Source: Candidatus Omnitrophota bacterium (GTDB lineage Bacteria > Omnitrophota > Gorgyraeia > 2-01-FULL-45-10). From it: a DNA stretch of 64,000 nt. Numbering within the stretch: position 1 is the stretch's first letter; each line of letters starts with the position of its first letter. The stretch covers positions 15,876 to 79,875 of the forward strand of contig JAGOLR010000001.1 in the NCBI GenBank assembly GCA_017993955.1, given 5' to 3'. The translations under genes were made by a program, and so were the position numbers. Below are positions 1 through 64,000 of this stretch, piece after piece. The notes beneath the pieces are model-generated. The model made no database searches and was not told the origin of the DNA. It saw only the letters and a list, made by a program, of their open reading frames with translations.

Positions 1-750
1 GGCTATGAACGATACCCAGCCCTTATATTCCTTATCCGGGTAGGTATCTGTTTTGACGAAGGCCTTTTGACCGAGCTTCACCCTAGCCAGATCTTTCTCT
101 TCTAAATAGGCCGTAACCCATATGTTCTGGAGGTCGGCTACAGTGAAAACTGTAGCGCCCACCTGAACCACCTCTCCCGCAAGAGCGCTTTTGGTCAATA
201 TATAACAATTTATCGGCGATTGCAGGTTAGCGAACCCGAGCCTTGTGTTCGCCAGATCCAAAGCGGATTTTAATTCTTTTATCTGTGCGCGCAATCCATC
301 GGATTTTGTCTGGGCTGAGTCGCGTTTCTGGGTCGAGATCGATCCTGCCTTATAAAGATTTTCAGCTCTTTCATAGTCTATCCTGGCCAGGCGATACTCG
401 AATATCGTACGCTGGAGCGCCCCGGCAGCCTCATCCCTTATCTTTGTAAGCTCGTCGGTCTCTAGCAAAGCGACTGTATCGCCGGATTTTACCACGTCCC
501 CTTCGTCAAAATTAAGCTTCTGGATCTTCCCTTCAACCCTGAAGGATAGCCGGATATCATCGCACTCCATATTGCCGGAGACCTTTATATAACGGCTCGC
601 TTCTATACGTTTCACCTCCATGAATATCAGGATCACGAGTATAATCCCGCCCGCAACCATCAACATCTTTTTATGCTTTGGAGTTATCTTGGGCGCGATC
701 TTGGCATTAAGTTTCTTCGCCGCTTCTTGTATATTTTTTACAGCTTTCAT
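1..750 (-). CDS. HlyD-family membrane fusion (efflux adaptor) protein; N-terminus in window, C-terminus runs off the left edge
   Basis: Minus-strand ORF starts with ATG at 748-750 preceded by AGGAGG. Translation begins MKAVKNIQEAAKKLNAKIAPKITPKHKKMLMVAGGIILVIL (one TM segment) followed by a coiled-coil/barrel-sandwich-like sequence. It lies directly upstream of a TolC-like gene. Confidence 0.55.
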   Translation of the reverse strand, partial: MKAVKNIQEAAKKLNAKIAPKITPKHKKMLMVAGGIILVILIFMEVKRIEASRYIKVSGNMECDDIRLSFRVEGKIQKLNFDEGDVVKSGDTVALLETDELTKIRDEAAGALQRTIFEYRLARIDYERAENLYKAGSISTQKRDSAQTKSDGLRAQIKELKSALDLANTRLGFANLQSPINCYILTKSALAGEVVQVGATVFTVADLQNIWVTAYLEEKDLARVKLGQKAFVKTDTYPDKEYKGWVSFIA

Positions 751-812
751 CTTATTCCTCCTGATTCATAGCTAAAAAAGAAGTAGGGCACACTTAAACG
801 TGCTCTGCAAGA

Positions 813-2189
813 TCATCGGTCTTGAAGAAATTCTTTGCCCATGGTCTTATCTACAAATGCTTGGGCCATCAGGTAATCGTATATCCCGCCGGCCAGGTTC
901 TGTTCAACCTGGCTTAAAGAAACCTGCGAATCCAATATGTCCAGATTGATAGCTTCGCCGTTTTCGTAGCTGACATTGGCTATTCTCAAAGCCTCTGCCG
1001 CTTCTACCAGGCTGTCCTTTTGTGAATTGATGATAGCCTCTGACCTTATCATATCCAGGCACCCTTTACGTATATCTACAGCCACCTGATCCCGAAGGTC
1101 CATAGTAGAAAGGACTGCCTGGGCATACTTGGCCCGGGCATCCTGGACTTTCGCCGTGGTAGCGAAGCTGTCGAATATCGGCACCGTCACCACCACCCCG
1201 CCGCTCCAGTTCGAGTGCTTATAGTTAAACATGGTACCGACCCTGCTGGATTTATAACTGTAGCCGAAACTACCGCTGACCTGTGGTAGTAAAGAGGCTT
1301 GAGCCACGTCAATCCCCCATTTACTTATATCTATGCCCAGGGTCTGGGCTATAACCTGAGGATTGTGAATATACGCATTGATCAAGAACTCGGGTTCTTT
1401 GATTTCTACGGAATCGTAGGTCAATTTACCTATCACCTTGATATCGTCTTTCAAGTTAATACTGAGGAGTTTCTTCAAGTCGGATTTTAGTATGTCAACT
1501 TCGTTCTTGGCGCTTATATAACCTGGCGTGACTTTGGATATTTGGACCTTAGACTGCAAAAGATCGAACCTCGACGCCGTGCCATGATCGTACATGTTCT
1601 GCACTTGTGAATAATGCGCCTTGGCCTGGTCTACCAACTCTCCTTTTATCCTCTCTATCTCATACGCCAGAAGAAGCCCGTAAAAAAGCCTTTTGGTCTC
1701 GAATTCGACTTCGAGTTTCTTGGCCCGCAATAATTCCCATGCGGATTTAAGATTTAGTCTGGCCTGTTTCAACTGCGCATAGCTTGCTCCGCCGTTGAAA
1801 AGGTTCTCCTCTACGGTGACCGTCCCTACGTTCTCGTTTTGATAACCGGTGAATATGCCTATGTCTTTATGAACTCCTTCGGCTTGCTCGATGGCCTGAG
1901 GAAGCTTAAATGTGGCGGCGTTGTAAGTGTAGTTATACTGGGTATTCAGCTTTGGCAGAAACTCGCTTTTTGCATACAGAATACCTGCCTTGGCGGCGGC
2001 GACCTGCTCCTCCTGTATCTGGATAGATTTATTGTTTTTATAGGCTATGGATATAGCGTCCTCGAGGGATAGCGGGATCGTCTGCATGCTGCGTTTATTT
2101 ATTTCGCATATACCCTGAGATGCGCCGCAAACTATTAATGCCAGAAAGGCAGCGAACAAACAAAAAGGCAATGCCTTGGATCTAGACAT
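813..2189 (-). CDS. TolC-family outer membrane efflux protein
   Basis: ORF track 813..2276. The likely true start is MSRSKALPFCLFAAFLALIVCGAS (signal peptide) at 2189. It shows two repeat halves typical of the outer membrane factor family. Confidence 0.6.
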   Translation of the reverse strand: MSRSKALPFCLFAAFLALIVCGASQGICEINKRSMQTIPLSLEDAISIAYKNNKSIQIQEEQVAAAKAGILYAKSEFLPKLNTQYNYTYNAATFKLPQAIEQAEGVHKDIGIFTGYQNENVGTVTVEENLFNGGASYAQLKQARLNLKSAWELLRAKKLEVEFETKRLFYGLLLAYEIERIKGELVDQAKAHYSQVQNMYDHGTASRFDLLQSKVQISKVTPGYISAKNEVDILKSDLKKLLSINLKDDIKVIGKLTYDSVEIKEPEFLINAYIHNPQVIAQTLGIDISKWGIDVAQASLLPQVSGSFGYSYKSSRVGTMFNYKHSNWSGGVVVTVPIFDSFATTAKVQDARAKYAQAVLSTMDLRDQVAVDIRKGCLDMIRSEAIINSQKDSLVEAAEALRIANVSYENGEAINLDILDSQVSLSQVEQNLAGGIYDYLMAQAFVDKTMGKEFLQDR

Positions 2190-2318
2190 TGCCGTATTTT
2201 TTAACCCGCCCTTTATATACATTATAATATCCTTAAATATAATGAATATATTACTACCTCCCAGATTAATGGTCAAGTATGATCAAAATAAAATAACCCG
2301 GTCGACATTATTTAAAGG

Positions 2319-4049
2319 TCACGGAAGATTTGGATTTAACTCTTTAGCTATTCCGTACGCCTCGTCTGCAGCCTGTTCTTGACCCAGTTTTCGGTATGCC
2401 TTGCTTAGATTATAGTAGCCTATGGCATTGTATGGGTTTATATCTACGGCTTTCTTATATAATCTAGCCGCTTCGTCAAAATGACCTAATCGGTACGAAA
2501 TATTCCCCATATTGCTGTATGTTTCCGAATAATTAGGTCTTATTTCGAGGGCTTGGCGATATGCATTCATGGCAGCCTCATGATCACCTAAAGCATCGTA
2601 AGCTGTTCCGAGGTTATTATACGCATCGGCAAAACGCGGATTGACTGCGATGGCTTTCTTATATATTTCTACGGCATCCTGCAACTTACCCAATTTATTA
2701 TACAGATTACCAAGGTTGGAATAAGCGCCTGTATATTGAGGGTCGGATTCTATGGCCTTTTTATATGAGCCAATGCTCTTTTCATAATCCCCCATATCGG
2801 CATACATATTACCCAGATTGTTATAGATACGCGCGGCATCGGTATATTTTAATGTACGTTCATAAAATGTAATTGGGTCTTTCCAGTAAACATTCTGTGT
2901 TATGGTAAGATAACCGAAAAATATCGCTACCAATCCTAATACGGAAAACGCGGTTATTTTAAAACCGTTTATATCCGATAGTTTCGCCAAAAAATATCCG
3001 ACAACGCCAAATAACCCTATAGACGGTACATAAAGCCAGTGTTCGGCCATATACGCATTTATAGGGTAAAGATTTGAGACCGGTAACATACACAGGCAAA
3101 ACCAACCTAATAAGAAAAAAATGGGCTTTTCATTGCGAGTAACATAAACATATAACAAAAAGAACGCTAAAATTATAACCCCTGCTAATACCATTGGATC
3201 TGTTAAGCCGAATGTGCGTTTCCCGTATTCCATATGCAGACCAAAGGGAAAAAATATTATACGAGCGTATTGAAAGATCGCCGCAAAAAACCCAGCTAAT
3301 CTTTCAGTAAAAGGTTGCGGTATCACCGGCTCTGAAAGAGGAAAAGAAAAGACTGTAAGTCTAAGCGTTATATATAAAGCTGTAATGGCACCTATAACAC
3401 AGGCGGGCACAACCTTGATCTTATATTTGAAAACATAATGATATAGACATAGCAAGAATGGAAGTATGATTGCGTATTCTTTGGAAAGTAAAGATAATAC
3501 ATAACAAGCCGCCGATAAAACAAAAAATGCCGTTTTATTCGAATCTAAATATTTAATATAAAAGGTAAAAAACGCGGCTATTCCTAAACCCGCCAACACA
3601 TCGGCCCTGCCTGATATATATGCTACAGCTTCTACATGAACGGGATGAACCATAAAAAGAATGGAAGTAAAAAATCCGGCACGGGTGTTTTTGAACAGAG
3701 AAGAAATAAAGATATAGATGAATATGCCGACCAATATATGCATTATCGTATTCGTGAGATGATAACCAAATACCGAAAGGCCCCATAAAAAATAATCTAT
3801 CATGTAAGTAAATATTTGGACCGGCCTATAAAAGCTGTAGCTAAAATTCGCTCCGGCACCTATATCTTGAGTAAAGACCTTGGGAAGATAAGAGAGGTTC
3901 TTGACGTAAATATTATCGACTATGAGTCGGTCGTCATCGTATAGAAACTGATTACCGAATGAATTAGCATAAATAATAAAACCCAAGACCGCTATTATCG
4001 CTATATGTGCTATGCTTAGAGTTCTTGGATCTTCTTTAATTTGACCCAT
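2319..4049 (-). CDS. Multi-pass membrane protein with C-terminal TPR repeats (PMT/TMTC-like glycosyltransferase-39-type architecture)
   Basis: 576 aa. The N-terminal ~400 aa are hydrophobic with many TM helices. The C-terminus carries repeated AY.NLG..Y...G....A...Y..A TPR units. Confidence 0.55.
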   Translation of the reverse strand: MGQIKEDPRTLSIAHIAIIAVLGFIIYANSFGNQFLYDDDRLIVDNIYVKNLSYLPKVFTQDIGAGANFSYSFYRPVQIFTYMIDYFLWGLSVFGYHLTNTIMHILVGIFIYIFISSLFKNTRAGFFTSILFMVHPVHVEAVAYISGRADVLAGLGIAAFFTFYIKYLDSNKTAFFVLSAACYVLSLLSKEYAIILPFLLCLYHYVFKYKIKVVPACVIGAITALYITLRLTVFSFPLSEPVIPQPFTERLAGFFAAIFQYARIIFFPFGLHMEYGKRTFGLTDPMVLAGVIILAFFLLYVYVTRNEKPIFFLLGWFCLCMLPVSNLYPINAYMAEHWLYVPSIGLFGVVGYFLAKLSDINGFKITAFSVLGLVAIFFGYLTITQNVYWKDPITFYERTLKYTDAARIYNNLGNMYADMGDYEKSIGSYKKAIESDPQYTGAYSNLGNLYNKLGKLQDAVEIYKKAIAVNPRFADAYNNLGTAYDALGDHEAAMNAYRQALEIRPNYSETYSNMGNISYRLGHFDEAARLYKKAVDINPYNAIGYYNLSKAYRKLGQEQAADEAYGIAKELNPNLP

Positions 4050-5100
4050 CTTTGCGGGAGGTCTTTCTTTTGTTCAGATACTCTTCAAACTTTACCCAAA
4101 AAGGGTCTACGCGGGGATGGGCGAGCCTTCTGGTGCTTCCTTTTTCGATTACGCGTATAATACCGCTTTTGTTATTTGCCTCGCCTGCGATACTCGCCGA
4201 TATCCCCTCATCTTCCAGTGCCTTAACGACACCTTTTGCTTTAGATCTTTTTGCGGTAGCAAGAAGGGTCCCTTCACTTATAGCGCAGTAAGGGTCGATA
4301 CCGAAACATTTACATGTCTTTTTCACCTCGTCCTGCACTATGATAGTATCCAGATATATATCCATGCCGACATTACTATGAGAGGCCATCTCATACAGAC
4401 CGCCGAATACGCCGCATTCCGTAGCGTCGTGCATAGCCGTAACCCCTCCAGCCGCTGCCGCTATCTTCGCATCCTCGACGGTAGACATCTGGTAGTAGAT
4501 CTTCTGGGCTTTTTTAACAAAATCGCTGCCATAAGCCTTTTCAAGGAATTCCGGGAAATAGGCAGACATTAGCCCGGTAGTTTCGATCGCGGGACCTTTC
4601 GAAACTATGATCAGGTCTCCCGGGCAAACCTTTGGTATGATAAGATCCTTTCTTCTACCTACCCCTATTACGGTAGCGCCCCCCACCATGGGGAAATTAC
4701 ACCCTGCATATCTGGCCGTGTGCCCCGTAACAACGTTTATACCGAGTTTTTTGCATTCTCGGTGTACGGTATCCCACATCAGCACAAGATCCTTTTCGCT
4801 CATCTCAGGAGGAAGGTTCAGGTCTATGGATAGATAACGCGGAGGTATCCCGCTTACCGCAACATCGCTTGCTATTATATGAACCGCAAACCAGGCGGCC
4901 TTCTCTATTCCGAGCTCGTGGGCAATGTAAAAAGGGTCTGTGGACATTACCATGACGCTGGAACCCAACCTTACAACGCCAAAGTCGACTCCGTGCTGAG
5001 GTTTTACAAGAACAGAACTGTCGGGATGGCCAAGGCGCGGATATATAAAGCTATTAAAAAATTCCGGGTGGATCTTCCCTAGAGTCGGCAGTTTTTCCAT
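4036..5100 (-). CDS. AIR-synthase-related (PurM/HypE/ThiL-like) protein
   Basis: 354 aa with GVDFGVV, MVMSTDPFY and ATAMHDATECG motifs characteristic of the PurM-like superfamily. Confidence 0.5.
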   Translation of the reverse strand: MEKLPTLGKIHPEFFNSFIYPRLGHPDSSVLVKPQHGVDFGVVRLGSSVMVMSTDPFYIAHELGIEKAAWFAVHIIASDVAVSGIPPRYLSIDLNLPPEMSEKDLVLMWDTVHRECKKLGINVVTGHTARYAGCNFPMVGGATVIGVGRRKDLIIPKVCPGDLIIVSKGPAIETTGLMSAYFPEFLEKAYGSDFVKKAQKIYYQMSTVEDAKIAAAAGGVTAMHDATECGVFGGLYEMASHSNVGMDIYLDTIIVQDEVKKTCKCFGIDPYCAISEGTLLATAKRSKAKGVVKALEDEGISASIAGEANNKSGIIRVIEKGSTRRLAHPRVDPFWVKFEEYLNKRKTSRKDGSN

Positions 5101-5105
5101 AAATT

Positions 5106-6101
5106 TTATTGTATCCTTATCTTTTCCACTTCTGTCTGAGACGCCGGCTTTACGCTTACAGTCGTGCGTATATTTGAACCATGCATCCAGTAGTCCACTG
5201 CCAAATATGGCTCGTGCCTGAATTTAGTGTGGTAAGCGGCTATTCCCGCGGCGTGTTTTATAATATCATCGTCTACCTTACCGCGCAAAAGCGAGACCGG
5301 ACCTTGCTTATCTTTCAGCTTAAGATATACGTCTCCCGGAACCGCTATTCTTTGCAATTCCATATTTTCGTTTTCGTCTCTTCCGACCACGAGTTTTACA
5401 TCGTCCGCAATGCGATAATGCCGGCCTTCTTTTAATAACAGTAGATTGTCAATATTAACGGCATCATGCTTAAACAGGTCCTTGACGCGCTTTGCAAAGC
5501 CGGGATCTGTAAGAAGGCACCCACCTGAAGGATTGGGATACTCTTTGATACTGAATTTTTCGGCCAGGGACATTTGCGGTTTTCTGGACCTGCCCCTAAT
5601 ATCGAGGAGCTTTTCGCGGTCCACTATCCCTTCCTTCTCCGGGATGGTCGGCTCAAGCAGCTTCGCAGAGAGCGGACGCAGAAGCATGCCTCGCACCCCG
5701 GCTTTTTTTTCTATCAGATTGAGGGCGTCTTTCCTTTGGGACATGGGGCGCTCGCCGAGCACTTCTCCCGTAACCAAAAAAGCTCCTCCGGCTTTCTCCA
5801 TATACTCTTTCGCTTTCTTAAGCATGAATATTTTGCAGTCTATGCAGGGGTTTACGTTCGCCCCGTATCCATGCGCCGGGTTTTTTAGTATTCCTAAGTA
5901 CTCCTTTGTTATGTCGAACACCTTCAGCGGTACGCCGATCGCCTTGGCCGCTTTCTCAGCCCCGGCCTTACCTCCGCTGCAGGCAGCGAAGTCTATGTGA
6001 TAATGGACGCAGTCCACTTCGAACCCAAGCTCTTTCATGAGCCTTGCGGCAAGGATACTGTCGAGACCACCGGATAACAGAACGATCGCTTTATATGACA
6101 T
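5106..6101 (-). CDS. PP-loop ATPase, ThiI-like adenylyltransferase domain protein (no THUMP domain)
   Basis: The SGGLDS PP-loop lies near the N-terminus. NPCIDCK and TGEVLGERPMSQ resemble the ThiI AANH domain. Length 331 aa. Confidence 0.45.
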   Translation of the reverse strand: MSYKAIVLLSGGLDSILAARLMKELGFEVDCVHYHIDFAACSGGKAGAEKAAKAIGVPLKVFDITKEYLGILKNPAHGYGANVNPCIDCKIFMLKKAKEYMEKAGGAFLVTGEVLGERPMSQRKDALNLIEKKAGVRGMLLRPLSAKLLEPTIPEKEGIVDREKLLDIRGRSRKPQMSLAEKFSIKEYPNPSGGCLLTDPGFAKRVKDLFKHDAVNIDNLLLLKEGRHYRIADDVKLVVGRDENENMELQRIAVPGDVYLKLKDKQGPVSLLRGKVDDDIIKHAAGIAAYHTKFRHEPYLAVDYWMHGSNIRTTVSVKPASQTEVEKIRIQ

Positions 6102-6116
6102 ATGAATTTGCGCTTT

Positions 6117-7436
6117 TCACTGCGAACTACCCTCGCTTGATTTCAGTTTTGATAGCCACTCTTTTATCTTCTTTTCGTGCCCAAGCTCCGTCGGTATGTA
6201 ATATTTCTTATCCGAGGGCTTGTATTCTTGCTCGACGTAGTGGTCTTTAAAGTCGTGGGCGTATTTGTAGCCTTTGCCGTGTCCAAATGCATCCCCATCC
6301 AGGTTCGCGTCTTTCAGGTGGTCAGGGACTTCGAGGATTTTGCCGTCCTCGACGTCTTTTAGGGCTGATTCTATTCCCAAATAGGCCGCATTAGATTTCG
6401 GAGCGCATGCCACATAGACTGCCGCTTGCGCAAGCGGGATCCTGGCTTCAGGCATACCCACAAATTCCGAGATCTGCAAGGCAGCGTTAGCGATTACTAT
6501 CGCTTGCGGGTCGGCGTTACCCACATCTTCTGCGGCACAAATCACGATACGCCTTGCTATGAAACGCGGGTCTTCGCCTGCATATATCATCTTGGCGAGC
6601 CAGTACAGGGCGGCATCCGGATCCGAACCGCGCATGGATTTTATAAAAGCCGAGATGGTATCGTAATGTCCGTCTTCGTCCTTGTCATAAATGACGGCCT
6701 TCTTCTGTATCGATTCTTCAGCAACCTTCACGGTAAAATGCACCTTCTTGTCCTTCGAAGCAGGCGTGCTCAAAACCCCTATCTCAAGGCTTGAAAGGGC
6801 CTTCCTGGCGTCTCCATCTGATACAAAAGCCAGGTGTTTAAGCGCATCTTCATCCATGGAGACCGGTATTTTGCCAAGTCCATACTCTTTATCCTGTAAC
6901 GCGCGTTTTAAAATTGACACCAGATCCGATTCGGGTAGTTTTTTGAATTCGAATACCTGGGACCTGGAAAGAAGGGCCGCATTTACATAAAAAAACGGAT
7001 TATGGGTGGTCGTTCCTATCAGGACGGGGTTCCCTGCCTCGACGTCGGGCATGAGCACATCTTGTTGGGCTTTATTGAAGCGGTGTATTTCGTCTATAAG
7101 GAGAATCGTGCGTTTACCGTTAATAGATTCGCGTTTTTTTGCGGCATCTATTATCTTGCGTATATCGGCAACATTATTGGAAGCGGCGTTTATCCTGTCA
7201 AAATGGGCGCCTGTGCGTTCGCTTATTATAAGCGCAAGCGTAGTCTTGCCGCAACCGGGCGGGCCGTACAATATTATCGAGGATATTTTGTCAGTCTCTA
7301 TAAGCCTTCGCAGGAGCTTGCCTTTACCCAGGATATCCTCTTGCCCCGCAAAATCATCTATGGTCCTGGGCCTCATCCTCGCGGCCAGAGGCTCATGCGT
7401 TCTTATCTTATTTTTACCCGTCTCAAACAGATCCAT
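6117..7436 (-). CDS. rarA: Replication-associated recombination protein A (AAA+ ATPase RarA/MgsA)
   Basis: Walker A motif GPPGCGKTTLA. A MgsA-type C-terminal domain is present. Length 439 aa. Confidence 0.85.
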   Translation of the reverse strand: MDLFETGKNKIRTHEPLAARMRPRTIDDFAGQEDILGKGKLLRRLIETDKISSIILYGPPGCGKTTLALIISERTGAHFDRINAASNNVADIRKIIDAAKKRESINGKRTILLIDEIHRFNKAQQDVLMPDVEAGNPVLIGTTTHNPFFYVNAALLSRSQVFEFKKLPESDLVSILKRALQDKEYGLGKIPVSMDEDALKHLAFVSDGDARKALSSLEIGVLSTPASKDKKVHFTVKVAEESIQKKAVIYDKDEDGHYDTISAFIKSMRGSDPDAALYWLAKMIYAGEDPRFIARRIVICAAEDVGNADPQAIVIANAALQISEFVGMPEARIPLAQAAVYVACAPKSNAAYLGIESALKDVEDGKILEVPDHLKDANLDGDAFGHGKGYKYAHDFKDHYVEQEYKPSDKKYYIPTELGHEKKIKEWLSKLKSSEGSSQ

Positions 7437-7663
7437 TGTGTATAAAAAATCCCCGCTGATGCCGTGTGTGATTGAATTATCTTGACCCTGTTCGTAACAG
7501 GTGGGTGCCCTCGTACGTACGCCAAGGCGTCCGTTCAGTTAGGCTCCCTAGTTTAGTGCTAATGGCTCAAGATTCTCCATCCGAATCACGCACATCGCAG
7601 GGAATTTTTATTCCACTACAAGTATATCACAAAAATCGGGAAAGACAAATCGAACCCCGGCCG

Positions 7664-9757
7664 CTATCTTTGTTTAGCGCCGAATCGCTCAGCCAAAGCA
7701 TTCAAAACCCTGGCGTGCACATCCTGTATGTCTTTCTCTTCAAGGGTGCGTGAAGAATCCTGGTATTCGAGCCTGTATGTCATGCTGATATTATCGCCGA
7801 ATATCTGTTTGCCTTTATACCTATCTACCAATTCTACGCTCTTCAAAAGCGGGCCGGCCGCACCGTTTATACACCCGACCAAGTCTGAGTTCAAAATATC
7901 CTTTGATACGACAACCGATATATCCCGGGAGACAGAAGGGTAGCGAGGTATCGCCTGGAAGGCTTTCTTCAGAACCGATTTTTCGCACAAAGGGCCTCTG
8001 ATCAACTGGGCAAAATATATCTTATCTTTTATATCGAAATCATGGGCTACCTCGCGATCCACCTCGCCGATAAAACCTATAATTTGTCCGGATAATAAGA
8101 CATCGGCGCACGCGCCTTTGGCAAGTCCTGGGCGGTCTGACGACTTGAATGAAATGCCGGTCAACCCGAGTTCTCCGACCACCTTTTCGACCATCCCTTT
8201 AAGATCATAGAAATCGGCCGGCCTTACCGGGACCTGCCACCCCGATACTATCTCGCCCGTAACCGCTATAGAGAGCGATTCGATCTCTTCAAATTTATCC
8301 TCTCCGGTCTTTTTATATACGCTGCCCAATTCAAAAAGTTTAAGGTTTTTGTTCTTTCTGTTAATATTCCAAAGGATGGCGTTAAGCATACCGGGCAAAA
8401 GACTCGAGCGCATAACTTCCTGCTCGCCGGAAAGAGGGTTTCTCACTTCCGCAACGTGCTCTAACCCGCATCGGCTTGACTCTATAGCCTTTCTGCTGAT
8501 CAAACTGTAGGTTATTATCTCGAACGCTCCGTTAGCGGTAAGCGTAGCGCGGATATTTTTTGCTATGACGCGCTTTCTCTCCAACCGTTCCGGTTGATCT
8601 ACTATGCCGGGTATAGTCTCTGGGACTTTCCCGTAACCGTAGGCCCTGGCTACCTCTTCGATGCAATCTACTTCGGCGTTTATATCATTCCTGAAATCCG
8701 GAACATGCAAAAAAAGCGAGTCCTTCGAAGACTTTCCGATCTTTAAACCAAGCGCTGTAAGAATCCCTTTAACTTTTGAAGTAGGTATATATATGCCCAA
8801 CAGTTTATAAAGGCGCGATAAGCGCAGCGTAACCGATCTAACATTCTTTGTCTTCCCCGCGGATTCGGTAAATTCGCCGGGCGCGCCGCCGGCAAGCTCT
8901 TTTATGAGCGCGGTCGCCCTTAAAGACGCATACTCTATATTCGTTATTGCGACTTTTCGCTCGAATCGATAACTCGACTCGGTAGAAAGAGCGAAACGTC
9001 TGGACGTACGCCGTATAGCAATAGGGTCGAAAGACGCCGCTTCCAAAAGTATATTCTTAGTAGAAGCGGTCACTTCCGTATCCAGCCCGCCCATGATCCC
9101 AGCCAAAGCTATGGGACCTTTTGAGTCGGCGATAACTATCATCGACTCGTCAAGAACCCGTTCTACCCCGTCGATCGTCTTAAGCTTTTCACCTTTTTTG
9201 GCTTTGCGTACGGTTATAACACGCCCTGATATCTTATCCAGATCGAATGCGTGCATGGGTTCTCCAGTCTCAAAAAGACAGAAGTTTGTAATATCCACTA
9301 CGTTATTTATCGATCTCAGCCCCATGGCCTCCAGGCGTGCTTTCAGCCAATCCGGCGATTCTCCCACGGCTACATCGGCAATAACTCTAGCGGTATATTT
9401 GGGGCAAAGCCTTTTATCCTCTATCTTGACGGAAAACCGTAAACTTTCACTGCGAGCAGTCGAATCGATCGAACGGACTATTTTTTGAGATTGCTTTGGA
9501 GGCTTTGCGGCCTCGTGATGACGAACGGATGGAATTTTTATTTTCTTCCCAGTCAGCGCGGCCACTTCCCGGGCTACTCCTATCACAGAAAGCCAGTCGG
9601 GTCTGTTAGAGGTTACCTCTATCTCGAATATGTTGTCGCCGGCAATCGCATCGACCGATTCGACAGAAAGCCCGCTCATAGTCAAGAGGCGCCTCAGCTC
9701 CTCTGGAGGCAACTTAATATCTACGTATTCCTTTAACCAGTTATAACTTATTTTCAT
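7664..9757 (-). CDS. pheT: Phenylalanine--tRNA ligase beta subunit
   Basis: 697 aa. The protein starts MKISYNWLKEYVDI, typical of PheT, and carries B3/B4, B5 and FDX-ACB-like regions. It sits immediately downstream of pheS. Confidence 0.9.
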   Translation of the reverse strand: MKISYNWLKEYVDIKLPPEELRRLLTMSGLSVESVDAIAGDNIFEIEVTSNRPDWLSVIGVAREVAALTGKKIKIPSVRHHEAAKPPKQSQKIVRSIDSTARSESLRFSVKIEDKRLCPKYTARVIADVAVGESPDWLKARLEAMGLRSINNVVDITNFCLFETGEPMHAFDLDKISGRVITVRKAKKGEKLKTIDGVERVLDESMIVIADSKGPIALAGIMGGLDTEVTASTKNILLEAASFDPIAIRRTSRRFALSTESSYRFERKVAITNIEYASLRATALIKELAGGAPGEFTESAGKTKNVRSVTLRLSRLYKLLGIYIPTSKVKGILTALGLKIGKSSKDSLFLHVPDFRNDINAEVDCIEEVARAYGYGKVPETIPGIVDQPERLERKRVIAKNIRATLTANGAFEIITYSLISRKAIESSRCGLEHVAEVRNPLSGEQEVMRSSLLPGMLNAILWNINRKNKNLKLFELGSVYKKTGEDKFEEIESLSIAVTGEIVSGWQVPVRPADFYDLKGMVEKVVGELGLTGISFKSSDRPGLAKGACADVLLSGQIIGFIGEVDREVAHDFDIKDKIYFAQLIRGPLCEKSVLKKAFQAIPRYPSVSRDISVVVSKDILNSDLVGCINGAAGPLLKSVELVDRYKGKQIFGDNISMTYRLEYQDSSRTLEEKDIQDVHARVLNALAERFGAKQR

Positions 9758-9816
9758 AAAGCCGCTCGATAGTTACCGGTAACGACAAATCTCAAATTGA
9801 CCTTTATTGATCTGAT

Positions 9817-10893
9817 TTAAAACTGTTTCAAAAACCTCACGTCGTTTTCATAGAACATTCGAATATCGTTTATACCGTATTTTAGCATCGCTATGCGCTC
9901 AACGCCCATGCCGAACGCAAAACCTGTAACCTTGTCCGGGTCATACCCGACGTTTTTAAACACTTTCGGGTTGACCATACCAGCCCCTAAGATTTCCAAC
10001 CAGCCCTTGCCGCCGCAGACACTGCATTTGCGCGGAGTACTGTCGTTTTGTCCTTCAAGCTGATCCGGGCTAAGCAGTGCCCCCCGCTCTTTACCGGAAC
10101 AAATAATACAAGATATGTCGACTTCAGCGCTTGGTTCCGTGAATGGAAAGAAACTCGGTCTGAGCCGCATCCTTGTTGAGCCTCCGAACAATTGCCTGGC
10201 GAAGACCCCCAAAGCGCCTTTAAGATCGGAGAATTTTATGTCGCTGCCCACTACAAGTCCCTCAACTTGATGAAACATGAAGGAGTGCGATGCATCGGTG
10301 GCGTCAGGCCTATAAACTTTCCCCGGCACGACTATGGCAAACGGCGGTTTGTGCTTTTCCATGAAACGCGCCTGCACAGGAGAGGTGTGGCTTCTCAGAA
10401 GATGCTTCCCGCCCTTGGAAGCCAGGTAGAAAGTATCGAATGCGTCTCTGGACGGATGCTCTAAAGGTATATTCAAGGACTCAAAATTATAATGCTCGGT
10501 CTCTATCTCAGGCCCCTCCACGACCCTGAACCCAAGCGATATGAATACTTCGCATATCTCTTCTATGGTTTTGGTTATCGGGTGTATGCGGCCTGGGCTT
10601 AAGGCCATCCCGGGCAAAGTGGTGTCTATGCTTTCAGCATGGGTTGCCGATTGCCCTGAGCTGCAGCCGGCTTTGCCGTCAAGCCTTCCCGAAACGGTCT
10701 CTTTCAACAGATTGATAAGCCTCCCTATTTCGGGGCGCTCTTCGGAGGACACCTCCCCCATCTTTTTAAATAGCTCGGTGATGATGCCCTTGCGGCCAAG
10801 GTATTTGACCCTTAGGGCCTCTATCTCCTGGCCGGATGCGGCATCTATTTCACCAATAGCTTCTCTTTCGATGTCCTGTATGCGCTGACGCAT
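9817..10893 (-). CDS. pheS: Phenylalanine--tRNA ligase alpha subunit
   Basis: 358 aa with a class II aaRS core (FRPSFFPFTEPS, GMGVERIAML). Confidence 0.9.
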   Translation of the reverse strand: MRQRIQDIEREAIGEIDAASGQEIEALRVKYLGRKGIITELFKKMGEVSSEERPEIGRLINLLKETVSGRLDGKAGCSSGQSATHAESIDTTLPGMALSPGRIHPITKTIEEICEVFISLGFRVVEGPEIETEHYNFESLNIPLEHPSRDAFDTFYLASKGGKHLLRSHTSPVQARFMEKHKPPFAIVVPGKVYRPDATDASHSFMFHQVEGLVVGSDIKFSDLKGALGVFARQLFGGSTRMRLRPSFFPFTEPSAEVDISCIICSGKERGALLSPDQLEGQNDSTPRKCSVCGGKGWLEILGAGMVNPKVFKNVGYDPDKVTGFAFGMGVERIAMLKYGINDIRMFYENDVRFLKQF

Positions 10894-10900
10894 AATATCT

Positions 10901-10935
10901 TCCTAAAAGATACCCCACGTCGTTTTCGTGGGGTA
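10901..10935 (-). terminator. Putative attenuator/terminator hairpin between rplT and pheS
   Basis: Perfect hairpin TACCCCACG(tcgtttt)CGTGGGGTA with U-rich flanks on both strands. The position mirrors the pheST leader attenuator of other bacteria. Confidence 0.35.
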
Positions 10936-10977
10936 TGGCTTTTTATTCCCCACACAATATAAATGCGGGGATATTGA

Positions 10978-11325
10978 TTAAGCCTTTACGGCTTCTACTA
11001 TCTTGGCAAACGCCTTCATATCCGATACCGCAAGCTCGGATAGTATTTTTCTATCAAGCGCTATCTTGGCTTTTCCCAATCCGTAGATGAATTTGGAATA
11101 GGATATGCCGCACTCTCTGCAGCCGGCATTTATTCTGGCTATCCACAGACTGCGGAAATTACGCTTGTTCTGCTTCCTGTCGCGGTAACTGTAATACATG
11201 CCCTTTTGGACAGATTCTTTTGCCCTTCGGTACATCCTGGATCTGCCTCCGAACTGGCCTTCGGCTTTTTTCAATACTCTTTTACGGTGCCGCCTTGTAG
11301 CAACGGCATGTTTGACTTTCGGCAT
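10978..11325 (-). CDS. rplT: 50S ribosomal protein L20
   Basis: 115 aa, basic, starting MPKVKHAVATRRHRKRVLK. Confidence 0.92.
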   Translation of the reverse strand: MPKVKHAVATRRHRKRVLKKAEGQFGGRSRMYRRAKESVQKGMYYSYRDRKQNKRNFRSLWIARINAGCRECGISYSKFIYGLGKAKIALDRKILSELAVSDMKAFAKIVEAVKA

Positions 11326-11407
11326 AACTCCTCCTAAGATTTGCGTTCAAATTATACCCTGCGGCCGCGACGCAAATAAGCTGCCACAGGATCTTCTGTT
11401 CCTGCTT

Positions 11408-11608
11408 CTAGGCCCCGTAGGGCAGCAAAAGCTTCATTATCTTTTTTTCGGCGCTCGATACATAAGTAGGTCTGCGTAAACGCCTTTTCCTGTTCGCGTT
11501 CTTTGTCGTCAATAGGTGGCCTTTTGTGGCTTTGAAGTGTTTTATCTTCCCGGATTTTGTTACGCGCATCCTTTTCCGGACGCTTCTGTTTGATTTTAGC
11601 TTAGGCAT
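11408..11608 (-). CDS. rpmI: 50S ribosomal protein L35
   Basis: 66 aa, starting MPKLKSNRSVRKR. Confidence 0.9.
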   Translation of the reverse strand: MPKLKSNRSVRKRMRVTKSGKIKHFKATKGHLLTTKNANRKRRLRRPTYVSSAEKKIMKLLLPYGA

Positions 11609-11675
11609 TTCATCTCCCCCGTTATAGACATGTCAAATAAATTCGAAATCCTAATATCGAAATCCGAAATATAAT

Positions 11676-12185
11676 TTACTTTGCTCTTATAACCATCGCG
11701 ATGATGCGGCCTTCGAGTTTCGGCGGCTCTTCTATCTCGCCTACTACCGAAACGTCTTTGGCAAGCCTGTCCAGGATCTGACGGCCAAGGTCCTGGTGAG
11801 ACATCTCTCTTCCCCTGAACATCATCGTCACCTTGACTTTGTCGCCTCTCTTCAGAAACTCTTCCAGATTCCGGAGCTTGAACTGGTAATCGTGCTCGCC
11901 TATCTTCGGCCCCATCCTGATCTCTTTTATGTGTATGACCTTCTGTTTTTTTCGCGCCTCTTTTTCGCGTTTTTCCTGTTCATACTTATAACGCGAATAG
12001 TCCATGATCCTGCATACGGGTGGATTTGATGTCGGCGCTACTTCTACAAGGTCATAACCGGCCTCCTCGGCCCGCTTTATCGCATCCTGTGTCTGCAGCA
12101 CACCGAGTTGCTCGCCGTTTTCGCCTATTACTCGGACTTCCCTTACTCTGATACGATTGTTTATTCTAAGGTCTTTCGTTGCGAT
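11676..12185 (-). CDS. infC: Translation initiation factor IF-3, with probable non-AUG (ATC or ATA) start
   Basis: The ORF track gives only 141 aa from an internal GTG. The same frame continues upstream as IATKDLRINNRIRVREVRVIGENGEQLGV, which aligns with IF3 N-termini. There is no ATG, and the frame is bounded by a TGA at 12195-12197. ATC at 12183-12185 or ATA at 12162-12164 is the likely start. Confidence 0.8.
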   Translation of the reverse strand: MATKDLRINNRIRVREVRVIGENGEQLGVLQTQDAIKRAEEAGYDLVEVAPTSNPPVCRIMDYSRYKYEQEKREKEARKKQKVIHIKEIRMGPKIGEHDYQFKLRNLEEFLKRGDKVKVTMMFRGREMSHQDLGRQILDRLAKDVSVVGEIEEPPKLEGRIIAMVIRAK

Positions 12186-12189
12186 GCTC

Positions 12190-13905
12190 TCACCTCACTT
12201 TCTCTTGCACTTCTCTTTTAAGCATTTGAATAAAGTCCTCTAAACGTAATTTCCCTATGTCTCCTTGCGCCTTTGACCTGACCGATATGGAGTTCTCGAC
12301 CGCTTCCGTCTCTCCAAGTATTACCATATACGGGATCTTTTCCATCTCGGCGTCGCGTATCTTCTTCTGAAGCCTCTCGTTTCGCGCGTCAAAGTTTACG
12401 CGTATGCCCTGATCCAATAAAACTTTTTCCACATGCCTTGCGTAATTGATGCCGCGTTCCGAAACAGGTATTATGATAACCTGGGTAGGCGCAAGCCACA
12501 AAGGCATGGCCCCTGCGAAGTGCTCTATAAGGGCGCCGGTAAAGCGCTCAACCGAACCCAATATAACTCTATGAAGCATGATAGGCCTGTACTCTTTCCC
12601 GTCGGGGCCTACATATGTAAGGTTGAACCTCTCGGGGAGTGCAAAATCGCATTGTATGGTAGCGCATTGCCATTCCCTCCTCAGGGCATCGCGTAATTTT
12701 ATATCTATCTTCGGCCCGTAGAATGCGCCCTCTCCTTCGTTTATCTCGAAATTCAGATATTTCTTCTTGAGGGCATTTATCAATGCGCTCTGGGCGGCCT
12801 CCCAGTCTTCGTCATTTCCTATAGACTTGGCCGGACGCGTGGAAAGTTCCACGGCAAAGTCTTCGAAACCGAATACGTTTAAAGTGTCTATGACAAAATC
12901 TATCACCTTGACGATCTCGTCCTCAACCTGTTCTCTAAGACAGAATATGTGCGCGTCATCCTGAGTAAAGCCGCGGACCCTGAGAAGGCCGTGTAATACC
13001 CCGGACTTCTCATTACGGTAAACGGTGCCTAACTCAAAATATCTTATGGGCATCTCTCTATAGCTGCGGGTTTTCGATTTATAAACGAGTATATGGCCCG
13101 GGCAGTTCATGGGTTTTATGGCGTATTCCTGCCCTTCTATCTTGAACATGTACATGTTCTCTTTATAATAATCGTAGTGGCCCGACGTTATCCAGATGTC
13201 GCTCTTCATGATGTGCGGCCCTATCACCAATTCGTACCCGCGCTTCAGATGCTCTTTTTTTATGTAGTCCTCGATGAGCATCCTTAGCATCGCCCCTTTA
13301 GGATGATAAAGGACCAGGCCCGGGCCAACTTCTTCGTTCTGGCTGAAATAGCCCAGTTGCTTGCCCAGTATTCTGTGGTCGCGCTTTTTCGCTTCTTCTA
13401 TTATCAATAGATAATCGTTCAATTCCTCCTCGGTCTCGAACGCAGTACCATATATCCTTTGCAACATGGGGTTTGTCTCTATCCCGTGCCAATACGCCCC
13501 GGCTACGGCTAAAAGCTTGAAGGCCTTTATCTGCCCGGTGGATTCTACGTGAGGCCCGCGGCAAAGATCGGTAAAATCGCCGTCTTTGTATACACTCACC
13601 ACCTGGTCCGGTATCTCTTTTATCAATTCCAGCTTATATTTCTCCCCGAGCTTTTTAAATACCTTCACCGCGTCGGCTTTTTTCATCTCCGAGCGCTCGA
13701 ATTTATAATTACGGGCTATGATTTCGGACATCTTCTCTTCTATCTTGTCTAGATCTTCGGCTGTAAACGGCTCTTCTCTGTCGAAATCATAATAAAACCC
13801 GTCTTCTATAGCCGGGCCTATGCCGAGCTTTACGTCGGGCCAGAGGCTCTTGACCGCGTGCGCCATCACATGTGAAGCGCTGTGTCTTAATGTCGATAGG
13901 TCCAT
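12190..13905 (-). CDS. thrS: Threonine--tRNA ligase, short form lacking the N-terminal TGS domain
   Basis: 571 aa. It begins at the editing-domain HxxxH motif (RHSASHVMAHAV). A class II core and an anticodon-binding domain are present. There is no room upstream for an extension, because the tRNA starts 15 nt away. Confidence 0.88.
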   Translation of the reverse strand: MDLSTLRHSASHVMAHAVKSLWPDVKLGIGPAIEDGFYYDFDREEPFTAEDLDKIEEKMSEIIARNYKFERSEMKKADAVKVFKKLGEKYKLELIKEIPDQVVSVYKDGDFTDLCRGPHVESTGQIKAFKLLAVAGAYWHGIETNPMLQRIYGTAFETEEELNDYLLIIEEAKKRDHRILGKQLGYFSQNEEVGPGLVLYHPKGAMLRMLIEDYIKKEHLKRGYELVIGPHIMKSDIWITSGHYDYYKENMYMFKIEGQEYAIKPMNCPGHILVYKSKTRSYREMPIRYFELGTVYRNEKSGVLHGLLRVRGFTQDDAHIFCLREQVEDEIVKVIDFVIDTLNVFGFEDFAVELSTRPAKSIGNDEDWEAAQSALINALKKKYLNFEINEGEGAFYGPKIDIKLRDALRREWQCATIQCDFALPERFNLTYVGPDGKEYRPIMLHRVILGSVERFTGALIEHFAGAMPLWLAPTQVIIIPVSERGINYARHVEKVLLDQGIRVNFDARNERLQKKIRDAEMEKIPYMVILGETEAVENSISVRSKAQGDIGKLRLEDFIQMLKREVQEKVR

Positions 13906-13919
13906 ATATTTTCTTTCTT

Positions 13920-14005
13920 TGGTGGGCGAGGAGGGAGTTGAACCCTCAAGACCTTACGGCCAAAGGATTTTAAATCCTTCGTGTATGCCATTCCACCACT
14001 CGCCC
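13920..14005 (-). tRNA. tRNA-Leu (anticodon UAA), type II with long variable arm
   Basis: The reverse complement folds as GGGCGAG..CTCGCCC acceptor. Anticodon stem AAGGA/TCCTT with loop TTTAAAA gives anticodon TAA. T-arm GAGGG-TTCAACT-CCCTC. CCA is encoded. Confidence 0.8.
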
Positions 14006-14020
14006 ATAATACCGTGGAAG

Positions 14021-14097
14021 TGGTGGGCAGTAGAGGACTCGAACCTCTGACCCCCACGATGTCAACGTGGTGCGCTAACCAACTGCGCTAACTGCCC
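14021..14097 (-). tRNA. tRNA-Val (anticodon GAC)
   Basis: Reverse complement: acceptor GGGCAGT..ACTGCCC, D-arm GCGC-AGTTGGTTA-GCGC, anticodon loop TTGACAT, T-arm AGAGG-TTCGAGT-CCTCT, then CCA. Confidence 0.85.
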
Positions 14098-14328
14098 TAG
14101 CAATTTTCTCCGAAAATTGCACCCCAGAGGGGATTAAATGTTTTGTATTTTTGCTATCATTAGGCAAAAATACAAAACTAAAGAGTCCCGATGGGAAAAT
14201 GCCGATTCAAAAACCCAGTGCTTAATTTATTGCCCCTCGGCTAAGCGCTCGATAATTTTCTCCGCTCCGCGTCGAAAATTATCTTCGCAGCCTTCGGGGC
14301 ATTTGCCTCCCCGTACGCGAAAGCAGAT

Positions 14329-14403
14329 TGGAGGCGCGGAGCGGAATTGAACCGCTGAATAGGAGTTTTGCAGACTCCCGCCTTACCTCTTGGCTACCGC
14401 GCC
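14329..14403 (-). tRNA. tRNA-Cys (anticodon GCA)
   Basis: Reverse complement: acceptor GGCGCGG..CCGCGCC, discriminator U, anticodon stem GGAGT/ACTCC with loop CTGCAAA, T-arm AGCGG-TTCAATT-CCGCT, then CCA. It overlaps the 3' end of the upstream ORF by about 21 nt. Confidence 0.75.
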
Positions 14404-14871
14404 GCGATCCTTACGTAATAATTCTAAAGAGCCGTTAACTTTAAGTACATGACTTCCTAAACGAGCATGGTTGGATTCCGTATCCCGTATTATCACTGAG
14501 TCCCCGGGCGAAGACTTGCTCAACCCTGCCGTGTACTCGTAACCGGAGCCGTTCTTTTGAATAGAGCCTTTAAGCGATGGACAATAAAAAAATCTTTCAT
14601 CTTTCGCATACGCAGGATATAGATCATATAGCCTGGCCGGGAAATCCCCGTTGTGGTCCGCGGCATACCTGTGGATGCCCAGGCTGAGCTGCCTTATATT
14701 GCTGGAACAATTAACTATTCCGGCCCAATCCTTTGCAATATGTATAAAGGGAGCTAGCGCCGTTAAAACCACTAAAAATATGACTACAACTATAGCAAGC
14801 TCTAATAAAGTAAAGGCCTTACTGTATCGAAACCCATATAAACGGCCGATTTTCTTGTCCACGAGGTGCAT
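14383..14871 (-). CDS. Prepilin-type N-terminal cleavage/methylation domain protein (DUF1559-like pseudopilin)
   Basis: 162 aa. It has a leader followed by the hydrophobic helix KAFTLLELAIVVVIFLVVL. The C-terminal region resembles the H-X9-DG/DUF1559 proteins abundant in Planctomycetes and Verrucomicrobia. Confidence 0.55.
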   Translation of the reverse strand: MHLVDKKIGRLYGFRYSKAFTLLELAIVVVIFLVVLTALAPFIHIAKDWAGIVNCSSNIRQLSLGIHRYAADHNGDFPARLYDLYPAYAKDERFFYCPSLKGSIQKNGSGYEYTAGLSKSSPGDSVIIRDTESNHARLGSHVLKVNGSLELLRKDRGAVAKR

Positions 14872-14908
14872 AGCCTGCCTATCATATTATATATATATGG
14901 AAATAAGA

Positions 14909-15553
14909 CTATATATTAAAACTTAAAACCTTGTCAAGAATAATCTTTGCGAGAGAGCCCTTTGTCTTGCCTACATACGTTTTTATGCCGCCATTCCGGT
15001 CGATAATAGCTATATTGGTTCGAACGGCTCCAAAAACATTCGATTTTACACTCAGTTCGTTAGCTACTATTATGTCAAGATTCTTTTCCCTTAACTTTTT
15101 CGTTGCATGGCCAACCATATTATCAGTTTCTAAGGCAAAACCCACGACAATCTTAGATCCTTTGCTGGTTCCTATCTCGGATAATATGTCCGGATTTGGT
15201 ATTAATTTTAAAATTAAAGGCGAAGTCTTTCTCTTTATCTTAAAACCGGAAGGCGCTGCTACGCGCCAATCTGATACTGCCGCTGACATTATAAGGCATG
15301 TATGAGTGCGAAACTCGCGCTTTACGGCCTCCAGCATCTCCAAGGCGCTCTCAACTCTTATAAAACGTATGCCACAGCCGGAAGGCGGCTCTATATGAGT
15401 AGGGCCGCTTATAAGGGTAGTTTTAAAACCTCTTTTGGCCGCTTCTTTAGCTATTATATACCCGAAAGTTCCGGTAGAATAATTGGAGATAAACCTGACG
15501 GGGTCTATTCGTTCTCTTGTCGGCCCTGCTGTAACAAGAAATGACGGCTTCAC
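14909..15553 (-). CDS. coaB: Phosphopantothenate--cysteine ligase (CoaB domain as a separate ORF)
   Basis: 214 aa, starting MKPSFLVTAGPTRERIDPVRFISNYSTGTFG, which matches the Dfp C-terminal half. Its start overlaps the upstream stop by 4 nt. Confidence 0.8.
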   Translation of the reverse strand: MKPSFLVTAGPTRERIDPVRFISNYSTGTFGYIIAKEAAKRGFKTTLISGPTHIEPPSGCGIRFIRVESALEMLEAVKREFRTHTCLIMSAAVSDWRVAAPSGFKIKRKTSPLILKLIPNPDILSEIGTSKGSKIVVGFALETDNMVGHATKKLREKNLDIIVANELSVKSNVFGAVRTNIAIIDRNGGIKTYVGKTKGSLAKIILDKVLSFNI

Positions 15554-16095
15554 TTGGTAAGCCTCTTTATTTCCTCTACTATATCACTTGCGGAAGCCAA
15601 GCAACCGATCGCATCGCGACCGCACGCGAGCCTGCCTTTGGCCGGAGATATGAATTTATATCCTATCTTTTTAAGTTTTTTTATGTTTTCCTGGGTAATG
15701 GCATGATTATACATGCGATCGTTCATGGCCGGTGCGATCAGGATGTCCGCATCGGTAGCGTAAACAACACAGGTCAAGAGATCGTCGCATATCCCATTTG
15801 CGAGCTTGCCTATTACGTTAGCTGTTGCCGGAGCTATAAGAATCACATCCGCCTTATCAGCCAAAGACGTATGAAGCGGACTCCATTCTTCTGGAAGCTC
15901 AAACATGTCTGTCAAGACCTTGTTGCGCGATAACGTTTGCAGCGAAAGGGGTGTAATAAAATGGCGCGCCTCTTCTGTAAGTATGGCTTGGGTATCCATG
16001 TTTTCTTTGTTAAGCATACTAAGTATATCGCAAGCTTTGTAAGCGGCTATGCTGCCGGTCACCCCTATTACGATAAAAGGCTTCGTCTTTCCCAC
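15550..16095 (-). CDS. coaC: Phosphopantothenoylcysteine decarboxylase flavoprotein (CoaC domain as a separate ORF)
   Basis: 181 aa with the flavoprotein fold (IVIGVTGSIAAYKA ... PAMNDRMY). Confidence 0.8.
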   Translation of the reverse strand: MGKTKPFIVIGVTGSIAAYKACDILSMLNKENMDTQAILTEEARHFITPLSLQTLSRNKVLTDMFELPEEWSPLHTSLADKADVILIAPATANVIGKLANGICDDLLTCVVYATDADILIAPAMNDRMYNHAITQENIKKLKKIGYKFISPAKGRLACGRDAIGCLASASDIVEEIKRLTK

Positions 16096-16096
16096 A

Positions 16097-16294
16097 TTAC
16101 TCCTGAGCTTTGTATGTAACCTTGCCCTCTATGATCTCTTGAAGAGCTATATTGATAGTCTTCTGGTCAACCGGTGCGTCGACCAGCTTCGCCGCCCCTT
16201 CGGAAAGCTCTATCGCCCGCCTTGCCGTCATGATCACAAGTTTATAAGCGCTGCCTGTTTTGTCGATCAATCTATCTATCCCTATGTTTTGCAT
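16097..16294 (-). CDS. rpoZ: DNA-directed RNA polymerase subunit omega
   Basis: 65 aa with YKLVIMTARRAIEL, characteristic of RpoZ. It lies downstream of gmk, as in many bacteria. Confidence 0.8.
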   Translation of the reverse strand: MQNIGIDRLIDKTGSAYKLVIMTARRAIELSEGAAKLVDAPVDQKTINIALQEIIEGKVTYKAQE

Positions 16295-16896
16295 GATATA
16301 CTCCCTCTCTCCAGTTCTGAAGTAACGATATTTTTAAGCTTTCTATAAGCTTTATCTATTTTATCGTTTATTATTCTATAGTCGTAAGCGGTTTTGCAAG
16401 CCATCTCTTTTTTTGCGATCGCAAGCCGCGTTTTTATAGATTCACGGCTGTCCGCCATTCTTCCTTTAAGTCTTTTTGCTAGCGCCGCCATCGACGGTGG
16501 GAGTATAAATATAAGGACGGCTCTCTTGCGGTATAAACGGCGTACCTTCATGGCCCCCTTTACGTCGATACTTAATAAAACCGATATCCCGTTTGCCAGT
16601 TTCTCGTCTACAAATTTCCTGGGGGTCCCGTAAAGAAATCCGAAATTGTTCTCATGCTCCAGGAACCCTTTCGATCGGGCTATCTTAAGGAATTGGGCGC
16701 GGGTTACGAATTTGTAATCGACGCCGTCTTTTTCGCCGGGCCTGGGCGGGCGCGTCGTCATCGAAATAGAGTCGGCTAACCCCAAATCATCTTCGAGCAG
16801 TTTTTTACACAGAGTGGTCTTGCCGGCTCCGGAGGGCGCCGATACGACAAATATCTTTGCACGCGGTTTGCTTGATCTTACATGACTTGAAAGCAT
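16282..16896 (-). CDS. gmk: Guanylate kinase
   Basis: P-loop SAPSGAGKTTL and the SISMTTRPPRPGEKDGVDYKFV motif. Confidence 0.9.
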   Translation of the reverse strand: MLSSHVRSSKPRAKIFVVSAPSGAGKTTLCKKLLEDDLGLADSISMTTRPPRPGEKDGVDYKFVTRAQFLKIARSKGFLEHENNFGFLYGTPRKFVDEKLANGISVLLSIDVKGAMKVRRLYRKRAVLIFILPPSMAALAKRLKGRMADSRESIKTRLAIAKKEMACKTAYDYRIINDKIDKAYRKLKNIVTSELERGSISCKT

Positions 16897-16901
16897 CTTA
16901 C

Positions 16902-17780
16902 CTACTCGAGGTTCTTCGCCTGCTCGCGTATCTTCTCGATCTCCCCTTTTATCTCGATTACATGTTTGGATATCTTGAAGTCGCTTGCTTTGGAGCCTAT
17001 AGTGTTGGTTTCCCTGTGGAGCTCCTGGGCGATAAAATCGAGCTTCTTGCCTACCTCATCGTTAGCCGTGATGGTCTTGTCAAAATTTGCCAGGTGATTC
17101 TGGAGGCGCGTTATCTCTTCGGCTATGTCGCTATTTTTAGCGTAGATAGCTACTTCCATCTCCAGGCGCCCCATATTTATATCGTTGCCCCCCGTCAGAT
17201 CCCTGATCCTCTCGGCGAAACGTTTTCTGTACTCCTCAATATTCAGATGAGCCCTGGACCTGATGATGGCCAGCATAGCTTTTATATGCTTTGACCGCGT
17301 GGAAAGATCTTTATACAAAGACTTTCCTTCTTTTATCCGGTCCTTGAGAAGATTGGTAATAGCTGCCTCCAAGGCCTTCTTGACCTGCGGCCATAACTGA
17401 CCGGTGATTCTGCCCGCTGCGTCTACGCTCAATACGCCGGGGAGTACTATTATATCTTTTATAGAAATGGCCTCCTGTAACCCCAAAGACTTCTTCAGGG
17501 ACTTCAGCTCCTCGTAATACGCCCTGGCGGCGTCCCTGTTGATGCTGACCTTTTCCGCCTTAAAAAGCTTTCCATCACACACCATGTTCAGGCTGACCTT
17601 GCCGCGTTTGATATGCTTTTGCAATATCTCCTTGATATCGTCCTCGAACATCGCAAGGCCCGGGGGAAGTTTTAAAGTAGCATCAAAAAATTTGTGGTTG
17701 ACGGTCTTGATCTCGACGGCAATTGCGCCGCCGTCTATATTGGCATGCCCCCTGCCGAAGCCTGTCATCGATCGTATCAT
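16902..17780 (-). CDS. yicC: YicC-family protein (DUF1732)
   Basis: Starts MIRSMTGFGRG. Length 292 aa. The yicC-gmk-rpoZ order is conserved. Confidence 0.85.
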   Translation of the reverse strand: MIRSMTGFGRGHANIDGGAIAVEIKTVNHKFFDATLKLPPGLAMFEDDIKEILQKHIKRGKVSLNMVCDGKLFKAEKVSINRDAARAYYEELKSLKKSLGLQEAISIKDIIVLPGVLSVDAAGRITGQLWPQVKKALEAAITNLLKDRIKEGKSLYKDLSTRSKHIKAMLAIIRSRAHLNIEEYRKRFAERIRDLTGGNDINMGRLEMEVAIYAKNSDIAEEITRLQNHLANFDKTITANDEVGKKLDFIAQELHRETNTIGSKASDFKISKHVIEIKGEIEKIREQAKNLE

Positions 17781-17926
17781 CTTCGCCCCTTTTGTAGCAT
17801 CTTTAATTTAAAACGTAAAATGCAAAATTCAAAATTGTTGTGTCCTTCGGACCTGGATCTCCAGTAGCGCTTTAGCTTTTCGCTTTGATCTTTTCGCTTT
17901 ACACTAACATGTTGTTTTAAACTGAC

Positions 17927-18424
17927 TTACGCCCAGACCCGTCGGTCGCAAACCTCTTTTACCGTCTTAGAAGGATAAAGATCGAGTATTATATCGTCGG
18001 GCTGGAACCATAATTTTATTTCCCGCTCAGCCTCGGCCGGATTTGTAGAAGCGTGTATCACATTTTCATATACGCCCTTGGTGGTTATCCTGCCGTAAGC
18101 GCCGCGTATGGAAACCGAATCAGCCTCTTCCGGGTTAGTCGCCCCGCATATCTGGCGTATCTTGCTACAGGCGTCGTCGCCCCAATACACAAGTGCCATG
18201 ACCTTTTTCTTATGATATTCACCCATAAGATATTTCAGCAGGTCGTCAAAAAACGGCTTATCCTTTAACATGCTATAATGCTCTGCAGCCAGTTCGCGGG
18301 AAACTTTCACTATCTTTGCCGCTACTATATCCAGCTTAGTCTCTGAAAGGCGGGTTAGCACGTTGCCGGTCAGCGACTTTTTAAGCCCGTCCGGCTTTAT
18401 TAGAACTAACGTCTGTTGAACCAT
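17927..18424 (-). CDS. ndk: Nucleoside-diphosphate kinase (divergent)
   Basis: 165 aa with TLVLIKPDG and an NVIHAS active-site His region. Confidence 0.65.
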   Translation of the reverse strand: MVQQTLVLIKPDGLKKSLTGNVLTRLSETKLDIVAAKIVKVSRELAAEHYSMLKDKPFFDDLLKYLMGEYHKKKVMALVYWGDDACSKIRQICGATNPEEADSVSIRGAYGRITTKGVYENVIHASTNPAEAEREIKLWFQPDDIILDLYPSKTVKEVCDRRVWA

Positions 18425-18521
18425 AATATACTCTCCATATATTTATATATTAAGAATAGTAATGAATATTATATTGTAAACAATCGGGGGGATGGCCGTC
18501 AAGATATTTCGGCGGGTAGGT

Positions 18522-19385
18522 CTATTTTTTGGATTCCAGTATATCCAATATGCGGTTCAGGTCTTCGGTAGAATAATACTCTATCTGTATATGGCCTCTT
18601 TTTTTCCCGTGGAGTATCCTGACGCGCGTGCCGAGGATGCGCTGGAGAGTTTCTTCAATATCTACTATGCTTTGGTCTTTAAGAGGTTTGGGGCTTCCGA
18701 CATCTAAACGTTTTTTAACTATGCGGTTTTCCACTTCCCGCACGGAAAGACCTTTTTTCATTATCAGGTTGCACATCCTAAGCTGCTCTTTTTCCGACGA
18801 CAAAGCAAGAAGCGCTTTCGCATGGCCCGCGGTGATGCTCTCTTTGGCCAAAAAATCCTGTATCTTTTTCGGCAGCATCAAAAGCCGTAAAGTATTGGCT
18901 ACTGTAGAGCGGTCTTTGCCTAAAACTTGGGCAATTTTATCCTGAGTAAAATTAAAGTCTGTGATAAATTTTTGGAAAGAGTTGGCTTCCTCCAGCGGAT
19001 TAAGTTCGGCTCTCTGTATATTCTCGATCAGGGATATCTCGAGCATATCGAGATCGCCCACGTCTTTTATGATAGCGGGTATAGTATCATAACCAAGTTT
19101 GGACACGGCCCTCAGGCGACGCTCCCCGGCTATAAGCTCATAGCCGTCTGTGGCCTTCCGGACGAGAACAGGCTGAACCACGCCTTTCTCCCTTATAGAA
19201 TCCATGAGCTCTTTTAATTTATCCTGATTGAAATCAACCCTAGGCTGGTATTTATTGGCCTTGATGGAAGATATGGGCAACGAAACCACTGATTGGCCGG
19301 CGCTCGTAGAATCTATTGTTTGCACAACAGTCTCTTTTGGTGGTATTAAAGCGCTTAGGCCTTTTCCTAAAGATCTCTTTTCCAT
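18522..19385 (-). CDS. parB: Chromosome partitioning protein ParB/Spo0J
   Basis: ParB box (GERRLRA, helix-turn-helix). It lies downstream of parA. Confidence 0.88.
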   Translation of the reverse strand: MEKRSLGKGLSALIPPKETVVQTIDSTSAGQSVVSLPISSIKANKYQPRVDFNQDKLKELMDSIREKGVVQPVLVRKATDGYELIAGERRLRAVSKLGYDTIPAIIKDVGDLDMLEISLIENIQRAELNPLEEANSFQKFITDFNFTQDKIAQVLGKDRSTVANTLRLLMLPKKIQDFLAKESITAGHAKALLALSSEKEQLRMCNLIMKKGLSVREVENRIVKKRLDVGSPKPLKDQSIVDIEETLQRILGTRVRILHGKKRGHIQIEYYSTEDLNRILDILESKK

Positions 19386-19458
19386 AAATTAGTACGGCTC
19401 CTTTTTAGATTGCTCAGTCGGCCTTAGGCCGACGAAGCAATGACAAAACAATAACATT

Positions 19459-20331
19459 TTACACAGAATCCGCTATAGTATCGCTTAGTTTTTGTTCCTC
19501 AACTTTTCCTATTTCATTCTCGCCCAAATCGTTACCATTATTAACTGACTTTATAAAGTCGGTGCTAACTTTCTTATCACCCAAAAACTCATCTGTAAAT
19601 TCCTGATATTTTAATGCCCCGATAGAATGCTTATCATATAATGCAACGGGCTTACCGAACCCTGGAGCTTCTGTAAGTCTGATATTCCGCGGAATAACGG
19701 TATTATATACCTTATCTTTAAAAAATTTACGTACTTCATCAATCACTTCATTTGTAAGCTTGGTTCTAAAGTCAGCCATTGTGAGCAAAACGCCTTCGAT
19801 AGATAAGCCGGGATTAAGATTTTCTTTAACGAGATCTATGGTGCCTGAGAGCTGGCTTAAGCCTTCCAGGGCGTAGTACTCGCACTGGATAGGAATAAGG
19901 ACGGTATAGGCCGCCGAGAGCGCATTAATGGTTAATAATCCAAGCGATGGCGGGCAATCCATTATTATGAAATCGAAATTGCTAGATATGTGCGAAATGG
20001 CTTTTTTTAGACGGTATTCACGACCCATAGTACCGACGAGCTCGATCTCTGCGCCGGTCAGATTAAGATTTGATGGTATGAGCGAAAGATTTTCTATCGG
20101 AGTCTTGATAATTATATAGCTCGGGTCGGACTCCTCAACGAGAAGGTCATATACGCTAGACTTGATAGAGTGTTTATCTATACCGAGACCGCTTGTAGCA
20201 TTGCCCTGAGGATCGATGTCGATAAGGAGGACGCGCTTTCCAGAGATGGCAAGCGCTGTGGAGAGGTTGATGGCTGTCGTAGTTTTGCCGACACCACCTT
20301 TTTGATTACATATCGCGATTATTTTCGGCAT
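19459..20331 (-). CDS. parA: Chromosome partitioning ATPase ParA/Soj
   Basis: Deviant Walker A KGGVGKTTTAINL. Length 290 aa, with a C-terminal extension. Confidence 0.9.
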   Translation of the reverse strand: MPKIIAICNQKGGVGKTTTAINLSTALAISGKRVLLIDIDPQGNATSGLGIDKHSIKSSVYDLLVEESDPSYIIIKTPIENLSLIPSNLNLTGAEIELVGTMGREYRLKKAISHISSNFDFIIMDCPPSLGLLTINALSAAYTVLIPIQCEYYALEGLSQLSGTIDLVKENLNPGLSIEGVLLTMADFRTKLTNEVIDEVRKFFKDKVYNTVIPRNIRLTEAPGFGKPVALYDKHSIGALKYQEFTDEFLGDKKVSTDFIKSVNNGNDLGENEIGKVEEQKLSDTIADSV

Positions 20332-20518
20332 CTATCTTATTTTGTTCCCCGGGGAACTATGTTCCACGTGGAAAAACGCTTTAAGAACGTCTTTATCTTT
20401 TCGACTCGGCCAAAATTATTGTTCGAGCAATGTCGATAATAATAATTTTGGACTAGCTCGAAACGTATTTTTTATAGCTAAAATATACCTTAGAAAATTC
20501 ATATTGTCAAACAGAAAT

Positions 20519-22108
20519 CTACTGTTTTTTAAATACAGCCTGTTGCTCGACAACGGTAAGCACGGTATTAATAACCCAGTAAAGAACAAGCCCCGACGGC
20601 ATATTATAAAATATAAATCCGAACATTATTGGCATCACTATCAGCATTATCTTTTGCTGTTCTCTTTGCTCAACCGTTATCGCCAATCCCATCGTTTTTG
20701 TAGAGATTTTTTGTTGTAGCACCATCGCGACCACCATAACGAGCGGCAATATGTTTATGCTATTTCCTATCAATGGTAACGTAAATGGTATAGGTACTGC
20801 GTCGGGCATCGAAAGATCCTTGATCCATAAAAATTTTGTCCCGCGTAACTCTATAGACTTCATTAACGCTTGGTATAACGCAAAAAATATGGGCATTTGC
20901 AATAACATCGGCAAACAACCGCTAAATGGATTTATCTTATACTTTTTATATAGCTCCATTATCTCCTGGTTCAACTTTTGGGGGTTACCTTTATATTGAA
21001 CCTTTAGTTTTTCCATCTGAGGGTGCAATTCCTGCATCTTTTGCATAGATTTGAAGCTTTTCATGGTCAGCGGGAACAGGATAACATTCAAGAATACGGA
21101 TAATAATATTATTGCTAAACCCCAACTATGGACAATTTTGTAAAAAAACTTCATTACGGCAAGTATAAATTTGCTTATGCCGCCAAAGAAACCATAGTTT
21201 ATAGACTCGTCCAAGCCATATCCTACTTGCCGTAAGCTAGCTATGTCACTTGGACCAGCATATATAATATATTTTTGTTCGGATGTTTCACCTGGTTGAA
21301 TAGTGATAGGCTCTACATCCACACCATTCACAAGATACCCATTGCTAGAAACCGAATAAAACTGACTTATTGTATTAACAAAAGGCTTGAAAACTACGGA
21401 AAAATATTTATTTTTAAGGGCTGTCCAAGACACCTTACCTGGGTTTGTTATCCTGGAGTCCTTAGGATGCTTAAATCCAACGGATTTTTCATCTATTTTA
21501 GATGCTATCTCAACAAACTGTTTATTTTGAGCGCTATCTTCATTAACACCTGCCCCAGCTATGATTCTATATCCGAATATTTGCGGCGATTGTGACACGT
21601 TCGTAGCTAATATATTAAGCCCTATAGCAAACTTACCGGGTATTAACGTAAATCTCTTGGCTATTTTAAAGTTTTTTGAATTAAGATTATATGTAATCGT
21701 ATTATTGGATTTATCTGACGTGTATTCAACTCCACCGAGAGACAGATCTTTATCATGAGAAGAGATAGAGCCTAGATAAGAACTTTGATCTAGCACATCC
21801 GCAAGACATAGTGGAGCGCTTGTCTTGGTCCCATTATATCCTTTGAGACATATTTTCTTTAAGCCTGCATTGATATTACTAAACTCTAATACAAATTTTT
21901 CATTTTCTAAAATATCTAGATCTTCTTTTATCTGCGTATTGAGTTCTTTAGGGGTATCAATAGTTTGCAACTCTTCCGATTTTGATACAGAAGTCGTGGA
22001 AGGAATAGGTGCAGTTGTGTCAAGTGTTTTAGATGGCTTGTTAAAAAATTGAAAAGACACTATTATAAATATAGAAAGCGCTACTGCAATTACAAGTCTT
22101 TTTTCCAT
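20519..22108 (-). CDS. yidC: Membrane protein insertase YidC
   Basis: 529 aa with a periplasmic domain followed by a conserved 5-TM C-terminal core. Confidence 0.88.
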   Translation of the reverse strand: MEKRLVIAVALSIFIIVSFQFFNKPSKTLDTTAPIPSTTSVSKSEELQTIDTPKELNTQIKEDLDILENEKFVLEFSNINAGLKKICLKGYNGTKTSAPLCLADVLDQSSYLGSISSHDKDLSLGGVEYTSDKSNNTITYNLNSKNFKIAKRFTLIPGKFAIGLNILATNVSQSPQIFGYRIIAGAGVNEDSAQNKQFVEIASKIDEKSVGFKHPKDSRITNPGKVSWTALKNKYFSVVFKPFVNTISQFYSVSSNGYLVNGVDVEPITIQPGETSEQKYIIYAGPSDIASLRQVGYGLDESINYGFFGGISKFILAVMKFFYKIVHSWGLAIILLSVFLNVILFPLTMKSFKSMQKMQELHPQMEKLKVQYKGNPQKLNQEIMELYKKYKINPFSGCLPMLLQMPIFFALYQALMKSIELRGTKFLWIKDLSMPDAVPIPFTLPLIGNSINILPLVMVVAMVLQQKISTKTMGLAITVEQREQQKIMLIVMPIMFGFIFYNMPSGLVLYWVINTVLTVVEQQAVFKKQ

Positions 22109-22131
22109 TGTCCACCTTTTAATTGGAGATA

Positions 22132-22338
22132 TTAAGCCGGATCGTATCCGCCTTTTGATAGAGGATGGCAGCGTAAAAGCCTAAACATGCCTTTCAAGAG
22201 CCCCCTTATAACGCCATATTTTTCTACTGCATCAATAGCATATTGTGAGCAGGATGGATAAAACCTGCAGCATTGTAACTTCAACGTTGATAGATACTTA
22301 CGATAAAATTGTATGATCCAAACTATCTTTTTTTTCAT
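22132..22338 (-). CDS. yidD: Membrane protein insertion efficiency factor YidD
   Basis: 68 aa with the [11 protein letters not shown] motif. Confidence 0.88.
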
Positions 22339-22694
22339 TTGACTAACCCGGCTCTGGAGGCTAATTTCTTAAAACGCGACTCTATCTCCTGGTATGCTAT
22401 CTTTTTGCATGGAAGCTTTGTAAATATAACGACTATATCATAGCCGCCGGCTAAGTTCTTTTTTGTTTTACGGAAAACTTCGCGGGTAAGCCGGCGTAGC
22501 CGGTTTCGCATAGTGGCAAGCCGTATCTTCCTGGAACTGATAGAAAACCCCAGGCGCGTAACGGATGAGTTGTTGGGCATACAACGGATCACGATATAAT
22601 CGTCTTTGTATGGCCGCGCCTTTTTATATACTGCTTGAAATTGTTTGGATTTTAAAATATGCTCTGCTTTACGAAACTTCTCGTCGGAAATCAT
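22335..22694 (-). CDS. rnpA: Ribonuclease P protein component
   Basis: 119 aa, basic. It lies between rpmH and yidD, the canonical position. Confidence 0.85.
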
Positions 22695-22828
22695 ACCGTA
22701 AGCTTACGGCGGCCTTTCTGTCTGCGTCTCTTTAGCACCTCGCGGCCCCAGCGGTCTTTCATCCTTTTTCTGAACCCATGTTTCCTTTTCCTCTTTATAT
22801 TGGATTTCGGGCGTAAATTATATTTCAT
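22691..22828 (-). CDS. rpmH: 50S ribosomal protein L34
   Basis: Not in the ORF track because it is under 60 aa. Manual translation gives [45 protein letters not shown]. Its TGA stop overlaps the rnpA ATG (ATGA). Confidence 0.85.
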
Positions 22829-23097
22829 GATATTTTCCTTTCGTTTGGTGAATGCTGATTATATCATATAGAATATAGTCGTCAATAGATTTATCTTTTT
22901 TGGAGTGCCTGCTATTCCTTTATGAAATATTAAAACATGTCAGCCCGGCGCGCAACACCGGCTCTTTTACCCGTAAACCGGATATAAATGTTTAAATACA
23001 CTTTTTAGGCGTGAGATTTTCCTTGCATTACCATCTTTTTTTTAATATAATACGCCTCGCGCCATGTCTTTTCACCGCGTACTATATGTGAACACCT

Positions 23098-23149
23098 TGT
23101 GGATAACTTATTATTTTATGTTAAAAACCCGGTTTACAGCTGTGGATAA
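23098..23149. promoter_or_regulatory. Two perfect DnaA boxes (TGTGGATAA, the complement of TTATCCACA) upstream of dnaA
   Basis: Exact 9-mers at 23098-23106 and 23141-23149 in the same orientation. The surrounding region is AT-rich (22830-23160). Confidence 0.7.
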
Positions 23150-23163
23150 CTTGGGAATATGTT

Positions 23164-24537
23164 ATGCAAGAGCATGAGCAATCCATCTGGTCGAGAGCCT
23201 TGGAGTATATAAAGGCAGAACTTAATAACGACCAGACTTATAATGTATGGTTCAGCCCTATAAAATACGTAGGCCTTGCCCAGGACAAGATCACCCTTGA
23301 GGTCCCGAATAAGTTCTTCAAAGTATGGCTTCTCGAGCGGTATATGGACCTGATCAATAATTGTATCGAGAAGTCATCGGGTAAGGAGCTGGGTATAGAG
23401 TTTGTATTGGGCGAGGCCGAAGAAGACGAGGCCATTGGCAAAACAAGGCCTGCCGAACAAAAAAAAGACGCCAGACAGTTCTGGCCTTTCGCAAAACCGG
23501 TATCCGGAGTCGCAAAGGAGATAGGTCTAAACCAGAAGTATACCTTCGAGAGTTTTATCGAGGGGCCGAGCAACAGGTTCGCAAGGGCGGCATCGCTGGC
23601 GGTCTCGGATTCACCGGCCAAAGCCTACAACCCGCTTTTTATCTACGGTGGCGTGGGTCTCGGTAAGACGCATCTTATGCACGCCATCGCCCACCGGGCT
23701 CTGCAACGCTCTCCCAAGACTAAGATTTTATACATCTCCAGTGAGGATTTTACCAACCAATTGATAAGCGCGATACAAAACCGCACAACTCCCGCCTTCA
23801 GGACTAAATATAGAAATGTTGACATCTTACTTATAGACGATATACAATTTATCGCCGGTAAAGAATCTACGCAAGAAGAGTTCTTTCACACATTCAATAC
23901 GCTTTTCGACGCGCATAAGCAGATAGTGGTCTCGAGCGACCGGCCCCCGAAGGAGATCCACCTCCTTGAGGAGCGTCTCGTATCCCGTTTTGAGTGGGGC
24001 CTGGTAACCGATATCCAGCCGCCTGATTTTGAAACGCGCATGGCTATATTAAAGAAGAAGTCCGAGAAGGAAACGATAGCGCTGCCCGAAGATGTTTTTT
24101 ATTTTTTAGCGGAGAAGATCAAGACAAACATACGGGAGCTTGAGGGGGCGCTGATACGGGTGGTGGCTTATGCAAAACTTATAGGTAAAGACGTATCCGT
24201 CGCTTTGGTAAAAGAGGTTTTAAAGGATATGTTGATCGAGGGGGAAAAGAAGATCACTATAGACCTGATACAAAAAAAGGTTAGCGAATATTTTGATATA
24301 AAACTTTCGGATATGCGCGCTAAGAAGCGCTCCAAAACCATAGCTTACCCCAGGCAGATAGCTATGTATCTTGCGCGACAACTTACCGATTTTTCTCTTC
24401 CTGAGATCGGGGATCAGTTCGGCGGGCGCGACCACACTACCGTTATACACGCTTGCGATAAGATAGAGGGTGATTTGAAATCCAAAGAAGGTTTTAAAAA
24501 GATGATTGACAATTTGGTTTTAAGCCTTAAAGGATAG
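23164..24537 (+). CDS. dnaA: Chromosomal replication initiator protein DnaA
   Basis: 457 aa with AAA+ motif GGVGLGKTHLMHAI and the C-terminal DNA-binding domain. Confidence 0.95.
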   Translation: MQEHEQSIWSRALEYIKAELNNDQTYNVWFSPIKYVGLAQDKITLEVPNKFFKVWLLERYMDLINNCIEKSSGKELGIEFVLGEAEEDEAIGKTRPAEQKKDARQFWPFAKPVSGVAKEIGLNQKYTFESFIEGPSNRFARAASLAVSDSPAKAYNPLFIYGGVGLGKTHLMHAIAHRALQRSPKTKILYISSEDFTNQLISAIQNRTTPAFRTKYRNVDILLIDDIQFIAGKESTQEEFFHTFNTLFDAHKQIVVSSDRPPKEIHLLEERLVSRFEWGLVTDIQPPDFETRMAILKKKSEKETIALPEDVFYFLAEKIKTNIRELEGALIRVVAYAKLIGKDVSVALVKEVLKDMLIEGEKKITIDLIQKKVSEYFDIKLSDMRAKKRSKTIAYPRQIAMYLARQLTDFSLPEIGDQFGGRDHTTVIHACDKIEGDLKSKEGFKKMIDNLVLSLKG

Positions 24538-24540
24538 TTT

Positions 24541-24716
24541 TGGTTGTTGGTTTGTTGTGATTTGTGTTGATAAGTTTATGTGGTTTTAAACAATGTGTTT
24601 TATGTTGTATAATATTGCAGTTACGTCGGTTGTGTAGTTATACACATATCCACAGGTATTACTAATATTTCTTCTGTCTTTTAAAAAATAATAGAAACCG
24701 AAGAGGTGTGGACAAA
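24541..24716. promoter_or_regulatory. dnaA-dnaN intergenic region with DnaA-box-like 9-mers and an AT-rich tract (oriC candidate)
   Basis: TTATaCACA at 24638-24646, aTATCCACA at 24646-24654, TGTGGAcAA at 24707-24715. A GT-rich tract lies at 24541-24600 and an AT-rich tract at 24661-24695. Confidence 0.5.
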
Positions 24717-25814
24717 ATGAAATTTAATACAACCAAAGACGTTCTTTTAAAAGGTATACAAAGCGTACAAGCGGCTATAGGGACAAAAGCCAACCTACCG
24801 ATATTATCAAATATATTAATAGAAGGTACGGATGATGAAGTGGTGATGACAACGACAGATCTTGATATAGGTATAGTATCCACAATACCTATAAAACCTT
24901 CGGTAAAAGGAGCCATTACAATACCGGCTAAAAAATTCTCGGATATAATAAAGGAGTTGCCGGAGAAAGAAACGATATCAATATCAGTCAAAAAAAATAA
25001 TCTCGTAAATATAGATTGCGAAAAAAATTCTTTCAAAATAATGGGTTTGCCAAAAGAGGAATTTCCCCAAGTCCCGGCGTTCAAAGACAAAGATTCAATA
25101 ATTCTCCAGCAAAAAACTTTCAAAAAAATGCTCTCAATGACAAACTTTGCCATAAGTCACGATGAGACGCGTTATGTTTTAAACGGCGTGTTGGCGATAA
25201 TCAAACCTTCTTTTATAAGGCTCGTCGCCACAGACGGCAGGAGATTGGCTGTTATAGAAGAGAAGATGCAGCTTCCAAAAACACTGGAGAGAAAGATCAT
25301 AATACCGATAAAAGCGGTCGGCGAACTTCTTAGGGTTTTGGGCGATGAGGGCGACGTCAAAATATACTTTGCCGAGAACCAGGTATTTTTCGACGTCGGA
25401 GCCGTGAGAATAATATCCCGCCTGATCGAAGGCGAATTCCCGAACTACGAGCAAGTTATTCCAAAAGAGATCAAAGATAAGATCGTTTTATCGAGAGACA
25501 AATTTCTGTCCGGCATAAAACGCGTCGCTTTATTTACAAACCCGGATTCTATGGCGGTAAAGATAGACCTCGCTCAAAATAAGATCGTGCTTTCAAAAAA
25601 CACGCCATATCTGGGTGAGGCCCGTGTTGAGCTGGAGGCGGATTATAAAGGCAAGGAACTGTCGGTCGGCTTCAACCCTGACTACCTGGCCGATCTTTTA
25701 AAAAACATTGACGATGAAAAGGTTAATTTTGAGATAGTGGATTCGGAAAAACCGGGAGTGGTGAGGATCGGTTCCGAATATACCTATGTCGTTCTTCCGA
25801 TGCAGATAACATAA
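24717..25814 (+). CDS. dnaN: DNA polymerase III beta subunit (sliding clamp)
   Basis: Starts MKFNTTKDVLLKGIQSVQ. The ORF track begins at a GTG 9 nt upstream. The ATG at 24717 has a GAAGAGG RBS. Confidence 0.9.
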   Translation: MKFNTTKDVLLKGIQSVQAAIGTKANLPILSNILIEGTDDEVVMTTTDLDIGIVSTIPIKPSVKGAITIPAKKFSDIIKELPEKETISISVKKNNLVNIDCEKNSFKIMGLPKEEFPQVPAFKDKDSIILQQKTFKKMLSMTNFAISHDETRYVLNGVLAIIKPSFIRLVATDGRRLAVIEEKMQLPKTLERKIIIPIKAVGELLRVLGDEGDVKIYFAENQVFFDVGAVRIISRLIEGEFPNYEQVIPKEIKDKIVLSRDKFLSGIKRVALFTNPDSMAVKIDLAQNKIVLSKNTPYLGEARVELEADYKGKELSVGFNPDYLADLLKNIDDEKVNFEIVDSEKPGVVRIGSEYTYVVLPMQIT

Positions 25815-25822
25815 ACGCGCAC

Positions 25823-26149
25823 ATGGCCGGCGACACCAACCCCCTCGACAAGATATTAAAAAACGTTATCGAGAAGATGGGGAAGAAGCGGCCCGGCGAA
25901 GAAGAGATAAGCGAGGCTTGGGTCGAAGCCGCGGGGAATGCCGCCGCCCGCCACTCGCGGCCGGTAGCCCTGAAAAAATCGGTGCTGGTGGTAAATGTAG
26001 ACGGGTCAGGCTGGCTTTATCAATTGTCTGTATCCAGGCGCGAGATCTTGGCGCGTTTAGGCGAGCTGATCAAAAAGAAGAAGATAAAAGACATACGTTT
26101 CAGAATAGGGGATATAACGCCCCCTAAAGAGGGCGATAAAAAAACATAA
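25823..26149 (+). CDS. DUF721/DciA-like protein
   Basis: 108 aa. VLVVNVDGSGWLYQLSVSRREILARLGE resembles the DUF721 core. Small DUF721 genes commonly occupy this dnaN-gyrB slot in place of recF. Confidence 0.55.
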   Translation: MAGDTNPLDKILKNVIEKMGKKRPGEEEISEAWVEAAGNAAARHSRPVALKKSVLVVNVDGSGWLYQLSVSRREILARLGELIKKKKIKDIRFRIGDITPPKEGDKKT

Positions 26150-28708
<2,559 letters not shown>

Positions 28709-28822
28709 AATTTGTTTGTTGGGTTTGTTGCGTTTATTGCGTTTGTTGAGTTATTTACATAACACAATAGACCCAAAAACGCAACGAACGCAATGAACTA
28801 ACCTGCAGATTAAGAGGAGACA

Positions 28823-31492
28823 ATGTACACACGCAACGAAAAACTTGTTCCCGTATATATCGAAGAGGAGATGAAAGACTCCTACATCAATTACGCGATG
28901 AGCGTTATTGTAGGAAGGGCGCTTCCGGACGTAAGAGACGGATTGAAGCCCGTGCATCGCAGGATACTCTACGCGATGAAGGAGCTTTCGCTCGAGCACA
29001 ACAAGCCATATAAAAAGAGCGCGCGTATCGTCGGAGAGGTTTTAGGTAAATACCATACGCACGGCGACGTGGCGGTATATGACACGCTTGTCCGCATGGC
29101 CCAGGATTTCTCTCTGCGATATCCGCTTGTGGACGGGCAGGGGAACTTCGGCTCCATAGACGGCGATTCGCCCGCTGCCATGAGGTATACGGAAGCCAGA
29201 CTCGCCCACATCACCGACGAGATGCTTCTCGATATAGAGAAGAACACGGTAGATTTTATGCCGAACTTCGACGGGTCCCTGGAAGAGCCGAAGGTCTTGC
29301 CGGCATGCCTGCCGAACCTTATAGTCAACGGTTCTTCGGGTATCGCCGTCGGCATGGCTACAAACATCCCGCCGCACAATCTTCGCGAGATAGCCAGCGC
29401 TATCATATATATCATAGATAATCCGGAATGCGAATCAAAAGATCTTTTGAAGATAGTCAAGGGCCCAGACTTTCCGACGGGAGGTATCATACGGGGTGTT
29501 GAGGGCATAAGAAACGCATACATAACCGGCCGCGGTATAGTAAGAATAAATGCCAAGGCTTATATAGAGGAACAGAAGAATGGCAAAGAGGCGATATTGA
29601 TAAAAGAGATACCATACATGGTCAATAAGGCCAACCTCATCGCTTCGATAGCCAATCTTGTCACCGATAAAAAGATAGAAGGCATTTCCGACATACGGGA
29701 TGAATCCGATAAAGACGGTATGCGTATAGTCGTGGATCTTAAGCGCGGCTCGAACGCCAATATAATTTTGAACCAGCTCTATAAACACACCCAGATGAAA
29801 GAGACCTTTGGCGTTATTATGCTGGCGCTTGTCGACGGCAGGCCCAAGGTTTTAAGTCTTAAAGAGATATTGGTGGAGTTCATCAAGCATCGCAAGAACG
29901 TCGTTGTCCGCAGGACTCAGCACGATCTGGACAAAGCCCTCGACAGAGCTCATATACTCGAAGGATTAAAGATAGCGCTTTCGAATCTGGACAAGATAAT
30001 AAAGATAATCAAAGAATCGAAGGATCCCCAGATAGCCAAAGCCGAACTCATGAAGAGGTTTGAGCTTTCAGATAGACAGGCGCAAGCGATCCTGGAGATG
30101 CAGCTGCAGCGATTGACCGGCCTGGAGCGCGACAAGATAGAGAAAGAATACCTTGAGCTTATCAAAAAGATCGAGATGTACCGGGCCATCTTGGCAAGCG
30201 AAAAAAAGATCTACGAGATAATAAAGACCGAAACTAAGGAACTTTCCGAAAAATTCGGCGATGACCGCAGGACGGAGATCGCCTTGTCCGAAGACAAAGA
30301 GCTCGCCATAGAAGACCTTATTGCCGAGGAAGACGTTGTGATAACTATAAGCCACGCGGGCTACATAAAGCGTTTGCCGGTATCCGCTTACCGCAAACAG
30401 CGTCGGGGCGGCAAGGGGGTATCCGGGGCCGAGATGAAAGAAGAGGATTTCGTGGAACACCTATTTATAGCTACTACCCACGAGTACATCCTATTCTTTA
30501 CAAATAAAGGCAATGTCCATTGGCTTAAGGTGCACGAGATACCGGAAGCCGGCAGGCTATCTAAGGGCAAAGCCATTATCAATATGGTCCAGCTCTCCCA
30601 GGGTGAGCAGATAAGCGCCTTTGTGCCTGTAAAAGAGTTCAAAGACGGATGTTATCTTATGATGGCTACAAAGAGCGGCACCATCAAGAAGACAACCCTC
30701 TCCGCGTATTCTAACCCAAGACGCGGCGGCATCATAGGCATAGGCCTCGAAGACGGAGACGCACTTATAGATGTAGCTATGACAAACGGCAGCGACGAGA
30801 TACTCCTGGCTACCAAAGAGGGCAAGGCCGTAAGGTTCAAAGAATCCGACGTCAGGGATATGGGCCGGGGTGCCAAGGGAGTGCGCGGCATCAACCTGGG
30901 CAAAAAGGACGTTTGTATAGCTATGGAGATAGTCAAGCCCGATGCTACGGTCCTAACCGTTACGGGTGAAGGCTTTGGCAAAAGGACGCCTTTTAAAGAA
31001 TACCGGCTGCAATCAAGAGGCGGGAAGGGTATAATCAATATAAAAGTCACCGGCAAGAACGGCGAGGCGGTCGGGTTAAAAACAGTCACAGATCGCGATG
31101 AGATAATGCTCATGACCGAAAAGGGCATGGTGGTCAGATCACCCATAAAAGATATACGGACGACCGGTCGCTCCACCCAAGGTGTGCGTCTTATGAAGCT
31201 GGACTCCGGCGATAAGATAGCATCTATAGCCAAGATCGTCCCGGATGACGAAGATGAAAAGACCGAAAACGGAGAAGCCGCGGACAAGGCCAAGACTGTT
31301 ACGCCGGCCGTTAAAGGTTCGTCAACACAGATCAAAGTAGATTCCGAGCCGGTGATTGACGAAGACGCCGAAACGAAGGCAGACGCCCATGCTCTTGCGG
31401 CAGTAGCTATGGCAGCGAAGCAGGAAGATGATAAAGCAGCGAAAGTCAAGCCCAAGACTGCTGCTAAGAAAGCAATAAAGCGCAAGAAATAG
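28823..31492 (+). CDS. gyrA: DNA gyrase subunit A, with Lys/Ala-rich C-terminal tail
   Basis: 889 aa with [28 protein letters not shown], catalytic Tyr and the GyrA-box region. A low-complexity acidic then basic tail extends after about residue 800. Confidence 0.95.
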
Positions 31493-31595
31493 TCATATGC
31501 GTTTATAGTTCATTGTCTATCGTTTATCGTAAAAGACACTATACGATTAACGATTGACGATTAACAAAAACGATGCTATAAGATTACAACACGTC

Positions 31596-31673
31596 GTCCC
31601 CATCGTCTAGTCTGGTCTAGGACATCAGATTTTCATTCTGACGACCCGGGTTCGAATCCCGGTGGGGACGCCA
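31596..31673 (+). tRNA. tRNA-Glu (anticodon UUC)
   Basis: Acceptor GTCCCCA..TGGGGAC, D-arm GTCT-AGTCTGGTCTA-GGAC, anticodon loop TTTTCAT, T-arm CCGGG-TTCGAAT-CCCGG, discriminator G, CCA encoded. Confidence 0.85.
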
Positions 31674-31787
31674 TCCTTCTTCGCCCTTCAACATGCAAAT
31701 AGCGGGTAGGGCTTCGCAGAGATTTTCGGAATCCCAAGGCCCTACGAAGCCATACCTAATATTTTATGTTGATTGGCGAAGTAGACC

Positions 31788-31804
31788 GGTTGGGGACGCC
31801 ATCT
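31788..31804 (+). repeat. Direct repeat of the tRNA-Glu 3' end (GGT-TGGGGACGCCATC), att-site-like
   Basis: A 12-nt exact match (GGGGACGCCATC) plus flanking GGT to tRNA-Glu positions 31660-31675, located about 115 nt downstream of the tRNA. Confidence 0.6.
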
Positions 31805-31945
31805 TAACTATAGTGTTTTCAAGCAGTTGTGCTATGTTTTCCAGTAATGGTTACTAAGAGGGAAATCACGTATTTTATGGCCTGATGGTCCCTATATGGT
31901 CCCCGGAATTATGATGGCTCGATGCACAAATATATAGTTTTAATA

Positions 31946-31972
31946 GGCAACCCAAAAAGGGTTGCTTTTTTA
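31946..31972 (+). terminator. Rho-independent terminator
   Basis: GGCAACCC-aaaaa-GGGTTGC followed by TTTTTT. Confidence 0.7.
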
Positions 31973-32006
31973 TTGCACAAAATCAGCGAGATAGAGAGCT
32001 GGGATT

Positions 32007-32720
32007 ATGCTTACACAAAAGCGTAGCAATAAAGGGGGCTATAGAAATTTTTTTGCGAAATATGAGCATATCTGTGAGAAAAAACGCATAAGTCACTATG
32101 CTCAAATTCATTCATTGATTGATTCGTATGCATATCGGTCTAAAATGTTTTGTAAGTCTAACAAAGTCCTCGCACCTAATTTTAATCCCTTTGAATTACT
32201 CTGTATAACCGACGACGAAAGAAAGCATAGCGCAATTCTGGCATGGTTATTCGATCCTTTGGGTAGCCATGGACAAGGTAATATATTTTTTAAAACGTTT
32301 CTCTCATATTTTGACTATGATGCTAAGTTTGCCACCGAAGACTATAAATCTACGACAGAATTCTGCGTTAAGGAGTCGATCATAGATATTTTGATTTATG
32401 GGAGCCGATTTATTTTTTGGGTTGAAAATAAGACCTTCTCACAGGAGGGGCATGACCAGACTAATCGAGAATATCGCGACCTATTAGGATTTTCAAAAAA
32501 ACTTAATATACAAAAAAATATTTTCCCAATATATCTATCTTTATCAGGGGAAAGACCCCAAAATAAAGAATGGCGGCCAATTGCATATCGAGAGCTAGCA
32601 AAGGCTCTCGAGACAGTCATAGAGGATGTTCGATGTGTTTATGTGCAGCATTTTGTGAGATCGTGGATAGTGGTTTTGCAAAAACTGCGAGAAGAAGACA
32701 CGATAGGAGATGAAATATGA
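32007..32720 (+). CDS. Hypothetical protein with PD-(D/E)xK-like nuclease motifs (island gene 1)
   Basis: 237 aa. ITDDERKHSAILAWLFDP ... IIDILIY ... FWVENK gives a D...ExK arrangement typical of restriction-endonuclease-fold proteins. No family confidently recognised. Confidence 0.5.
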   Translation: MLTQKRSNKGGYRNFFAKYEHICEKKRISHYAQIHSLIDSYAYRSKMFCKSNKVLAPNFNPFELLCITDDERKHSAILAWLFDPLGSHGQGNIFFKTFLSYFDYDAKFATEDYKSTTEFCVKESIIDILIYGSRFIFWVENKTFSQEGHDQTNREYRDLLGFSKKLNIQKNIFPIYLSLSGERPQNKEWRPIAYRELAKALETVIEDVRCVYVQHFVRSWIVVLQKLREEDTIGDEI

Positions 32721-33283
32721 GTTCTATTTTTTCCGAGGAAAGCAAATTTCTTGTTTCTAGGTGGCAGACCGTAGAGAAGCTCGACAAAGATATACAGACG
32801 CTCAGATACGAGTTTACGCAGTATTTGGATAGCGTCAGGAAAATATTAAAAAAACGAAACTGGTGGGGTGACGATTTAATATTTGAGCAGTATAGACAAG
32901 AAGGGATTTATATTGCGCGAAAGAGTTGGTTTATCCGAAAAAACGATAGATACCCGGCCATATGGATAGGGGTTGAAGAGTTTAAGCCGGAAAGCATGTT
33001 TGGGTTGGGTGAGCCAGCCGATTGTTATTTATGGGTGTTTGGAAAAATGCTTGGGAAGAAGGCCGATACGGTACGTAATGATTTAACGCGTATAAGCGAA
33101 AAGAATCGGGGGCTAAAAAAATATATATACGGCAAAGAAAATAACCAAATTCTTTATAAACCACTGCCAAAGTATTTTAATAGGGAATATAAAGCATTTA
33201 TCGCGGGCGAACCCTTAAGGGACGCTGCCGATTTTATAGAACGAACATATTTGGCGATTAGAAAATATAAGATAAAGAAATGA
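32717..33283 (+). CDS. Hypothetical protein (island gene 2)
   Basis: 188 aa, basic, with no recognisable motif. Its start overlaps the upstream stop (ATGA). Confidence 0.4.
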   Translation: MSSIFSEESKFLVSRWQTVEKLDKDIQTLRYEFTQYLDSVRKILKKRNWWGDDLIFEQYRQEGIYIARKSWFIRKNDRYPAIWIGVEEFKPESMFGLGEPADCYLWVFGKMLGKKADTVRNDLTRISEKNRGLKKYIYGKENNQILYKPLPKYFNREYKAFIAGEPLRDAADFIERTYLAIRKYKIKK

Positions 33284-34365
33284 CCGAGGCATTCCCGAGC
33301 GGCATACAGGCATTTATTGAATCCGTCCAGTGGACATATGCCAAAACATATGCTACCACGTGGCCGCATTGGTATATTGTTAGAAAGAATGTCGACGAGA
33401 AGATGTTTGTTAGGCTTGTTGAGCATATAAGGGCTCATGGTTACGATGGGAAATTTTATAAACAGACGAACAAGTATATCGACGATGATAAATATAGTTA
33501 TTGGACCATGGGGGCTCCGATAGATGAGACCGAGGTTATTAACCGTTGCTTAAAAGAAGATACATATGAACGACGGCTGGCGAAAGGGACGTTGCCGAAG
33601 CAAGGAAAGACAGACGAGCCTGAGCCTGTGTACCAGGTTGATACATATTTCGATTTTCGGCTGGATGCGCATGGGAAAGATCCGGATACTCATAGCCCCG
33701 CCTTGAGGAGCTGCCACAAATTGCTCTGGAGTAAACCTCTCCCAGGCGGAAAGCTCTTTGAGTTGGTCGAGCGTGGAGCCTACCTATATTACAAATCGGA
33801 AGTCAAAGAATTCTGTCTGTCGAGCGATGCAGTGATTCCAACATTTAGATGGAATGATAAGATCCAAAACATCATCGCAGAGATTCCCGATGAGTTTGAT
33901 CGGTTCAGTGCTATTGGTTATACGATCGGTGGAATGATGGTGTTCCCGGCGCTAAAAGTAGGGAGAAAATGGACGATCAATCAAGCTCGCGGATGTCACC
34001 CCCGGATTAAAGATCGATTTGATCTCACGGTCGAGTGCATTCGGCGGTATTATTTACCTCTACCGGATCAAAAACGTAGCCCTCTGCTTGAAGTCTTGGC
34101 GCGCTATGACGATTTTTTTAACCTGTTTAAAGATTTTCGCGGATACGTCAAATTCTTTCTTTTGCAAGACATCGTCAATGACGAATGCACAGAGGTACAG
34201 TTTTTCGCGCCGTTCGATGATTTTAAGACATCACCGCTCCCCCAAAGCAAAGAGGCATACGAAAGATACATGAAGAAAGCCATTGAATTTATCGAAGCGC
34301 GAAACAAAAGAATCAGAGAATATCGCGATTGGTGTAAGCAGTCGGAAATTTCGGGGAGGAATTAA
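33280..34365 (+). CDS. Hypothetical protein (island gene 3); N-terminal region with tentative YDG/SRA-like motif
   Basis: 361 aa. TWPHWYIVRK ... RAHGYDGKFYKQTNKYIDDDKYSYWTMG loosely recalls the GGY.DD....F.YTG.GG signature of the SRA (YDG) base-flipping domain. Its start overlaps the upstream stop. Confidence 0.4.
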   Translation: MTEAFPSGIQAFIESVQWTYAKTYATTWPHWYIVRKNVDEKMFVRLVEHIRAHGYDGKFYKQTNKYIDDDKYSYWTMGAPIDETEVINRCLKEDTYERRLAKGTLPKQGKTDEPEPVYQVDTYFDFRLDAHGKDPDTHSPALRSCHKLLWSKPLPGGKLFELVERGAYLYYKSEVKEFCLSSDAVIPTFRWNDKIQNIIAEIPDEFDRFSAIGYTIGGMMVFPALKVGRKWTINQARGCHPRIKDRFDLTVECIRRYYLPLPDQKRSPLLEVLARYDDFFNLFKDFRGYVKFFLLQDIVNDECTEVQFFAPFDDFKTSPLPQSKEAYERYMKKAIEFIEARNKRIREYRDWCKQSEISGRN

Positions 34366-34368
34366 GTT

Positions 34369-35331
34369 ATGAAGCTGTTCAGGGCGCTAGACGATGATTT
34401 CATGGCGGATCTTTCAGGGGGGAAATTAAATTATATATTACAATTTGAAAGAGACTACAGGAAATCGCTCATCGTTGAAATTAGGGATAATTATTTGGAG
34501 CTGTATTTTTTGGGGCATGCGATAAAAGTTACACGGGACAAACAAGCGCGGTATTGTCTATCCGCTTCGACAACGTTCGACCCTTGCCGTGCTTCATGTA
34601 ATGAATTTAAGGACATTGTTACACGGGCAGGTTCCGGACGATGGAAGGTATATTTTAACGATATAAACGATTACGACCAGTTTTACCGTCTTATGAGAAC
34701 GGTTATTGCTGAAATAGTGATCCGCAAGGAGGGTGATATATCCGAAGGCGTTAGCGAGCTTAATCATCATGCAGATAACATGGCAATCGGAAAGAACGGC
34801 ATACTTGTTATCGACAAGCAGGTCGTATATCCCGGCATAAGGAAAAATAGAATCGATCTTTTGGGGGTTAGAAGGCTTCCCGGTAAAAAAGATCTGTTTA
34901 CATTTTCAGTCATTGAATTAAAAAATAAGAATAATCCCCAGATTGGGGAGGTTTTTACTCAAACTCGACGCTATATAGATCTTATATACGATAAGAGGGA
35001 AATCTATGAGGACTTTAGAAGTACCTACGCGACAGTTATACGTCAAAAAATCGAGTTAGGATTGATCAAGCGGATCAGATGCAATATTGCGCCCTGGGAT
35101 GCAATATCAAAGCAAGATATCGCAGGCCTAGTAATTCTCGACAATTTTAATATGAGAAGGGATCTCCAAGAGAACGGGCTGATGCAAAGAGCCCTGCGCG
35201 ATTGGAAGCAAATACCAAAAATCTATAACATAAAATTTTTCATGAAGACAAATGTCCTTGATGACACATTCTTTTTAGGATATCAGGATGCGTTAAAGCT
35301 ATACGCAGAATATCGAAGATGCAACTCATAA
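34369..35331 (+). CDS. Hypothetical protein with PD-(D/E)xK-like nuclease motif (island gene 4)
   Basis: 320 aa. ILVIDKQ ... RIDLLGV ... FSVIELKNK gives a D...ExK signature. Unknown N-terminal domain. Confidence 0.45.
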   Translation: MKLFRALDDDFMADLSGGKLNYILQFERDYRKSLIVEIRDNYLELYFLGHAIKVTRDKQARYCLSASTTFDPCRASCNEFKDIVTRAGSGRWKVYFNDINDYDQFYRLMRTVIAEIVIRKEGDISEGVSELNHHADNMAIGKNGILVIDKQVVYPGIRKNRIDLLGVRRLPGKKDLFTFSVIELKNKNNPQIGEVFTQTRRYIDLIYDKREIYEDFRSTYATVIRQKIELGLIKRIRCNIAPWDAISKQDIAGLVILDNFNMRRDLQENGLMQRALRDWKQIPKIYNIKFFMKTNVLDDTFFLGYQDALKLYAEYRRCNS

Positions 35332-36611
35332 TTCATCGCGGCACACATAATATAGGCGGGACATGCGTTGAGATTGCCACTGCGCAGTCCCGCATTATTA
35401 TTGACCTTGGCATGCCTCTCGAAGAGAATGGAGAGCGGTTTGATATTAGGAAATATAAACACCTTTCCGAGCCGGATCTGGTCAAGGAGGGCAAGCTACC
35501 CGATGTCAAAGGCCTCTATAAATGGGATACAGAATCAAAGAGAATCGACGCTATCCTTATTTCCCACTCCCATCAGGACCATTACGGCTATCTCTCCTAT
35601 GTAAATCCTGCTATCCCGATCTATGCGAGCGAGGGATGCAAAGAGCTCATGGCCGTTGCGTACTATTTCGGGCAGAGCAGATTTGATCCCGCAAACGTGA
35701 TCGTGAAGAAGCCGTGGGATACCTTTAAGGATATTGCGGGAATGGAAGTGACGCCATATCTGGTTGATCACTCGGCGGCCGATGCGTTTGCATATCTAAT
35801 CGAGGCAGATAAAAAGCGGATATTTTATGCGGGAGATTTCCGGGGGCATGGCAAAAAGAAGATCCTCTTTGAGAACATGCTTAAGCACCCACCAAAAAAC
35901 ATAGATCTTTTAATGCTTGAGGGGACCACCATTGAGGCAGCAAGAGTGGAGGAGCAGGCTTCCGAGCAGGACGTGGAAGAAAAGCTGGTGAGCTTGTTCG
36001 GCGAAAACAACAAGCTCGTTATATTCGCATGCTCTCATCAGAACATCGATCGATTAACAGTTCTTTATAATGCTTGCTTAAGGACCGATAAGACGCTGGC
36101 GATGATCCCATACACAGCATATATACTGCACAAGTTGAAGATACTTTCAGATAAGATTCCGCAGCATAGTATGAAAAACATTCGTGTTTTCTTCGAAGGC
36201 ACGCCGAATACGAAACGAGTTCTGGCAGACGAAGAACTTTGCGAAAAGCTCAGGAGGGTATATATCGGCTACGACGAGATCGTAGCCCATAAAGAGCGCA
36301 TGGTGGTGCTCGATTCCACATTTGTAAGGAAGCAGTTCGGAAGGCGTGGATATCTGAAAGATGCGATGCTGATATATTCGCTTTGGGACGGATACCTTGA
36401 AGATGTGAAACCATTCTGGGATGATCACGGCGTTCATATCAAAAAATTACATTCAAGCGGCCATGCGAGCGTAGACGAATTAAAACAATTTGTGAGTGCC
36501 CTTAAGCCGGCGCGTATTATTCCTATACACACCAAGCATCCGGAAAAATTTCACGAGCATTTTGGTGATATAGTGATGAAGGTTTCAGATGGAGAGCGGG
36601 TAAATTTGTGA
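35319..36611 (+). CDS. Metallo-beta-lactamase-fold beta-CASP-type nuclease (RNase J/CPSF-like) (island gene 5)
   Basis: 430 aa. The N-terminal G-rich segment (HRGTHNIGGTCVEI) and the HSHQDH, DHS and GDF motifs match the MBL fold. SSGHAS and PIHTKHPE match beta-CASP motifs B and C. It overlaps the upstream gene by 13 nt. Confidence 0.6.
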   Translation: MQLIIHRGTHNIGGTCVEIATAQSRIIIDLGMPLEENGERFDIRKYKHLSEPDLVKEGKLPDVKGLYKWDTESKRIDAILISHSHQDHYGYLSYVNPAIPIYASEGCKELMAVAYYFGQSRFDPANVIVKKPWDTFKDIAGMEVTPYLVDHSAADAFAYLIEADKKRIFYAGDFRGHGKKKILFENMLKHPPKNIDLLMLEGTTIEAARVEEQASEQDVEEKLVSLFGENNKLVIFACSHQNIDRLTVLYNACLRTDKTLAMIPYTAYILHKLKILSDKIPQHSMKNIRVFFEGTPNTKRVLADEELCEKLRRVYIGYDEIVAHKERMVVLDSTFVRKQFGRRGYLKDAMLIYSLWDGYLEDVKPFWDDHGVHIKKLHSSGHASVDELKQFVSALKPARIIPIHTKHPEKFHEHFGDIVMKVSDGERVNL

Positions 36612-36843
36612 TGGGGACTTATCGGCCGAGGCGCAAAGGTGGCATGGTGAAGCGGCACTCAGAGCGTAATTTTTTCAACGAACAAGGAAAAGATTATTGT
36701 TTCCTTGAGAAGGTATCCGGCGGCGGTCTGTTTTTCATAGAAAACAAGCGCAGTGTAAGAATGGCAATTTACAGAATTCTGTTGATGTAGCCAAATCTTA
36801 ATCCGTCTTTTTCGAGCAGGATAAATGTAGTATAATAATAGAT

Positions 36844-37536
36844 ATGAAAGAGACCATTCTTATCGTAGAGGACGAAAAAGATATAGTCAAAATGCTTGAC
36901 TATAATCTTAAGAAGGAGGGGTTCAGGACCTTATCTGTCCGCAATGGCGAAGACGCGGTAGATTTGGCCAAAAAGGAAAGGCCGGACATGATCGTTTTGG
37001 ATCTGATGCTTCCCGGGATCGACGGACTGGAAGTCTGTAAACGATTAAAGAAAGACGGGAAAACCGCGTCAATCCCTATCATAATGTTGACCGCGAAGAG
37101 CCAGGAGTCGGATAAGATAGTAGGGCTTGAATTAGGCGCCGACGACTATATGACCAAGCCTTTTAGCCCGAGAGAGTTGATAGCGCGGATCAAAGCGGTT
37201 TTGCGCCGCGGCAAAGAAAGGGTTGAAGAGGCCGGCATTATAAAGACAGGCGGTTTAAATTTAGACTTGGACAAGATCGCGGTCACCGTTAAGGGTAAGG
37301 CCGTCGAACTCACCTCAAAGGAATTCGAACTTCTTAAGACACTGATGCAATCAAGGGGCAGAGTCTTATCCAGGGACTATCTTTTGGATACAATATGGGG
37401 CTTCGAGCAATCCTCGGAGATCCAAACCAGGACCGTAGATGTGCATATAAGAACATTGCGCAAAAAGTTAAAAAGCGAATCGGAACGCATCGTCACAGTT
37501 AAAAATTACGGGTATAGATTCGACGACGGAGATTAG
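36844..37536 (+). CDS. phoB: OmpR/PhoB-family response regulator
   Basis: REC domain (ILIVEDEKDIV...DLMLPGIDGL) plus winged-helix trans_reg_C. It lies upstream of a sensor kinase and the pst operon. Confidence 0.8.
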   Translation: MKETILIVEDEKDIVKMLDYNLKKEGFRTLSVRNGEDAVDLAKKERPDMIVLDLMLPGIDGLEVCKRLKKDGKTASIPIIMLTAKSQESDKIVGLELGADDYMTKPFSPRELIARIKAVLRRGKERVEEAGIIKTGGLNLDLDKIAVTVKGKAVELTSKEFELLKTLMQSRGRVLSRDYLLDTIWGFEQSSEIQTRTVDVHIRTLRKKLKSESERIVTVKNYGYRFDDGD

Positions 37537-37543
37537 GTGATAG

Positions 37544-39325
37544 ATGAGGAGAAAAAGAAGCTTTAAGTCAAACCTGATCCTCTCGTATATTTTTATAATA
37601 TCGGTATCTTTCGGCTTCATAGCGTTCTTTCTGGATAAAACCCTGGAAGAAAATTCCCTCCGCAATATCAAAGACTCTCTCATAACGCAAGCCCATTTAA
37701 TGGAAAATCAGATTACTTCCGTTACTTTAAAAAAAGAAGACCCCGCCTCTCTGGATATTTTAGCGAAAAAGTTAGGCGCAAAAACGCAATGCCGCATTAC
37801 CGTTATTGACAGAAAAGGGGCGGTTCTTGCGGATTCCGGGAAATCCAAAGAAGAGATCCTCCTTATGGAGAATCATATCAATCGCCAGGAGGTGCGGTCG
37901 GCTTTAGCCGGGGATATAGGTATCGATATACGGTATTCTCCGACCTTGAAGATCGACATGCTGTATGTTGCCCTGGCGATTAAAGACGAAGGGAAGATCG
38001 ACGGTATTTTAAGGCTGGCTCTGCCTCTCGAGATCGTACAAAAAACCTTATTTGCCATCAGAAAGACAGTAGCCATCGGGCTCATTTTCGCCGTAGCCCT
38101 GGCCTTTCTCTTAGGTTCGATAGTCGCGGCCAATACGATAAGGCCGATCAACAGAATGATCCAGATCTCGCGCCGGTTCGCCGAAGGCGATTTTACGCGC
38201 AGGATAATCCAAAGCCCTGAAGACGAGATCGGGGAACTCGCGGAGACCCTGAATAAAATGGCTCAAGACATAGAGGACAAGATAAAGGAGATCCAAACGC
38301 AGCATCAGAAGCTTACGGCTATTTTTAACAGTATGGTCGAAGGAGTGATAGTTTTAGATAGGAACGCCCATATAGTTTCGGTAAACCATACTATCGAGAA
38401 GATATTCAATATTACGAAAAAAGACGTTCAAGGAAAACCATTTTTAGAAGCGGTGCGAAACAACGATATCGCGGATGTCGTGACTTCTGTTTTGGGAAAA
38501 GGGCAGGGCCGGTCGGCAGAGCTGGAGCTTGTCTACCCGGTGCGCAGGATATTCGAGGTTAGCGCAACCCCCATCTTTGATAATAATAATGTAACGGGTT
38601 CTTTGGTGGTTATCCATGATATAACCCAGATAAGAAGGCTTGAGACGATGCGCAGTGATTTTATAGCCAATGTATCTCATGAGTTAAAGACGCCGCTTAC
38701 TTCTATAAAGGGTTTTATCGAGACGCTCCTCGAAGGAGCCATGGATGATAAAGAAAATAACCGCAACTTTCTTGCGATAATCCAAGACCATGCGGAAAGG
38801 CTCGACACCTTGGTGAGCGACCTCCTTTCCTTGTCGCATCTGGAATCAAAAGAAATCTCTCTCGAGAAGGAAGCTGTAAACTTAAACCGTCTTGTCGAAA
38901 GAGTGGCGCTGGGATTCGAGTCTCAGCTTCGCGGGAAGGCCATAGAGATCAAAAACGAATTAGAGGGTGAACTTTTTGTCAAGGCAGATAAACACAGATT
39001 GGAGCAGGTTTTTACTAACCTTATCGATAATGGGATAAAGTTCAATAAGAATAAGGGATCTATTAAAATTTACTGCCATGACTCAAAAGATAAAGTAAAA
39101 ATTTTTGTAGAAGACTCCGGTATCGGCATCCCGGCAAAAGACATCCCGCGCATTTTTGAGAGGTTTTACCGGGTTGACAAAGCTCGCTCGCGCGAACTCG
39201 GCGGGACGGGCCTCGGCCTATCCATCGTCAAACATATCGTCGAGCTGCACGGCGGTAGCGTAGGCGTAGAAAGCGTCGAAAATTCCGGGTCGAAATTCTG
39301 GTTAACCCTGCCAAAGTCTCATTAA
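37544..39325 (+). CDS. phoR: Sensor histidine kinase (PhoR-like; TM-sensor-HAMP-PAS-HisKA-HATPase)
   Basis: 593 aa. H-box SHELKTPLTSIKG, and G-boxes DSGIGIP and GGTGLGLSIV. Confidence 0.8.
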   Translation: MRRKRSFKSNLILSYIFIISVSFGFIAFFLDKTLEENSLRNIKDSLITQAHLMENQITSVTLKKEDPASLDILAKKLGAKTQCRITVIDRKGAVLADSGKSKEEILLMENHINRQEVRSALAGDIGIDIRYSPTLKIDMLYVALAIKDEGKIDGILRLALPLEIVQKTLFAIRKTVAIGLIFAVALAFLLGSIVAANTIRPINRMIQISRRFAEGDFTRRIIQSPEDEIGELAETLNKMAQDIEDKIKEIQTQHQKLTAIFNSMVEGVIVLDRNAHIVSVNHTIEKIFNITKKDVQGKPFLEAVRNNDIADVVTSVLGKGQGRSAELELVYPVRRIFEVSATPIFDNNNVTGSLVVIHDITQIRRLETMRSDFIANVSHELKTPLTSIKGFIETLLEGAMDDKENNRNFLAIIQDHAERLDTLVSDLLSLSHLESKEISLEKEAVNLNRLVERVALGFESQLRGKAIEIKNELEGELFVKADKHRLEQVFTNLIDNGIKFNKNKGSIKIYCHDSKDKVKIFVEDSGIGIPAKDIPRIFERFYRVDKARSRELGGTGLGLSIVKHIVELHGGSVGVESVENSGSKFWLTLPKSH

Positions 39326-39376
39326 CCCCAACACAAATACTTTACCTGCATTTTACCTGCCCTTGAAGCGCATTTA

Positions 39377-40084
39377 ATGTCGATGGTCTATACTCTTTTC
39401 CGTAAAAGAAAGGAGGAGGACATGCTCAAAAACATCATTAAGTCGGTATTGGTATTGTTTTTGGTGACCTTCGGCTTTAAGGCGCATGCCTATGATGACG
39501 GTGATTTCCAGATCTGGCACACGCAGAACCAGGAGGTGGCGATCGGTAAAGGTACAAAGCTGGTACAGGAAGAGGAGTGGCGTTTTGGCGAAAATGCCAG
39601 CGAGTTTTACTATCAGCATTACGACTGGGGCGCAGTGTACGGATTTGATAAAAGGCTTGATATAGGTCTACACTACCGTCAAGTCTACGAAAAGAACAAA
39701 AAGAAATGGAGGGAGGAGAACAGGCCTCACGTAAACGCGACTTTAAAGTTCGATTTATGGGGGCTGAAGCTCGACGACAGGAATCGTATCGAATACAGGC
39801 ATTTCAGATACAAGAACGATTTCATAAGGTATCGTAATAGATTAACTATAAAATATCCTTTTGATTTCAAAGGTATAAAAGTATCGCCTTACCTTTCGGA
39901 CGAGATCTTTATCTCCTCTAACTCCACAGGGTTCAACGAAAACAGGTTTTATGCGGGTGCGGAATGCGGGCTTACAAAATACGTAAAATTCGACATATAT
40001 TATCTTCTTAAGGAAAATAAGCTTAAAGATTCCAAGTGGTCCTCCGCAAACGTCCTGGGGACGAAGGTCAAGATCATCTTTTGA
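39377..40084 (+). CDS. DUF2490-like outer-membrane protein (start more likely MLKNIIKSV at 39422)
   Basis: Signal peptide plus a beta-rich sequence ending in F. DUF2490 genes frequently accompany pst operons. Confidence 0.45.
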   Translation: MSMVYTLFRKRKEEDMLKNIIKSVLVLFLVTFGFKAHAYDDGDFQIWHTQNQEVAIGKGTKLVQEEEWRFGENASEFYYQHYDWGAVYGFDKRLDIGLHYRQVYEKNKKKWREENRPHVNATLKFDLWGLKLDDRNRIEYRHFRYKNDFIRYRNRLTIKYPFDFKGIKVSPYLSDEIFISSNSTGFNENRFYAGAECGLTKYVKFDIYYLLKENKLKDSKWSSANVLGTKVKIIF

Positions 40085-40168
40085 TATTTTACATGGATTT
40101 AACATTGTCTTAATATGCCCATAACATATTTAAAGTATAATCCAAGTTAATAGAAATGGAGGAAAGGC

Positions 40169-41026
40169 ATGCACAGGATATTGTTATCGATATTTATTAT
40201 AAGCGCGTTTTTTTCTACCTCGGCAATCGCTGCGAAGAACGAAAATTCAATACAGATCAAAGGCTCTGACACTATGGTGAATCTTGGCCAGGCATGGGCT
40301 GAAATATTTATGGGAAAGAACCCTTCAGAATTTGTTGCCGTCACAGGAGGCGGTTCCGGTACCGGATTTTCAAGCCTCATAAGCGGCACTTGCGATATAG
40401 CTATGAGCTCACGAAATATAAAAGAAAAAGAGATTGCCCTGGCCCAGAAGAAGGGTGTAAATCCGTATGAGATAAAGATCGCTCTGGACGGATTGGCGGT
40501 AGTGGTGCATCCCAAAAATCCCTTAGACAAGCTCACCATGGACCAGTTGGCAGGGGTGTTTACAGGGAAGATAAAGAACTGGAGAGAGCTGGGCGGTAAT
40601 AATGAGAAGATAGTTATATTATCACGCGAGGTAAACTCCGGGACGCATGTCTATTTTAAGGAGCATGTTTTGAGGAAGATGGATCCTAATAACACGGAAG
40701 AGTTTGCGCCAGGCGCTCTCATGCTCTCTTCTTCACAGGCCATAGCCGATGAGGTTGCGGCCAACCCCGCTGCCATAGGTTATTACGGCATGGGATATAT
40801 CTCTCCAAAACAGAAAGCCGTTGCTGTGGCAAAGGATGAAACATCCGAATTTGTTATGCCGTCTATAGCGAATGTGCTGAACGGAAGCTATCCCATATCG
40901 CGTCCTCTTTTCATTTACACAAACGGAGAGCCGTCGGGGTTAACTAAAAAATTCATAGACTTTACACTCTCCAAAGAAGGCCAGGACCTTGTGTCCGCTA
41001 CGGATTTCGTGCCGATCAAAGAGTAG
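40169..41026 (+). CDS. pstS: Phosphate ABC transporter substrate-binding protein
   Basis: 285 aa with a signal peptide and the PBP fold (GSDTM, TGGGSGTG). Confidence 0.85.
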   Translation: MHRILLSIFIISAFFSTSAIAAKNENSIQIKGSDTMVNLGQAWAEIFMGKNPSEFVAVTGGGSGTGFSSLISGTCDIAMSSRNIKEKEIALAQKKGVNPYEIKIALDGLAVVVHPKNPLDKLTMDQLAGVFTGKIKNWRELGGNNEKIVILSREVNSGTHVYFKEHVLRKMDPNNTEEFAPGALMLSSSQAIADEVAANPAAIGYYGMGYISPKQKAVAVAKDETSEFVMPSIANVLNGSYPISRPLFIYTNGEPSGLTKKFIDFTLSKEGQDLVSATDFVPIKE

Positions 41027-41032
41027 GGGGTT

Positions 41033-41896
41033 ATGCGTAAAATACAGGAACTTGTAATCGGAAGCCTGATACTTATCTGCGGCGTAGCCTCTATATTCTT
41101 TGTTTTGTTAATATTTTTATTTCTTCTAAAAGAAGGGCTGGCCGTATTTCAGATAGAGAGTCCGCTTCAGTTTCTTTTCGGAAAAAGCTGGTATCCGATA
41201 TCGGAACCGCCCAAGCTCGGTATATTCCCGCTTATTCTGGGCTCGCTCCTGGTGACCGCGGGGGCAGCTGTCATTTCCATACCCATCGGTGTCGGTTGCG
41301 CCATATACATAGCCGAAATAGCCCCCGCCAAGACCAAAGAGGTCCTTAAGGCAGGTATAGAGCTTTTGGCGGCTATACCGAGTGTTGTGCTCGGTTTTAT
41401 AGGAATGGTCACACTAGTGCCATTTGTAAAGACTGTATTTAATCTACCTACCGGGTTAACGGCCCTTTCCGGATCTGTCATGCTGGCATTTATGGCGATG
41501 CCGACCATTGTCTCAATAGCCGAAGACGCCCTGTATTCGGTTCCGAAGACATATAAGGAAGGCGCTCTGGCGCTTGGCGCTACGCATTGGCAGACGATAT
41601 GGCGCGTCATGCTTCCGGCCGCCTCTAGCGGCATACTTGCCGCGGTTATGTTAGGTATCGGCCGCGTAATTGGGGAGACTATGGCGGTAATGATGATAAC
41701 CGGCAATGCAGCGGTGATCCCCCAGAGTATCCTAGTTCCTGTAAGAACGCTTACTGCGACTATTGCGGCAGAGATGGGGGAGGCCGTGGTCGGGAGTGAG
41801 CACTATTTCGCTCTTTTTGCCATCGGTATAGTATTATTTGTGATCAGCTTCGTGATAAACGTGACAGCGGATCTATTTTTACATAAGAGGCAGTGA
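41033..41896 (+). CDS. pstC: Phosphate ABC transporter permease PstC
   Basis: 6-TM permease with the EAA-like loop. Confidence 0.85.
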   Translation: MRKIQELVIGSLILICGVASIFFVLLIFLFLLKEGLAVFQIESPLQFLFGKSWYPISEPPKLGIFPLILGSLLVTAGAAVISIPIGVGCAIYIAEIAPAKTKEVLKAGIELLAAIPSVVLGFIGMVTLVPFVKTVFNLPTGLTALSGSVMLAFMAMPTIVSIAEDALYSVPKTYKEGALALGATHWQTIWRVMLPAASSGILAAVMLGIGRVIGETMAVMMITGNAAVIPQSILVPVRTLTATIAAEMGEAVVGSEHYFALFAIGIVLFVISFVINVTADLFLHKRQ

Positions 41897-42744
41897 TGCG
41901 CAACCCGCACAGGACACAAAAAATAGCTTTTCTGCTTCTTTTTCTGGCGACTCTTCTGATTGTAGTGCCGGTGGGGATGATAGTGGTTATTATTATACAG
42001 AAGGGGTTCCCGGCAATAAGCTGGCAGTTTCTTCTGGATGTCCCAAGACAGGGCATGCGCGCTGGCGGGATATTCCCCGCTATAGTCGGCACCGTATATC
42101 TTGTTACCGGCGCTATAGCCTTCGCCCTTCCCATAGGCCTTCTGGCCGCCATATATTTAAGCGAATATTCCAAGGACAATTTATTAAATCGACTTATAAA
42201 ACTTGCTATTGTAAACCTAGCAGGGGTCCCTTCCGTCGTATATGGCCTTTTCGGACTTGCGCTATTTGTAGTCTTCTTTAAACTTGGAGCGTCGATCCTA
42301 TCCGGTTCCTTGACGCTGGGTATAATGATAATCCCTATAATAATCACATCCTCCCGGGAAGCGCTGGAAAGCGTGCCGCAGTCATTTCGTGAAGTCAGCC
42401 TCTCTCTGGGCGCCAGTAAATGGCAGACGATCCGCCATATAGTTCTGCCCAACGCTATACCGGGCATCTTGACAGGCACAATACTGGGCCTGGGCAGAGC
42501 CGCCGGAGAGACGGCGCCGATACTATTCACGGTAGCGGCGTTTTATCTGCCGCAGCTTCCGAAGTCCATATTCGACCAGGTGATGGCCCTCCCGTACCAT
42601 CTGTATGTTATCTCGACGCAGGTGCCCAACGTCGATGAAAAGATGCGATATGGCACGGCCTTGGTGTTGCTTGCGCTGGTTCTTTTCATGAATCTGGTCG
42701 CGATAATCATACGCTATAAGTTCAGAAAGAAAAAGAAATGGTAA
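41893..42744 (+). CDS. pstA: Phosphate ABC transporter permease PstA
   Basis: Second permease of the pstSCAB operon. Confidence 0.85.
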   Translation: MMRNPHRTQKIAFLLLFLATLLIVVPVGMIVVIIIQKGFPAISWQFLLDVPRQGMRAGGIFPAIVGTVYLVTGAIAFALPIGLLAAIYLSEYSKDNLLNRLIKLAIVNLAGVPSVVYGLFGLALFVVFFKLGASILSGSLTLGIMIIPIIITSSREALESVPQSFREVSLSLGASKWQTIRHIVLPNAIPGILTGTILGLGRAAGETAPILFTVAAFYLPQLPKSIFDQVMALPYHLYVISTQVPNVDEKMRYGTALVLLALVLFMNLVAIIIRYKFRKKKKW

Positions 42745-43484
42745 AAATAGAGGTTCACAAACTTAATGCCTGGTTTGGCGCCGCACATGTTTTAAAGAAT
42801 GTGGAGATGGAGATCCCCGCGCATGAGATATTAAGTGTGATCGGACCGTCGAATAGCGGCAAGACCACCTTCTTAAGGACGCTTAACCGTCTTAATGACC
42901 TTAACCCGCATTTCAAAATAGACGGGATGGTAGAGCTCGATATGGAGGATATCAGATCAATCGATATCGAGGCGCTGCGCAGGAAGATAGGCATGGTGTT
43001 TGCGCTTCCGCTACCCCTTCCCTTATCCATATTTGACAATGTCGCGTATGGCGTAAGGATGCATGGAGAAAAGAACGGCAAAAAGATTGCCGCTAAAGTA
43101 GAAGAGGCCCTCAAGCAGGGGTCTCTATGGGAAGAGGTCAAGGATAGGCTGGGGGAATCGGCGTTCAAGCTCTCCGGAGGGCAGCAACAGCGTCTGTGCA
43201 TTGCCCGGACGCTTGCCGTTGAACCGGAGGTGATACTTTTTGACGAACCCTGTTCGGGGCTCGATCCCATATCGACAGCTAAAGTAGAGGACGCAATGGT
43301 CCAGCTTAAAGACAGATACACGCTAGTTCTGGTCACCAACAATGTGAAGCAGGCAGCGCGGGTCGGGGACAAGACGGCGTTCTTCCTGAGCGGCGAACTC
43401 GTAGAACTGGATAAAACGGAAAAGATCTTTACCGCGCCTCACGATAAGCGCACAGATGGTTATATAAGGGGAAAATTCGGATAA
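42738..43484 (+). CDS. pstB: Phosphate import ATP-binding protein PstB (copy 1)
   Basis: Walker [10 protein letters not shown], signature LSGGQQQRL, Walker B ILFDEP. Confidence 0.85.
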
Positions 43485-44239
43485 TGGCCAAGATAAATAC
43501 CGAAAAACTCAATCTATGGTATGGCCCTTTTCATGCCTTGAAAAATATCGACTCAAAAATAGAGAAAAACCGGATAACGGCTATGATAGGACCTTCCGGT
43601 TGCGGTAAGTCTACGCTCTTGCGAGTTTTCAACAGGATGAACGATCTTATCGAGGGTGTCCGGACGAGCGGCAATGTTTTTATAGACGGCGCAAACATAT
43701 TCAGTCCGGATGCGGATCTTGTGAAATTGCGGAAAAAAGTTGGGATGGTATTCCAGAGGCCAAATCCATTTCCGCTCTCTGTATACGAAAATATAGTGTT
43801 CGGCGAAAGGATTCACGCTGAGGGTGTTAAGCGCGACGCGCTAGATGAAATAGTTGAGCGCAGTCTCAAGAGCGTCCTTCTATGGGACGAATTGAAAGAC
43901 AGGCTCAAGGAGCCGGCATTAAGGCTAACGCTGGAACAAAAACAGCGGCTATGTATAGCGCGTCTTATTGCCGTGAAACCGGACGTGCTTCTTATGGATG
44001 AGCCATGTTCGACTCTTGACCCACAGGCTACCGCCCGAATCGAGGAATTAATGCGTGAACTGAAGAATAATTATACTATAATAATAGTGACTCATAATAT
44101 GCAGCAGGCTGCGCGGGTGTCGGATGATACGGGATTTATGCTTTTGGGCGAATTGATAGAATTCGGCAAGACAGAGCATATATTTACGGCGCCGCGGGAC
44201 AAGCGCACGGAAGATTATATTACAGGAAGGTACGGCTAA
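43484..44239 (+). CDS. pstB: Phosphate import ATP-binding protein PstB (copy 2, tandem paralog)
   Basis: Walker [25 protein letters not shown]. It has the same length and architecture as copy 1. Confidence 0.85.
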
Positions 44240-44341
44240 TATTATCTATAGCCTAAATTTTTAAGCATTTTTACGCAAATCGTTGCAAAGTTTGGACGAT
44301 AATTTGCGCGCTGAAGATCATATCAAACCAGGAGGCCCAGG

Positions 44342-45010
44342 ATGGAAAGGCACATAGATCAGGAATTAAAAGAACTCAACAAAGAGATATTGAGGATGGG
44401 TGCATATACGGAAGAGGCTATATTTAAATCCGTAGAGGCGTTGAAGAATAGAGACAGGGATTTGGCTAAGAGCGTAGTAGATAATGATCGCAACATAGAC
44501 ACTCTGGAATTAAATATCGACGAAAAATGCGTAGACTTAATCGCCCGTTATCAGCCTATGGCCAAAGATTTACGTCTCATAACAACCGGCATGAAGCTTA
44601 ACACCGAGCTCGAAAGGATATCCGATATAGCTGTAGATATAGCGCAGCGCGTTCTCGAAATAGTTGATAAGCCAATACTTAAGCCTTTGGTAGACATACC
44701 CAAACTGACGGCTATCGCTCAACATATGGTAAAAACGGCAGTGGATTCTTTTATAAATGGTGATGTGGAGCTTGCGAAAAAGGTGATTATTTCTGACAGT
44801 GAAGCCGACAAGCTTCGCGATTCCATTACCAAAGAGCTCGTGGATAGCTATATGTCAAAAGACGCGTCGACCGCCCCCAGGGCCGTTCAGCTCTTGCTTA
44901 TCGCGCGTTTTCTCGAGCGCATATGCGATCATGCCACGAATATCGCAGAAGACGTTATCTATATGGTAGAGGCCGAAGTCGTCAAGCACCATCCGGAAAA
45001 GCTTAAATAA
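44342..45010 (+). CDS. phoU: Phosphate transport system regulator PhoU
   Basis: 222 aa, two PhoU repeats. Confidence 0.85.
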   Translation: MERHIDQELKELNKEILRMGAYTEEAIFKSVEALKNRDRDLAKSVVDNDRNIDTLELNIDEKCVDLIARYQPMAKDLRLITTGMKLNTELERISDIAVDIAQRVLEIVDKPILKPLVDIPKLTAIAQHMVKTAVDSFINGDVELAKKVIISDSEADKLRDSITKELVDSYMSKDASTAPRAVQLLLIARFLERICDHATNIAEDVIYMVEAEVVKHHPEKLK

Positions 45011-45093
45011 ATCTACCGGAAGGTGATCCGGAGAGACCCTCTCCTCCAAACGTTATTTGCCGATAAGCCCATTATGTGCTATCCTCTTAATCT

Positions 45094-46590
45094 ATGGAGG
45101 CATATAAGATAAAAAGAAGCATAAAGACAAAGATCATGAAAAGGATCCTCTTCTCGCTCTTTTTGGTTGCGGCCGTTCTGGGGTATCTTTCCTTCGAATT
45201 CAGTAAAGCCCGTATCGTGGCCATGCTGGGTGACTCCACAAAGGGCGTAGCCGCCACAATAGCCAGCCTCATATCTCCTTCCGATATCTCATCGATTCTA
45301 TCCAATTCCGAAAGAATAAAAGAATTTGTGGCTTATAAAAGACAGGCATCCATGGGGCCGGCTCCCGGGTTTTCCTCCGTGCCTATGGGGGGAAGGCTGG
45401 CAGACCTATATCAAAATTATACGAAACTCTTAGGCGATATCAAGGCGATGAATAAGATAGATAGCCCTATAAACGTATATGTGACTTCGGGCAAGAATCT
45501 TTCTTTGGCCTTTTCCAGCGAACAAGGTTTTCTAATAGGCGCAGATTACACCATGAGGCCGGAAGCGAGAGACGCTTTTACGAACGGCTCGACCCAGGCT
45601 ACGGGCATATATAAAGACAAGGACGGGATCTGGATATCCGCATATGCTCCGGGCGGATATCTTCCGCAGGATTCAAGGCGTGTAATGGTAGAGATAAACT
45701 ATAAAATAGATTCATACATAACACGACTCCAGGAAGAGCTCATTATCATAATAATCATATGCTTTGCGGGTTTTCTTTTTGCGGCAGCAGTGAGTTACCT
45801 TATGGTTAAAGACATTGTGGCATCGATAAAGAAACTTAATGAAGCGGTGACATATCTCGATCATGAAGACTATAATAAGCCTATAGATGTAAAAAGCGAT
45901 GACGAGATAGGCCACCTCGCCGCTACATTCGAACTTATGAGAAAGTCAATAAGGAAGAAGATAGACGAACTGCGCCTTTCTCTTACAAGGGAAAGGAAGG
46001 CGCATCTGGAATCTGTAGCGGTCCTTACCAATGCCATCGAGACCAGAGATGCCTACACCAAAGACCATGTCAACCGCGTAGAAAAGTACGCCCTTCTTAT
46101 AGCAAAGGCGATGCGTATGTCGCACGAAGATACTACGCAGCTTAAATACGGATGCTTTTTGCATGATATAGGGAAGATATATATAGACAATGCGCTTCTG
46201 AAAAAGGGTACCCTTAGCGAAAAAGATTTTGAAGAGATAAAGAAACATTCCGAGCGCGGCGCAAAGATAATAGAAGGAGTGCAATTTTTACAGGAGACCA
46301 AGGACGCCGTTTTGTATCATCAGGAACGCTACGATGGAAAAGGCTACCCCAAGGGGCTTAAAGGTAAAGATATACCGCTACTTGCCAGGATCATAGCGGT
46401 AGCGGATGCCTTCGACGCTATGACAACCGACAGGCCTTACAGGCCTAAGATTAGTTTTGAGAAGGCATTCATCGAGATAGAGAAAAATTCCGGCACGCAA
46501 TTTGACCCGGATGTTTGCAACGCATTCCTGCAATATCGCGATACCCTGGAAGATATGGCGAAAAAGCATTTCGTCGATATCGATGATTGA
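45094..46590 (+). CDS. HD-GYP domain c-di-GMP phosphodiesterase with N-terminal periplasmic sensor and HAMP-like linker
   Basis: HDIGKIYI plus the ERYDGKGYPKGL (GYP) motif. Two TM segments flank a periplasmic domain. Confidence 0.7.
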   Translation: MEAYKIKRSIKTKIMKRILFSLFLVAAVLGYLSFEFSKARIVAMLGDSTKGVAATIASLISPSDISSILSNSERIKEFVAYKRQASMGPAPGFSSVPMGGRLADLYQNYTKLLGDIKAMNKIDSPINVYVTSGKNLSLAFSSEQGFLIGADYTMRPEARDAFTNGSTQATGIYKDKDGIWISAYAPGGYLPQDSRRVMVEINYKIDSYITRLQEELIIIIIICFAGFLFAAAVSYLMVKDIVASIKKLNEAVTYLDHEDYNKPIDVKSDDEIGHLAATFELMRKSIRKKIDELRLSLTRERKAHLESVAVLTNAIETRDAYTKDHVNRVEKYALLIAKAMRMSHEDTTQLKYGCFLHDIGKIYIDNALLKKGTLSEKDFEEIKKHSERGAKIIEGVQFLQETKDAVLYHQERYDGKGYPKGLKGKDIPLLARIIAVADAFDAMTTDRPYRPKISFEKAFIEIEKNSGTQFDPDVCNAFLQYRDTLEDMAKKHFVDIDD

Positions 46591-47680
46591 AAAAATATAC
46601 ATTAAAAACGCCTCCGTAATCCTGCCTGCCAGGATACTTAAGAATTCCTCTGTGACAATCCTTGGCGAAAGGGTCTCCTCAGTAGGTCCGGTTAGAAACC
46701 CGCCTTCGGGCGCAAAAGTGATAGACGCATCGGGTTTGTATGTTGCGCCTGGTTTTATCGATACGCATATACACGGCTTGCCGGAAGATATATTCGATAA
46801 TGAAATACGATACGGGACGACCTCTATAGTTGTAGCGCTATCCTGCGATTCATTGCCCCGGCTTTACGCTAAGGTCGATCGGATAAAGAGATTCATCGAT
46901 TCTAACCGGCTAGGCGGGAACGTGGTCGGGGTAAGGCTTGAAGGCCCATATATAAACAAACTTAAGAGCGGAGCGCAGGATAAAAGTTTTATACACAGAG
47001 CAGACCCGAGAGAGCTTATAAGGATACTGAAGCGTTGCGGCCCTCTATTAAAGATGATGACGGTAGCTCCGGAGATACCCGGCGCGGGGTCGATTATAAA
47101 GATTTTAAAAGCCCATGGGGTTATAGCCTCTATCGGCCACTCAAACGCGCTGTATAAAGAGGCCGTTCGGGGTATAGATAAAGGCATAACCCACGCCACC
47201 CACCTCTTTAATGCCATGCGAGGCATGAATAGGGGCTATCCCGGCGCAGCTGATGCGGTACTTGCCGACAGACGCGTTATAGCTGAAATCATTCTGGATA
47301 TGGTCCATGTAAATAAAGAATGTTTTGCCATCGCGGCCAAATCCAAACGACCGGATAAGCTAGTCTTGATCACCGACTCAATAAGAGCCGACCTTAAGAA
47401 GGGTGTTTGGGAGAAAGACGGGGTATACTGGGTATCGAAAAATGTAAAGGCCGGGTCATGTTTAAATATGATAGGCGCAGTAAAAAATGCCGTGACTTTA
47501 GCCGGGGTTTCATTGATTGAAGCAGTAAGATTTGTTACGCTTAACCCAGCCAAATTATTTAAGATCGATAAAACTAAGGGGTCTATAGCGGCAGGCAAAG
47601 ACGCAGACCTGGTTATATTCGACAAAAATTTTGACGTGAAAATGGTCATGGTTCGTGGTAGAATAAGCTACCATAAATAG
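46583..47680 (+). CDS. nagA: N-acetylglucosamine-6-phosphate deacetylase
   Basis: Amidohydrolase GFIDTHIHG motif. The likely start MIEKIYIKNASV at 46583 overlaps the upstream stop. It is adjacent to glmS. Confidence 0.7.
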   Translation: MIEKIYIKNASVILPARILKNSSVTILGERVSSVGPVRNPPSGAKVIDASGLYVAPGFIDTHIHGLPEDIFDNEIRYGTTSIVVALSCDSLPRLYAKVDRIKRFIDSNRLGGNVVGVRLEGPYINKLKSGAQDKSFIHRADPRELIRILKRCGPLLKMMTVAPEIPGAGSIIKILKAHGVIASIGHSNALYKEAVRGIDKGITHATHLFNAMRGMNRGYPGAADAVLADRRVIAEIILDMVHVNKECFAIAAKSKRPDKLVLITDSIRADLKKGVWEKDGVYWVSKNVKAGSCLNMIGAVKNAVTLAGVSLIEAVRFVTLNPAKLFKIDKTKGSIAAGKDADLVIFDKNFDVKMVMVRGRISYHK

Positions 47681-47753
47681 CAGGATGTCGTTTATCGACC
47701 TATATTATTTACGATAAACGATGAACTATATACGATAAACGAAAAGGACTAAG

Positions 47754-49613
47754 ATGTGCGGAATAATAGGCTATATAGGAAACAGGAAGGCCCAGGATAT
47801 AATAATTAGCGGCTTGAGCCGGTTGGAGTACCGCGGATACGACTCGGCCGGTATAGCCACTATAGATGAGCGCAAGATATGTCTTGTCAAGAGACAAGGT
47901 AAGCTTAAAGCCTTGAAAGACGAATTAAAGGGCAACCCCACCCCAGGCACTATAGGTATAGGCCATACAAGATGGGCCACTCACGGTATACCTAACGATA
48001 TTAACGCCCATCCCCATCTTGATTGTAAATCGAACATAGCCGTTGTGCATAACGGTATTATAGAGAACTATCTAGACCTTAAAAAAAGCCTTATACGCGA
48101 GGGGCATAGGTTTAATTCCGAGACCGATACGGAGGTCATATCGCACCTGGTGGAAAAGTTTTATAAAGGCGACCTCGAGGAAGCGGTGCGCAAGGCCATA
48201 AAGCAGTTAAAGGGGACGTTTGCCCTGGCAGTGATAAATAAACATGAGCCGGACAAGATAGTAGGGGCCAGGCGCGATTCTCCTTTAGTGGTGGGCTTGG
48301 GTAAGGGCGAAAATTTCATAGCCAGTGATGTCCCGGCCTTCCTGGAGCATACCAAAAAGGCCATATATCTTACCAACCACGAGACCGTGGTCATTACAAG
48401 GTCAGGCGTGACGGTAAAGGATTTCTCAGGCCGCAATGTGAACGCAAAGCGCTGTGAAGTCGCCTGGAACATAGCCCAAGCGGAAAAGGGCGGCTTCAAG
48501 CATTTCATGCTTAAAGAGATATTCGAACAATCGGATGTCTTGAAGCACATACTTAACGAGAGACTGCTCGACTGCAAAGTATCTTTTAAAGAACTCGCCA
48601 TATCGGAAAAGTCATTCCGCCGGTTTACCAATATAGCGATAGTCGCCTGCGGAACAGCATACCACGCCGGGATGACCGGTAAATATATGCTCGAAGAGTT
48701 TGCCAAGATGCCTTGCTGGGTCGATACCTCCAGCGAGTTCCGTTACCGCGATCCCATGGTGGGCAAGGGCACCCTGGTAATAATAGTATCCCAGTCGGGC
48801 GAGACCGCCGACAGCCTTGCGGCATTGCGCGAAGCAAAAAAGAAGGGCGCAACCGTATTGGCCATATGCAACGTCCTCGGCAGCTCCATCGCGCGGGAGT
48901 CGCACGGCGTTATCTACACTCACGCAGGACCGGAGATAGCAGTCGCTTCGACGAAGGCCTATACTGCGCAGCTCTCCATCTTTTATCTTTTGACACTATA
49001 TATGGCCGGGCTTAGAAGAACCGTGCCCCGATCACGTCTGGCAAAGCTATGCAGGCAGTTTAATGACATGCCGCGCCTTATGTCCGAACTATTATCAGAG
49101 TACAGGTCGGATTATAATACGCTTGCCGCTTACGCCCAGGAATTCAAGCGTTATTATTTGGAAAAGCACAATAAGTCATATTTTCTTTATCTCGCGAGGA
49201 ACATCAATTATCCCAATGCCCTTGAAGGCGCGCTGAAACTAAAAGAGATATCTTACATAAGCGCCGAGGGCTATCCCGCCGGGGAGATGAAGCATGGTCC
49301 CATAGCCCTGATCGACGAGAACCCCTGGGTTGTCTGCATAGCCGTGCAATCCAAAACTTACGATAAGATGGTATCGAATATACAGGAGATCAAGGCCAGA
49401 AGCGGCATAGTCATAGCTATAGCAACCGAGGGAGACAAAGAGATACTGCATAACAAAATTAATTATCTTATCGAGATACCGAAAGTGGATGAGCTATTCT
49501 CTCCGCTGCTTGTCGTCATACCTCTTCAGCTTTTAGCGTATTATGTTGCTCTCGAATTCGGATATGACATAGACCAGCCTCGAAATCTCGCGAAGTCGGT
49601 AACCGTCGAATAA
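47754..49613 (+). CDS. glmS: Glutamine--fructose-6-phosphate aminotransferase
   Basis: Starts MCGIIGY. Two SIS domains. 619 aa. Confidence 0.92.
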   Translation: MCGIIGYIGNRKAQDIIISGLSRLEYRGYDSAGIATIDERKICLVKRQGKLKALKDELKGNPTPGTIGIGHTRWATHGIPNDINAHPHLDCKSNIAVVHNGIIENYLDLKKSLIREGHRFNSETDTEVISHLVEKFYKGDLEEAVRKAIKQLKGTFALAVINKHEPDKIVGARRDSPLVVGLGKGENFIASDVPAFLEHTKKAIYLTNHETVVITRSGVTVKDFSGRNVNAKRCEVAWNIAQAEKGGFKHFMLKEIFEQSDVLKHILNERLLDCKVSFKELAISEKSFRRFTNIAIVACGTAYHAGMTGKYMLEEFAKMPCWVDTSSEFRYRDPMVGKGTLVIIVSQSGETADSLAALREAKKKGATVLAICNVLGSSIARESHGVIYTHAGPEIAVASTKAYTAQLSIFYLLTLYMAGLRRTVPRSRLAKLCRQFNDMPRLMSELLSEYRSDYNTLAAYAQEFKRYYLEKHNKSYFLYLARNINYPNALEGALKLKEISYISAEGYPAGEMKHGPIALIDENPWVVCIAVQSKTYDKMVSNIQEIKARSGIVIAIATEGDKEILHNKINYLIEIPKVDELFSPLLVVIPLQLLAYYVALEFGYDIDQPRNLAKSVTVE

Positions 49614-49637
49614 GAATGACAAATTTGAGTTTAAACT

Positions 49638-50300
49638 ATGGCCGGCACTCTATACATAGTATCGACTCCGATCGGCAATCTTGCTGATATAACATTCCGC
49701 GCCGTCGAGACATTGAAAGGCGTGGATCTGATAGCGGCGGAAGACACGCGCCATACCAAGATACTTCTAGACCGCTATGACATAAAAAAGCCGATGACGA
49801 GCTATTTCGAGCATAACAAGATACGCAAGACCGAATATCTTCTCGAAGTGCTTTCTCAAGGTAAATCCGTAGCGTTAGTTTCGGACGCCGGCACTCCCGG
49901 AATATCAGACCCCGGCTATAGTGTTATAAGGTCCTGTATAGAAAAAGGTTTCCCGGTGGTGCCGATACCCGGTCCCACCGCGTTCGTCGCCGCGCTTACG
50001 GCGTCTGGTAAACCCACCGATTCCTTTACATTCGAGGGATTCCTGTCTAACAAGTCGACCAGGAGAAAGAATGAGCTCAAGAAATTGAAGGAGGAGAATA
50101 GGACCGTCGTGCTCTACGAGTCTCCCCACAGGATAGAAAAACTTCTTTTGGATTTACTTGAGATATACGGGGATATAGAAGTGGTAGTGGCGCGGGAGAT
50201 TACAAAAAAATTTGAGGAGATACGAAGAGAAAAGGTATCTATATTGGCCAAAGTATTTTCGGGAAAAGACGCAAGGGGGGAGTTTATAGTTATTATCTAA
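49638..50300 (+). CDS. rsmI: 16S rRNA (cytidine1402-2'-O)-methyltransferase
   Basis: LYIVSTPIGNLADIT...AAEDTRHTKILL, characteristic of RsmI. Confidence 0.8.
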   Translation: MAGTLYIVSTPIGNLADITFRAVETLKGVDLIAAEDTRHTKILLDRYDIKKPMTSYFEHNKIRKTEYLLEVLSQGKSVALVSDAGTPGISDPGYSVIRSCIEKGFPVVPIPGPTAFVAALTASGKPTDSFTFEGFLSNKSTRRKNELKKLKEENRTVVLYESPHRIEKLLLDLLEIYGDIEVVVAREITKKFEEIRREKVSILAKVFSGKDARGEFIVII

Positions 50301-50323
50301 GAAAAAATTTTCGTGGAATAAAT

Positions 50324-50356
50324 AAAAAACGGGCCTTAAAAGACCCGTTTTTTATT
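50324..50356. terminator. Bidirectional rho-independent terminator
   Basis: AAAAAACGGGCC-ttaaaag-ACCCGTTTTTTATTT between convergent rsmI and the FecR-like gene. Confidence 0.7.
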
Positions 50357-50376
50357 TATAAGACGTCAGGTTTTTA

Positions 50377-50850
50377 TTATTCGCCTTCCTGCTGCGCCTC
50401 TACCGTTACCGAGAATGTAGTGCCCCTTACTCCGACTATGGAAGTGGGGGTCTTAACTTCAAATCTGGATTTCTCGGAATGGAGTTTTTTGGCTTTTATC
50501 AAGACCTCTCCCAGGGCCAGGTCCAGAAGCGTAGACTGGGTCATAGCTTCTTTATCGGCTACAAGCTGAGCAAGTTCCATATTGCTGTTCTGCTTTACCT
50601 CGACAGTGGCTGTCTGCGCCATCCCGTCGACGTTCAAAACGGCAAATGAATTGGCCTGCGTGCGTATGGCATCACCCTGCCTTAACTCCATGTCCACGGA
50701 AGCTGGCATCCATGGGCCGGACGCTGTCTTGACCTCTACCGTACCTTCAAGCTCCAGCACTTTCGCTACTCTGGCGGTATCGGCAGCTATGGCCGCAGAA
50801 GCTAGAAAAAAAGCGCATAACACTATTGCCAAAACCCTAAATATCTTCAT
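50377..50850 (-). CDS. FecR-domain protein with signal peptide
   Basis: SIVGVRGTTFSV, typical of the FecR/DUF4974 fold. 157 aa. Confidence 0.5.
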   Translation of the reverse strand: MKIFRVLAIVLCAFFLASAAIAADTARVAKVLELEGTVEVKTASGPWMPASVDMELRQGDAIRTQANSFAVLNVDGMAQTATVEVKQNSNMELAQLVADKEAMTQSTLLDLALGEVLIKAKKLHSEKSRFEVKTPTSIVGVRGTTFSVTVEAQQEGE

Positions 50851-51008
50851 GGCCTTCCTCCCGTAGTTTATTTTGACCCGGTCCCTTTTAAAAATTTATA
50901 CTTTATGATATACTTATAAAAATTATGATGTTATAGCATCCATTTCAAGTATAACATATCAATATAAGGTAGTCAAACGACCTGAAACTAGATTTTTGTG
51001 GGCTAACT

Positions 51009-53168
51009 ATGGTCAATAAAAGATCGGGCACCTTTTTTGATTCTATATTAATTCTGTCATTTCTAATAATATCCCAATTGTTTTACCCAGCAAGCCAAGC
51101 TCATGCCCAACCCCCCGCTACCCAAGTAGAAAGAGCTACATACCAGACAGACCAGTTCGGTAACCAAGCCGAAGCAAAAGCCAAATCGATGCTCAGAGGC
51201 CGCCCTGCCCCTATAACCGAGGCTGAAGAACCGGAAGTCGAAGATACCGATAAATTCCTGGTCAAAAAGATAAATCTGGAAGGCTGCGAAGCATTTCCGC
51301 CTGATAGCTTTGCCGAGATCGTGTCAAAATATGAAAATAAGGAGATAGGCCTTAATGCCATACAGCGGCTTTGCAAGAAGATAGAAAGGGAATACCTTAA
51401 ACGAGGGGTCATAGCTGCCGTATTCCCGCCTCCGCAGGATATAAAAGAGGGAGTTTTGACGCTCAAGGTCATCGAAGCTAAGATGGGAGAACTGGAGATA
51501 GGCAAGGCCATGTGGTTTAATAGTGATCGGCTGAAATACTATTGGCCTATCAAGTCTGGCGAGGTATTAAGGTATGACAAGATATCCAAAAGCATCCAGC
51601 TCATGAACAAAAATCCCGACCGCGAAGTAAAGGCCGCTCTGCATGCGGGAGAAAAGACCGGCACTACCGATGTATCGCTTACTCCTTATACTCAGGTGCC
51701 TATACACCCCAGCTTTACATATGACAACGACGGGTCTGCCCCGACTGGCACATTGAGGACCGGTTTTGGCATAAGGGATAATAATTTTTTGAATAATGAC
51801 GATATGTTAATGGCCGGTTATACTTACGGTAAGGACTTTGACAGCATATATGCCTATCACAATCTTCCTATAAGTTATTCTGGAGCATCCCTTCTTTACG
51901 GCTTCAGTAAAAGCGTATCGACCCCCATGAAAGATTTCCAGCCGTTCGACATGAGGACCTGGGCCGACAAGCTCGATTTCTCGGTGCACCAGGATATCTA
52001 TAAAAAAGACGAGTATCTTGGGGAGGTATATATACAATTTTCCGCCCAGGATAAAAGGACATATGCGAATACCGGGGGCCCTTTTAATAGCGGCGGCGGC
52101 ACTATAAATAAAGACAGGCTGCGGACGCTTATACTGGGCGGGACTTACCTTAAAAGGGCCGTGGGCGTTACTGCTCTGGTGACCCCGCAGTTTTCTCAAG
52201 GTCTTGATATATTGGGCGCCAGCCCAGAACACGACCCTTATCTTACTAGAGGCGCGCCGCCGGTTTATTCGAAATTTGTAACGACGATGATGACTAAGGC
52301 GGCCCTTCCATTTAATCTGAACCAAAATCTTAAGATAACATCGCAATTTGCTTCTTGCAAACTCAACCCATCCGAAGGCTTAAGCCTGGGAGGCATAGAC
52401 TCCGTAAGGGGATATCCCCCCGGAGACGTTATATTGGATAACGGGATACTGACAAACTACGAGATAACAAGCCCCATATTTTTTGTGCCGGAAGAATGGC
52501 GCCTGCCTTATGCCCAAAAACCATTACGGGAAGATTTCCAGGCTGTTGCATTTATCGATTATGGTTACGGAAAGCGGAGAGGGGAATTAAAGAACTACAA
52601 CGAGGTGGGCATAGGCCAAGGACTTCGTTTTAACTTCTATAATCAGGCCAACGTCCGCCTGGAGTTCGGGTACCCTATAGGCGATCACCCTTACAATAAC
52701 GGCAGGGCTTGGTTCTTCCATTTCGCGGTTAATTTTAACGGTACCCTGCCGGAAGAGATGGAGAGGGTGTCGAAGGCGATGGACGAAGCCCGCGTTAAGA
52801 AGTTTGCCTGGGAGCTTTTGGAAGAGGAGATGAAGCGCCCGGATAGCCCGGTAAAGGAGTTTATGTATAGGGGGCTTGCTGCGGCCCAACTTGCCGAAGA
52901 AGAAGGTCGCCTTGAGGATGCGAGATCGCTATACGAAAAGGTCCGGACCATGGGGAATATTTTGTATAAGCAAGCTGAGGACTATGTGAGAGGATTGAAA
53001 GAGCGCGAAGAAGAGCTGAAGTGCGAAAACGAAAAAGCCGCGTCTTTATACGAATCCGGTAAACTCGAAGAAGCCAGGGAGATATGGGAAAGAGTGACGA
53101 AAGACGCGAAACCGGCGCCTTTTGTCCTAGACCTTGAAGGCATCAAAGCGATAAGTAAGAACAAATGA
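51009..53168 (+). CDS. ShlB/FhaC-type (TpsB-like) POTRA outer-membrane transporter with C-terminal helical/TPR-like extension
   Basis: Signal peptide, then a POTRA-like KKINLEGCEAFPPDSFAEIVSKYENKEIGLNAIQRLCKKIEREYLKRG, then a beta-barrel region ending near residue 570. A roughly 150-aa charged helical tail follows. Confidence 0.5.
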   Translation: MVNKRSGTFFDSILILSFLIISQLFYPASQAHAQPPATQVERATYQTDQFGNQAEAKAKSMLRGRPAPITEAEEPEVEDTDKFLVKKINLEGCEAFPPDSFAEIVSKYENKEIGLNAIQRLCKKIEREYLKRGVIAAVFPPPQDIKEGVLTLKVIEAKMGELEIGKAMWFNSDRLKYYWPIKSGEVLRYDKISKSIQLMNKNPDREVKAALHAGEKTGTTDVSLTPYTQVPIHPSFTYDNDGSAPTGTLRTGFGIRDNNFLNNDDMLMAGYTYGKDFDSIYAYHNLPISYSGASLLYGFSKSVSTPMKDFQPFDMRTWADKLDFSVHQDIYKKDEYLGEVYIQFSAQDKRTYANTGGPFNSGGGTINKDRLRTLILGGTYLKRAVGVTALVTPQFSQGLDILGASPEHDPYLTRGAPPVYSKFVTTMMTKAALPFNLNQNLKITSQFASCKLNPSEGLSLGGIDSVRGYPPGDVILDNGILTNYEITSPIFFVPEEWRLPYAQKPLREDFQAVAFIDYGYGKRRGELKNYNEVGIGQGLRFNFYNQANVRLEFGYPIGDHPYNNGRAWFFHFAVNFNGTLPEEMERVSKAMDEARVKKFAWELLEEEMKRPDSPVKEFMYRGLAAAQLAEEEGRLEDARSLYEKVRTMGNILYKQAEDYVRGLKEREEELKCENEKAASLYESGKLEEAREIWERVTKDAKPAPFVLDLEGIKAISKNK

Positions 53169-53184
53169 CGACCAGGGGAGAGCG

Positions 53185-54279
53185 ATGAATTTAAAGCTTT
53201 ATTTTATCATATCTATATTTGTTTCATTTTTGATAGCCATGCCGGCGCCTTATATGGTTTTTGCGCAAGACAAAAGGATGGAGACCGATGAAGGCATGGT
53301 AATAGAAGAGACTCACGTCAAGACCATTAAAGATGCGGACGGGACGAGCCCTGGCGGGATATTGGAAGCGCCAAAGCCCGAAGGGTCGCTGGGGGGAGAA
53401 TCTGGCGAATCCGCATCTGCCGCTACGGAGGAAGAGATCATACCCGATGAGACCAAGATCAAGATGGATGAATCCAAGATAGAGGCGATAATACCATCTT
53501 ACACGTTCGGGATGAAACGTCTGATGAAGAGCGCGGAAAAGAGCCTGGAGAGGGTAAAAAAAGAGATCACTAAGCGCAAGAAGGCCGGGAATAAGACCAA
53601 GGCCGAGGAAGTAAAAGACGAAAAACCTCAGGTTGCCGATCAAGATGATGGAGGCAAAAAGGATACAACACCCGGAACGGTCGAGAAAAAAAGATCCGGC
53701 TCATACTCAACTAGCTGTCTTAATCCTTCTAAGCCGGAAAGACGGAAATGCGAAGTCTCTTCCAAAAAAAGGGGTTTAGAGGCGTGCGCCTCCGGGCGTA
53801 TGCGCGGATCTAAACGTCCGGAATGCGCCGGTAATAAAAGATCCGGATCGGCAATCTGTAAGAAGGTGATTTGTAAATCTGACGATGAAGCCGCGCTCAA
53901 GTCTCAGGCCGCGCGCGCAAAAGAAGTCTCTAAAAATTCCGGCGCAAATAATAGCGACGAGGAAAGGCTGCTGGAAAAGATCGCCAGGCAGGAAGCCGAT
54001 ATGAAAAGCGAACAGGAGCGCTTTGCCCGCCAGAGAGCCAAATATGTAGGCGAAGGACCCGGCGACGGCGCAAACCTGCCCGACCAGGCTAAACAGGAAG
54101 AGGCCATGAAGGCCGAGCAGGAGAGATTTGCCCGTGATCGTGCCCGCTATACGACTAAAGTGCCGGAGATAGGAAGCGAGCAGATTATAAAGACATGGGA
54201 GAAGTATGGCGTGGCTACAAAAGAGGAGATAGCGCGGGAGCGAGAGTATTTGGAGGAGGAAAAGGGTAAAGCAAAATAA
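53185..54279 (+). CDS. Secreted low-complexity protein with an 8-Cys cluster and tandem QE(E/A)(A/D)MK(A/S)EQERFAR(D/Q)RA(R/K)Y repeats
   Basis: Signal peptide, an acidic and basic Lys-rich region, 8 Cys in residues 177-231, and two repeats of about 40 aa. Confidence 0.4.
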   Translation: MNLKLYFIISIFVSFLIAMPAPYMVFAQDKRMETDEGMVIEETHVKTIKDADGTSPGGILEAPKPEGSLGGESGESASAATEEEIIPDETKIKMDESKIEAIIPSYTFGMKRLMKSAEKSLERVKKEITKRKKAGNKTKAEEVKDEKPQVADQDDGGKKDTTPGTVEKKRSGSYSTSCLNPSKPERRKCEVSSKKRGLEACASGRMRGSKRPECAGNKRSGSAICKKVICKSDDEAALKSQAARAKEVSKNSGANNSDEERLLEKIARQEADMKSEQERFARQRAKYVGEGPGDGANLPDQAKQEEAMKAEQERFARDRARYTTKVPEIGSEQIIKTWEKYGVATKEEIAREREYLEEEKGKAK

Positions 54280-54338
54280 TAATTTGACATCGCCCGGGTA
54301 TTGGGCTAAAATAAATAAAATTAATAAACCTTTTAAAC

Positions 54339-54418
54339 CCAGTCCCGTGAGGCTGGAAAGGGAGAGCGAAGATGGAAACTGATCCCGTTTATCTATTTAT
54401 AGATAGGCGGGTTTTTTG
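54339..54418 (+). promoter_or_regulatory. PyrR-binding anti-antiterminator loop plus terminator (pyr attenuator)
   Basis: AGUCCCGUGAGGCU at 54341-54354 matches the PyrR box ARUCCNGNGAGGYU. A terminator hairpin CCCGTTTATCTAT-tta-TAGATAGGCGGG plus TTTTTTG follows at 54384-54418, just upstream of pyrR. Confidence 0.7.
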
Positions 54419-54441
54419 TTATAAGGCCGTCCGGAGCGCCT

Positions 54442-54990
54442 ATGAACTTTAAAGAGAAGTCCCGTATACTCGATAAGGATTCCATGGAAAAGACGCTTGA
54501 GCGTCTAGCCCATGAGATAATAGAACGTTCAGATGACATGGGAAAGGTTGCTTTGGTCGGGATAAAAAACCGGGGAGCCTATCTTGCGGGGAGGATCGCG
54601 GATAAGATAACCAGGATGACTTCTAAGCGTCCGCTTGTAGGGGCGTTGGATATAACCTTATATAGAGATGATCTTACGCAAGCCTGGGAACAACCGGTAG
54701 TCCATGCTACCGAGATCGATTTCGATATAAACGGGTTGAAGATAATACTCGTAGACGACGTGCTTTATACCGGGCGAACCGTAAGGTGCGCGCTGGACGC
54801 CCTTATAGATTATGGCAGGCCCGGATGCATAGAACTGGCTGTTTTGGTAGACCGGGGGCACAGGGAGCTTCCTATAAGGGCCGATTACGTGGGGAAGAAC
54901 GTGCCCACGGCAAAAGATGAAACGGTTGAGGTGCGTCTTGTCGAATGTGACGGCAAAGACGAAGTCGCCCTTTGCGAAAGGGAGAAGTGA
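54442..54990 (+). CDS. pyrR: Bifunctional pyrimidine operon regulator/uracil phosphoribosyltransferase PyrR
   Basis: PRTase motif ILVDDVLYTGRTVRCALDAL. 182 aa. Confidence 0.9.
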   Translation: MNFKEKSRILDKDSMEKTLERLAHEIIERSDDMGKVALVGIKNRGAYLAGRIADKITRMTSKRPLVGALDITLYRDDLTQAWEQPVVHATEIDFDINGLKIILVDDVLYTGRTVRCALDALIDYGRPGCIELAVLVDRGHRELPIRADYVGKNVPTAKDETVEVRLVECDGKDEVALCEREK

Positions 54991-54997
54991 CCAGGTA

Positions 54998-55939
54998 ATG
55001 AATAAGAAGACGGTTTGGGCAAAAAAAGACCTCTTGGGACTCGAGCATCTCTCGAAGGAAGAGATAGAGCATATACTTTATACGGCCGATAGCTTTAAAG
55101 AGGTCACCACCAGGCAGATAAAGAAGGTACCCGCTTTGCGCGGAAAGACCGTAGTCAACCTTTTCTATGAACCATCGACGAGAACCCGCACATCGTTCGA
55201 GCTGGCCGCAAAACGCCTTTCGGCGGATGTCGTTAATATCGAGGTAGAGGCCTCGAGCGTCAAGAAGGGAGAGACCCTTATCGACACCGGACGGAATATA
55301 GAGGCGCTTAAGATAGACGTTATAGTAGTGCGCCACAACTGTTCCGGCGCGCCCAATATACTTGCCCGGTCTGTCCGGTCCAGCGTCGTCAATGCCGGCG
55401 ACGGTTGGCACGAGCATCCGACCCAGGCACTTCTCGATATGTTTACTTTAAAGTCAAAGCTCGGCCGCATCGAGGGCCTCAAGGTGAGTATTATAGGCGA
55501 CATTGCGCATTCCCGCGTATGCCGGTCGAACATATGGGGGCTCACAAAGCTCGGCGCTCAGGTCACGGTATGCGCCCCCAGGATACTGATACCCGAGCAG
55601 ATAGAGAAGATGGGCGTTAAGGCTACTGACGATATAAACGAAGCGCTTGCGGGCGCGGACGCGATAAACGTTCTCAGGATGCAGTTCGAGAGGGATTCGG
55701 CAGTGGCCTTTCCGTCGAGACTGGAATATTATAAAAAATACGGCATTACGGCCGAAAGGTTAAAGAATTGCAAAAAAGATATAGTGGTAATGCATCCGGG
55801 GCCGATAAACCGCGGGGTAGAGATGTCAAGTGAAGTGGCGGACGGGCCCAATTCGGTTATATTAGAGCAAGTCACCAATGGGATTGCGGTAAGGATGGCC
55901 GTTTTATATCTGGTGGCTCATGCCAAGGGTAAGGCATAA
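54998..55939 (+). CDS. pyrB: Aspartate carbamoyltransferase catalytic subunit
   Basis: STRTR and HPTQ motifs. The ATG at 54998 gives MNKKTVWAKKDLLGLEHLS. The ORF track extends upstream, overlapping pyrR. Confidence 0.9.
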   Translation: MNKKTVWAKKDLLGLEHLSKEEIEHILYTADSFKEVTTRQIKKVPALRGKTVVNLFYEPSTRTRTSFELAAKRLSADVVNIEVEASSVKKGETLIDTGRNIEALKIDVIVVRHNCSGAPNILARSVRSSVVNAGDGWHEHPTQALLDMFTLKSKLGRIEGLKVSIIGDIAHSRVCRSNIWGLTKLGAQVTVCAPRILIPEQIEKMGVKATDDINEALAGADAINVLRMQFERDSAVAFPSRLEYYKKYGITAERLKNCKKDIVVMHPGPINRGVEMSSEVADGPNSVILEQVTNGIAVRMAVLYLVAHAKGKA

Positions 55940-55942
55940 GAG

Positions 55943-57232
55943 ATGGAAAAATATCTTATAAAGAACGGAAGGCTTATAGACCCGCTTGAAAAACTTGACG
56001 CGGTAAACGACATATTGATCGTGGGAGATAAGATAGAGAAGATAGGTCCTGGTATAGACGATCCCGAAGCTAAGGTTGTCGACGCATCCGGTAAGATAAT
56101 TTCCCCCGGATTCGTCGATATGCATGCGCACTTGCGAGAGCCGGGGAGAGAGGACAAAGAGACCATATATACCGGCACTCGCTCAGCAGTACAAGGAGGG
56201 TTTACGGCGATAGCCTGCATGCCTAATACCGAGCCCGCCATAGACCGGGCGGATACCGTTAATCTCGTAAAGGCCATAGCCGTAAAAGACGGTATATGTG
56301 ACGTATTTGTAATAGGCGCTATAACGGAAAACAGAGAAGGTAACAAGATATCAGATCTTAAGTCTCTTAAAAAGGCCGGCGTTGTCGGAGTTTCCGACGA
56401 CGGTGCATCCGTGGAAGACCCGGAAATCATGCTAAATGCCCTTAAGGAGGCTAGAAAAGAGGGGATCCTGGTGATAGCGCACTGTGAAGACCCCGGGCTT
56501 TCTCTCAAGGGCGTTATGAACAAAGGCCTGGTTTCTACTAAAATGGGATTGCGCGGTATGCCAAAAGAGTCGGAATATGCCAGAGTGAAGCGCGATGTAG
56601 AGCTTGCCGCAAAGGCCGGTGCCGCTATACATATTGCTCACATAAGCTGCATGGAATCGGTTGATATTGTAAGGCAGGCCAAGGCCAAAGGCATCAGGGT
56701 CACGGCTGAGACGTGTCCGCATTATTTTGCCATGACCGAAGATTGCTGCGTCACTTATGACACGAATACAAAGATGAACCCTCCCTTGCGCACTTCCGAA
56801 GATCTCAAGGCCATAAAAGAAGGCCTTAAAGACGGGACGATAGATGCGATAGCTACAGATCATGCGCCTCATACCGATTGCGAGAAGGATGTAGAGTTTG
56901 ACTATGCACCTTTCGGGATAATAGGGCTCGAAACGGCTCTAGGCATCGCGGTAATAGAGCTTATAGACAAAAAAGTGCTTACATGGCCGGAGCTTATATC
57001 CAAGCTCTCTTCAAATCCTTCCAGGATATTGGGTTTGAAAGGGCCGACATTACTTAAAGGCGCGAAAGCCGATGTTGCAATAATAGATCCGTCGGTTGAG
57101 TATACGTATACCAGAGATAACATCCGTTCTAAATCGAAAAACTCGCCTTTTATAGGATGGCAGCTTAAGGGAAGGGCCGAAAAGGTATTCGTTTCCGGTA
57201 AGATAGTATTAGGAGGCGCCGCCCCGGCCTGA
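55943..57232 (+). CDS. pyrC: Dihydroorotase
   Basis: Amidohydrolase DMHAHLREPG. 429 aa. Confidence 0.9.
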   Translation: MEKYLIKNGRLIDPLEKLDAVNDILIVGDKIEKIGPGIDDPEAKVVDASGKIISPGFVDMHAHLREPGREDKETIYTGTRSAVQGGFTAIACMPNTEPAIDRADTVNLVKAIAVKDGICDVFVIGAITENREGNKISDLKSLKKAGVVGVSDDGASVEDPEIMLNALKEARKEGILVIAHCEDPGLSLKGVMNKGLVSTKMGLRGMPKESEYARVKRDVELAAKAGAAIHIAHISCMESVDIVRQAKAKGIRVTAETCPHYFAMTEDCCVTYDTNTKMNPPLRTSEDLKAIKEGLKDGTIDAIATDHAPHTDCEKDVEFDYAPFGIIGLETALGIAVIELIDKKVLTWPELISKLSSNPSRILGLKGPTLLKGAKADVAIIDPSVEYTYTRDNIRSKSKNSPFIGWQLKGRAEKVFVSGKIVLGGAAPA

Positions 57233-57250
57233 AGATAAAACGAGGGTTTC

Positions 57251-58483
57251 ATGCCTTTCATCGTCGATCTCCATATACATTCAAGATATTCGCGCGCTAC
57301 GGCCAAGGATATGGACATAGAAAATCTCGTTAAGTGGGCCAAGATAAAAGGTATTGCGATGCTGGGCTCGGGAGATTTCACTCATCCGGCCTGGCTTGCG
57401 GAACTGAAAAAGAAGTTATCCCCGAAGTCCCGCGGAGTCTATGACCACGACGGGGTGGATTTTATACTGACCGGTGAAGTCTCAAATATATATTTTAAGG
57501 CGGGCCGGACGCGAAAAGTCCATAATATAATAGCTGTACCGGATTTTGAGGCGGCTGAAGAAGCGGCCGAGGCTCTTTCAGATTACGGAGACCTTAATTC
57601 AGACGGGCGCCCGATACTGCATCTGGAATGCGACAGGATGGCCAGGATGCTTTTCGGGATACATCCCGACATACTTATAATGCCGGCCCATGCCTGGACG
57701 CCGCATTTCAGCATATTCGGATCGAACTCAGGTTTCGATTCCCCCGCAGAATGTTTTGAAGGGGAGTTGCCGAAAATATTTTCGATAGAGACCGGGCTTT
57801 CGAGCGACCCAGAGATGAACTGGAGATGGTCGGCGCTCGACAGGTTCTGCCTTACATCGCATTCTGACGCTCATTCGCCGCACAAGATAGGGCGGGAGGC
57901 GAATGTATTTAAAGACAATATAGACTATCCGACGCTTGTAGAAGTGCTTAAGACCAAAGACAATAAAAGGTTCCTTTACACCATAGAATTTTTCCCCGAA
58001 GAGGGGAAGTACCACTGGGACGGCCATCGCGCTTGCGGCGAACGCTTATCCCCGGAAGACGCTATTCGTTCTAACAATCTTTGCCCCTCTTGCGGCAAAA
58101 AATTGACCATAGGTGTAATGCACAGGCTCTCAAGCCTGGCCGATAGGCCTTGCGGTTATGTCGACAAGAAGAGCCCGCGGTCTAAGAAATTAGTTCCGCT
58201 TGCTGAAATCATAGGGAGCGTGCTCGGGGTTTCGCCTGATTCTGTGTCGGTAGGTAAGGAATATTTTAAAATGATCAAAAATTTCGGGACAGAGTTCGGG
58301 GTATTGCTCGATGCTCCCGAAGAGGCCTTGCGGGAGAAATGCCTTCCCGGGGTGGCTCAAGGCGTAATTAATGTAAGAAGCGGCAACCTTGATATCGAAC
58401 CGGGATATGACGGCGAGTACGGTAAGGTAAACGTCTTGAAAAATGATAGTAACCGTAAGGATAAACAATTGAGTTTCTTGTAA
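57251..58483 (+). CDS. PHP-domain endonuclease Q-like protein (TIGR00375-type)
   Basis: N-terminal PHP domain (IVDLHIHSRYSRA), SDAHSP, zinc ribbon CPSCGKK, and LVPLAEIIG matching the EndoQ C-terminal region. 410 aa. Confidence 0.55.
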   Translation: MPFIVDLHIHSRYSRATAKDMDIENLVKWAKIKGIAMLGSGDFTHPAWLAELKKKLSPKSRGVYDHDGVDFILTGEVSNIYFKAGRTRKVHNIIAVPDFEAAEEAAEALSDYGDLNSDGRPILHLECDRMARMLFGIHPDILIMPAHAWTPHFSIFGSNSGFDSPAECFEGELPKIFSIETGLSSDPEMNWRWSALDRFCLTSHSDAHSPHKIGREANVFKDNIDYPTLVEVLKTKDNKRFLYTIEFFPEEGKYHWDGHRACGERLSPEDAIRSNNLCPSCGKKLTIGVMHRLSSLADRPCGYVDKKSPRSKKLVPLAEIIGSVLGVSPDSVSVGKEYFKMIKNFGTEFGVLLDAPEEALREKCLPGVAQGVINVRSGNLDIEPGYDGEYGKVNVLKNDSNRKDKQLSFL

Positions 58484-58497
58484 GAAAAGCACGGTTT

Positions 58498-59376
58498 TTG
58501 ACTCCGGACCCTAGACGAATGAAGCAGCTAAATACAAAAATAATTCATAACAAAAAAATAACGCCGCACCACTATAAGATGCGGCTAGAGTCCGGACATC
58601 TTGCTAAGCACTCTAACCCGGGGCAATTTGTGGAGGTCCGTTGTTCACACCATCCGGATCCTCTCCTGAGGCGTCCTCTGGGCGTTCACAGGATATTGCC
58701 GGATGGAATAGAGATTCTTTATGAGATCGTCGGGCGCGGGACAGAGTTGTTATCGCTAAAGAAAGCCGGAGAGGTTCTTGACGTGATCGGCCCTTTAGGT
58801 AATGGCTTCGGTATAAGGTCCATGGGCAATGGTTCACAGTCCACGGTTTTGGTTGCCGGTGGTATAGGGGTAGCGCCTTTGCTGGCGTTGGCGGAGAAAG
58901 TAGCGTATAGCGTAGAGCGCATAGCGGATAGGAAAAAAATAAAAGTTTTTATAGGCGCAAAAACCGCCTCGCATATATTATGCGCCGAAGAATTCAAAAA
59001 GTTGGGTTGCAAGGTTTATGTCGCAACCGAAAACGGTTCAAAAGGACATAAAGGGCTTATCACAGATTTACTCGACGGTTTTCTGCAATCAATGATTAAC
59101 GATCAACGATTAACGATCAACGAACGGCGAACGACGATATACGCTTGCGGCCCGACCGGTATGCTCAAAGCCGTTGCCGGGATCTCCGGAAGGCACGATA
59201 TCCCATGTCAGGTATCCCTGGAAGAACGCATGGCCTGCGGCGTAGGCGTTTGCCTTGGCTGCCCTGTCAAAATCCGTTCGGCACATACGATTAACGATGG
59301 ACGATCTACGATAAACGAATATAAGATGGTCTGTAAAGACGGTCCGGTCTTTGATGCGGACAGTATAGCTTGGTGA
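58498..59376 (+). CDS. pyrK: Dihydroorotate dehydrogenase electron-transfer subunit PyrK, carrying two short in-frame repeat-derived insertions
   Basis: FAD/NAD-binding fold with a C-terminal 2Fe-2S motif CGVGVCLGCPV...CKDGPVF. Insert-like segments INDQRLTINERRT and SAHTINDGRSTINE are encoded by ACGATTAACGAT-type repeats. Confidence 0.85.
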   Translation: MTPDPRRMKQLNTKIIHNKKITPHHYKMRLESGHLAKHSNPGQFVEVRCSHHPDPLLRRPLGVHRILPDGIEILYEIVGRGTELLSLKKAGEVLDVIGPLGNGFGIRSMGNGSQSTVLVAGGIGVAPLLALAEKVAYSVERIADRKKIKVFIGAKTASHILCAEEFKKLGCKVYVATENGSKGHKGLITDLLDGFLQSMINDQRLTINERRTTIYACGPTGMLKAVAGISGRHDIPCQVSLEERMACGVGVCLGCPVKIRSAHTINDGRSTINEYKMVCKDGPVFDADSIAW

Positions 59377-59403
59377 GAAAAGAAAAATTTTGTTATCGAT
59401 TAT

Positions 59404-59615
59404 TACTCCCGTGGTGGGTGTCTCGCGGGAACATCCGATTTTCCCCGGCGAGGAAAATCGGATTCGGTAAAATTGCTCGCTCTTTTGTGGCTGGGCTTTT
59501 GAACCGGGTGCTTGGATCACAGCTACGTGACTTTAGCACCCGGTTCAAACTGTGGCCACAAAAACCGTGCCCGCTCGCAATTTTAACGTCCCGCTTAACA
59601 CCCACCACGGGAGAT
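59404..59615. repeat. Nested perfect-palindrome element (MITE-like or structured RNA) in the pyrK-pyrD spacer
   Basis: A 16-nt perfect inverted repeat CTCCCGTGGTGGGTGT / ACACCCACCACGGGAG (59406-59421 and 59598-59613) encloses an ATCCGATTTTCC/GGAAAATCGGAT hairpin and a 12-bp GAACCGGGTGCT/AGCACCCGGTTC hairpin flanked by TTGTGGC/GCCACAA. Confidence 0.6.
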
Positions 59616-59677
59616 ATGGTGGGAAATAAAAATTTTTCATCGGGGAAATACAATTTCGTGATAAGCTTGAAGGCTAG

Positions 59678-60589
59678 ATGATGATGAAACCAAATCTTGC
59701 CGTAAAGATAGGAAGACTGAAATTAAAGAATCCCGTTATGGTGGCGTCCGGGACATTCGGCGAAGAGTACGGCGAGATGACGGATGTATCGAAACTTGGC
59801 GCTGTGGTCGCCAAGACCATAACGCTAAAGGCCAGGGTCGGTAATCCGCCTCCGCGTGTATGCGAAACAGATTCCGGCATGCTTAACTCAATAGGGCTGG
59901 AAAATAAAGGGGTGGAAGAGTTTATGTCCAGAAAACTTCTCGCCTTGAAAAAATTCCGCGTGCCGGTGGTGGTTAGTATAGCGGGTGAGTCCGAGGATGA
60001 ACTCGCGGAGCTGGCAAGCCGTCTCAAGGCGGTCGATGCCCTTGAGGTGAACCTGTCATGTCCCAACGTGAAACACGGCGCCCGCGAGGGGCTTATAGCC
60101 CAAGATGCCAGCGCAGTAGCGGCCTGTATTTCTGCTGTACGTAAAGCTACAAAAGCGCCCTTGATCGCCAAGCTCACGCCCAACGTTACGGATATAGCGA
60201 AGATAGCCGTTTCTGCAGAATCGGCCGGAGCCGATGCGGTCCTCGTAGCCAATACATTTTTCGGAATGGCAGTGGATATATATGCAAGGCGTCCAAAGCT
60301 GGGTAATATATGCGGGGGATTAAGCGGTCCGGCCATAAAACCTATGTCGCTTAAGATGGTGTGGGATACGGCGCGTAAGGTGAAAATACCGGTCATAGGC
60401 TGCGGCGGTATCATGGATTATAAAGATGCCGTGGAATTTATGCTCTGCGGAGCCTCCGCCATACAGGTGGGAACGGCGAATTTTGTAGCTCCGGACGCCT
60501 CCGCCGAAATAGTAAAAGGGATAGCAAGATATATGTCAAAAAACAAGATCGCTGATATAAGTAAATTAAGAGGAGCGCTTTTGGTATGA
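59678..60589 (+). CDS. pyrD: Dihydroorotate dehydrogenase catalytic subunit (class 1B)
   Basis: 303 aa with NPVMVASGTFG. It follows pyrK. Confidence 0.9.
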   Translation: MMMKPNLAVKIGRLKLKNPVMVASGTFGEEYGEMTDVSKLGAVVAKTITLKARVGNPPPRVCETDSGMLNSIGLENKGVEEFMSRKLLALKKFRVPVVVSIAGESEDELAELASRLKAVDALEVNLSCPNVKHGAREGLIAQDASAVAACISAVRKATKAPLIAKLTPNVTDIAKIAVSAESAGADAVLVANTFFGMAVDIYARRPKLGNICGGLSGPAIKPMSLKMVWDTARKVKIPVIGCGGIMDYKDAVEFMLCGASAIQVGTANFVAPDASAEIVKGIARYMSKNKIADISKLRGALLV

Positions 60590-61302
60590 GTCCAAAAGAT
60601 CGTTTGATAGTAGCCCTTGATGTGGATACAAAATCCCGGGCCCTTTCTTTGGCGGGAGAGTTAAAAGACAGCGTAGGATTTTTCAAAATAGGGCTTGAGC
60701 TCTTCAGTTCGTGCGGTCCTGATATCGTAAGACAGATAAGCGGAATCGGATGCAAGGTATTTCTCGATTTGAAATTTCACGATATCCCGACGACGGTTGC
60801 TAAGGCGGCCGTGTCAGTCACGGGTTTGGGGTCCTATATGTTCAATGTGCATGCCCTGGGCGGTTACGATATGATGAAACGATGCGGCGACGCCGTTAAG
60901 ACCGAAGCCGAACGCCTTAAAATCGCAAGACCAAAAGTGATTGCCGTGACCGTGCTTACCAGCATGGATCAGATTTCTTTGGAAAAGGTCGGGGTGGGTT
61001 GTGATATCAAGGAGGAGGTTATAAAACTTGCGCGTCTAGCAAAAGACGCAGGCCTTGACGGCGTAGTAGCCTCTCCGGAAGAGGCTCGCATGATAAGAGA
61101 TGACGCGGGAGACGATTTTATAATAGTGACGCCCGGCGTCAGGCCGTCCTGGGCCGCTGCCGACGATCAAAGGCGAGTGGCGACGCCGAAAGAGGCCGTA
61201 GATAACGGCGCAAGCTTCATAGTCGTGGGTAGGCCCATAACTGCCGCGGCGGATCCTGTAGAAGCGGCGGGGAAGATAATAAAAGAAATACGTTGTAGTT
61301 AA
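60586..61302 (+). CDS. pyrF: Orotidine 5'-phosphate decarboxylase
   Basis: 238 aa with LIVALDV and KFHDIPTT motifs. Confidence 0.88.
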   Translation: MSPKDRLIVALDVDTKSRALSLAGELKDSVGFFKIGLELFSSCGPDIVRQISGIGCKVFLDLKFHDIPTTVAKAAVSVTGLGSYMFNVHALGGYDMMKRCGDAVKTEAERLKIARPKVIAVTVLTSMDQISLEKVGVGCDIKEEVIKLARLAKDAGLDGVVASPEEARMIRDDAGDDFIIVTPGVRPSWAAADDQRRVATPKEAVDNGASFIVVGRPITAAADPVEAAGKIIKEIRCS

Positions 61303-61318
61303 TAGGACTTTAGAAATT

Positions 61319-61420
61319 CGTCATTGCGAGGGAGCCTTTCAGTTTTGTTAATGGCGACCGAAGCAATCTAAAAAAAGAGATTGCTTCGGCCTAACAAAGT
61401 TCGGCCTCGCAATGACAGTT
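61319..61420. repeat. Nested palindromic element in the pyrF-pyrE spacer
   Basis: Outer inverted repeat GTCATTGCGAGG / CCTCGCAATGAC encloses the hairpin GACCGAAGCAATCT-aaaaaaag-AGATTGCTTCGGCC. Confidence 0.55.
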
Positions 61421-61431
61421 ACGAGGTGAAT

Positions 61432-61995
61432 ATGACCGAGAAAGAAGTATTGGCGATTTTTGAAAAGCATAACGCGTTGCTCGCAGGCCATTTTAAGCTC
61501 TCGAGCGGCCTTCACAGCGAAAAGTATCTCCAATGCGCCCTCGTCCTGCAGTATCCCGACATGGCGGCCGCGCTTGCAAAAGCCCTTGCGGCCAAATTCA
61601 AAGGCATAGATGTCGTTGTGGGCCCTGCGCTTGGAGGGGTCACGCTTGCCTATGAGGTCGCGCGTGCGCTTGGCGTGAGGGGGCTCTTTACGGAGCGCCA
61701 GGAAGGTGTCATGATGCTTAGGCGCGGATTTTCGATAAAGCCCGGAGAAAAGGTGCTTGTCTGCGAAGATGTCGTCACGACCGGCAAATCCACGAAAGAG
61801 GTAATAGATGTCGTAAAGGCTGCCGGCGGGGTAGTAGCGGGAGTCGCAAGCGTCATAGACAGGAGCGAATCACCGGTAGATTTCGGCGTGCCTTTTCACT
61901 CGCTTGCCAAAGTGGCTGTTACCGCATATAAGGAAGACGGCTGCCCCATGTGCAAAAAGGGCCTTCCCGTTACAAAGCCGGGTTCTAGGAAATAG
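61432..61995 (+). CDS. pyrE: Orotate phosphoribosyltransferase
   Basis: PRTase motif VLVCEDVVTTGKS. The start MTEKEVLAIFEKH at 61432 lies inside the ORF-track ORF that begins at 61381. Confidence 0.85.
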   Translation: MTEKEVLAIFEKHNALLAGHFKLSSGLHSEKYLQCALVLQYPDMAAALAKALAAKFKGIDVVVGPALGGVTLAYEVARALGVRGLFTERQEGVMMLRRGFSIKPGEKVLVCEDVVTTGKSTKEVIDVVKAAGGVVAGVASVIDRSESPVDFGVPFHSLAKVAVTAYKEDGCPMCKKGLPVTKPGSRK

Positions 61996-62138
61996 CGGGA
62001 TTCAGTGATTGCCGCGGTAAAAGTTTTGTGTTATTATGTGATAGCTCCAAAAGCACTCTTTTGAATTTCTATCTTTCTATGATAAAAGATCGAAATTCAT
62101 TTATTCGCTTTTGGAGCGAAATTTGCTTAGCAAATTTC

Positions 62139-62213
62139 GGGCAAGTAGCTCAATGGCGGAGCACTCGGTTTACATCCGAGTGGTTACAGGTTCGAGTCCT
62201 GTCTTGCCCACCA
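62139..62213 (+). tRNA. tRNA-Val (anticodon UAC)
   Basis: Acceptor GGGCAAG..CTTGCCC, D-arm GCTC-AATGGCG-GAGC, anticodon stem CTCGG/CCGAG with loop TTTACAT, T-arm ACAGG-TTCGAGT-CCTGT, ACCA. Confidence 0.8.
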
Positions 62214-62340
62214 TTCTGCTTCGTCCGTCACCCTGTAAGTTGAGGTAGGACTTCGCAGAAATTGAAGTAAGCTGTAAATAGAACGTTCCCGCGGCGCCGC
62301 ACCCGAGCTTACGCATTGATTGGCGAGGCAGGGCATTAAA

Positions 62341-62377
62341 TTAAAAAACTCCATGTAAAAATATATGGAGTTTTTTA
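62341..62377. terminator. Bidirectional rho-independent terminator
   Basis: AAAAAACTCCAT-gtaaaaatat-ATGGAGTTTTTT between tRNA-Val (+) and the DEAD-box helicase (-). Confidence 0.7.
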
Positions 62378-62397
62378 ATGGATGTTTTAATTTTTGC

Positions 62398-63741
62398 TTA
62401 TTTTCCAGAAAACCCGCTTTGATTACTGCCGCCGTGGGGGCGATGGTGTGGGCTGGGGCCACCCTTGAAGCCCCCGTCTTTATAGCTATTTCTAGAATGA
62501 CCGGAACTCCCATATCCGCCGCCTTTGTGGCTGGTCCATTTATCCCTGCCTTTGTAGCCTCTCTGACGGGGAGGGGTTCCGCCCGGAGGGGTTTGCATAA
62601 ATTTTTCCGCGGGGAATTCCGGGTGTGTCGCTATGGGCAGGGCAGTCTTGATCAGTTTTTCTATACTGCGGACATCGGTGCCCTGTTCCGGCGTGGCGAA
62701 CGATATGGCCCGTCCTTCATGTCCGGCTCGGCCGGTCCTGCCTATCCTGTGTACGTAATTTTCGGCGTCTTCCGGCAAGTCATAGTTTATTACAAGCTCT
62801 ATACCTTTTACATCTATGCCGCGCGCCGCTATGTCCGTAGCGACCAATATCCTGTATTTACCGGTCTTAAACCCTTCAAGCGCTTCTTTTCTTTGCCCTA
62901 AGGACCTGTCGGAGTGTATCTCTGCCGCGCTATGGCCCATTTGGCGCAACATGCGCGTTATCTTCGCCGCTCCTATCTTTGTCCGCGAAAAAAGAAGCAC
63001 GGAACCCTGGTACTGCTTCAATATTTTATCGAGGAGTCTCTTTTTAGATTCCCTATGCACTACGAAAAGTTCCTGTATTATGCGTTCAGCCGTTGTCCCG
63101 GAAGGAGCCACTTCGATGTTAACGGGTAGCTTCATATATGAAGTGGCTACCCGCATCACGTCCTCAGGGATTGTAGCCGAGAATAGCATTGTCTGTCTGT
63201 CCCGCGGTATATATTTCAATATTCTTTCGATCTGAGGCAGGAATCCCATATCCAGCATTCGGTCGGCCTCGTCCAACACCAGGACGTTCACGTCGGCCAG
63301 CATGATCGTATGCTGTTCGATGTGGTCGACTAGGCGTCCCGGCGTGGCGACAATAACGCGCGGGATCCTGCGGAGCGCCTGTATCTGAAGGTGCATAGAT
63401 GCCCCTCCGATAAGTACTACGGTTCTTATGCCGAATACCGGGGCGAGCTTCTGGAACGTTTCGTCTACCTGTGCGGCAAGTTCTCTTGTAGGCACCAAGA
63501 TAAGGGCCCGGCCTTTACGCGCGGCAAGCCTCTGTATTATAGGTATGGCAAAGGCCAGGGTTTTACCTGTTCCGGTCTGAGCTACTCCCACGATATCCTT
63601 GCCTTCTATGCCTACTGGGATGGCTTTATGTTGGATAGGGGTAGGTACGGTAAATTTCATTCGGTCTATGGTCTCCAGTATCTTAGGCGCTATCCCTAGG
63701 CCATAAAAAGACGCGTTGTGGTGTTGTGTATTATTATGCAT
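62398..63741 (-). CDS. DEAD-box ATP-dependent RNA helicase with Gly/Arg-rich C-terminal tail
   Basis: Q-motif TPIQ, Walker A AQTGTGKT, DEAD box, SAT and HRIGRTGR motifs. The C-terminal tail is RGG/GGS-rich. Confidence 0.88.
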   Translation of the reverse strand: MHNNTQHHNASFYGLGIAPKILETIDRMKFTVPTPIQHKAIPVGIEGKDIVGVAQTGTGKTLAFAIPIIQRLAARKGRALILVPTRELAAQVDETFQKLAPVFGIRTVVLIGGASMHLQIQALRRIPRVIVATPGRLVDHIEQHTIMLADVNVLVLDEADRMLDMGFLPQIERILKYIPRDRQTMLFSATIPEDVMRVATSYMKLPVNIEVAPSGTTAERIIQELFVVHRESKKRLLDKILKQYQGSVLLFSRTKIGAAKITRMLRQMGHSAAEIHSDRSLGQRKEALEGFKTGKYRILVATDIAARGIDVKGIELVINYDLPEDAENYVHRIGRTGRAGHEGRAISFATPEQGTDVRSIEKLIKTALPIATHPEFPAEKFMQTPPGGTPPRQRGYKGRDKWTSHKGGGYGSSGHSRNSYKDGGFKGGPSPHHRPHGGSNQSGFSGK

Positions 63742-64000
63742 AATGCCTTTCTCGGGTCTCGCCCGGTTTTTCTATCACTATCCAGAAGTCCTGCGTATTT
63801 TTACAGGAATTTTTCTGCCATTTTACGATCTTAAGAGCCGCTAGCTTTGTGTTTATATATCCAAAAAGTTCCAAAATATCATCCGGTATCCAAACATGGT
63901 TGTGCACATAAGGATGCTTTTGGTCGCGAGGCGGATCAGTATTCATGTTGTGGTCGTCGACATGGGCCGGATCGTCCGCTTTCGGGTTATTTTTAAAATC
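63734..64000 (-). CDS. Hypothetical protein (N-terminus beyond window edge)
   Basis: The open frame continues to the window end (…PAHVDDHNMNTDPPRDQKHPYVHNHVWIPDDILELFGY…). No family recognised. Confidence 0.35.
   Translation of the reverse strand, partial: DFKNNPKADDPAHVDDHNMNTDPPRDQKHPYVHNHVWIPDDILELFGYINTKLAALKIVKWQKNSCKNTQDFWIVIEKPGETRERHYA

Follow-up and report, generated by a model that had tools for sequence, protein, structure and literature searches.

Genomic setting of the tRNA-Glu locus

The window, by which we mean the whole 64,000-nucleotide stretch of DNA that was analysed, comes from the chromosome of Candidatus Omnitrophota bacterium and surrounds the replication origin. Pfam assignments place dnaA at 23164-24537, followed by dnaN, dciA, gyrB and gyrA (28823-31492), and the cumulative GC skew reaches its minimum at approximately 23-24 kb of the window. 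In one-genome-per-species data, the closest relatives by GyrA are Omnitrophota MAGs with 79-84% identity. Behind gyrA stands a tRNA-Glu gene, and some 40 Omnitrophota loci share this gene order. The tRNA gene and the features that follow it directly are:

31596-31673, + strand: tRNA-Glu(UUC) with encoded CCA (ARAGORN; Rfam tRNA, 62.7 bits)
31658-31675, + strand: repeat copy 1, CCCGGTGGGGACGCCATC, tRNA nt 61-76 (CCCGG TGGGGAC G CCA) plus TC
31675-31722, + strand: hairpin unit A (covariance model R1, 54.8 bits; a unit of the training set)
31723-31738, no strand: 16-nt spacer between units A and A′, from the R1 unit boundaries
31739-31785, − strand: inverted hairpin unit A′ (R1, 53 bits; inverted repeats I2/I3)
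31786-31803, + strand: repeat copy 2, CCGGTTGGGGACGCCATC, partial tRNA-Glu 3′ end (CCGGT TGGGGAC G CCA) plus TC
31945-31967, + strand: first intrinsic-terminator-like site 3′ of the tRNA-Glu doublet and copy 2

Direct repeat of the tRNA-Glu 3′ end

Copy 1 of the repeat lies at the end of the tRNA gene and comprises the 3′ strand of the T-stem (nt 61-65), the 3′ strand of the acceptor stem, the discriminator G and CCA, followed by TC. The T-arm of the resident gene reads CCGGG/TTCGAAT/CCCGG, with a coherent CCGGG/CCCGG pair, and its gene sequence is a perfect palindrome, ACCCGGGTTCGAA/TTCGAATCCCGGT in the window (inverted repeat I9). Over 18 nt the two copies agree at 16 positions when aligned without a gap and at 17 when one indel is allowed, and the exact block common to both is TGGGGACGCCATC (13 nt). 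Their starts are 128 nt apart, with 110 nt between the copies (31676-31785). The first-pass annotation had noticed the repetition and assigned the second copy to 31785-31804; the repeat is present as described, and its actual limits, 31786-31803, lie one base further in at each end.

The repeated tRNA-Glu 3′ end is real. Its occurrence is far beyond chance: the 12-mer GGGGACGCCATC at up to one mismatch is found in the 64 kb only at these two sites (0.29 expected), the 18-mer at up to three mismatches likewise only there (0.03 expected), and two matches to the 18-mer were reached in none of 100 shuffles. Furthermore, the Logan contig L081 (SRR11088414) is identical base for base to window positions 31617-32898, and this agreement with an independent assembly indicates that the repeat is not a one-off misassembly. 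Searches with the 12-mer, the 18-mer and a 23-mer tRNA end at up to three mismatches showed no third copy anywhere in the 64-kb window, including the region after 36.6 kb, where a search for further copies had been suggested.

Hairpin doublets behind two tRNA genes

The 110-nt insert between the copies contains no ORF. It is a nested imperfect palindrome made of two inverted units of about 47 nt, which fold together into one long hairpin (−52.2 kcal/mol; z = −4.66). Read in order, each unit consists of Y-CTNC / TTC / variable stem-loop / TTC / GNAG-R. When 20 units drawn from many loci were aligned, 90.8% of the cells were paired, as compared with 81.8% after shuffling and at most 55% with slid partners. 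Compensatory changes are seen at unit pair 4-48, which is GC in nine units and AU in eight, the outer stem of the unit alternating between CTAC/GTAG and CTGC/GCAG, and at unit pair 12-38, which is CG in 10, AU in six and GC in one; the inner stem likewise has compensatory pairs.

The covariance model R1, which was built from this 20-unit alignment, detects four units in the 64 kb of the window and no more. They make up two doublets, one behind tRNA-Glu and the other behind tRNA-Val, and by R1 each doublet begins 1 nt past the CCA of its tRNA. The features of the second locus are:

62139-62213, + strand: tRNA-Val(UAC), which hosts the second doublet (ARAGORN)
62215-62332: second doublet, with unit (+) at 62215-62261 and unit (−) at 62286-62332 (R1)

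In the second doublet, R1 scores the (+) unit at 54.7 bits and the (−) unit, which did not belong to the training set, at 23.9 bits (E = 7e-5). No copy of the tRNA-Val end follows this doublet. Over 113 nt, the tRNA-Glu doublet shares 79.6% identity with a doublet in the metagenomic contig L084. In the region 31400-32100, only the tRNA exceeded the Rfam threshold, all other matches being far below the gathering score, and Rfam searches with the inserts of three relatives (L003, L010, L066) identified no ribozyme, intron or sRNA family.

Occupied and empty sites in relatives

In most Omnitrophota loci, other sequence follows tRNA-Glu and usually leads into glmS or a nagA-like gene. The repeat is missing in most of these relatives, which speaks for the insertion-linked duplication assumed in the first-pass annotation and not for a conserved tRNA trailer. 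When applied to 1.3 Mb of gyrA-centred loci, R1 gave 11 unit matches, all in Omnitrophota (L004, L011, L013, L016, L039, L066). A metagenome scan for a tRNA end followed by a unit start returned 41 loci, about half of them real; the pattern by which these loci (L082-L122) were fished biases them for the left junction and not for what follows it. Units are found alone, in doublets or triplets, and on either side of an ORF. Among viral contigs, there were no matches to a unit end followed by the 16-nt copy.

Empty and occupied sites, which the first-pass annotation had proposed to locate in related genomes, were found as the pair L015 and L088. In the empty locus L015, the tRNA is followed directly by TGTACCACTCGCG. 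In the occupied locus L088, the tRNA is followed by TT, the element (a 166-nt unit array), A, the tRNA-end copy CCCCATGGGGACGCCA and then TGTACCACTCGCG. The two loci have identical tRNA and downstream sequences and differ exactly by the unit array and the 16-nt copy. Because L015 is empty where L088 is occupied, we conclude that the element together with its copy constitutes an insertion. A fixed short target duplication was rejected as a rule, since it fits only L004 (ATAAC), L104 (CCATC) and L011 (CCATC/CCATT, four of five positions). For the window, a hypothetical empty-site junction would read ...GGGGACGCCATCTTAACTATAG joined straight to the tRNA T-arm, and a hypothetical circle or tandem junction would consist of copy 2 and then CTTCTTCGCC.

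A GIY-YIG gene as coding partner of the units

In the relative L016, an 86-aa ORF stands between the two inverted units behind tRNA-Glu and corresponds to a GIY-YIG domain (PF01541), and in L090, L109 and L105 a GIY-YIG ORF comes after the first unit. For a bias-free test, we carried out a protein search with the GIY-YIG protein, which gave 62 homologues with approximately 50-70% identity to the query, and took nine contigs from these by length alone, with no unit or tRNA criterion. The results showed that units adjoin the GIY-YIG gene in all nine contigs, on both sides of it in seven and as a doublet shortly before it in two. Immediately upstream, seven of the nine contigs have an intact tRNA and the remaining two a tRNA 3′ end:

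L123: intact tRNA-Asp upstream
L125: intact tRNA-Ser-GGA upstream
L126: intact tRNA-Glu-CUC upstream
L127: intact tRNA-Ser-GGA upstream
L130: intact tRNA-Ser-GCU upstream
L133: intact tRNA-Leu-CAA upstream
L137: intact tRNA-Tyr upstream
L136: contig edge starting with a tRNA-like 3′ end, ...CCGCTCCA
L139: partial tRNA end on both sides

The full-length element measures approximately 370-420 bp and consists of the tRNA 3′ end, 0-3 nt, a unit (+), the GIY-YIG gene and a unit (−); the ORF (approximately 240-310 bp) occupies the position that the 16-nt spacer has in the window. The encoded proteins are 80-102 aa long and belong to PF01541; their nearest solved structures are the SLX1 structure-specific endonuclease and UPF0213, and NCBIfam has no name for them. 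R1 matches both the units of the window and the units that flank the GIY-YIG gene in L016, L123, L125, L126, L127, L130, L133 and L139. No RAYT gene was seen in the GIY-YIG loci, the unit-flanked gene being GIY-YIG in nine of nine contexts.

In the 64-kb window, tblastn detected no GIY-YIG homologue; weak matches at 2209-2346 were rejected as AT-rich noise in translation, with no gene remnant. The window is therefore tied to the GIY-YIG gene by unit homology only. Because the same units adjoin a GIY-YIG gene in all nine contigs, the two doublets of the window are, judged by their sequences, ORF-less miniatures of the GIY-YIG element family.

The partial tRNA copy at the right end

Approximately 40% of the family members examined carry a partial tRNA copy at the right end, 13-19 nt long where present. 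All copies (those of the window, L084, L088, L089, L091, L123, L126, L127, L130 and L139) start at nt 61, which is the first base of the 3′ strand of the T-stem whichever tRNA is concerned, and in L084, L088, L089 and L091 the junction is always GNAG-R and then nt 61. The copies outside the window are:

L088 and L091: CCCCATGGGGACGCCA, 16 nt, the same as in the local tRNA-Glu
L084: CCGGATGGGGACGCCA, 16 nt
L089: CCGGTTGGGGACGCCA, 16 nt
L123: CTCGTCGACCCCG(CCA)
L126: CCCCGTGGGGCTGC(CCA)
L130: CCCGACCTCTCCGCCATT
L127: CCCGACCTCTCCGCC
L139: CCCGTCGTACCCGCC

In related elements, copies that start at nt 61 were found for five tRNAs (Asp, Glu-CUC, Ser-GCU, Glu-UUC and one more). The same left boundary across tRNA species argues for a structural landmark of the target and against an att sequence that was captured once; a repeat boundary specific to one tRNA in each element lineage, as homology carried by the element would set, is not what is seen here. 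No right-end copy is present in L016, L125, L133, L136, L137 or the tRNA-Val doublet of the window. As the copy is missing in more than half of the members, the duplication is not an obligatory product of insertion.

A comparison of two contigs shows how a copy and its resident tRNA can differ. L127, behind tRNA-Ser-GGA, and L130, behind tRNA-Ser-GCU, have a mean column identity of 94% over the whole alignment, flanks included; the identity spans the sequence from CCA-TT to the last base of copy 2, with unrelated sequence beyond. The copy in L127 has a T-stem of the GCU type and not that of the local GGA gene. This pair shows that the partial copy can be carried along when the element moves behind another tRNA gene.

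The same may apply to the window, where copies 1 and 2 match only across the last 13 nt and differ in the T-stem strand. The CCGGT of copy 2 differs from the resident tRNA, and it is a real tRNA-Glu T-stem allele of L006, L011, L028, L036 and L048. Carry-over of the copy with the element would explain this foreign allele, and we infer that copy 2 was either imported with the doublet or is the fossil of an older T-stem allele; a single 1-nt indel is a less likely source of the mismatch. Among these lineages the T-stem is highly variable. A difference in the T-stem between the two copies of the window is not what simple target duplication would predict.

Interpretation of the insert and alternative explanations

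We regard it as probable that the 110-nt insert represents a miniature form, non-autonomous and without an ORF, of a family of mobile elements whose place is directly behind tRNA genes, copy 2 being the right-end appendage typical of the family. The idea of a mobile-DNA scar at the tRNA 3′ end, as put forward in the first-pass annotation, is retained here, whereas the integrase as its agent and the link to an island are not. In particular, a large integrase island that decayed or was excised does not account for an insert that is a complete, precisely bounded hairpin doublet with a GIY-YIG partner. An excised integrase element leaves one att site, not two. Since two copies are present where one att site would be expected after excision, the insert is not an excision scar.

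An unlikely reading, although the strongest of those that compete with the miniature, is that the doublet and its repeat form a cis-mobilizable remnant or an attP-like mini-circle that depends on a recombinase in trans. Here the copies would be attL and attR with the interior lost, and a tyrosine or serine recombinase would be responsible, which is essentially what the first-pass annotation had suggested. Direct repeats of a tRNA 3′ end next to an intact tRNA are the classical signature of integrases, and the insert has the tRNA-3′-end repeat at both borders with an intact tRNA at one. Integrase elements and prophages do use this tRNA-Glu end in other contigs: in L084, genes for an HTH_17 excisionase-like protein and a Phage_integrase adjoin a partial tRNA-Glu copy, which is followed by the doublet and a second 16-nt copy, and in L118 a 16-nt partial copy is preceded by a phage portal gene, as would fit the end of an integrated prophage. 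Because the L118 copy ends an apparent prophage, an integrase could conceivably act in trans on a module of doublet plus copy. The allele mismatch between copies, in the window as well as in L127, would also fit an attP copy carried by the element, and both the CIME concept (PMC5704250) and tandem accretion (PMC3146451) are documented.

However, neither an integrase nor a remnant of one was found in the window, by Pfam on the 20 ORFs at 23164-46590, none of which is a recombinase, or by tblastn with the L084 integrase as query. The arm of the L084 integrase element contains no units, and the constant partner gene of the units in nine of nine contexts is GIY-YIG and not a recombinase. Furthermore, an att site borne by the element would need repeated identical captures to give nt-61 copies for five tRNAs, and independent deletions would not yield the same GNAG-R/nt 61 junction in at least five lineages.

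We consider it improbable, more so than an att scar, that the hairpins, and perhaps copy 2, are a host RNA that serves in the 3′ processing, stability or termination of the tRNA transcript. In both loci the doublet lies between the tRNA and the first terminator-like site (31945-31967 behind tRNA-Glu and 62340-62379 behind tRNA-Val), and in the preferred reading, too, the doublets are therefore probably just co-transcribed as a 3′ trailer. The unit stem is conserved and covarying, and units stand behind many tRNAs in several lineages. Such covariation is equally expected for a DNA hairpin that is recognised by a nuclease, and most relatives have no units behind tRNA-Glu. The existence of the empty and occupied pair L015/L088 and the variation in unit number (single, doublet, triplet) argue against a functional trailer, which would also leave the ORF-bearing forms unexplained; in addition, no Rfam family is matched. 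As an intrinsic terminator, the tRNA-Glu doublet was rejected because no T run follows it and the terminator-like site lies further on, and copy 2 was rejected as a tRNA-like minihelix or pairing partner within the trailer because it is mostly unpaired in the fold.

We assign a very low probability to a tandem insertion, in which copy 2 would be the left att site of an island further downstream (31.8-36.6 or 31.8-46.5 kb). The features of this region are:

31804-46500, + strand: extra stretch of approximately 14.7 kb, absent in relatives, with no further repeat that bounds it
32007-36611: low-GC, defence-like five-gene cluster
46502-47680: nagA-like gene
47754-49613: glmS
49638-50300: rsmI

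In relatives, the order is tRNA-Glu, a nagA-like gene in some cases, glmS and rsmI. As these genes follow only from 46502 in the window, approximately 14.7 kb are extra relative to the relatives, and this extra region reaches approximately 46.5 kb and not 36.6 kb. The absence of this stretch from relatives, the low-GC defence-like cluster with which it begins, and the fact that tRNA-proximal tandem islands are known (PMC3146451) would favour an island. The cluster encodes a PD-(D/E)XK protein resembling the PADLOC candidate PDC-S26, an unknown protein, a DUF6994 protein, another unknown protein and an MBL/RMMBL protein; the rest of the stretch contains phoB, phoR, a DUF2490 gene, pstSCAB-phoU and the gene for an HD-domain (HD_5) protein with a HAMP domain. 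Against this stand the lack of an integrase and of a third repeat (at up to three mismatches) in the 64 kb, which also removes the ground for the island by tandem insertion at the same att site that had been suggested earlier. The intergenic region 36612-36843 contains nothing tRNA-like (sequence 36560-36860, inspected by eye), and the junction of doublet and copy occurs in L084, L088, L089 and L091 without this island. When the island and the pho genes were searched by tblastn against 80 relatives, no shared island was found, and in these relatives none of the genes lies beside tRNA-Glu. The repeat is not a border of the defence/pho region that lies downstream.

Similarity by chance, or a duplication by local slippage with no element involved, which the shortness and imperfection of the repeat might suggest, deserves practically no credence and is effectively refuted by the expected count of 0.03 per 64 kb and by a junction that recurs in at least five independent lineages, the second assembly being identical as well. 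A primer-binding site, for which the minus strand would be complementary to the tRNA 3′ end, was dropped because no reverse transcriptase is present anywhere, and an integron attC-like or Xer/dif-like site was set aside for lack of a recombinase and of a matching core.

Proposed mechanism

For the preferred reading, a miniature of a mobile element family, the observations above cover the architecture of the element, its strict position behind tRNA genes, the insertion polymorphism, the boundary at nt 61, the carry-over of the copy and a minimal SLX1-like nuclease as the sole gene. How such an element might move can be outlined as follows. The GIY-YIG nuclease, being of the structure-specific type and having no DNA-binding domain, would recognise folded DNA, candidate substrates being the hairpins of the element itself and the T-arm palindrome in the tRNA gene. 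The target would be broken at the junction of T-loop and T-stem and just 3′ of CCA, positions suggested only by the boundaries of the repeat. After repair with the element as template or insert, the left side would keep an intact tRNA and the right side would carry a second copy of nt 61-76. The short copy could then act as right-hand homology for entry into other tRNA genes that share the last 11-13 nt, and this homology may help the element to enter other genomes, in which nothing but the tRNA is conserved. For the doublet in the window to move now, a GIY-YIG copy at another site of the genome would have to act in trans.

More tentatively, and with clearly less confidence than in the miniature itself, it is possible that the bare nuclease of approximately 80 aa and SLX1/UPF0213 type, bracketed by two inverted hairpin units, represents an undescribed class of prokaryotic mobile DNA. 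Such an element would read DNA structure and not sequence (its own hairpins and the T-arm palindrome of any tRNA gene), insert straight behind tRNA genes, copy nt 61-76 as a portable homology arm on its right and spawn gene-less doublets of REPIN/MITE kind, among them the two in the window. A literature search of limited coverage returned no paper on GIY-YIG hairpin elements at tRNA flanks in bacteria, and the family is apparently undescribed.

Comparison with known systems

As in tRNA-associated islands and prophages, a repeat of the tRNA 3′ end flanks the inserted DNA, the tRNA remains intact and the copy may be of another allele. Here, however, an integrase is lacking, a 110-nt hairpin forms the insert, the sole gene of the family is GIY-YIG and the repeat starts at nt 61 whichever tRNA is involved. 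Islands that integrate at tRNA or tmRNA genes include the tandem ssrA islands of Dehalococcoides (PMC3146451). Like CIMEs (PMC5704250), the insert is non-autonomous, has two att-like repeats at a tRNA end and would depend on functions in trans for its mobility. CIMEs, which derive from ICEs or IMEs by decay, are kilobases in size and arbitrary in content, in contrast to the precisely bounded and conserved pair of inverted hairpins in the window.

Like a MITE, the insert is small and non-coding, has terminal inverted repeats common with a longer coding element, and is flanked by a direct repeat. Unlike in MITEs, there is no DDE transposase, and the repeat is 13-19 nt long, is delimited by structure and accompanies only about half of the copies; the window element lacks a fixed-length target-site duplication of the kind made by a DDE transposase. 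REP and REPIN elements reportedly go together with RAYT (HUH Y1) transposase genes, work ascribed to Nunvar in 2010 and to Bertels and Rainey in 2011. REPINs are short imperfect palindromes arranged as inverted doublets that form hairpins of about 100 nt, with a gene flanked by units and derivatives without the gene. The units of the window are likewise imperfect palindromes in inverted doublets that form a long hairpin. The differences are that the gene is GIY-YIG and not HUH, that the elements stand strictly behind tRNA genes, often with duplication of the tRNA end, and that the copy number is very low, with two doublets in 64 kb, a count for the window only and not for the whole genome.

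The T4 endonuclease SegB is a site-specific GIY-YIG enzyme encoded in a phage tRNA gene cluster, and it causes preferential inheritance and segmental amplification (PMC2330249; PMC13096335). The likeness is that a GIY-YIG gene lies beside tRNA genes and that breaks in tRNA regions lead to a bias in inheritance and to local duplication, so that SegB may, by analogy, be a precedent for nuclease-driven duplication at tRNA loci. Unlike SegB, the proteins described here are bare catalytic domains of 80-102 aa, found in bacterial chromosomes and bracketed by hairpin units. Compared with GIY-YIG homing elements, the nuclease gene lies inside the element in the full-length relatives and not in the window. 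Homing, in which the nuclease would cut the unoccupied target allele and repair would copy the element in, has indirect evidence in the L015/L088 pair and in the fixed boundary at nt 61. The doublet of the window relates to the GIY-YIG element as a MITE to its transposon, or a REPIN to its RAYT gene.

Implications

For annotation, the finding means that a partial tRNA 3′ end about a hundred bases behind a tRNA gene need not be the border of an island. Where contigs of Omnitrophota MAGs break at tRNA-Glu, the element family may also be the reason. If the proposed mechanism is true, it would explain the small genes of the "GIY-YIG nuclease family" that lie beside tRNA genes in uncultivated phyla and whose role is obscure. 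Bacterial DNA is known to be mobilised by integrases, by DDE and HUH transposases and by classical homing endonucleases; if the mechanism holds, a new class of enzyme would join them in the form of a minimal GIY-YIG nuclease that is structure-specific.

Chromosomal setting of the tRNA-Glu locus

The replication-origin neighbourhood occupies positions 23164-31492 of the window, where dnaA, dnaN, dciA, gyrB and gyrA all run in one direction, and the cumulative GC-skew minimum falls at about 23-24 kb. The spacer between gyrA and tRNA-Glu contains, at 31503-31570, an imperfect inverted repeat of 29 nt in which ACGATT(A/G)AC motifs recur; several relatives have a GIY-YIG gene within this spacer. 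On the other side of tRNA-Glu, about 14.7 kb (31804-46500) is not present at this position in any relative compared, the order in the relatives being tRNA-Glu followed by nagA-like/glmS/rsmI. This region opens with a low-GC cluster of five genes, encoding a PD-(D/E)XK protein that resembles PADLOC PDC-S26, DUF6994, an MBL/RMMBL protein and two unknown proteins, and the entire phoBR-pstSCAB-phoU regulon also lies within it. Four of the metagenome-assembled contigs (L003, L010, L012 and L025) end at tRNA-Glu or no more than about 350 nt past it, which fits assemblies broken by repeats or strain variation at the locus.

Further copies and variants of the hairpin unit

A second doublet of the same hairpin family, that is, two inverted units, is located in the window immediately 3' of tRNA-Val(UAC), and the tRNA end is not duplicated there. 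The trailer of tRNA-Cys, which starts ATCTGCTTTCGCG and ends GGCTGCGAAGATAAT, is reminiscent in its sequence of a degenerate unit; it gave no match to the covariance model of the unit in the scan of the 64-kb window.

Window 62215-62332: second hairpin doublet, 3' of tRNA-Val(UAC)
Window 14230-14328, minus strand: tRNA-Cys trailer

Variant units were also observed in the loci used for comparison. At L108 (709-922), only the first 12 nt of the unit (TTCTGCTTCGCC) are found between tRNA-Arg and tRNA-Pro, and a full unit is present 3' of tRNA-Pro, so that tRNA-Pro lies between the two copies of a 15-nt direct repeat, CCATTCTGCTTCGCC. Behind tRNA-Glu of L085 (8493-8507, minus strand) lies a collapsed unit, CTGCTTCGCAGGAA, which looks as if the inner hairpin had gone from between two TTCG repeats and which may be a footprint.

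At L084 (71-1561), two ORFs, one an excisionase-like HTH_17 ORF and the other a Phage_integrase ORF, directly adjoin a 19-nt partial copy of tRNA-Glu; after this copy come a doublet and then a second copy, this one of 16 nt, with the motif GGTGAAACTTGG at both outer sides. The doublet looks as if it had been inserted where tandem integrase elements meet.

GIY-YIG genes and split tRNA genes

Three successive small GIY-YIG genes surround tRNA-Leu and tRNA-Glu(CUC) in L126 (585-1752), a contig carrying a GIY-YIG homologue, and units flank only the last of the three. In seven relatives, fragments of tRNA-Glu occur upstream of the intact gene.

Loci with tRNA-Glu fragments
L003 12679-13350
L010 12539-13317
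L016 12517-12988
L017 6502-6896
L019 12441-12996
L091 6363-6785
L025 12012-12219

These fragments are broken at nt 12/13 and within the anticodon by small CCCGCC...GGCGGG hairpin inserts, except in L003, where a different hairpin pair breaks them. They are followed by a different GIY-YIG ORF and then by the intact tRNA-Glu; in L003, L010 and L019 the intact gene is followed in turn by the corresponding 3' fragments, which carry the same insert. The resulting arrangement is A-B-A, in which B comprises GIY-YIG and a tRNA-Glu without the insert; the T-arm allele of the intact tRNA-Glu in L003 differs from that of the fragments. The arrangement looks like a nuclease cassette that carries its own replacement tRNA.

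Follow-up and report, generated by a model that had tools for sequence, protein, structure and literature searches.

Two tRNA Genes Followed by the Same Module

In the 64-kb window (i.e., the whole stretch of DNA that was analyzed), two tRNA genes with encoded CCA, tRNA-Glu(UUC) and tRNA-Val(UAC), are each directly followed by a copy of one and the same short repeat element (Table 1). The surrounding genes belong to housekeeping functions (gyrB/gyrA, the pyr operon, a DEAD-box helicase, and the pho regulon), and a short run coding for PD-(D/E)XK, DUF6994, and metallo-beta-lactamase-fold proteins is also found nearby. At the second locus, the order is promoter-like site, tRNA-Val, element, and terminator-like site.

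Table 1. Features at the two element-bearing tRNA loci of the window.
Feature	Position	Strand	Evidence
tRNA-Glu(UUC), encoded CCA, target of copy 1	31596..31673	+	ARAGORN; Rfam tRNA 62.7 bits
Element copy 1, 113 nt, class I, end ..GGCGAAGTAGA-C	31674..31786	+	covariance model 95.1 bits, model positions 1-115; nhmmer E = 2e-23
Hairpin 1 of copy 1	31676..31720	+	RNAalifold and pair counts on 21 copies; columns 3-13 pair with 37-47
Hairpin 2 of copy 1	31741..31784	+	covariation at columns 104/144, 111/137, 112/136
Direct repeat CCGGTTGGGGACGCCA, copy of the last 15 nt of tRNA-Glu (31659-31673) plus one T	31787..31802	+	sequence
Terminator-like hairpin and T-run, ~160 nt 3' of copy 1	31945..31967	+	consensus scan, pattern match only
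Promoter-like site upstream of tRNA-Val: TTGCCG, 17-nt spacer, TATTAT, TG before second hexamer	62009..62037	+	consensus scan, pattern match only
tRNA-Val(UAC), encoded CCA, target of copy 2	62139..62213	+	ARAGORN; Rfam tRNA 71.2 bits
Element copy 2, ~120 nt, class II, end ..GGCGAGGCAGGG-CA	62214..62334	+	covariance model 95.4 bits; family alignment
Terminator-like hairpin and T-run, ~6 nt 3' of copy 2	62340..62379	+	consensus scan

An earlier note on this DNA had drawn attention to two conserved blocks behind these tRNAs. Block 1, GTAGGRCTTCGCAGARATT, is indeed located at 31706-31724 and 62245-62263, with agreement at 17/19 positions and starts 33 and 32 nt past the tRNA ends, and a third site in the window was not detected at ≤3 mismatches. 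Block 2, TTGATTGGCGARG, is likewise present in both copies, with its second coordinate shifted by one base from the one originally given (31769-31781 and 62316-62328, not 62317-62329), and has one extra 1-mismatch match in the window, within gyrB. The homology extends beyond the two blocks, since pairwise alignment spans the first base after the CCA up to GGCGARGYAG, and mean column identity amounts to 75 % over the aligned stretches 31674-31830 and 62214-62380. Among dinucleotide-preserving shuffles, 0/100 contained two block 1 matches. The original contention is thus right in that two unrelated tRNAs are followed, at equal distance, by the same module, and that chance does not account for this.

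In copy 1, the blocks turned out to be arms of two hairpins. Hairpin 1 pairs the 5' arm CTTC-TTC-GCCC (31676-31686) with the 3' arm GGGC-TTC-GCAG (31710-31720) around a 3x3 TTC/TTC internal loop, and block 1 is made up of GTAG, this 3' arm, and a tail. Hairpin 2 pairs CTAC-GAA-GCCA (31741-31751) with TGGC-GAA-GTAG (31774-31784) around a GAA/GAA internal loop, block 2 corresponding to the loop end and the 3' arm. In copy 2, CTGC-TTC-GTCC of hairpin 1 pairs with GGAC-TTC-GCAG, including a compensatory change from C-G to U-A (pair 11/39), and hairpin 2 has degenerated in part, including one C/A mismatch. A covariance model of the family (see below), applied to the 64-kb window with filters off, returned exactly these two matches (E ~6e-18 at the scores of Table 1) and the next independent one at E = 0.29, so that 2/2 window copies lie at tRNA ends and none elsewhere. 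A suspected third, degenerate copy behind the tRNA-Cys of the window, the trailer of which starts with ATCTGCTTTCGCG, was rejected due to the lack of an HMM or covariance-model match.

Distribution and Anatomy of the Family

Relatives were sought in public collections of species-representative genomes, metagenomes, and viral contigs with the pattern GGTAGGNCTTCGCAGANATT, which lies inside hairpin 1. Among species-representative genomes, 8 loci matched, 6 of which stem from Candidatus Omnitrophota MAGs; metagenomes yielded 33 loci, and the occurrence of the upstream A block TTCTGCTTCGCCCTTC at equal distance identifies ~26 of them as true relatives. Two patterns gave zero matches in viral contigs. 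As far as sampled, the repeat family thus occurs almost only in Candidatus Omnitrophota; the GyrA encoded in the window itself matches the one from a Candidatus Omnitrophica MAG at 100 % identity. At gathering thresholds, Rfam 15 assigned no family over the element anywhere in the window, and when the two loci were searched at E up to 10, only chance microRNA-type matches far below threshold were returned. In the literature, we found no description of a tRNA-linked repeat in Omnitrophota, nor of casposons in this phylum.

A census by nhmmer and ARAGORN over the window and 41 retrieved loci (L001-L041) comprises 38 distinct copies. The element is 97-145 nt long, contains no ORF, and is bounded by terminal inverted repeats of 12-13 bp (TTCTGCTTCGCC ... 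GGCGAAGYAGAA). In an alignment of 21 full-length copies, the left part consists of A (TTCTGC-TTC-GCCC) and B (GGTA-GGGC-TTC-GCAG-AAATT), which are followed by a variable center and, on the right, by D (CTRC-GAA-GCCA-TACC) and E (TGGC-GAA-GYAG-RR), D-E being approximately the reverse complement of A-B. Units with a single hairpin also exist (L006, L007, L019, L020, and L032). The excess of copies that retain only hairpin 1 was considered as a sign of directional copying, which was rejected, as the search pattern sits in hairpin 1 and thereby favors copies that keep it.

Across the 21 copies, RNAalifold predicts two hairpins, A:B and D:E, each of which is built from two 4-bp stems separated by a conserved 3x3 internal loop (TTC/TTC or GAA/GAA) and is capped by a loop of ~23 nt. 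The corresponding 16 pairs are formed in 98.8 % of cells with 28 double-change cells, and the covariation score of 0.246 (as compared to 0.085 in shuffles) was reached in 0/500 shuffles. Columns 104/144 even exhibit all four Watson-Crick combinations (AU 11, GC 8, CG 1, UA 1). The minimum-free-energy fold of each window copy, in contrast, is one long hairpin that pairs A with E and B with D (-48.9 and -42.6 kcal/mol vs. -22.3 and -31.9 for two hairpins). Despite being the thermodynamic optimum, this fold was rejected as the functional one, because its covariation does not exceed that of shuffles (178/500) and it breaks exactly at the covarying positions. The data hence support a pair of separate imperfect stem-loops as the conserved unit. 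Its opposite strand also scores high in the covariance model (78 and 52 bits for the window copies, 52-94 bits in the family), which indicates that the structure is not strand-specific, and wobble and mismatch cells are too few to tell selection on one strand (RNA) from selection on either strand (single-stranded DNA).

Position at tRNA 3' Ends

The most conspicuous property of the family is its position. Twelve of the 38 copies start at distance 0 after a complete tRNA, all in tRNA orientation and behind 12 different anticodons (Gln-UUG, Leu-CAG, Cys-GCA, Leu-GAG, Leu-UAA, Glu-UUC, Val-UAC, Lys-UUU, Ser-GGA, Tyr-GUA, Val-CAC, and Glu-CUC), and a weaker extra copy, again in tRNA orientation, follows Met-CAU. 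A further 11/38 copies come after a tRNA 3' fragment that ends in CCA, and tandem arrays of the type element-fragment-element-fragment are found in L001, L016, and L023. The pattern used for searching lies within the element, so that the CCA junction does not result from the way copies were selected. Four copies located immediately 5' of a tRNA consist of hairpin 1 only and are each preceded by a duplicate of the first 7-13 nt of that tRNA, which in L032 additionally includes ~20 nt of leader. The remaining copies are situated between ordinary genes, and in L014 and L028 the element lies upstream of divergently transcribed genes. The outcome that the earlier note had named as refuting, a generic repeat at many non-tRNA locations, applies only in part, given that about one third of the members in other genomes occupy non-tRNA sites, whereas 23/38 copies begin right after a CCA.

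Both window copies lie between a tRNA and a terminator-like site, and terminator-like sequences also stand 3' of several other copies, for example, L035 and L013. This arrangement renders co-transcription probable, and the element is probably transcribed with the tRNA as a structured 3' trailer, as judged from the order of the predicted signals. A trailer or small co-transcribed RNA, as proposed in the earlier note, is accordingly plausible as a consequence of the position; the part of that proposal which envisaged a conserved trailer does not stand, because the element is missing from orthologous sites of close relatives and thus does not belong to the conserved make-up of the tRNA gene.

Empty Sites, Target Duplications, and a Nested Copy

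Orthologous loci were fetched through homologues of GyrA (79-88 % identity) and PyrE (79-83 % identity). The order gyrA-tRNA-Glu is kept in L042-L045, 0/4 of which carry the element. In L042 (GyrA 88 % identical), the sequence reads ...GGGGACGCCA/TCTTAAATGTAGT, i.e., tRNA-Glu is directly followed by TCTTAA and its end is present as a single copy, as opposed to ...GGGGACGCCA/element/CCGGTTGGGGACGCCA/TCTTAACTATAGT in the window. Alignment of the two results in one 128-nt gap that equals the element plus the duplicated tRNA end. L045 bears an unrelated 105-nt insert with an 18-nt repeat at the same tRNA-Glu. Likewise, no element follows the identical tRNA-Val(UAC) in L046-L048 and L050; in L046-L048, this site has the same pyrE, terminator, and DEAD-box helicase gene around it as in the window. 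In L051, the CCA is followed by TTCTGCTTCGCAGAAAT, a collapsed 17-nt remnant that joins A to B via the GCTTCGC common to both.

With respect to their right ends, the copies fall into two classes. Class I copies, including window copy 1, end in G(T/G)AGA, and an exact second copy of the left flank starts directly behind this end (offset 0). At tRNAs, these repeats measure 16, 16, 16, 14, 13, and 12 nt and always run from the 3' strand of the T-stem to the CCA (starting at tRNA positions 61-65 and ending at 76), and at non-tRNA sites they comprise 6, 6, 5, 4, and 4 nt. Altogether, exact flanking repeats of 4-16 nt were observed in 11 copies, and most class I copies show microhomology of one base (C) at their right junction. 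Class II copies such as window copy 2 end in GYAGRR, followed by CA only. The duplication at tRNA ends is consequently bimodal (2 or 12-16 nt, never 3-11), and duplications upstream of tRNAs reach ~33 nt. A common motif was not found among the left flanks at non-tRNA sites. For copy 1, the direct repeat at 31787-31802 is read as its target-site duplication (15/16 match), and TGGGGACGCCA from within this repeat has exact matches in the window only at 31663 and 31791. Insertion of copy 2 rests on the empty sites and the remnant, as a clear duplication beyond CA is lacking. In L031, moreover, one family member has inserted into the loop of hairpin 2 of a second one, duplicating 4 nt. Duplications, nested insertion, and empty sites are hallmarks of transposition, and the element is mobile.

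Search for a Mobilizing Enzyme

Neither window copy has an integrase, transposase, or reverse transcriptase nearby, and the element is for this reason considered non-autonomous. An integrase was also not encountered next to five further repeat-flanked copies that were checked (among them L012, L016, and L035). Elsewhere, the genes next to repeat-flanked copies are, for instance, mnmA, tilS, pheA, scpB, lpxA, thi4, and tRNA synthetases; non-autonomy and such housekeeping neighbors imply that the flanking repeats are not att sites of islands. We also rejected an island inserted at tRNA-Glu and bounded by a distal repeat, since the tRNA-Glu 3' end does not occur a third time and 32-54 kb contain no integrase. 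Within the ~391 kb of retrieved sequence, a small search space, neither an autonomous partner nor a gene lying between such ends was found, and tblastn, as a weak test with approximate IS200/IS608 TnpA queries, gave no match to Y1 transposases. For 66 neighboring ORFs, no Cas1 appeared in PADLOC among the best 25 of 132 families. In PHROG, the best 25 families for the same 66 ORFs included one 'integrase' match, which was not placed to a locus.

A Probable Miniature Mobile Element with tRNA-End Specificity

Taken together, we estimate with a probability of roughly 80 % that the two blocks represent hairpin arms of two copies of a non-coding, non-autonomous, MITE/REPIN-like mobile element of 105-145 nt that has specificity for tRNA 3' ends and is moved in trans. 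According to this proposal, an enzyme encoded elsewhere would act on the element and preferably insert it, by staggered cleavage, in tRNA orientation at the phosphodiester bond that follows the CCA of a tRNA gene. Such cleavage would give rise to duplications of 4-6 nt at ordinary sites, and at tRNA ends to duplications of 12-16 nt (tRNA positions ~61-76) or of just CA, and an element that lands between tRNA and terminator would probably become a structured 3' trailer.

The characteristics by which MITEs are recognized are all found here (short and non-coding sequence, inverted repeats, duplications, and insertion polymorphism), except for a parent element. Like Correia/NEMIS of Neisseria and ERIC/IRU of enterobacteria, the element has a size in the range of 100-150 nt, no coding capacity, terminal inverted repeats, target duplications, and presence/absence polymorphism; it shares with them the intergenic location, a probable transcription within neighboring units, and the ability to form hairpins. 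In contrast to these MITEs, it targets the exact tRNA 3' end, its duplication length is variable (2, 4-6, or 12-16 nt) rather than fixed, covariation backs a separate hairpin for each end, and a parent insertion sequence was not found in ~391 kb. Furthermore, with two copies in 64 kb of one genome, its copy number is low as compared to classical REP or MITE expansions.

By closest precedent, candidate enzymes would be an IS1634-type DDE transposase or a casposase-like integrase that reads the T-arm. IS1634 family members generate 5-6-bp duplications, and two of them variable ones of 8-514 bp (PMC2266710); this family has been reported in Omnitrophota by a preprint that presents 176 complete genomes (bioRxiv 10.64898/2026.06.07.730766). 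The element thus resembles IS1634/IS1549 in combining typical 5-6-bp duplications with long variable direct repeats. These, however, are coding elements of 1.5-2 kb with AT-rich targets and no described tRNA specificity, and the likeness noted concerns the duplications. In any case, the spread of duplication lengths (2, 4-6, 12-16, and ~33 nt upstream of tRNAs) fits no single known ruler, and a transposase that binds double-stranded DNA alone would not explain complementary covariation inside each end. Summed up, no single known mechanism covers the bimodal lengths at tRNA ends, the ~33-nt upstream duplications, and the covariation within each end.

Alternative Explanations

A different view is that the element is in the first place a functional structured RNA, i.e., a tRNA 3'-trailer module or a processed small RNA (serving in 3'-end protection, as processing guide, or as sponge/regulator), the spread of which is secondary. 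The strictly shared orientation of element and tRNA (at least 12 cases), the position of both window copies ahead of a terminator and of L035 and L013 ahead of terminator-like sequences, the covariation of both hairpins with conserved UUC/UUC and GAA/GAA internal loops, and the strong predicted folding of copy 1 (z = -6.1) are all in line with such a role. Yet the element is missing at orthologous sites of relatives with the above GyrA and PyrE identities and reduced to the 17-nt remnant in L051, it also occurs upstream of divergent genes (L014 and L028) and nested in L031, both strands fit the model, and even the permissive Rfam search returned no family. Counts of G-U versus A-C cells are, in addition, too few to demonstrate selection at the RNA level. 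We therefore regard a primary RNA function as somewhat unlikely.

The mobile-element reading leaves room for less conventional chemistry at the tRNA end. A T-arm-anchored ruler integrase (Cas1/casposase-like) might place its cuts 16 bp apart at 60/61 and 76/77; as positions 61-76 comprise 16 nt in every tRNA, such a ruler would hypothetically land exactly after the CCA, and it would also account for one element hitting a dozen tRNAs. A precedent is provided by the casposase of A. boonei, which inserts TIR-bounded DNA into a tRNA 3' end, needs a T-loop segment, and leaves duplications of 15 bp and occasionally of 4 bp (PMC5137440). Casposons and the element share terminal inverted repeats and tRNA 3' ends as insertion sites; casposons duplicate ~15 bp, with occasional 4-bp events in vitro (PMC5137440), and the 12-16-nt duplications of the element from tRNA positions 61-65 to 76 are compatible with this, albeit their lengths vary and class II lacks a duplication. 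By contrast, the duplication of casposons reaches downstream of the tRNA with an overlap of 5 bp, whereas here it lies wholly inside the tRNA (~61-76); they target one tRNA as opposed to at least 12, the element is far smaller than any described casposon, and no Cas1 was seen. That either such an integrase or a reverse-transcriptase process at the CCA end (a bacterial SINE analogue) is at work appears unlikely to us.

The second of these options, a retroposon-like spread via RNA in which a reverse transcriptase reads the hairpins and acts by target priming or template switching at the CCA end, would explain variable flanking repeats and truncated copies, considering that duplications range from 2 to ~33 nt, that C microhomology is seen in most class I copies, and that truncated copies retain the CCA-side end. 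The junction exactly at the mature tRNA 3' end, the predicted transcribed position, and a hairpin covariation consistent with RNA recognition point in the same direction. On the other hand, a reverse transcriptase gene was seen near no copy, the excess of 5' halves is the ascertainment bias of a pattern in hairpin 1, and terminal inverted repeats with near palindromic symmetry are typical of DNA transposons. To our knowledge, no bacterial element combines target-primed insertion with target duplications. We judge retroposition to be decidedly unlikely.

REPs are imperfect palindromes of 20-40 nt with GTAG at the 5' foot (PMC3733652). Their mobilization by RAYT, a single-strand-DNA HUH tyrosine transposase that would read each hairpin on either strand, could be invoked here on account of the inverted doublet of imperfect palindromes, the coexistence of single units and doublets, the presence of GTAG motifs, and the maintained hairpin, as covariation within each unit fits recognition in single-stranded DNA. 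In spite of the inverted doublet, however, the element departs from the REP/RAYT systems in the features examined: the units are longer (~47 nt with ~23-nt loops vs. 20-40 nt), GTAG resides on the loop side of hairpin 1 or in the hairpin 2 stem instead of at the stem foot, and the target sites are duplicated. The low density (two copies in 64 kb), the tRNA-end preference, and the failure to find a RAYT (no TnpA tblastn match in 391 kb with the approximate queries) are further differences to REP/REPIN. REP, RAYT, and IS200/IS605 elements are not known to make target duplications, and this origin seems very unlikely. An IS200/IS605-type PATE does not fit either, as the hairpins are inverted, the internal loops differ on one strand, a left-flank motif is missing, and duplications are present.

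Finally, it is highly improbable that the loci are fused attL/attR leftovers of lost islands with the blocks as arm sites of a tyrosine integrase, as the earlier note had suggested: the tRNA 3' end is indeed repeated directly behind copy 1 in an att-like manner, such repeats flank the insert and run from T-stem to CCA as in classical tRNA att sites, L045 offers the insert at tRNA-Glu mentioned above, and the window includes genes past tRNA-Glu that are missing from L044, but no integrase adjoins any of the copies checked, at least 12 tRNAs are followed instead of one, their repeats differ in sequence so that a single integrase core could not match all of them, the whole insertion (~115 nt of element) amounts to only 128 nt relative to the empty site, the element also occupies non-tRNA sites with 4-6-nt duplications and the inside of its own family member, and its boundaries are identical in all copies.

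Implications

For a miniature transposable element, the exact and class-wide targeting of tRNA ends is the unusual part. Insertion at one exact bond after the CCA behind at least 12 tRNA genes implies that what is recognized is a structural or conserved property of tRNA genes instead of one particular sequence. If the enzyme were a T-arm-anchored ruler integrase, tRNA-end targeting in bacteria would be tied to the chemistry of casposons and CRISPR adaptation, and if it were a reverse transcriptase, to retroposition; either process, if true, would constitute a new route to site specificity across a whole gene class for a miniature element. Mobile elements that choose safe sites are of use for understanding genome streamlining in uncultivated bacteria with small genomes and provide leads for programmable or site-specific insertion tools. 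For Omnitrophota, the element furthermore represents a natural marker of strain-level variation and, as a probable structured trailer on tRNA transcripts, may affect tRNA processing.

Insertions away from tRNA genes and within other copies

At two loci from the family census, L014 (about 2950-2962) and L028 (about 1897-1910), the element occupies non-tRNA sites 5-6 nt upstream of ribosome-binding sites that belong to divergently transcribed genes. The targets duplicated at these sites (CTATTT, CTCCT) are pyrimidine-rich, and the first base of class I duplications, the exact repeats of the left flank, is C in nearly all. At another census locus (L031 2293-2500, - strand), one copy carries a divergent family member nested in its hairpin-2 loop, with CCAT around the inner and CTTTCT around the outer copy.

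Remnants and possible decayed copies

In L051, a locus reached via PyrE homologues, a collapsed remnant (TTCTGCTTCGCAGAAAT, 5633-5650) lies immediately 3' of tRNA-Val(UAC); a deletion between its two GCTTCGC motifs has left hairpin 1 as a mini-palindrome of 15 nt. The trailer of the window's tRNA-Cys (14290-14328, - strand) starts with ATCTGCTTTCGCG, similar to the first 13 nt of the element, and also contains CTGCGAAG; since neither the element HMM nor the covariance model matches this trailer, it is either unrelated to the element or an old decayed copy. A full copy is found behind tRNA-Cys in the census locus L008.

Endonuclease-like ORFs and inteins

Small stand-alone GIY-YIG nuclease-like ORFs recurrently adjoin tRNA genes in Omnitrophota relatives; among the four tabulated, Pfam supports the assignment for the L045 ORF only. 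Many Omnitrophota GyrA and GyrB homologues (1276-1375 aa; e.g., P0026, P0057, P0075, P0089, and others, as well as L045 6072-9902) carry inteins (PF14890/PF14528), and neither gyrA nor gyrB of the window contains one.

Features of the window and of related loci (L035, family census; L042, L044 and L045, reached via GyrA; L050, via PyrE homologues)
Feature	Location	Strand	Support
6S/SsrS RNA gene	window 7446-7606	-	Rfam RF00013, 70.5 bits (gathering score 46.4)
tRNA-Cys	window 14329-14403	-	
Five-gene run directly 3' of tRNA-Glu	window 32007-36611	+	
PyrR-binding leader, 5' of pyr operon	window 54325-54418	+	RF00515, 57.8 bits
GIY-YIG nuclease-like ORF	L045 12691-13026		Pfam-confirmed
GIY-YIG nuclease-like ORF	L035 about 3330-3570		translation read by eye
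GIY-YIG nuclease-like ORF	L050 about 960-1130		translation read by eye
GIY-YIG nuclease-like ORF	L042, upstream of tRNA-Glu		translation read by eye
LAGLIDADG endonuclease ORF, parA/yidC interval of a relative's origin region	L044 1468-1923	-	

The region downstream of tRNA-Glu

A stretch 3' of tRNA-Glu is conserved between the window (31870-31900) and L042 (about 5320-5352), reading GTATTTTATGG ... TGTCCC ... ATGGTC with repeated GGTCCC-like motifs. Behind tRNA-Glu(UUC) in L045, positions 13236-13358 comprise a GC-rich insert of about 105 nt and, after it, the tRNA 3' end repeated exactly over 18 nt, from tRNA position 59; this insert is unrelated to the element in sequence but shares its target geometry.

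In the relative's locus L044, glmS directly follows tRNA-Glu, and the five-gene run of the window is absent between them. This run, which encodes, in order, a PD-(D/E)XK nuclease, an unknown protein, a DUF6994 protein, another unknown protein, and a metallo-beta-lactamase/RMMBL-fold protein, may represent a small, integrase-free island of accessory or defence-like genes.

Follow-up and report, generated by a model that had tools for sequence, protein, structure and literature searches.

A bacterial-type Endonuclease Q gene in the PyrR-led pyrimidine operon of an Omnitrophota clade

Results

Organization of the locus

The window, a 64,000-nt stretch of a Candidatus Omnitrophota contig, contains a pyr operon on the plus strand in which an ORF at 57251..58483 is located between pyrC and pyrK. 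The features of the operon are listed below, with profile scores in bits.

54284..54312, plus strand: sigma-70-type promoter-like site upstream of pyrR, TTGACA-17-TAAAAT, strong (11 of 12 matches)
54325..54418, plus strand: predicted PyrR-binding attenuator RNA (Rfam RF00515, 57.8 bits; gathering score 54)
54442..54990, plus strand: pyrR, regulator / uracil phosphoribosyltransferase (NCBIfam NF003549, 247.6 bits; cut-off 138)
55004..55939, plus strand: pyrB, aspartate carbamoyltransferase (NF002032, 414 bits; cut-off 263)
55943..57232, plus strand: pyrC, dihydroorotase (TIGR00857, 418 bits; cut-off 279)
57251..58483, plus strand: endoQ, predicted 410-aa bacterial-type Endonuclease Q (EndoQ; sequence and fold match to Pyrococcus furiosus EndoQ, PfuEndoQ)
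57251..57994, plus strand: N-terminal PHP-fold catalytic domain of EndoQ, aa 1-248 (residue mapping onto PfuEndoQ)
57995..58195, plus strand: Zn-binding domain of EndoQ, aa 249-315 (ligands H259, C262, C278, C281)
58196..58483, plus strand: C-terminal helical domain of EndoQ, aa 316-410, and stop codon (alignment to 5zb8 304-384; model helices 317-377)
58519..59376, plus strand: pyrK, dihydroorotate dehydrogenase B electron-transfer subunit (start probably ATG 58519; alternative TTG 58498)
59678..60589, plus strand: pyrD, dihydroorotate dehydrogenase 1B catalytic subunit (NF005574, 375.7 bits)
60586..61302, plus strand: pyrF, OMP decarboxylase (NF001273, 280.6 bits)
61381..61995, plus strand: pyrE, orotate phosphoribosyltransferase, last gene of the operon (TIGR01367, 222 bits)

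The endoQ ORF runs from an ATG to a TAA stop codon and encodes 410 aa, with a Shine-Dalgarno-like GAGGG 4 nt 5' of the start codon. The first-pass annotation had placed a 410-aa gene between pyrC and pyrK, at spacings of 18 and 14 nt. The ORF was confirmed, both flanking genes were identified by profiles, and the distance of 18 nt from the end of pyrC to the start of endoQ was correct. The 14-nt distance to pyrK corresponds to the TTG start at 58498, and the ATG at 58519 gives 35 nt. PyrK homologues from 25 related loci aligned only from residue 6-8 of the TTG-start ORF, the point corresponding to ATG 58519; a spacer of 35 nt is therefore more likely. Overlaps of 4-17 nt between pyrC and endoQ were common in relatives. 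The GC content, GC3 and codon usage of endoQ resembled those of the neighbouring pyr genes, which ruled out a recent horizontal transfer of the gene. A palindrome between pyrK and pyrD had no Rfam match and no further copies. A tRNA was found at 62139-62210, 3' of pyrE.

Leader region and transcription

An alignment of leaders from about 20 related loci showed the TTGACA hexamer and the -10 box to be conserved. The attenuator includes a terminator with a 12-bp stem at 54384-54411 followed by TTTTTT (stem and T6, 54384-54420). As shown by direct alignment, the binding-loop motif CCGGTCC.GAGAGGCCGG.AAAGGAGA and the terminator were kept across related leaders. Nine related loci gave no PyrR match at the Rfam gathering threshold, and the conservation of motif and terminator in the alignment indicates that these misses reflect a limit of model sensitivity and not absence of the element. 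The RF00515 match, the promoter-like site, the terminator and the position of pyrR as the first gene agree with the earlier description of the operon as PyrR-attenuated. By the established PyrR mechanism, a PyrR-led operon is induced at low uridine nucleotides.

Neither a second PyrR site nor any other RNA family was detected inside the operon at E≤1. From pyrR to pyrE, the plus strand contained three terminator-like matches, all weak, with 5-6-bp stems and located in pyrB, endoQ and pyrK; the total count of such matches was close to the shuffle expectation. Because the spacers are of 18 and at most 35 nt, the genes overlap in relatives, and neither a strong internal terminator nor another PyrR site is seen in the operon, endoQ is very probably co-transcribed with the pyr genes under PyrR control. 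Weak promoter-like matches occur within the pyrC region (for example at 56517-56544), and a promoter internal to pyrC may serve as an alternative start for endoQ.

Identification of the product as EndoQ

In a phmmer search against the PDB, residues 6-397 of the 410-aa protein were aligned with residues 6-384 of the PfuEndoQ chain (E 2.9e-56, 194 bits). The AlphaFold model of the protein (pLDDT 82.9) matched 5zb8_A in Foldseek with E 6e-35 and TM 0.84/0.86 over 401 columns, and 7k30_A with TM 0.80. Homologues with 93% identity to the window protein carry the NCBI name 'endonuclease Q family protein'. The EndoQ-like nature of the protein proposed in the first-pass annotation was thus upheld by sequence, by fold and by the retention of all key residues.

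The same annotation had pointed to the TIGR00375/EndoQ family for comparison. TIGR00375 is an NCBIfam hypothetical equivalog model with a whole-protein curated cut-off of 326.6 bits. The window protein aligned with it end to end (6-393 against 3-374 of 374) and scored 188 bits, below the cut-off. The full-length match to EndoQ stands and membership of TIGR00375 does not: judged from its sequence, the protein is related to that model as a divergent member of the bacterial branch, and is not an equivalog by the NCBI threshold. A Pfam scan of the 410-aa protein returned no family at E≤0.01, PHP included. Homologues carry a precomputed PF27218.1 assignment, which the scan did not return for the window protein. 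The label 'PHP domain' is given here on account of the homology to PfuEndoQ and the fold, Pfam being silent.

After the EndoQ chains, the next Foldseek matches were PHP esterases, with TM 0.31-0.33 and E 3e-3 or worse. Stand-alone PHP phosphoesterases such as RNase AM/TrpH (7UG9), BAD_1165 (3O0F) and TM0559 (2ANU) share the PHP barrel and its His/Asp/Glu metal site with the window protein, but they match only its N-terminal domain and have neither the Zn-binding nor the C-terminal helical domain. A best homology to histidinol-phosphatase-type enzymes, which had been named as evidence against EndoQ, was not seen. Identity as a histidinol phosphatase or stand-alone PHP esterase was rejected, as there was no Pfam or NCBIfam match and the best non-EndoQ folds were at the TM values above. 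Sequence and model together indicate that the product of 57251-58483 is an ordinary EndoQ-family enzyme of the bacterial type.

Catalytic, pocket and zinc residues

Mapped onto PfuEndoQ, the putative metal ligands of the window protein are H8, H10, E76, H91, H147 and D206, to which R120 and H208 are added; they match Pfu His8, His10, Glu76, His84, His139, Asp193, Arg114 and His195, respectively. The base pocket is formed by T150, E180, G182 and L183 (Pfu Thr142, Glu167, Gly169 and Leu170), and the equivalents of His139 and Asp193 are kept there too. The roles of active-site and pocket residues were taken from PMC5961232, where mutation of catalytic, pocket or contact residues of PfuEndoQ abolished or lowered activity. 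We aligned 81 bacterial EndoQ sequences, 28 linked to pyr genes and 53 unlinked. Pfu positions H8, H10, E76, H84, H139, D193, H195, R114, T142, E167, G169, L170, K243 and Y244 were invariant in all 81. The zinc ribbon and the SDAHSP motif expected from the first-pass annotation were both present on alignment, the latter at aa 205-210. The Zn site reads H259-x2-C262 ... C278-x2-C281, that is, H-C-C-C, where PfuEndoQ has C4. The first ligand was His in 81 of 81 bacterial sequences and is Cys in Pfu. On the alignment no ligand is lost; one differs in type.

P. furiosus EndoQ (PF1551; PDB 5ZB8, 7K30-7K33) has the same three-domain architecture as the window protein, with 33-34% identity over about 400 columns and TM 0.84. 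The metal ligands, the R114 and H195 equivalents and the base-pocket residues are identical. The window protein differs in a 7-aa insertion after E76, in Thr and His at the pocket main-chain positions L168 and N191, and in His and Thr for W144 and K276. Past the last aligned position (aa 397), the window protein of 410 aa has about 13 residues more; Pfu EndoQ, at its full length of 424 aa, extends about 40 residues beyond the aligned region. The PCNA-interacting region of the Pfu enzyme is reportedly placed at its C-terminal end. Unlike P. furiosus EndoQ, the window protein belongs to a bacterial host and its gene lies in a pyr operon.

The setting among pyr genes raises the question of a new function, in which the clade protein would have left DNA repair and would serve pyrimidine metabolism or salvage, with nucleotides or RNA as its substrates. 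The PHP-fold relatives include RNase AM (7ug9) and BadPE (3o0f), both weak fold matches, and two positions seem to point the same way: Pfu W144 is His in 26 of the 28 pyr-linked members, and Pfu K320 varies within the clade. However, the protein keeps its Zn-binding domain and its C-terminal DNA-binding domain at full length, and the pocket residues and the DNA contacts K243 and Y244 are invariant. His at W144 also occurs in 15 of the 53 unlinked homologues, and at thresholds of 90%/10% no column separated the pyr-linked clade from the other bacterial EndoQs. We consider such a change of function very improbable.

Synteny and evolution of the EndoQ-pyr linkage

EndoQ homologues were numerous (8000 matches at E≤1e-10) and came from Omnitrophota, Patescibacteria, Desulfobacterota, Latescibacterota, Bacillota and others. 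We listed 80 loci, 27 from Omnitrophota species and 53 from other phyla (at least ten). Among those listed, endoQ was located within the pyr operon in 27 of 27 Omnitrophota species loci, so that the pyrC-X-pyrK arrangement, for which a check in relatives had been suggested, is a constant feature. Nineteen loci span the complete operon, and all have, like the window, the order pyrR-pyrB-pyrC-endoQ-pyrK-pyrD-pyrF-pyrE; in the remaining 8, contig ends interrupt the operon and the order agrees as far as the sequence reaches. None of the 53 listed loci from other phyla had pyr neighbours, and the association is as unusual as first supposed. The EndoQ-pyr synteny across the Omnitrophota clade is a new result; a literature search found nothing on a link between EndoQ and pyr genes or between PyrR and repair.

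The 28 pyr-linked EndoQs formed one monophyletic group, and for this reason the linkage counts as a single evolutionary event. Mean identity within the clade was 63% for EndoQ, 58% for PyrC, 60% for PyrD and 65% for PyrE, a similar degree of conservation for EndoQ and the pyr enzymes. Outside Omnitrophota, all-against-all clustering of flanking ORFs at the 53 loci found no pyrimidine-related neighbour and no neighbour conserved at more than 9 loci. The commonest was a membrane protein (9/53), and a PolX-like gene adjoined EndoQ in 5/53.

These data agree with a neutral origin, in which an ordinary EndoQ gene was inserted once after pyrC in the clade ancestor and has stayed there as a frozen accident. 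The position would have lasted since disruption of a tight operon carries a cost, the gene would borrow a steadily active housekeeping promoter, and changes in EndoQ level brought about by PyrR would be non-adaptive. The single origin of the linked genes, its confinement to one group among so many phyla, the scarcity of any conserved neighbour elsewhere (at best 9 of 53 loci) and the lack of clade-specific residue changes all speak for it. The history of the slot speaks against it. One linked locus alone, L023, additionally has carA-carB, between pyrC and pyrK. At 6 of the 27 loci, which are dispersed across the clade tree, a Mut7-C gene (150 aa, PF01927, E 1e-41) immediately precedes endoQ. 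In other parts of the operon the spacers have changed, with insertions between pyrK and pyrD. The slot has thus been remodelled repeatedly, carAB being lost except in L023 and Mut7-C in most lineages, yet endoQ has held its place in all 27 species, at protein identities that span 52-69%. We regard the neutral origin as a serious rival, with a substantial minority share of the probability.

The Mut7-C neighbour suggests a further alternative, in which endoQ is the remnant of a two-gene nuclease cassette (a Mut7-C PIN-like RNase and EndoQ) inserted between pyrC and carA and serving to turn over or scavenge nucleic acids when pyrimidines are limiting, and not to repair lesions. The scattered Mut7-C copies and the induction of the operon at low uridine nucleotides expected from the PyrR mechanism would fit. 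But endoQ is present throughout, whereas the window and 21 of the 27 loci lack Mut7-C, and the Mut7-C gene does not adjoin endoQ in the sister clade or elsewhere; no copy of carA/carB or of the Mut7-C gene occurs elsewhere in the 64,000-nt window. Moreover, characterised EndoQs are lesion-specific nicking enzymes and not bulk nucleases (PMC4357722, PMC5961232). This alternative is the least probable of those considered.

Possible role of EndoQ in the pyr operon

We favour, at a probability of roughly two in three, the reading that the gene encodes a functional bacterial-type EndoQ, made from the PyrR-attenuated pyr mRNA and fixed as a member of the operon in this clade. The EndoQ of Bacillus pumilus / B. 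subtilis, cited in PMC5961232 and PMC6202378, is reported to share with the archaeal enzyme the nicking 5' of dU, dI, dX and AP sites, which indicates that the bacterial branch can be active. The published view places EndoQ in 'a limited number of bacteria', with activity of the Bacillus enzyme in vitro; the present matches show the family to be widespread in uncultivated phyla. Listed EndoQ loci derived from Bacillota (for example L059, L071 and L078) are without pyr neighbours, unlike the window.

According to the favoured reading, the enzyme would act as a metal-dependent nuclease that flips uracil, hypoxanthine, xanthine or an AP site into a pocket between the PHP fold and the Zn domain and nicks the strand immediately 5' of the lesion. 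One promoter and one transcription attenuator responsive to PyrR/UMP would serve the whole operon, and EndoQ would therefore be produced from the same mRNA as the enzymes of UMP synthesis. Its level would rise when PyrR senses low uridine nucleotides. As a rationale, the capacity for repair of uracil and AP sites may be scaled to de novo pyrimidine flux and to DNA replication, when misincorporation of dUMP and deamination of single-stranded cytosine would be most likely. It is plausible that uracil repair is coupled to pyrimidine supply through the operon in this way.

The stronger proposal, that PyrR and the leader RNA set the level of a uracil/hypoxanthine/AP-site nuclease and so tune repair to pyrimidine flux, is tentative and on present evidence doubtful. 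Two points stand against the favoured reading as well. Functional coupling would show most strongly in an independent recurrence of the pyr linkage, and the 53 listed loci of other phyla have none; and the direction of the regulation, with more EndoQ at low uridine nucleotides, has no obvious repair logic. If the stronger proposal is true, EndoQ would be the first lesion-specific repair enzyme under a pyrimidine attenuator, and it might also be the main route of uracil removal in these small-genome bacteria. If it only hitch-hikes, the result is a correct annotation and a tidy case of operon accretion, with limited wider consequence. In either case, one large clade has EndoQ hard-wired into an operon that is very probably PyrR-controlled. 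The linkage provides a concrete hypothesis tying uracil-in-DNA surveillance to pyrimidine nucleotide supply, and a natural set of at least 27 orthologues for biochemistry.

Comparison with the Bacillus-type pyr operon

The window operon shares its pyr gene order, with pyrR first, with the Bacillus-type operon pyrR-pyrP-pyrB-pyrC-pyrAA-pyrAB-pyrK-pyrD-pyrF-pyrE. Both have a PyrR-binding leader RNA with a terminator (RF00515) and pyrK/pyrD of type 1B. The Bacillus operon has three attenuators, whereas the window operon has one, and no pyrP. Also unlike Bacillus, the window operon contains no carAB, nor do those of the other loci showing the endoQ-pyrK junction; L023 has carA-carB between pyrC and pyrK as in Bacillus. 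The slot after pyrC is occupied in the window by the gene of a predicted DNA-repair nuclease.

The endoQ gene and its product

The gene occupies a complete reading frame between two pyrimidine biosynthesis genes, as the first-pass annotation had placed it:

55943-57232, plus strand: pyrC, dihydroorotase (NCBIfam/Pfam models)
57251-58483, plus strand: endoQ, ATG start, TAA stop, 410 aa
58519-59376, plus strand: pyrK, electron-transfer subunit of dihydroorotate dehydrogenase B

Four bases 5' of the endoQ ATG there is a GAGGG ribosome-binding motif. The spacer between pyrC and endoQ is 18 nt, as first reported. The 14-nt spacer reported on the other side is obtained only if pyrK starts at TTG 58498; a 35-nt spacer with a start at ATG 58519 is more likely, because PyrK homologues from 25 related loci align only from residue 6-8 of the TTG-58498 ORF, residue 8 being ATG 58519. 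PyrK carries low-complexity inserts of unrelated sequence at the same two or three sites across species (window, 58519-59376; Omnitrophota loci L012, 9313-10272, and L023, 9626-10498). These inserts, INDQRLTINERRT and TINDGRSTINE in the window and RGTRDDGRGTRDEGRR in L023, lengthen PyrK by about 30 aa relative to the NCBIfam profiles.

The proposed EndoQ-like identity held up. A phmmer search against all PDB chains returned Pyrococcus furiosus Endonuclease Q (PfuEndoQ; 5ZB8, 7K30-33) as the sole match (E 2.9e-56; query residues 6-397, chain residues 6-384). An AlphaFold2 model built on 37 homologues (pLDDT 82.9, pTM 0.83) superposed on 5zb8_A with TM 0.84/0.86 across 401 columns; for the DNA complex 7k30_A the TM was 0.80. 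Stand-alone PHP phosphoesterases came next among the fold matches (TM 0.31-0.33, E>=3e-3). With PfuEndoQ as the best match and the motifs intact, a histidinol-phosphatase-type PHP enzyme was rejected. TIGR00375 aligned end to end but scored 188 bits, under its 326.6-bit cut-off, and a Pfam scan with a local copy gave no match, which points to a divergent EndoQ of the bacterial branch that TIGR00375 does not count as an equivalog. The homologue search yielded 8000 matches at E<=1e-10, of which the closest, at 93% identity, is from Candidatus Omnitrophota MAGs; NCBI calls it 'endonuclease Q family protein'. The enzyme adds a new member to a known family, whose name near-identical proteins in public MAGs already carry.

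Residues were compared in an alignment of the window protein, 80 bacterial homologues and PfuEndoQ. The metal ligands H8, H10, E76, H84, H139 and D193 (Pfu numbering) are invariant in all 81 bacterial sequences, one N-terminally truncated locus being without the H8 and H10 columns. The same holds for R114 and H195 (both essential), for T142, E167, G169 and L170 in the pocket, and for K243 and Y244, which contact DNA. The roles of all these residues, metal ligands included, are known from Pfu mutagenesis (PMC5961232). The expected SDAHSP motif (aa 205-210) and zinc ribbon (H259-x2-C262 ... C278-x2-C281) are both present. All bacterial sequences have His as their first zinc ligand (H-C-C-C), whereas Pfu has C4. 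Further differences from PfuEndoQ are W144 to His in 26 of the 28 members of the window's clade, K276 to Thr, and K320, which is not conserved within that clade. No alignment column separates the clade whose endoQ lies within the pyr operon from unlinked bacterial EndoQs, and at this level there is no sign of changed function. That the protein has become a nucleotide or RNA phosphoesterase is very improbable, because all DNA-repair determinants are intact.

The pyr operon and its predicted control

Eight plus-strand genes, pyrR, pyrB, pyrC, endoQ, pyrK, pyrD, pyrF and pyrE, occupy 54442-61995. The pyr genes were assigned with NCBIfam and Pfam models, all except pyrK passing at least one curated cut-off. 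The following elements lie 5' of pyrR:

54284-54312, plus strand: promoter-like site, TTGACA-17-TAAAAT, 11/12 match to the sigma-70 consensus
54325-54418, plus strand: predicted PyrR-binding site (Rfam RF00515, 57.8 bits; gathering score 54)
54384-54420, plus strand: 12-bp stem followed by TTTTTT, within the PyrR-binding site

No second PyrR site was found at E<=1. Between pyrR and pyrE the plus strand holds only three terminator-like matches, all weak with 5-6-bp stems (in pyrB, endoQ and pyrK), and the total count of such matches is near the shuffle expectation. Given this single upstream leader, the straightforward reading is that endoQ would be co-transcribed with the pyr genes under PyrR attenuation, in line with the placement first proposed.

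Directly 5' of the pyr promoter lie genes for a ShlB/FhaC-type two-partner-secretion transporter (51009-53168) and a 364-aa Lys/Glu-rich low-complexity protein with no Pfam match (53185-54279).

The 300-nt pyrK-pyrD spacer is filled by an imperfect palindrome of about 255 nt (59383-59636) with nested inverted repeats, including the perfect 16-mer CTCCCGTGGTGGGTGT. Its fold energy is -137.8 kcal/mol (z = -12.9). Rfam gave no match to it at E<=1, the window holds a single copy, and none of the 80 related loci has it. This element may be a MITE-like insertion or else a structured RNA within the operon.

Conservation of the linkage

When one genome per GTDB species was scanned, 216 EndoQ relatives were returned, and the window's eight operon proteins were compared by tblastn with the best 80 loci. 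Among these, pyrC-endoQ-pyrK was found in 27/27 Omnitrophota loci (EndoQ identity 52-69%), some from MAGs mislabelled Planctomycetia. The 19 loci covering the whole operon have the order pyrR-pyrB-pyrC-endoQ-pyrK-pyrD-pyrF-pyrE; the other 8 end at contig ends and show the same order as far as covered. An adjacent pyr gene was found in none of the 53 loci from other lineages, which include Patescibacteria, Desulfobacterota, Latescibacterota, Aminicenantes, WOR-3, Bacillota and MAGs labelled Micrarchaeota.

The spacing between pyrC and endoQ is <=24 nt in 19/26 loci, 11 of which overlap by 4-17 nt. The leader is conserved clade-wide, with -35 and -10 boxes, the binding loop CCGGTCC.GAGAGGCCGG.AAAGGAGA and a terminator. 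RF00515 scored under the gathering score in 9/9 loci tested for leaders 5' of pyrR (L002, L004, L005, L012, L014, L021, L023, L024, L025); when the leaders are aligned, however, both loop and terminator are clearly preserved, so the model under-detects Omnitrophota PyrR leaders. EndoQ equals the pyr enzymes in degree of conservation (identity to the window averages 63%, versus 58% for pyrC, 60% for pyrD, 58% for pyrF and 65% for pyrE), and GC content and codon usage of endoQ are indistinguishable from those of its neighbours.

The 28 linked sequences (27 loci and the window) grouped as a single clade in a Pfu-rooted neighbour-joining tree, with a Desulfobacterota-type group as sister, so the linkage arose once. 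This single origin, the lack of recurrence in other phyla and the lack of a conserved EndoQ neighbour outside the clade favour the main rival explanation, neutral hitch-hiking after one ancestral insertion, which we regard as a serious alternative, though less likely than the preferred reading given below.

EndoQ homologues at 46-53% identity occur across many uncultivated bacterial phyla and in MAGs labelled Micrarchaeota, with a PolX-type polymerase/PHP gene downstream in 5 of the 53 loci. This spread greatly exceeds the 'limited number' of bacterial homologues or 'few bacterial genera' of papers describing EndoQ as archaeal (PMC4357722, PMC5961232, PMC6202378). Those papers make no mention of its genomic context. 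The conserved placement of endoQ within a PyrR-attenuated operon appears undescribed, because searches for an EndoQ-pyr, PyrR-repair or Omnitrophota-pyrimidine link gave nothing relevant.

Remodelling around endoQ

L023, one of two basal clade members, has carA and carB between endoQ and pyrK (5173-9547), and thus shows the gene order of the Bacillus-type pyr operon plus an endoQ insertion behind pyrC. The window lacks carAB, and so does the operon in all the other loci showing the endoQ-pyrK junction. In 6/27 Omnitrophota loci, a 150-aa Mut7-C PIN-like RNase-domain gene with a Zn-ribbon (PF01927, E 1e-41) lies between pyrC and endoQ. These loci (L001, L012 at 7367-7819, L014, L015, L018, L021) are scattered over the clade, which suggests an ancestral pyrC-mut7C-endoQ arrangement with repeated loss. 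The gene is absent from the window, and because it is usually absent a Mut7-C/EndoQ scavenging cassette is likewise very improbable. Other lineages, window included, carry insertions between pyrK and pyrD.

The operon has thus been remodelled repeatedly while endoQ kept its position in 27/27 species, a pattern that favours selection for this position without proving it. Our preferred reading, with a probability of about 0.65, is that endoQ encodes a working lesion-specific nuclease expressed from the pyr mRNA, its level tracking the uridine-nucleotide pool as read by PyrR. The putative adaptive rationale is that the cell would match its repair of misincorporated dUMP, deaminated cytosine and AP sites to de novo pyrimidine flux and replication. 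That PyrR control of a repair nuclease is physiologically meaningful is possible but rather unlikely. The linkage is a matter of gene context, not a new mechanism.

Other features of the window

The chromosomal origin region lies at 20519-31492, with yidC on the minus strand followed by:

23164-24537, plus strand: dnaA
24708-25814, plus strand: dnaN
26165-28708, plus strand: gyrB
28823-31492, plus strand: gyrA

The pyr-endoQ operon is origin-proximal and co-oriented with replication, since it shares a strand with dnaA and follows it at a distance of about 30 kb. The segment 31596-36611, which could be a tRNA-adjacent mobile or defence island, contains in order:

31596-31670: tRNA
32007-32720: PD-(D/E)XK nuclease (PDDEXK_4), followed by a small ORF
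33280-34365: DUF6994, followed by a 320-aa ORF without assignment
35319-36611: MBL-fold/RMMBL hydrolase

A 6S RNA (RF00013, 70.5 bits) lies on the minus strand at 7446-7606, between an MgsA-like AAA+ ATPase gene and pheT.

Follow-up and report, generated by a model that had tools for sequence, protein, structure and literature searches.

In-frame heptanucleotide repeat arrays at four predicted loops of PyrK in Omnitrophota

The stretch of DNA that was analysed (64,000 nt of a Candidatus Omnitrophota genome, hereafter the window) contains dnaA-dnaN-gyrB-gyrA, as read from ORF sizes and order, and is therefore placed near the replication origin. Rfam searches located a 6S RNA (7446-7606, minus strand) and a PyrR-binding attenuator (54325-54418) upstream of pyrR-pyrB. 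The gene that hosts the coding arrays described below is a 285-aa ORF (58519..59376, plus strand) with Pfam domains PF10418 and PF00175, and was identified as pyrK, encoding the electron-transfer subunit of dihydroorotate dehydrogenase B. The protein was identical to MBP7055295.1 (Candidatus Omnitrophota MAG); its model matched the L. lactis PyrK structure 5ksw_B (TM 0.78/0.84), and its 2Fe-2S Cys residues aligned with those of 5ksw_B. The features by which PyrK was recognised were all present: a FAD/NAD-binding fold, a C-terminal 2Fe-2S domain with four Cys, and an adjacent pyrD (at 59678).

Between pyrC and pyrK lies a 410-aa gene with PHP and MJ0043_C domains (57251-58483), found likewise in the relatives L001, L002, L004 and L213; its conserved presence in the Omnitrophota pyr operon is unusual. 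The pyrC of L001 (6731-8009) was split by gene calling into fragments of 212 aa and 93 aa, compared with 429 aa in the window, which reflects either a frameshift or an error of a low-coverage assembly (coverage 2.5). The pyrK-pyrD spacer (~300 nt) holds a nested inverted repeat (59383-59636; 48-nt outer arms, -137.8 kcal/mol, z -12.9), single-copy in the window, present also in L001 and absent from L002, where the spacer measures 17 nt. This inverted repeat matched no Rfam family; a MITE and a structured RNA are both possible.

The initial annotation had reported a short repeat family common to the gyrA-tRNA-Glu spacer, the nagA-glmS spacer and two segments of pyrK; a motif no commoner than composition predicts would have counted against it. 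The family was confirmed: the motif ACGATWAACGA had seven exact matches in the window (31520, 31543, 47711, 47732, 59106, 59287 and 59308), all within those segments, vs 0.10 expected from dinucleotide shuffles, and 14 matches vs 2.8 expected when one mismatch was allowed. Tandem Repeats Finder (TRF) and a separate lag scan showed that what repeats is a heptamer, ACGATNN, in tandem. Period-7 TRF calls at 31500, 31543, 58901 and 59088 consisted of head-to-tail heptamers with at least three units, and a register analysis agreed. Seven period-7 arrays were counted in the window vs ~0.2 in shuffled sequence, and every other period between 4 and 13 gave two arrays at most. ACGATNN itself made up five arrays at three loci, three of them in spacers and two in pyrK. 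Window genes other than pyrK contained no array, even at low thresholds, and no Rfam family was matched at any of the window arrays.

In both spacers the heptamers form inverted pairs (Table 1), which fold as hairpins (gyrA/tRNA-Glu: -23.3 kcal/mol, z -4.2; nagA/glmS: -15.1 kcal/mol, z -2.95). No fold was predicted for the pyrK arrays, which are direct repeats (z +1.2 and +0.8). The earlier description of the units as near-palindromic was thus mistaken: only the two intergenic loci hold both orientations and fold. The plus-strand array of the nagA/glmS spacer stops 9 nt upstream of the glmS start codon (47754). A consensus promoter/terminator scan returned nothing convincing at either array-bearing spacer; upstream of tRNA-Glu, a TTGACG within the heptamer array is followed after 17 nt by TATAAG (31554-31582), ~14 nt before the tRNA gene. 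This possible promoter, whose -35 element would come from the repeat, was not reported by the consensus scan because TATAAG lacks the final T. In the gyrB-gyrA spacer (28714-28798), 9-nt tandem arrays of GTTTGTTGC (x4.3) and AACGCAACG (x2.3) were observed, near reverse complements of one another and so an inverted array pair of differing period (9 nt).

Table 1. Coordinates of the repeat arrays and hairpin mini-elements in the window and in the other loci examined
Feature	Locus	Coordinates	Strand	Description
pyrK site A, decayed heptamer array	window	58818..58846	+	GTCCATG GGCAATG GTTCACA GTCCACG G; loop after GPLGNGF
pyrK site B, second heptamer family	window	58900..58932	+	TAGCGTA x ~4.4; peptide AYSVERIAD; TRF period 7
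pyrK site C	window	59092..59140	+	ATGATTA ACGATCA ACGATTA ACGATCA ACGAACG GCGAACG + flank unit ACGATAT
pyrK site D	window	59287..59321	+	ACGATTA ACGATGG ACGATCT ACGATAA + flank unit ACGAATA; peptide TINDGRSTINE
Inverted pair, gyrA/tRNA-Glu spacer	window	31500..31565	both	(-) array 31500-31530, (+) array 31543-31565; tRNA-Glu at 31596
Inverted pair, nagA/glmS spacer	window	47688..47745	both	(-) single unit 47688-47698, (+) array 47711-47745
Hairpin mini-elements	L009	416-497, 709-794		
Hairpin mini-elements	L010	2117-2167, 2332-2428		
Hairpin mini-element	L007	1139-1210		
pyrD array	L134	12794-12845		
pyrD array	L135	6794-6837		
pyrD array	L136	12761-12788		
pyrD array	L137	3806-3851		
pyrD array	L138	12689-12730		
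carB array	L168	1909-1954		one of the two listed of three carB arrays
carB array	L194	5271-5316		one of the two listed of three carB arrays
ACGATNN in RecJ / class I aminoacyl-tRNA synthetases	L031; L054; L090	6926-6957; 3376-3400; 287-311		

Both pyrK segments of the initial annotation (sites C and D) were found, in frame and within the 285-aa ORF; the TAGCGTA array of site B and the decayed array of site A had been overlooked. The DNA of site C encodes MINDQRLTINERRTT; it adds six heptamers (42 nt, 14 aa) ahead of IYACGP, the segment being 14 aa longer than in the minimal orthologue P0086 (TRF periods 7 and 14, score 65). Within the 2Fe-2S motif, site D separates the third Cys (C248) from the fourth (C272). 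Lag-7 matches numbered 13/22 at site A, 20/26 at site B, 31/42 at site C and 20/28 at site D.

Since 7 and 3 are coprime, successive units of a heptamer array fall into each of the three reading frames, and three units make seven codons, giving a peptide of period 7 (TIND-x-R-x). An array of ACGATTA alone would be translated as TIND*RL, and one of ACGATAA alone as TINDKR*, both with a stop. The window pyrK reads TINDQRL and TINDGRS, and relative L002 reads TINDKRL; in the window peptides the unit that would place TAA in frame was therefore altered. The last two unit positions vary in pyrK and not in the spacers, because in-frame stops must be avoided. In-frame arrays thus stay readable only through a total length that is a multiple of three, combined with patched stops.

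An AlphaFold model of the window PyrK (mean pLDDT 82.9) placed all four array segments in low-confidence loops, with pLDDT < 50 at residues 133-136 (site B) and 257-263 (site D) and the site C loop at residues 195-204. The solved structures 4ylf_A and 5ksw_B are gapped at sites B, C and D, and structure alignment showed that the array inserts are not present in the solved PyrK and NfnA structures. The pyrK arrays are accordingly predicted to occupy four surface loops, a point that the initial annotation had wanted modelled.

Orthologous proteins were surveyed in 30, then 120 Omnitrophota sequences (250-311 aa). PyrK length varied at only four places in this survey: after GPLGNGF (A), after APLLALAE (B), before IYACGP (C), and between CLGCPV and EYKMVC (D). 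The minimal proteins P0086, P0105 and P0074 were without all four inserts. In nine orthologous pyrK DNAs, heptamer or octamer arrays were found at sites A-D, usually of ~4 units, and the units were unrelated: ACGAACG, ACGCAAT, ACGAGAT, ACGATAC, GTCAGAA x8, AGCTTTC and CTATCCG. At the position homologous to site A, L002 carries AGCCCAT AGTCCAT AGCCCAC AGTCCAT and L008 carries the GTCAGAA array. Site B is occupied in orthologues by arrays of AGCGCAN, AGCTTTC or the octamer CCGGTTNN and is empty in the minimal orthologues. At site D, arrays of ACGAATG/ACGAACG, ACGCAAT, ACGAGAT or CGAAAAC all end in an ACGAA-TAC flank, which encodes E-Y; the 3' array unit merges into this conserved flank. In L007 the octamer AACCGGCA is present at all four pyrK sites. 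The encoded peptides (for example TNDERRT from ACGAATG/ACGAACG and TQYAIRN from ACGCAAT) have a period of 7 or 8 residues, following the heptamer or octamer unit, and the survey of peptides from 120 orthologues was consistent with the arrays seen in the nine DNAs.

From these comparisons the array sites are common to the phylum, the unit sequence alone being lineage-specific at those sites. The two pyrK segments had been proposed to be lineage-specific insertions, which stands in part: they are extra relative to the minimal orthologues and to the solved structures, but it is their units, and not their positions, that are peculiar to a lineage. One outcome that the initial annotation had itself set against its reading, namely orthologues with extra segments of unrelated DNA, was found at the same four positions. 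Pairing between arrays at the RNA level was considered as a conserved feature and rejected: in L002, L004 and L006 the array at site B is the reverse complement of that at site C, which is not so in the window or L008.

The insert peptides could have been selected for a role in the protein, such as a partner interface near the Fe-S cluster, and they are indeed hydrophilic, sit at fixed loops and in one case lie beside the cluster ligands. We regard this as extremely unlikely. No amino-acid conservation was detected within the PyrK inserts in the orthologue comparison; the peptides are unrelated across orthologues and it is the DNA periodicity that persists, in segments of low pLDDT that are missing in close relatives. 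Most likely, the encoded peptides are tolerated passengers in disordered loops, and not adaptations.

Close relatives differed by whole numbers of units. Between L212 and L213 (92% nt identity), site A holds 4 vs 1 copies of AAACGAAA, a difference of exactly 24 nt, and site D shows a net difference of 24 nt. In L006 and L211, which share 93% nt identity, the B and C arrays are identical, while site D of one is exactly 21 nt (of ACGCAAT) longer than that of the other. The length steps between close relatives thus equal three whole units, 24 nt for octamers or 21 nt for heptamers. The window and its 98% relative L001 showed no difference in copy number, which gives no sign of instability over short times here, and their C and D arrays were identical; 4/7 of the amino-acid differences between the two PyrK proteins belong to the decayed arrays, A and B (3/7 to A).

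The initial annotation had read the segments as a MITE-like inserting element, and a tiny mobile unit (MITE- or SDR-like, ~30-50 nt) that copies into new sites in frame, coding loops included, might explain why ACGATNN occurs at five unlinked places within 64 kb and why its intergenic copies are hairpins. Bona fide hairpin mini-elements do lie in frame within the arrays of L009, L010 and L007, and the related peptides SEAEPPR.GR and ADPPQAEN recur at differing sites in different orthologues; this has a parallel in the SDR elements of cyanobacteria, which sit within heptamer repeats. The window arrays, however, have no inverted termini, target duplication or constant length, their boundaries are in unit register and fused with the flank, and the pyrK copies are direct and do not fold. 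The filled/empty alignments (L212/L213 and L006/L211) contained neither target-site duplications nor inverted ends, and relatives differ by integer unit numbers, in steps of three. We therefore consider a mobile element an improbable source of the arrays.

The mini-elements of the orthologous pyrK genes are GC-rich hairpins with stems of up to 17 bp (-27 to -49 kcal/mol), in frame (coordinates in Table 1), and are candidates for a truly mobile mini-element. No nested hairpin mini-element was present in the window arrays.

Unit sequences were more alike within genomes than across them. Unit pairs with at most two mismatches made up 48% of comparisons between different sites of one genome vs 24% at the same site across genomes (Fisher p = 0.011), and when all arrays were taken together, within-locus likeness of units exceeded between-locus likeness (permutation p < 0.001). 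In L135, the units GCTACAC, GCTCCAC and GCTTCAC (GCTNCAC) each occur as four perfect copies, at three sites. Units thus track the genome more than the orthologous site. It counts against slippage alone that the sharing of units among the unlinked arrays of one genome (window, L135, L007) is left unaccounted for.

The distribution of arrays across genes was determined in related loci, a sample that was centred on the pyr operon. In 80 such loci period-7 arrays reached 0.47/kb in pyrK vs 0.10/kb outside it, and other periods were lower. Over ~805 kb of related loci the period-7 arrays were counted as follows: pyrK, 49 in 72.5 kb; pyrD, 5 in 54.6 kb; carB, 3 in 59.5 kb; pyrB, pyrC, pyrF, pyrE, pyrR and the PHP gene, none in 80.6 kb; other ORFs, 12 in 497.5 kb, mostly weak or spurious; non-ORF DNA, 55 in 40.3 kb. 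Array density in pyrK was thus ~28-fold that of other ORFs in this census. General enrichment across the pyrimidine genes was rejected, pyrB, pyrC, pyrF, pyrE and pyrR having no arrays. Tolerance of loops leaves the ~28-fold pyrK density, vs zero in pyrB, pyrC, pyrF and pyrE, unaccounted for, and this counts against it as a full explanation.

The pyrD arrays of relatives all lie directly after the active-site motif NISCPN, in frame, with heptamer or octamer units, and take the place of the usual VKHGG loop; the window pyrD keeps the ordinary loop. In carB (carbamoyl-phosphate synthase large subunit), two relatives carry an in-frame heptamer array at one linker, after YSTYE, and the unit of L168 is ACGATTC x4, with the same core as the ACGATNN of the window.

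These distributions bear on whether the heptamers are selected cis-sites, bound as DNA or mRNA by a multimeric factor that recognises heptads and co-evolves with the unit, so that the arrays of pyrK, pyrD and carB would tune expression of the pyrimidine operon. Co-evolving sites should keep their positions throughout the phylum while their units turn over and are common to a genome, as is seen here; the coding arrays outside pyrK cluster in pyrD (after NISCPN) and carB; and sense arrays stop 9 nt before the glmS start and ~30 nt before tRNA-Glu, like the TAACTGA repeats that were proposed as regulator sites (PMC4679880). Against this, no factor is known, minimal orthologues are entirely without arrays, whole arrays are present or absent between relatives of 88-92% identity, and a single pyrK can mix array families and orientations. 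The 80.6 kb that includes pyrB, pyrC, pyrF, pyrE and pyrR holds no array, and the bias towards pyr genes is partly one of ascertainment, the loci having been sampled around the pyr operon. On balance, selected cis-sites are unlikely. A dedicated sequence-specific system, of which the arrays would be products or targets, is likewise improbable: this would be either a protein or RNA that recognises heptads and whose specificity drifts by lineage, or a templated repeat-adding or converting activity that overwrites older arrays with the current unit of the genome. If it existed, the arrays in the pyrK loops, the pyrD active-site loop and the carB linker would be functional cis-elements of pyrimidine synthesis.

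A non-triplet unit in coding sequence is also the classic anatomy of phase-variable genes (PMC2651432), and some arrays are perfect or nearly so (ACGCAAT x4; GTCAGAA x8 with one mismatch), so that the repeats could act as a reversible frameshift switch of PyrK in a host-dependent bacterium. Yet ~90 pyrK genes with ~50 arrays were all intact in consensus assemblies, and the sole short pyrK ORF seen among ~90 loci was an array-free distant homologue. The arrays are short (~4 units) and often imperfect, and four switches in one biosynthetic gene would have no obvious rationale. A contingency locus is therefore very unlikely.

A scan of contigs for (ACGATNN)x3.5 returned at least 120 stretches among the matches listed, from many phyla: these included Chloroflexia, Acidobacteriota, Bacteroidota, Verrucomicrobiota and cyanobacteria, and none of the matches listed was labelled Omnitrophota. 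On these matches, the ACGATNN unit is not confined to one lineage. The unit was seen in frame within RecJ (Nitrospirota MAG) and within class I aminoacyl-tRNA synthetases (Chthonomonadia and Chloroflexia MAGs), and the array-bearing RecJ also holds an SQKSEVRSQ segment resembling site A of P0009. A peptide search with concatenated array translations retrieved only short hypothetical ORFs called over intergenic arrays.

The reading that we favour, with moderate confidence, is that the arrays are fast-evolving microsatellites, a genome-specific family of the heptamer repeats in which this genome, like many other bacterial ones, is enriched. They would change by three-unit slippage steps, be homogenised genome-wide and pass through a filter of selection, the peptides being passengers. 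Arrays would grow and shrink through replication slippage; in pyrK, selection would pass only three-unit steps (21 nt, or 24 nt for octamers) and only those unit variants that have no in-frame stop, in tolerant loops. Arrays would decay by point mutation and then be re-homogenised by fresh expansion from a single unit, and exchange among the arrays of one genome, by gene conversion or re-seeding, would keep units alike within a genome and lineages apart. The anatomy of the arrays, their frame arithmetic and stop patching, their location in loops of the model, the three-unit differences between relatives and the sharing of units within genomes were shown directly; slippage as the process, exchange between arrays and neutrality of the peptides are inferred.

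Several known repeat systems were compared with these microsatellite-like arrays. The SDR elements of Nostoc, described by Elhai and colleagues in 2008, are reportedly discrete hairpin elements of 21-27 nt that are associated with tandem heptamer repeats. Hairpins are likewise nested in the arrays of the orthologues L009 and L010, but are longer than SDR, and the window segments consist of plain arrays that contain no discrete element. The Rickettsia palindromic elements (RPE) of Ogata and colleagues (dating from 2000) are said to be ~100-150 bp long and of fixed sequence; they resemble the pyrK arrays as repeated DNA that lies in frame in a conserved protein gene, at a surface position and with function kept, but the window type consists of tandem 7-nt arrays and RPE are not known to vary in unit number. 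Coding repeats of Borgs have unit lengths divisible by three, unlike the pyrK type, whose unit is 7 or 8 nt and whose frame is kept by total array length only. In Borg ORFs, fast-changing tandem repeats of recent origin create disordered regions (PMC9879509), just as the pyrK arrays add disordered peptide segments to an ORF. With phase-variable SSR (PMC2651432) the arrays share a non-triplet SSR in coding sequence and slippage as the putative mutational process, but no frameshifted alleles were seen (~90 loci, consensus assemblies), the arrays consist of few, imperfect units, and they lie in a housekeeping biosynthetic gene.

The closest likeness was to heptamer families such as GGGNATC of Xanthomonas and Nostoc, in which ~four units are preferred (PMC4692102), and the TAACTGA repeats of Beggiatoaceae, cyanobacteria and Bacteroidetes, which have been proposed as regulator sites and whose orientation in ORFs is limited by stop codons (PMC4679880). 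The known heptamer repeats are found mostly between genes, occur as inverted pairs and are often sited a short way ahead of a start codon (PMC4692102, PMC4679880). With the STRR of Calothrix and Nostoc, GGGNATC and TAACTGA, the window arrays have in common a 7-nt unit, short arrays, many dispersed loci and genome-specific families. They are unlike these in occupying, phylum-wide, four loops inside a conserved enzyme, with stop-patched units, three-unit steps and concerted evolution at the level of the genome. Every feature of heptanucleotide repeats that was tested was found in the arrays, and the MITE features that were tested were lacking. A literature search found no description of such arrays in Omnitrophota or in PyrK; the ACGATNN unit and Omnitrophota as a host phylum have not been described among heptamer repeats.

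Non-triplet microsatellites are usually viewed either as kept out of the coding sequence of housekeeping genes or as frameshift switches. In Omnitrophota, a 7-nt repeat has a stable place in four loops of a conserved redox enzyme, phylum-wide. As a practical consequence, low-complexity inserts of 7-residue periodicity in MAG proteins can be recognised as repeats at the DNA level, and not as domains or assembly errors. The pyrK arrays are a natural system in which repeat dynamics can be measured against purifying selection, and they bear on what homogenises dispersed heptamer arrays, a question that dates from the cyanobacterial STRR.
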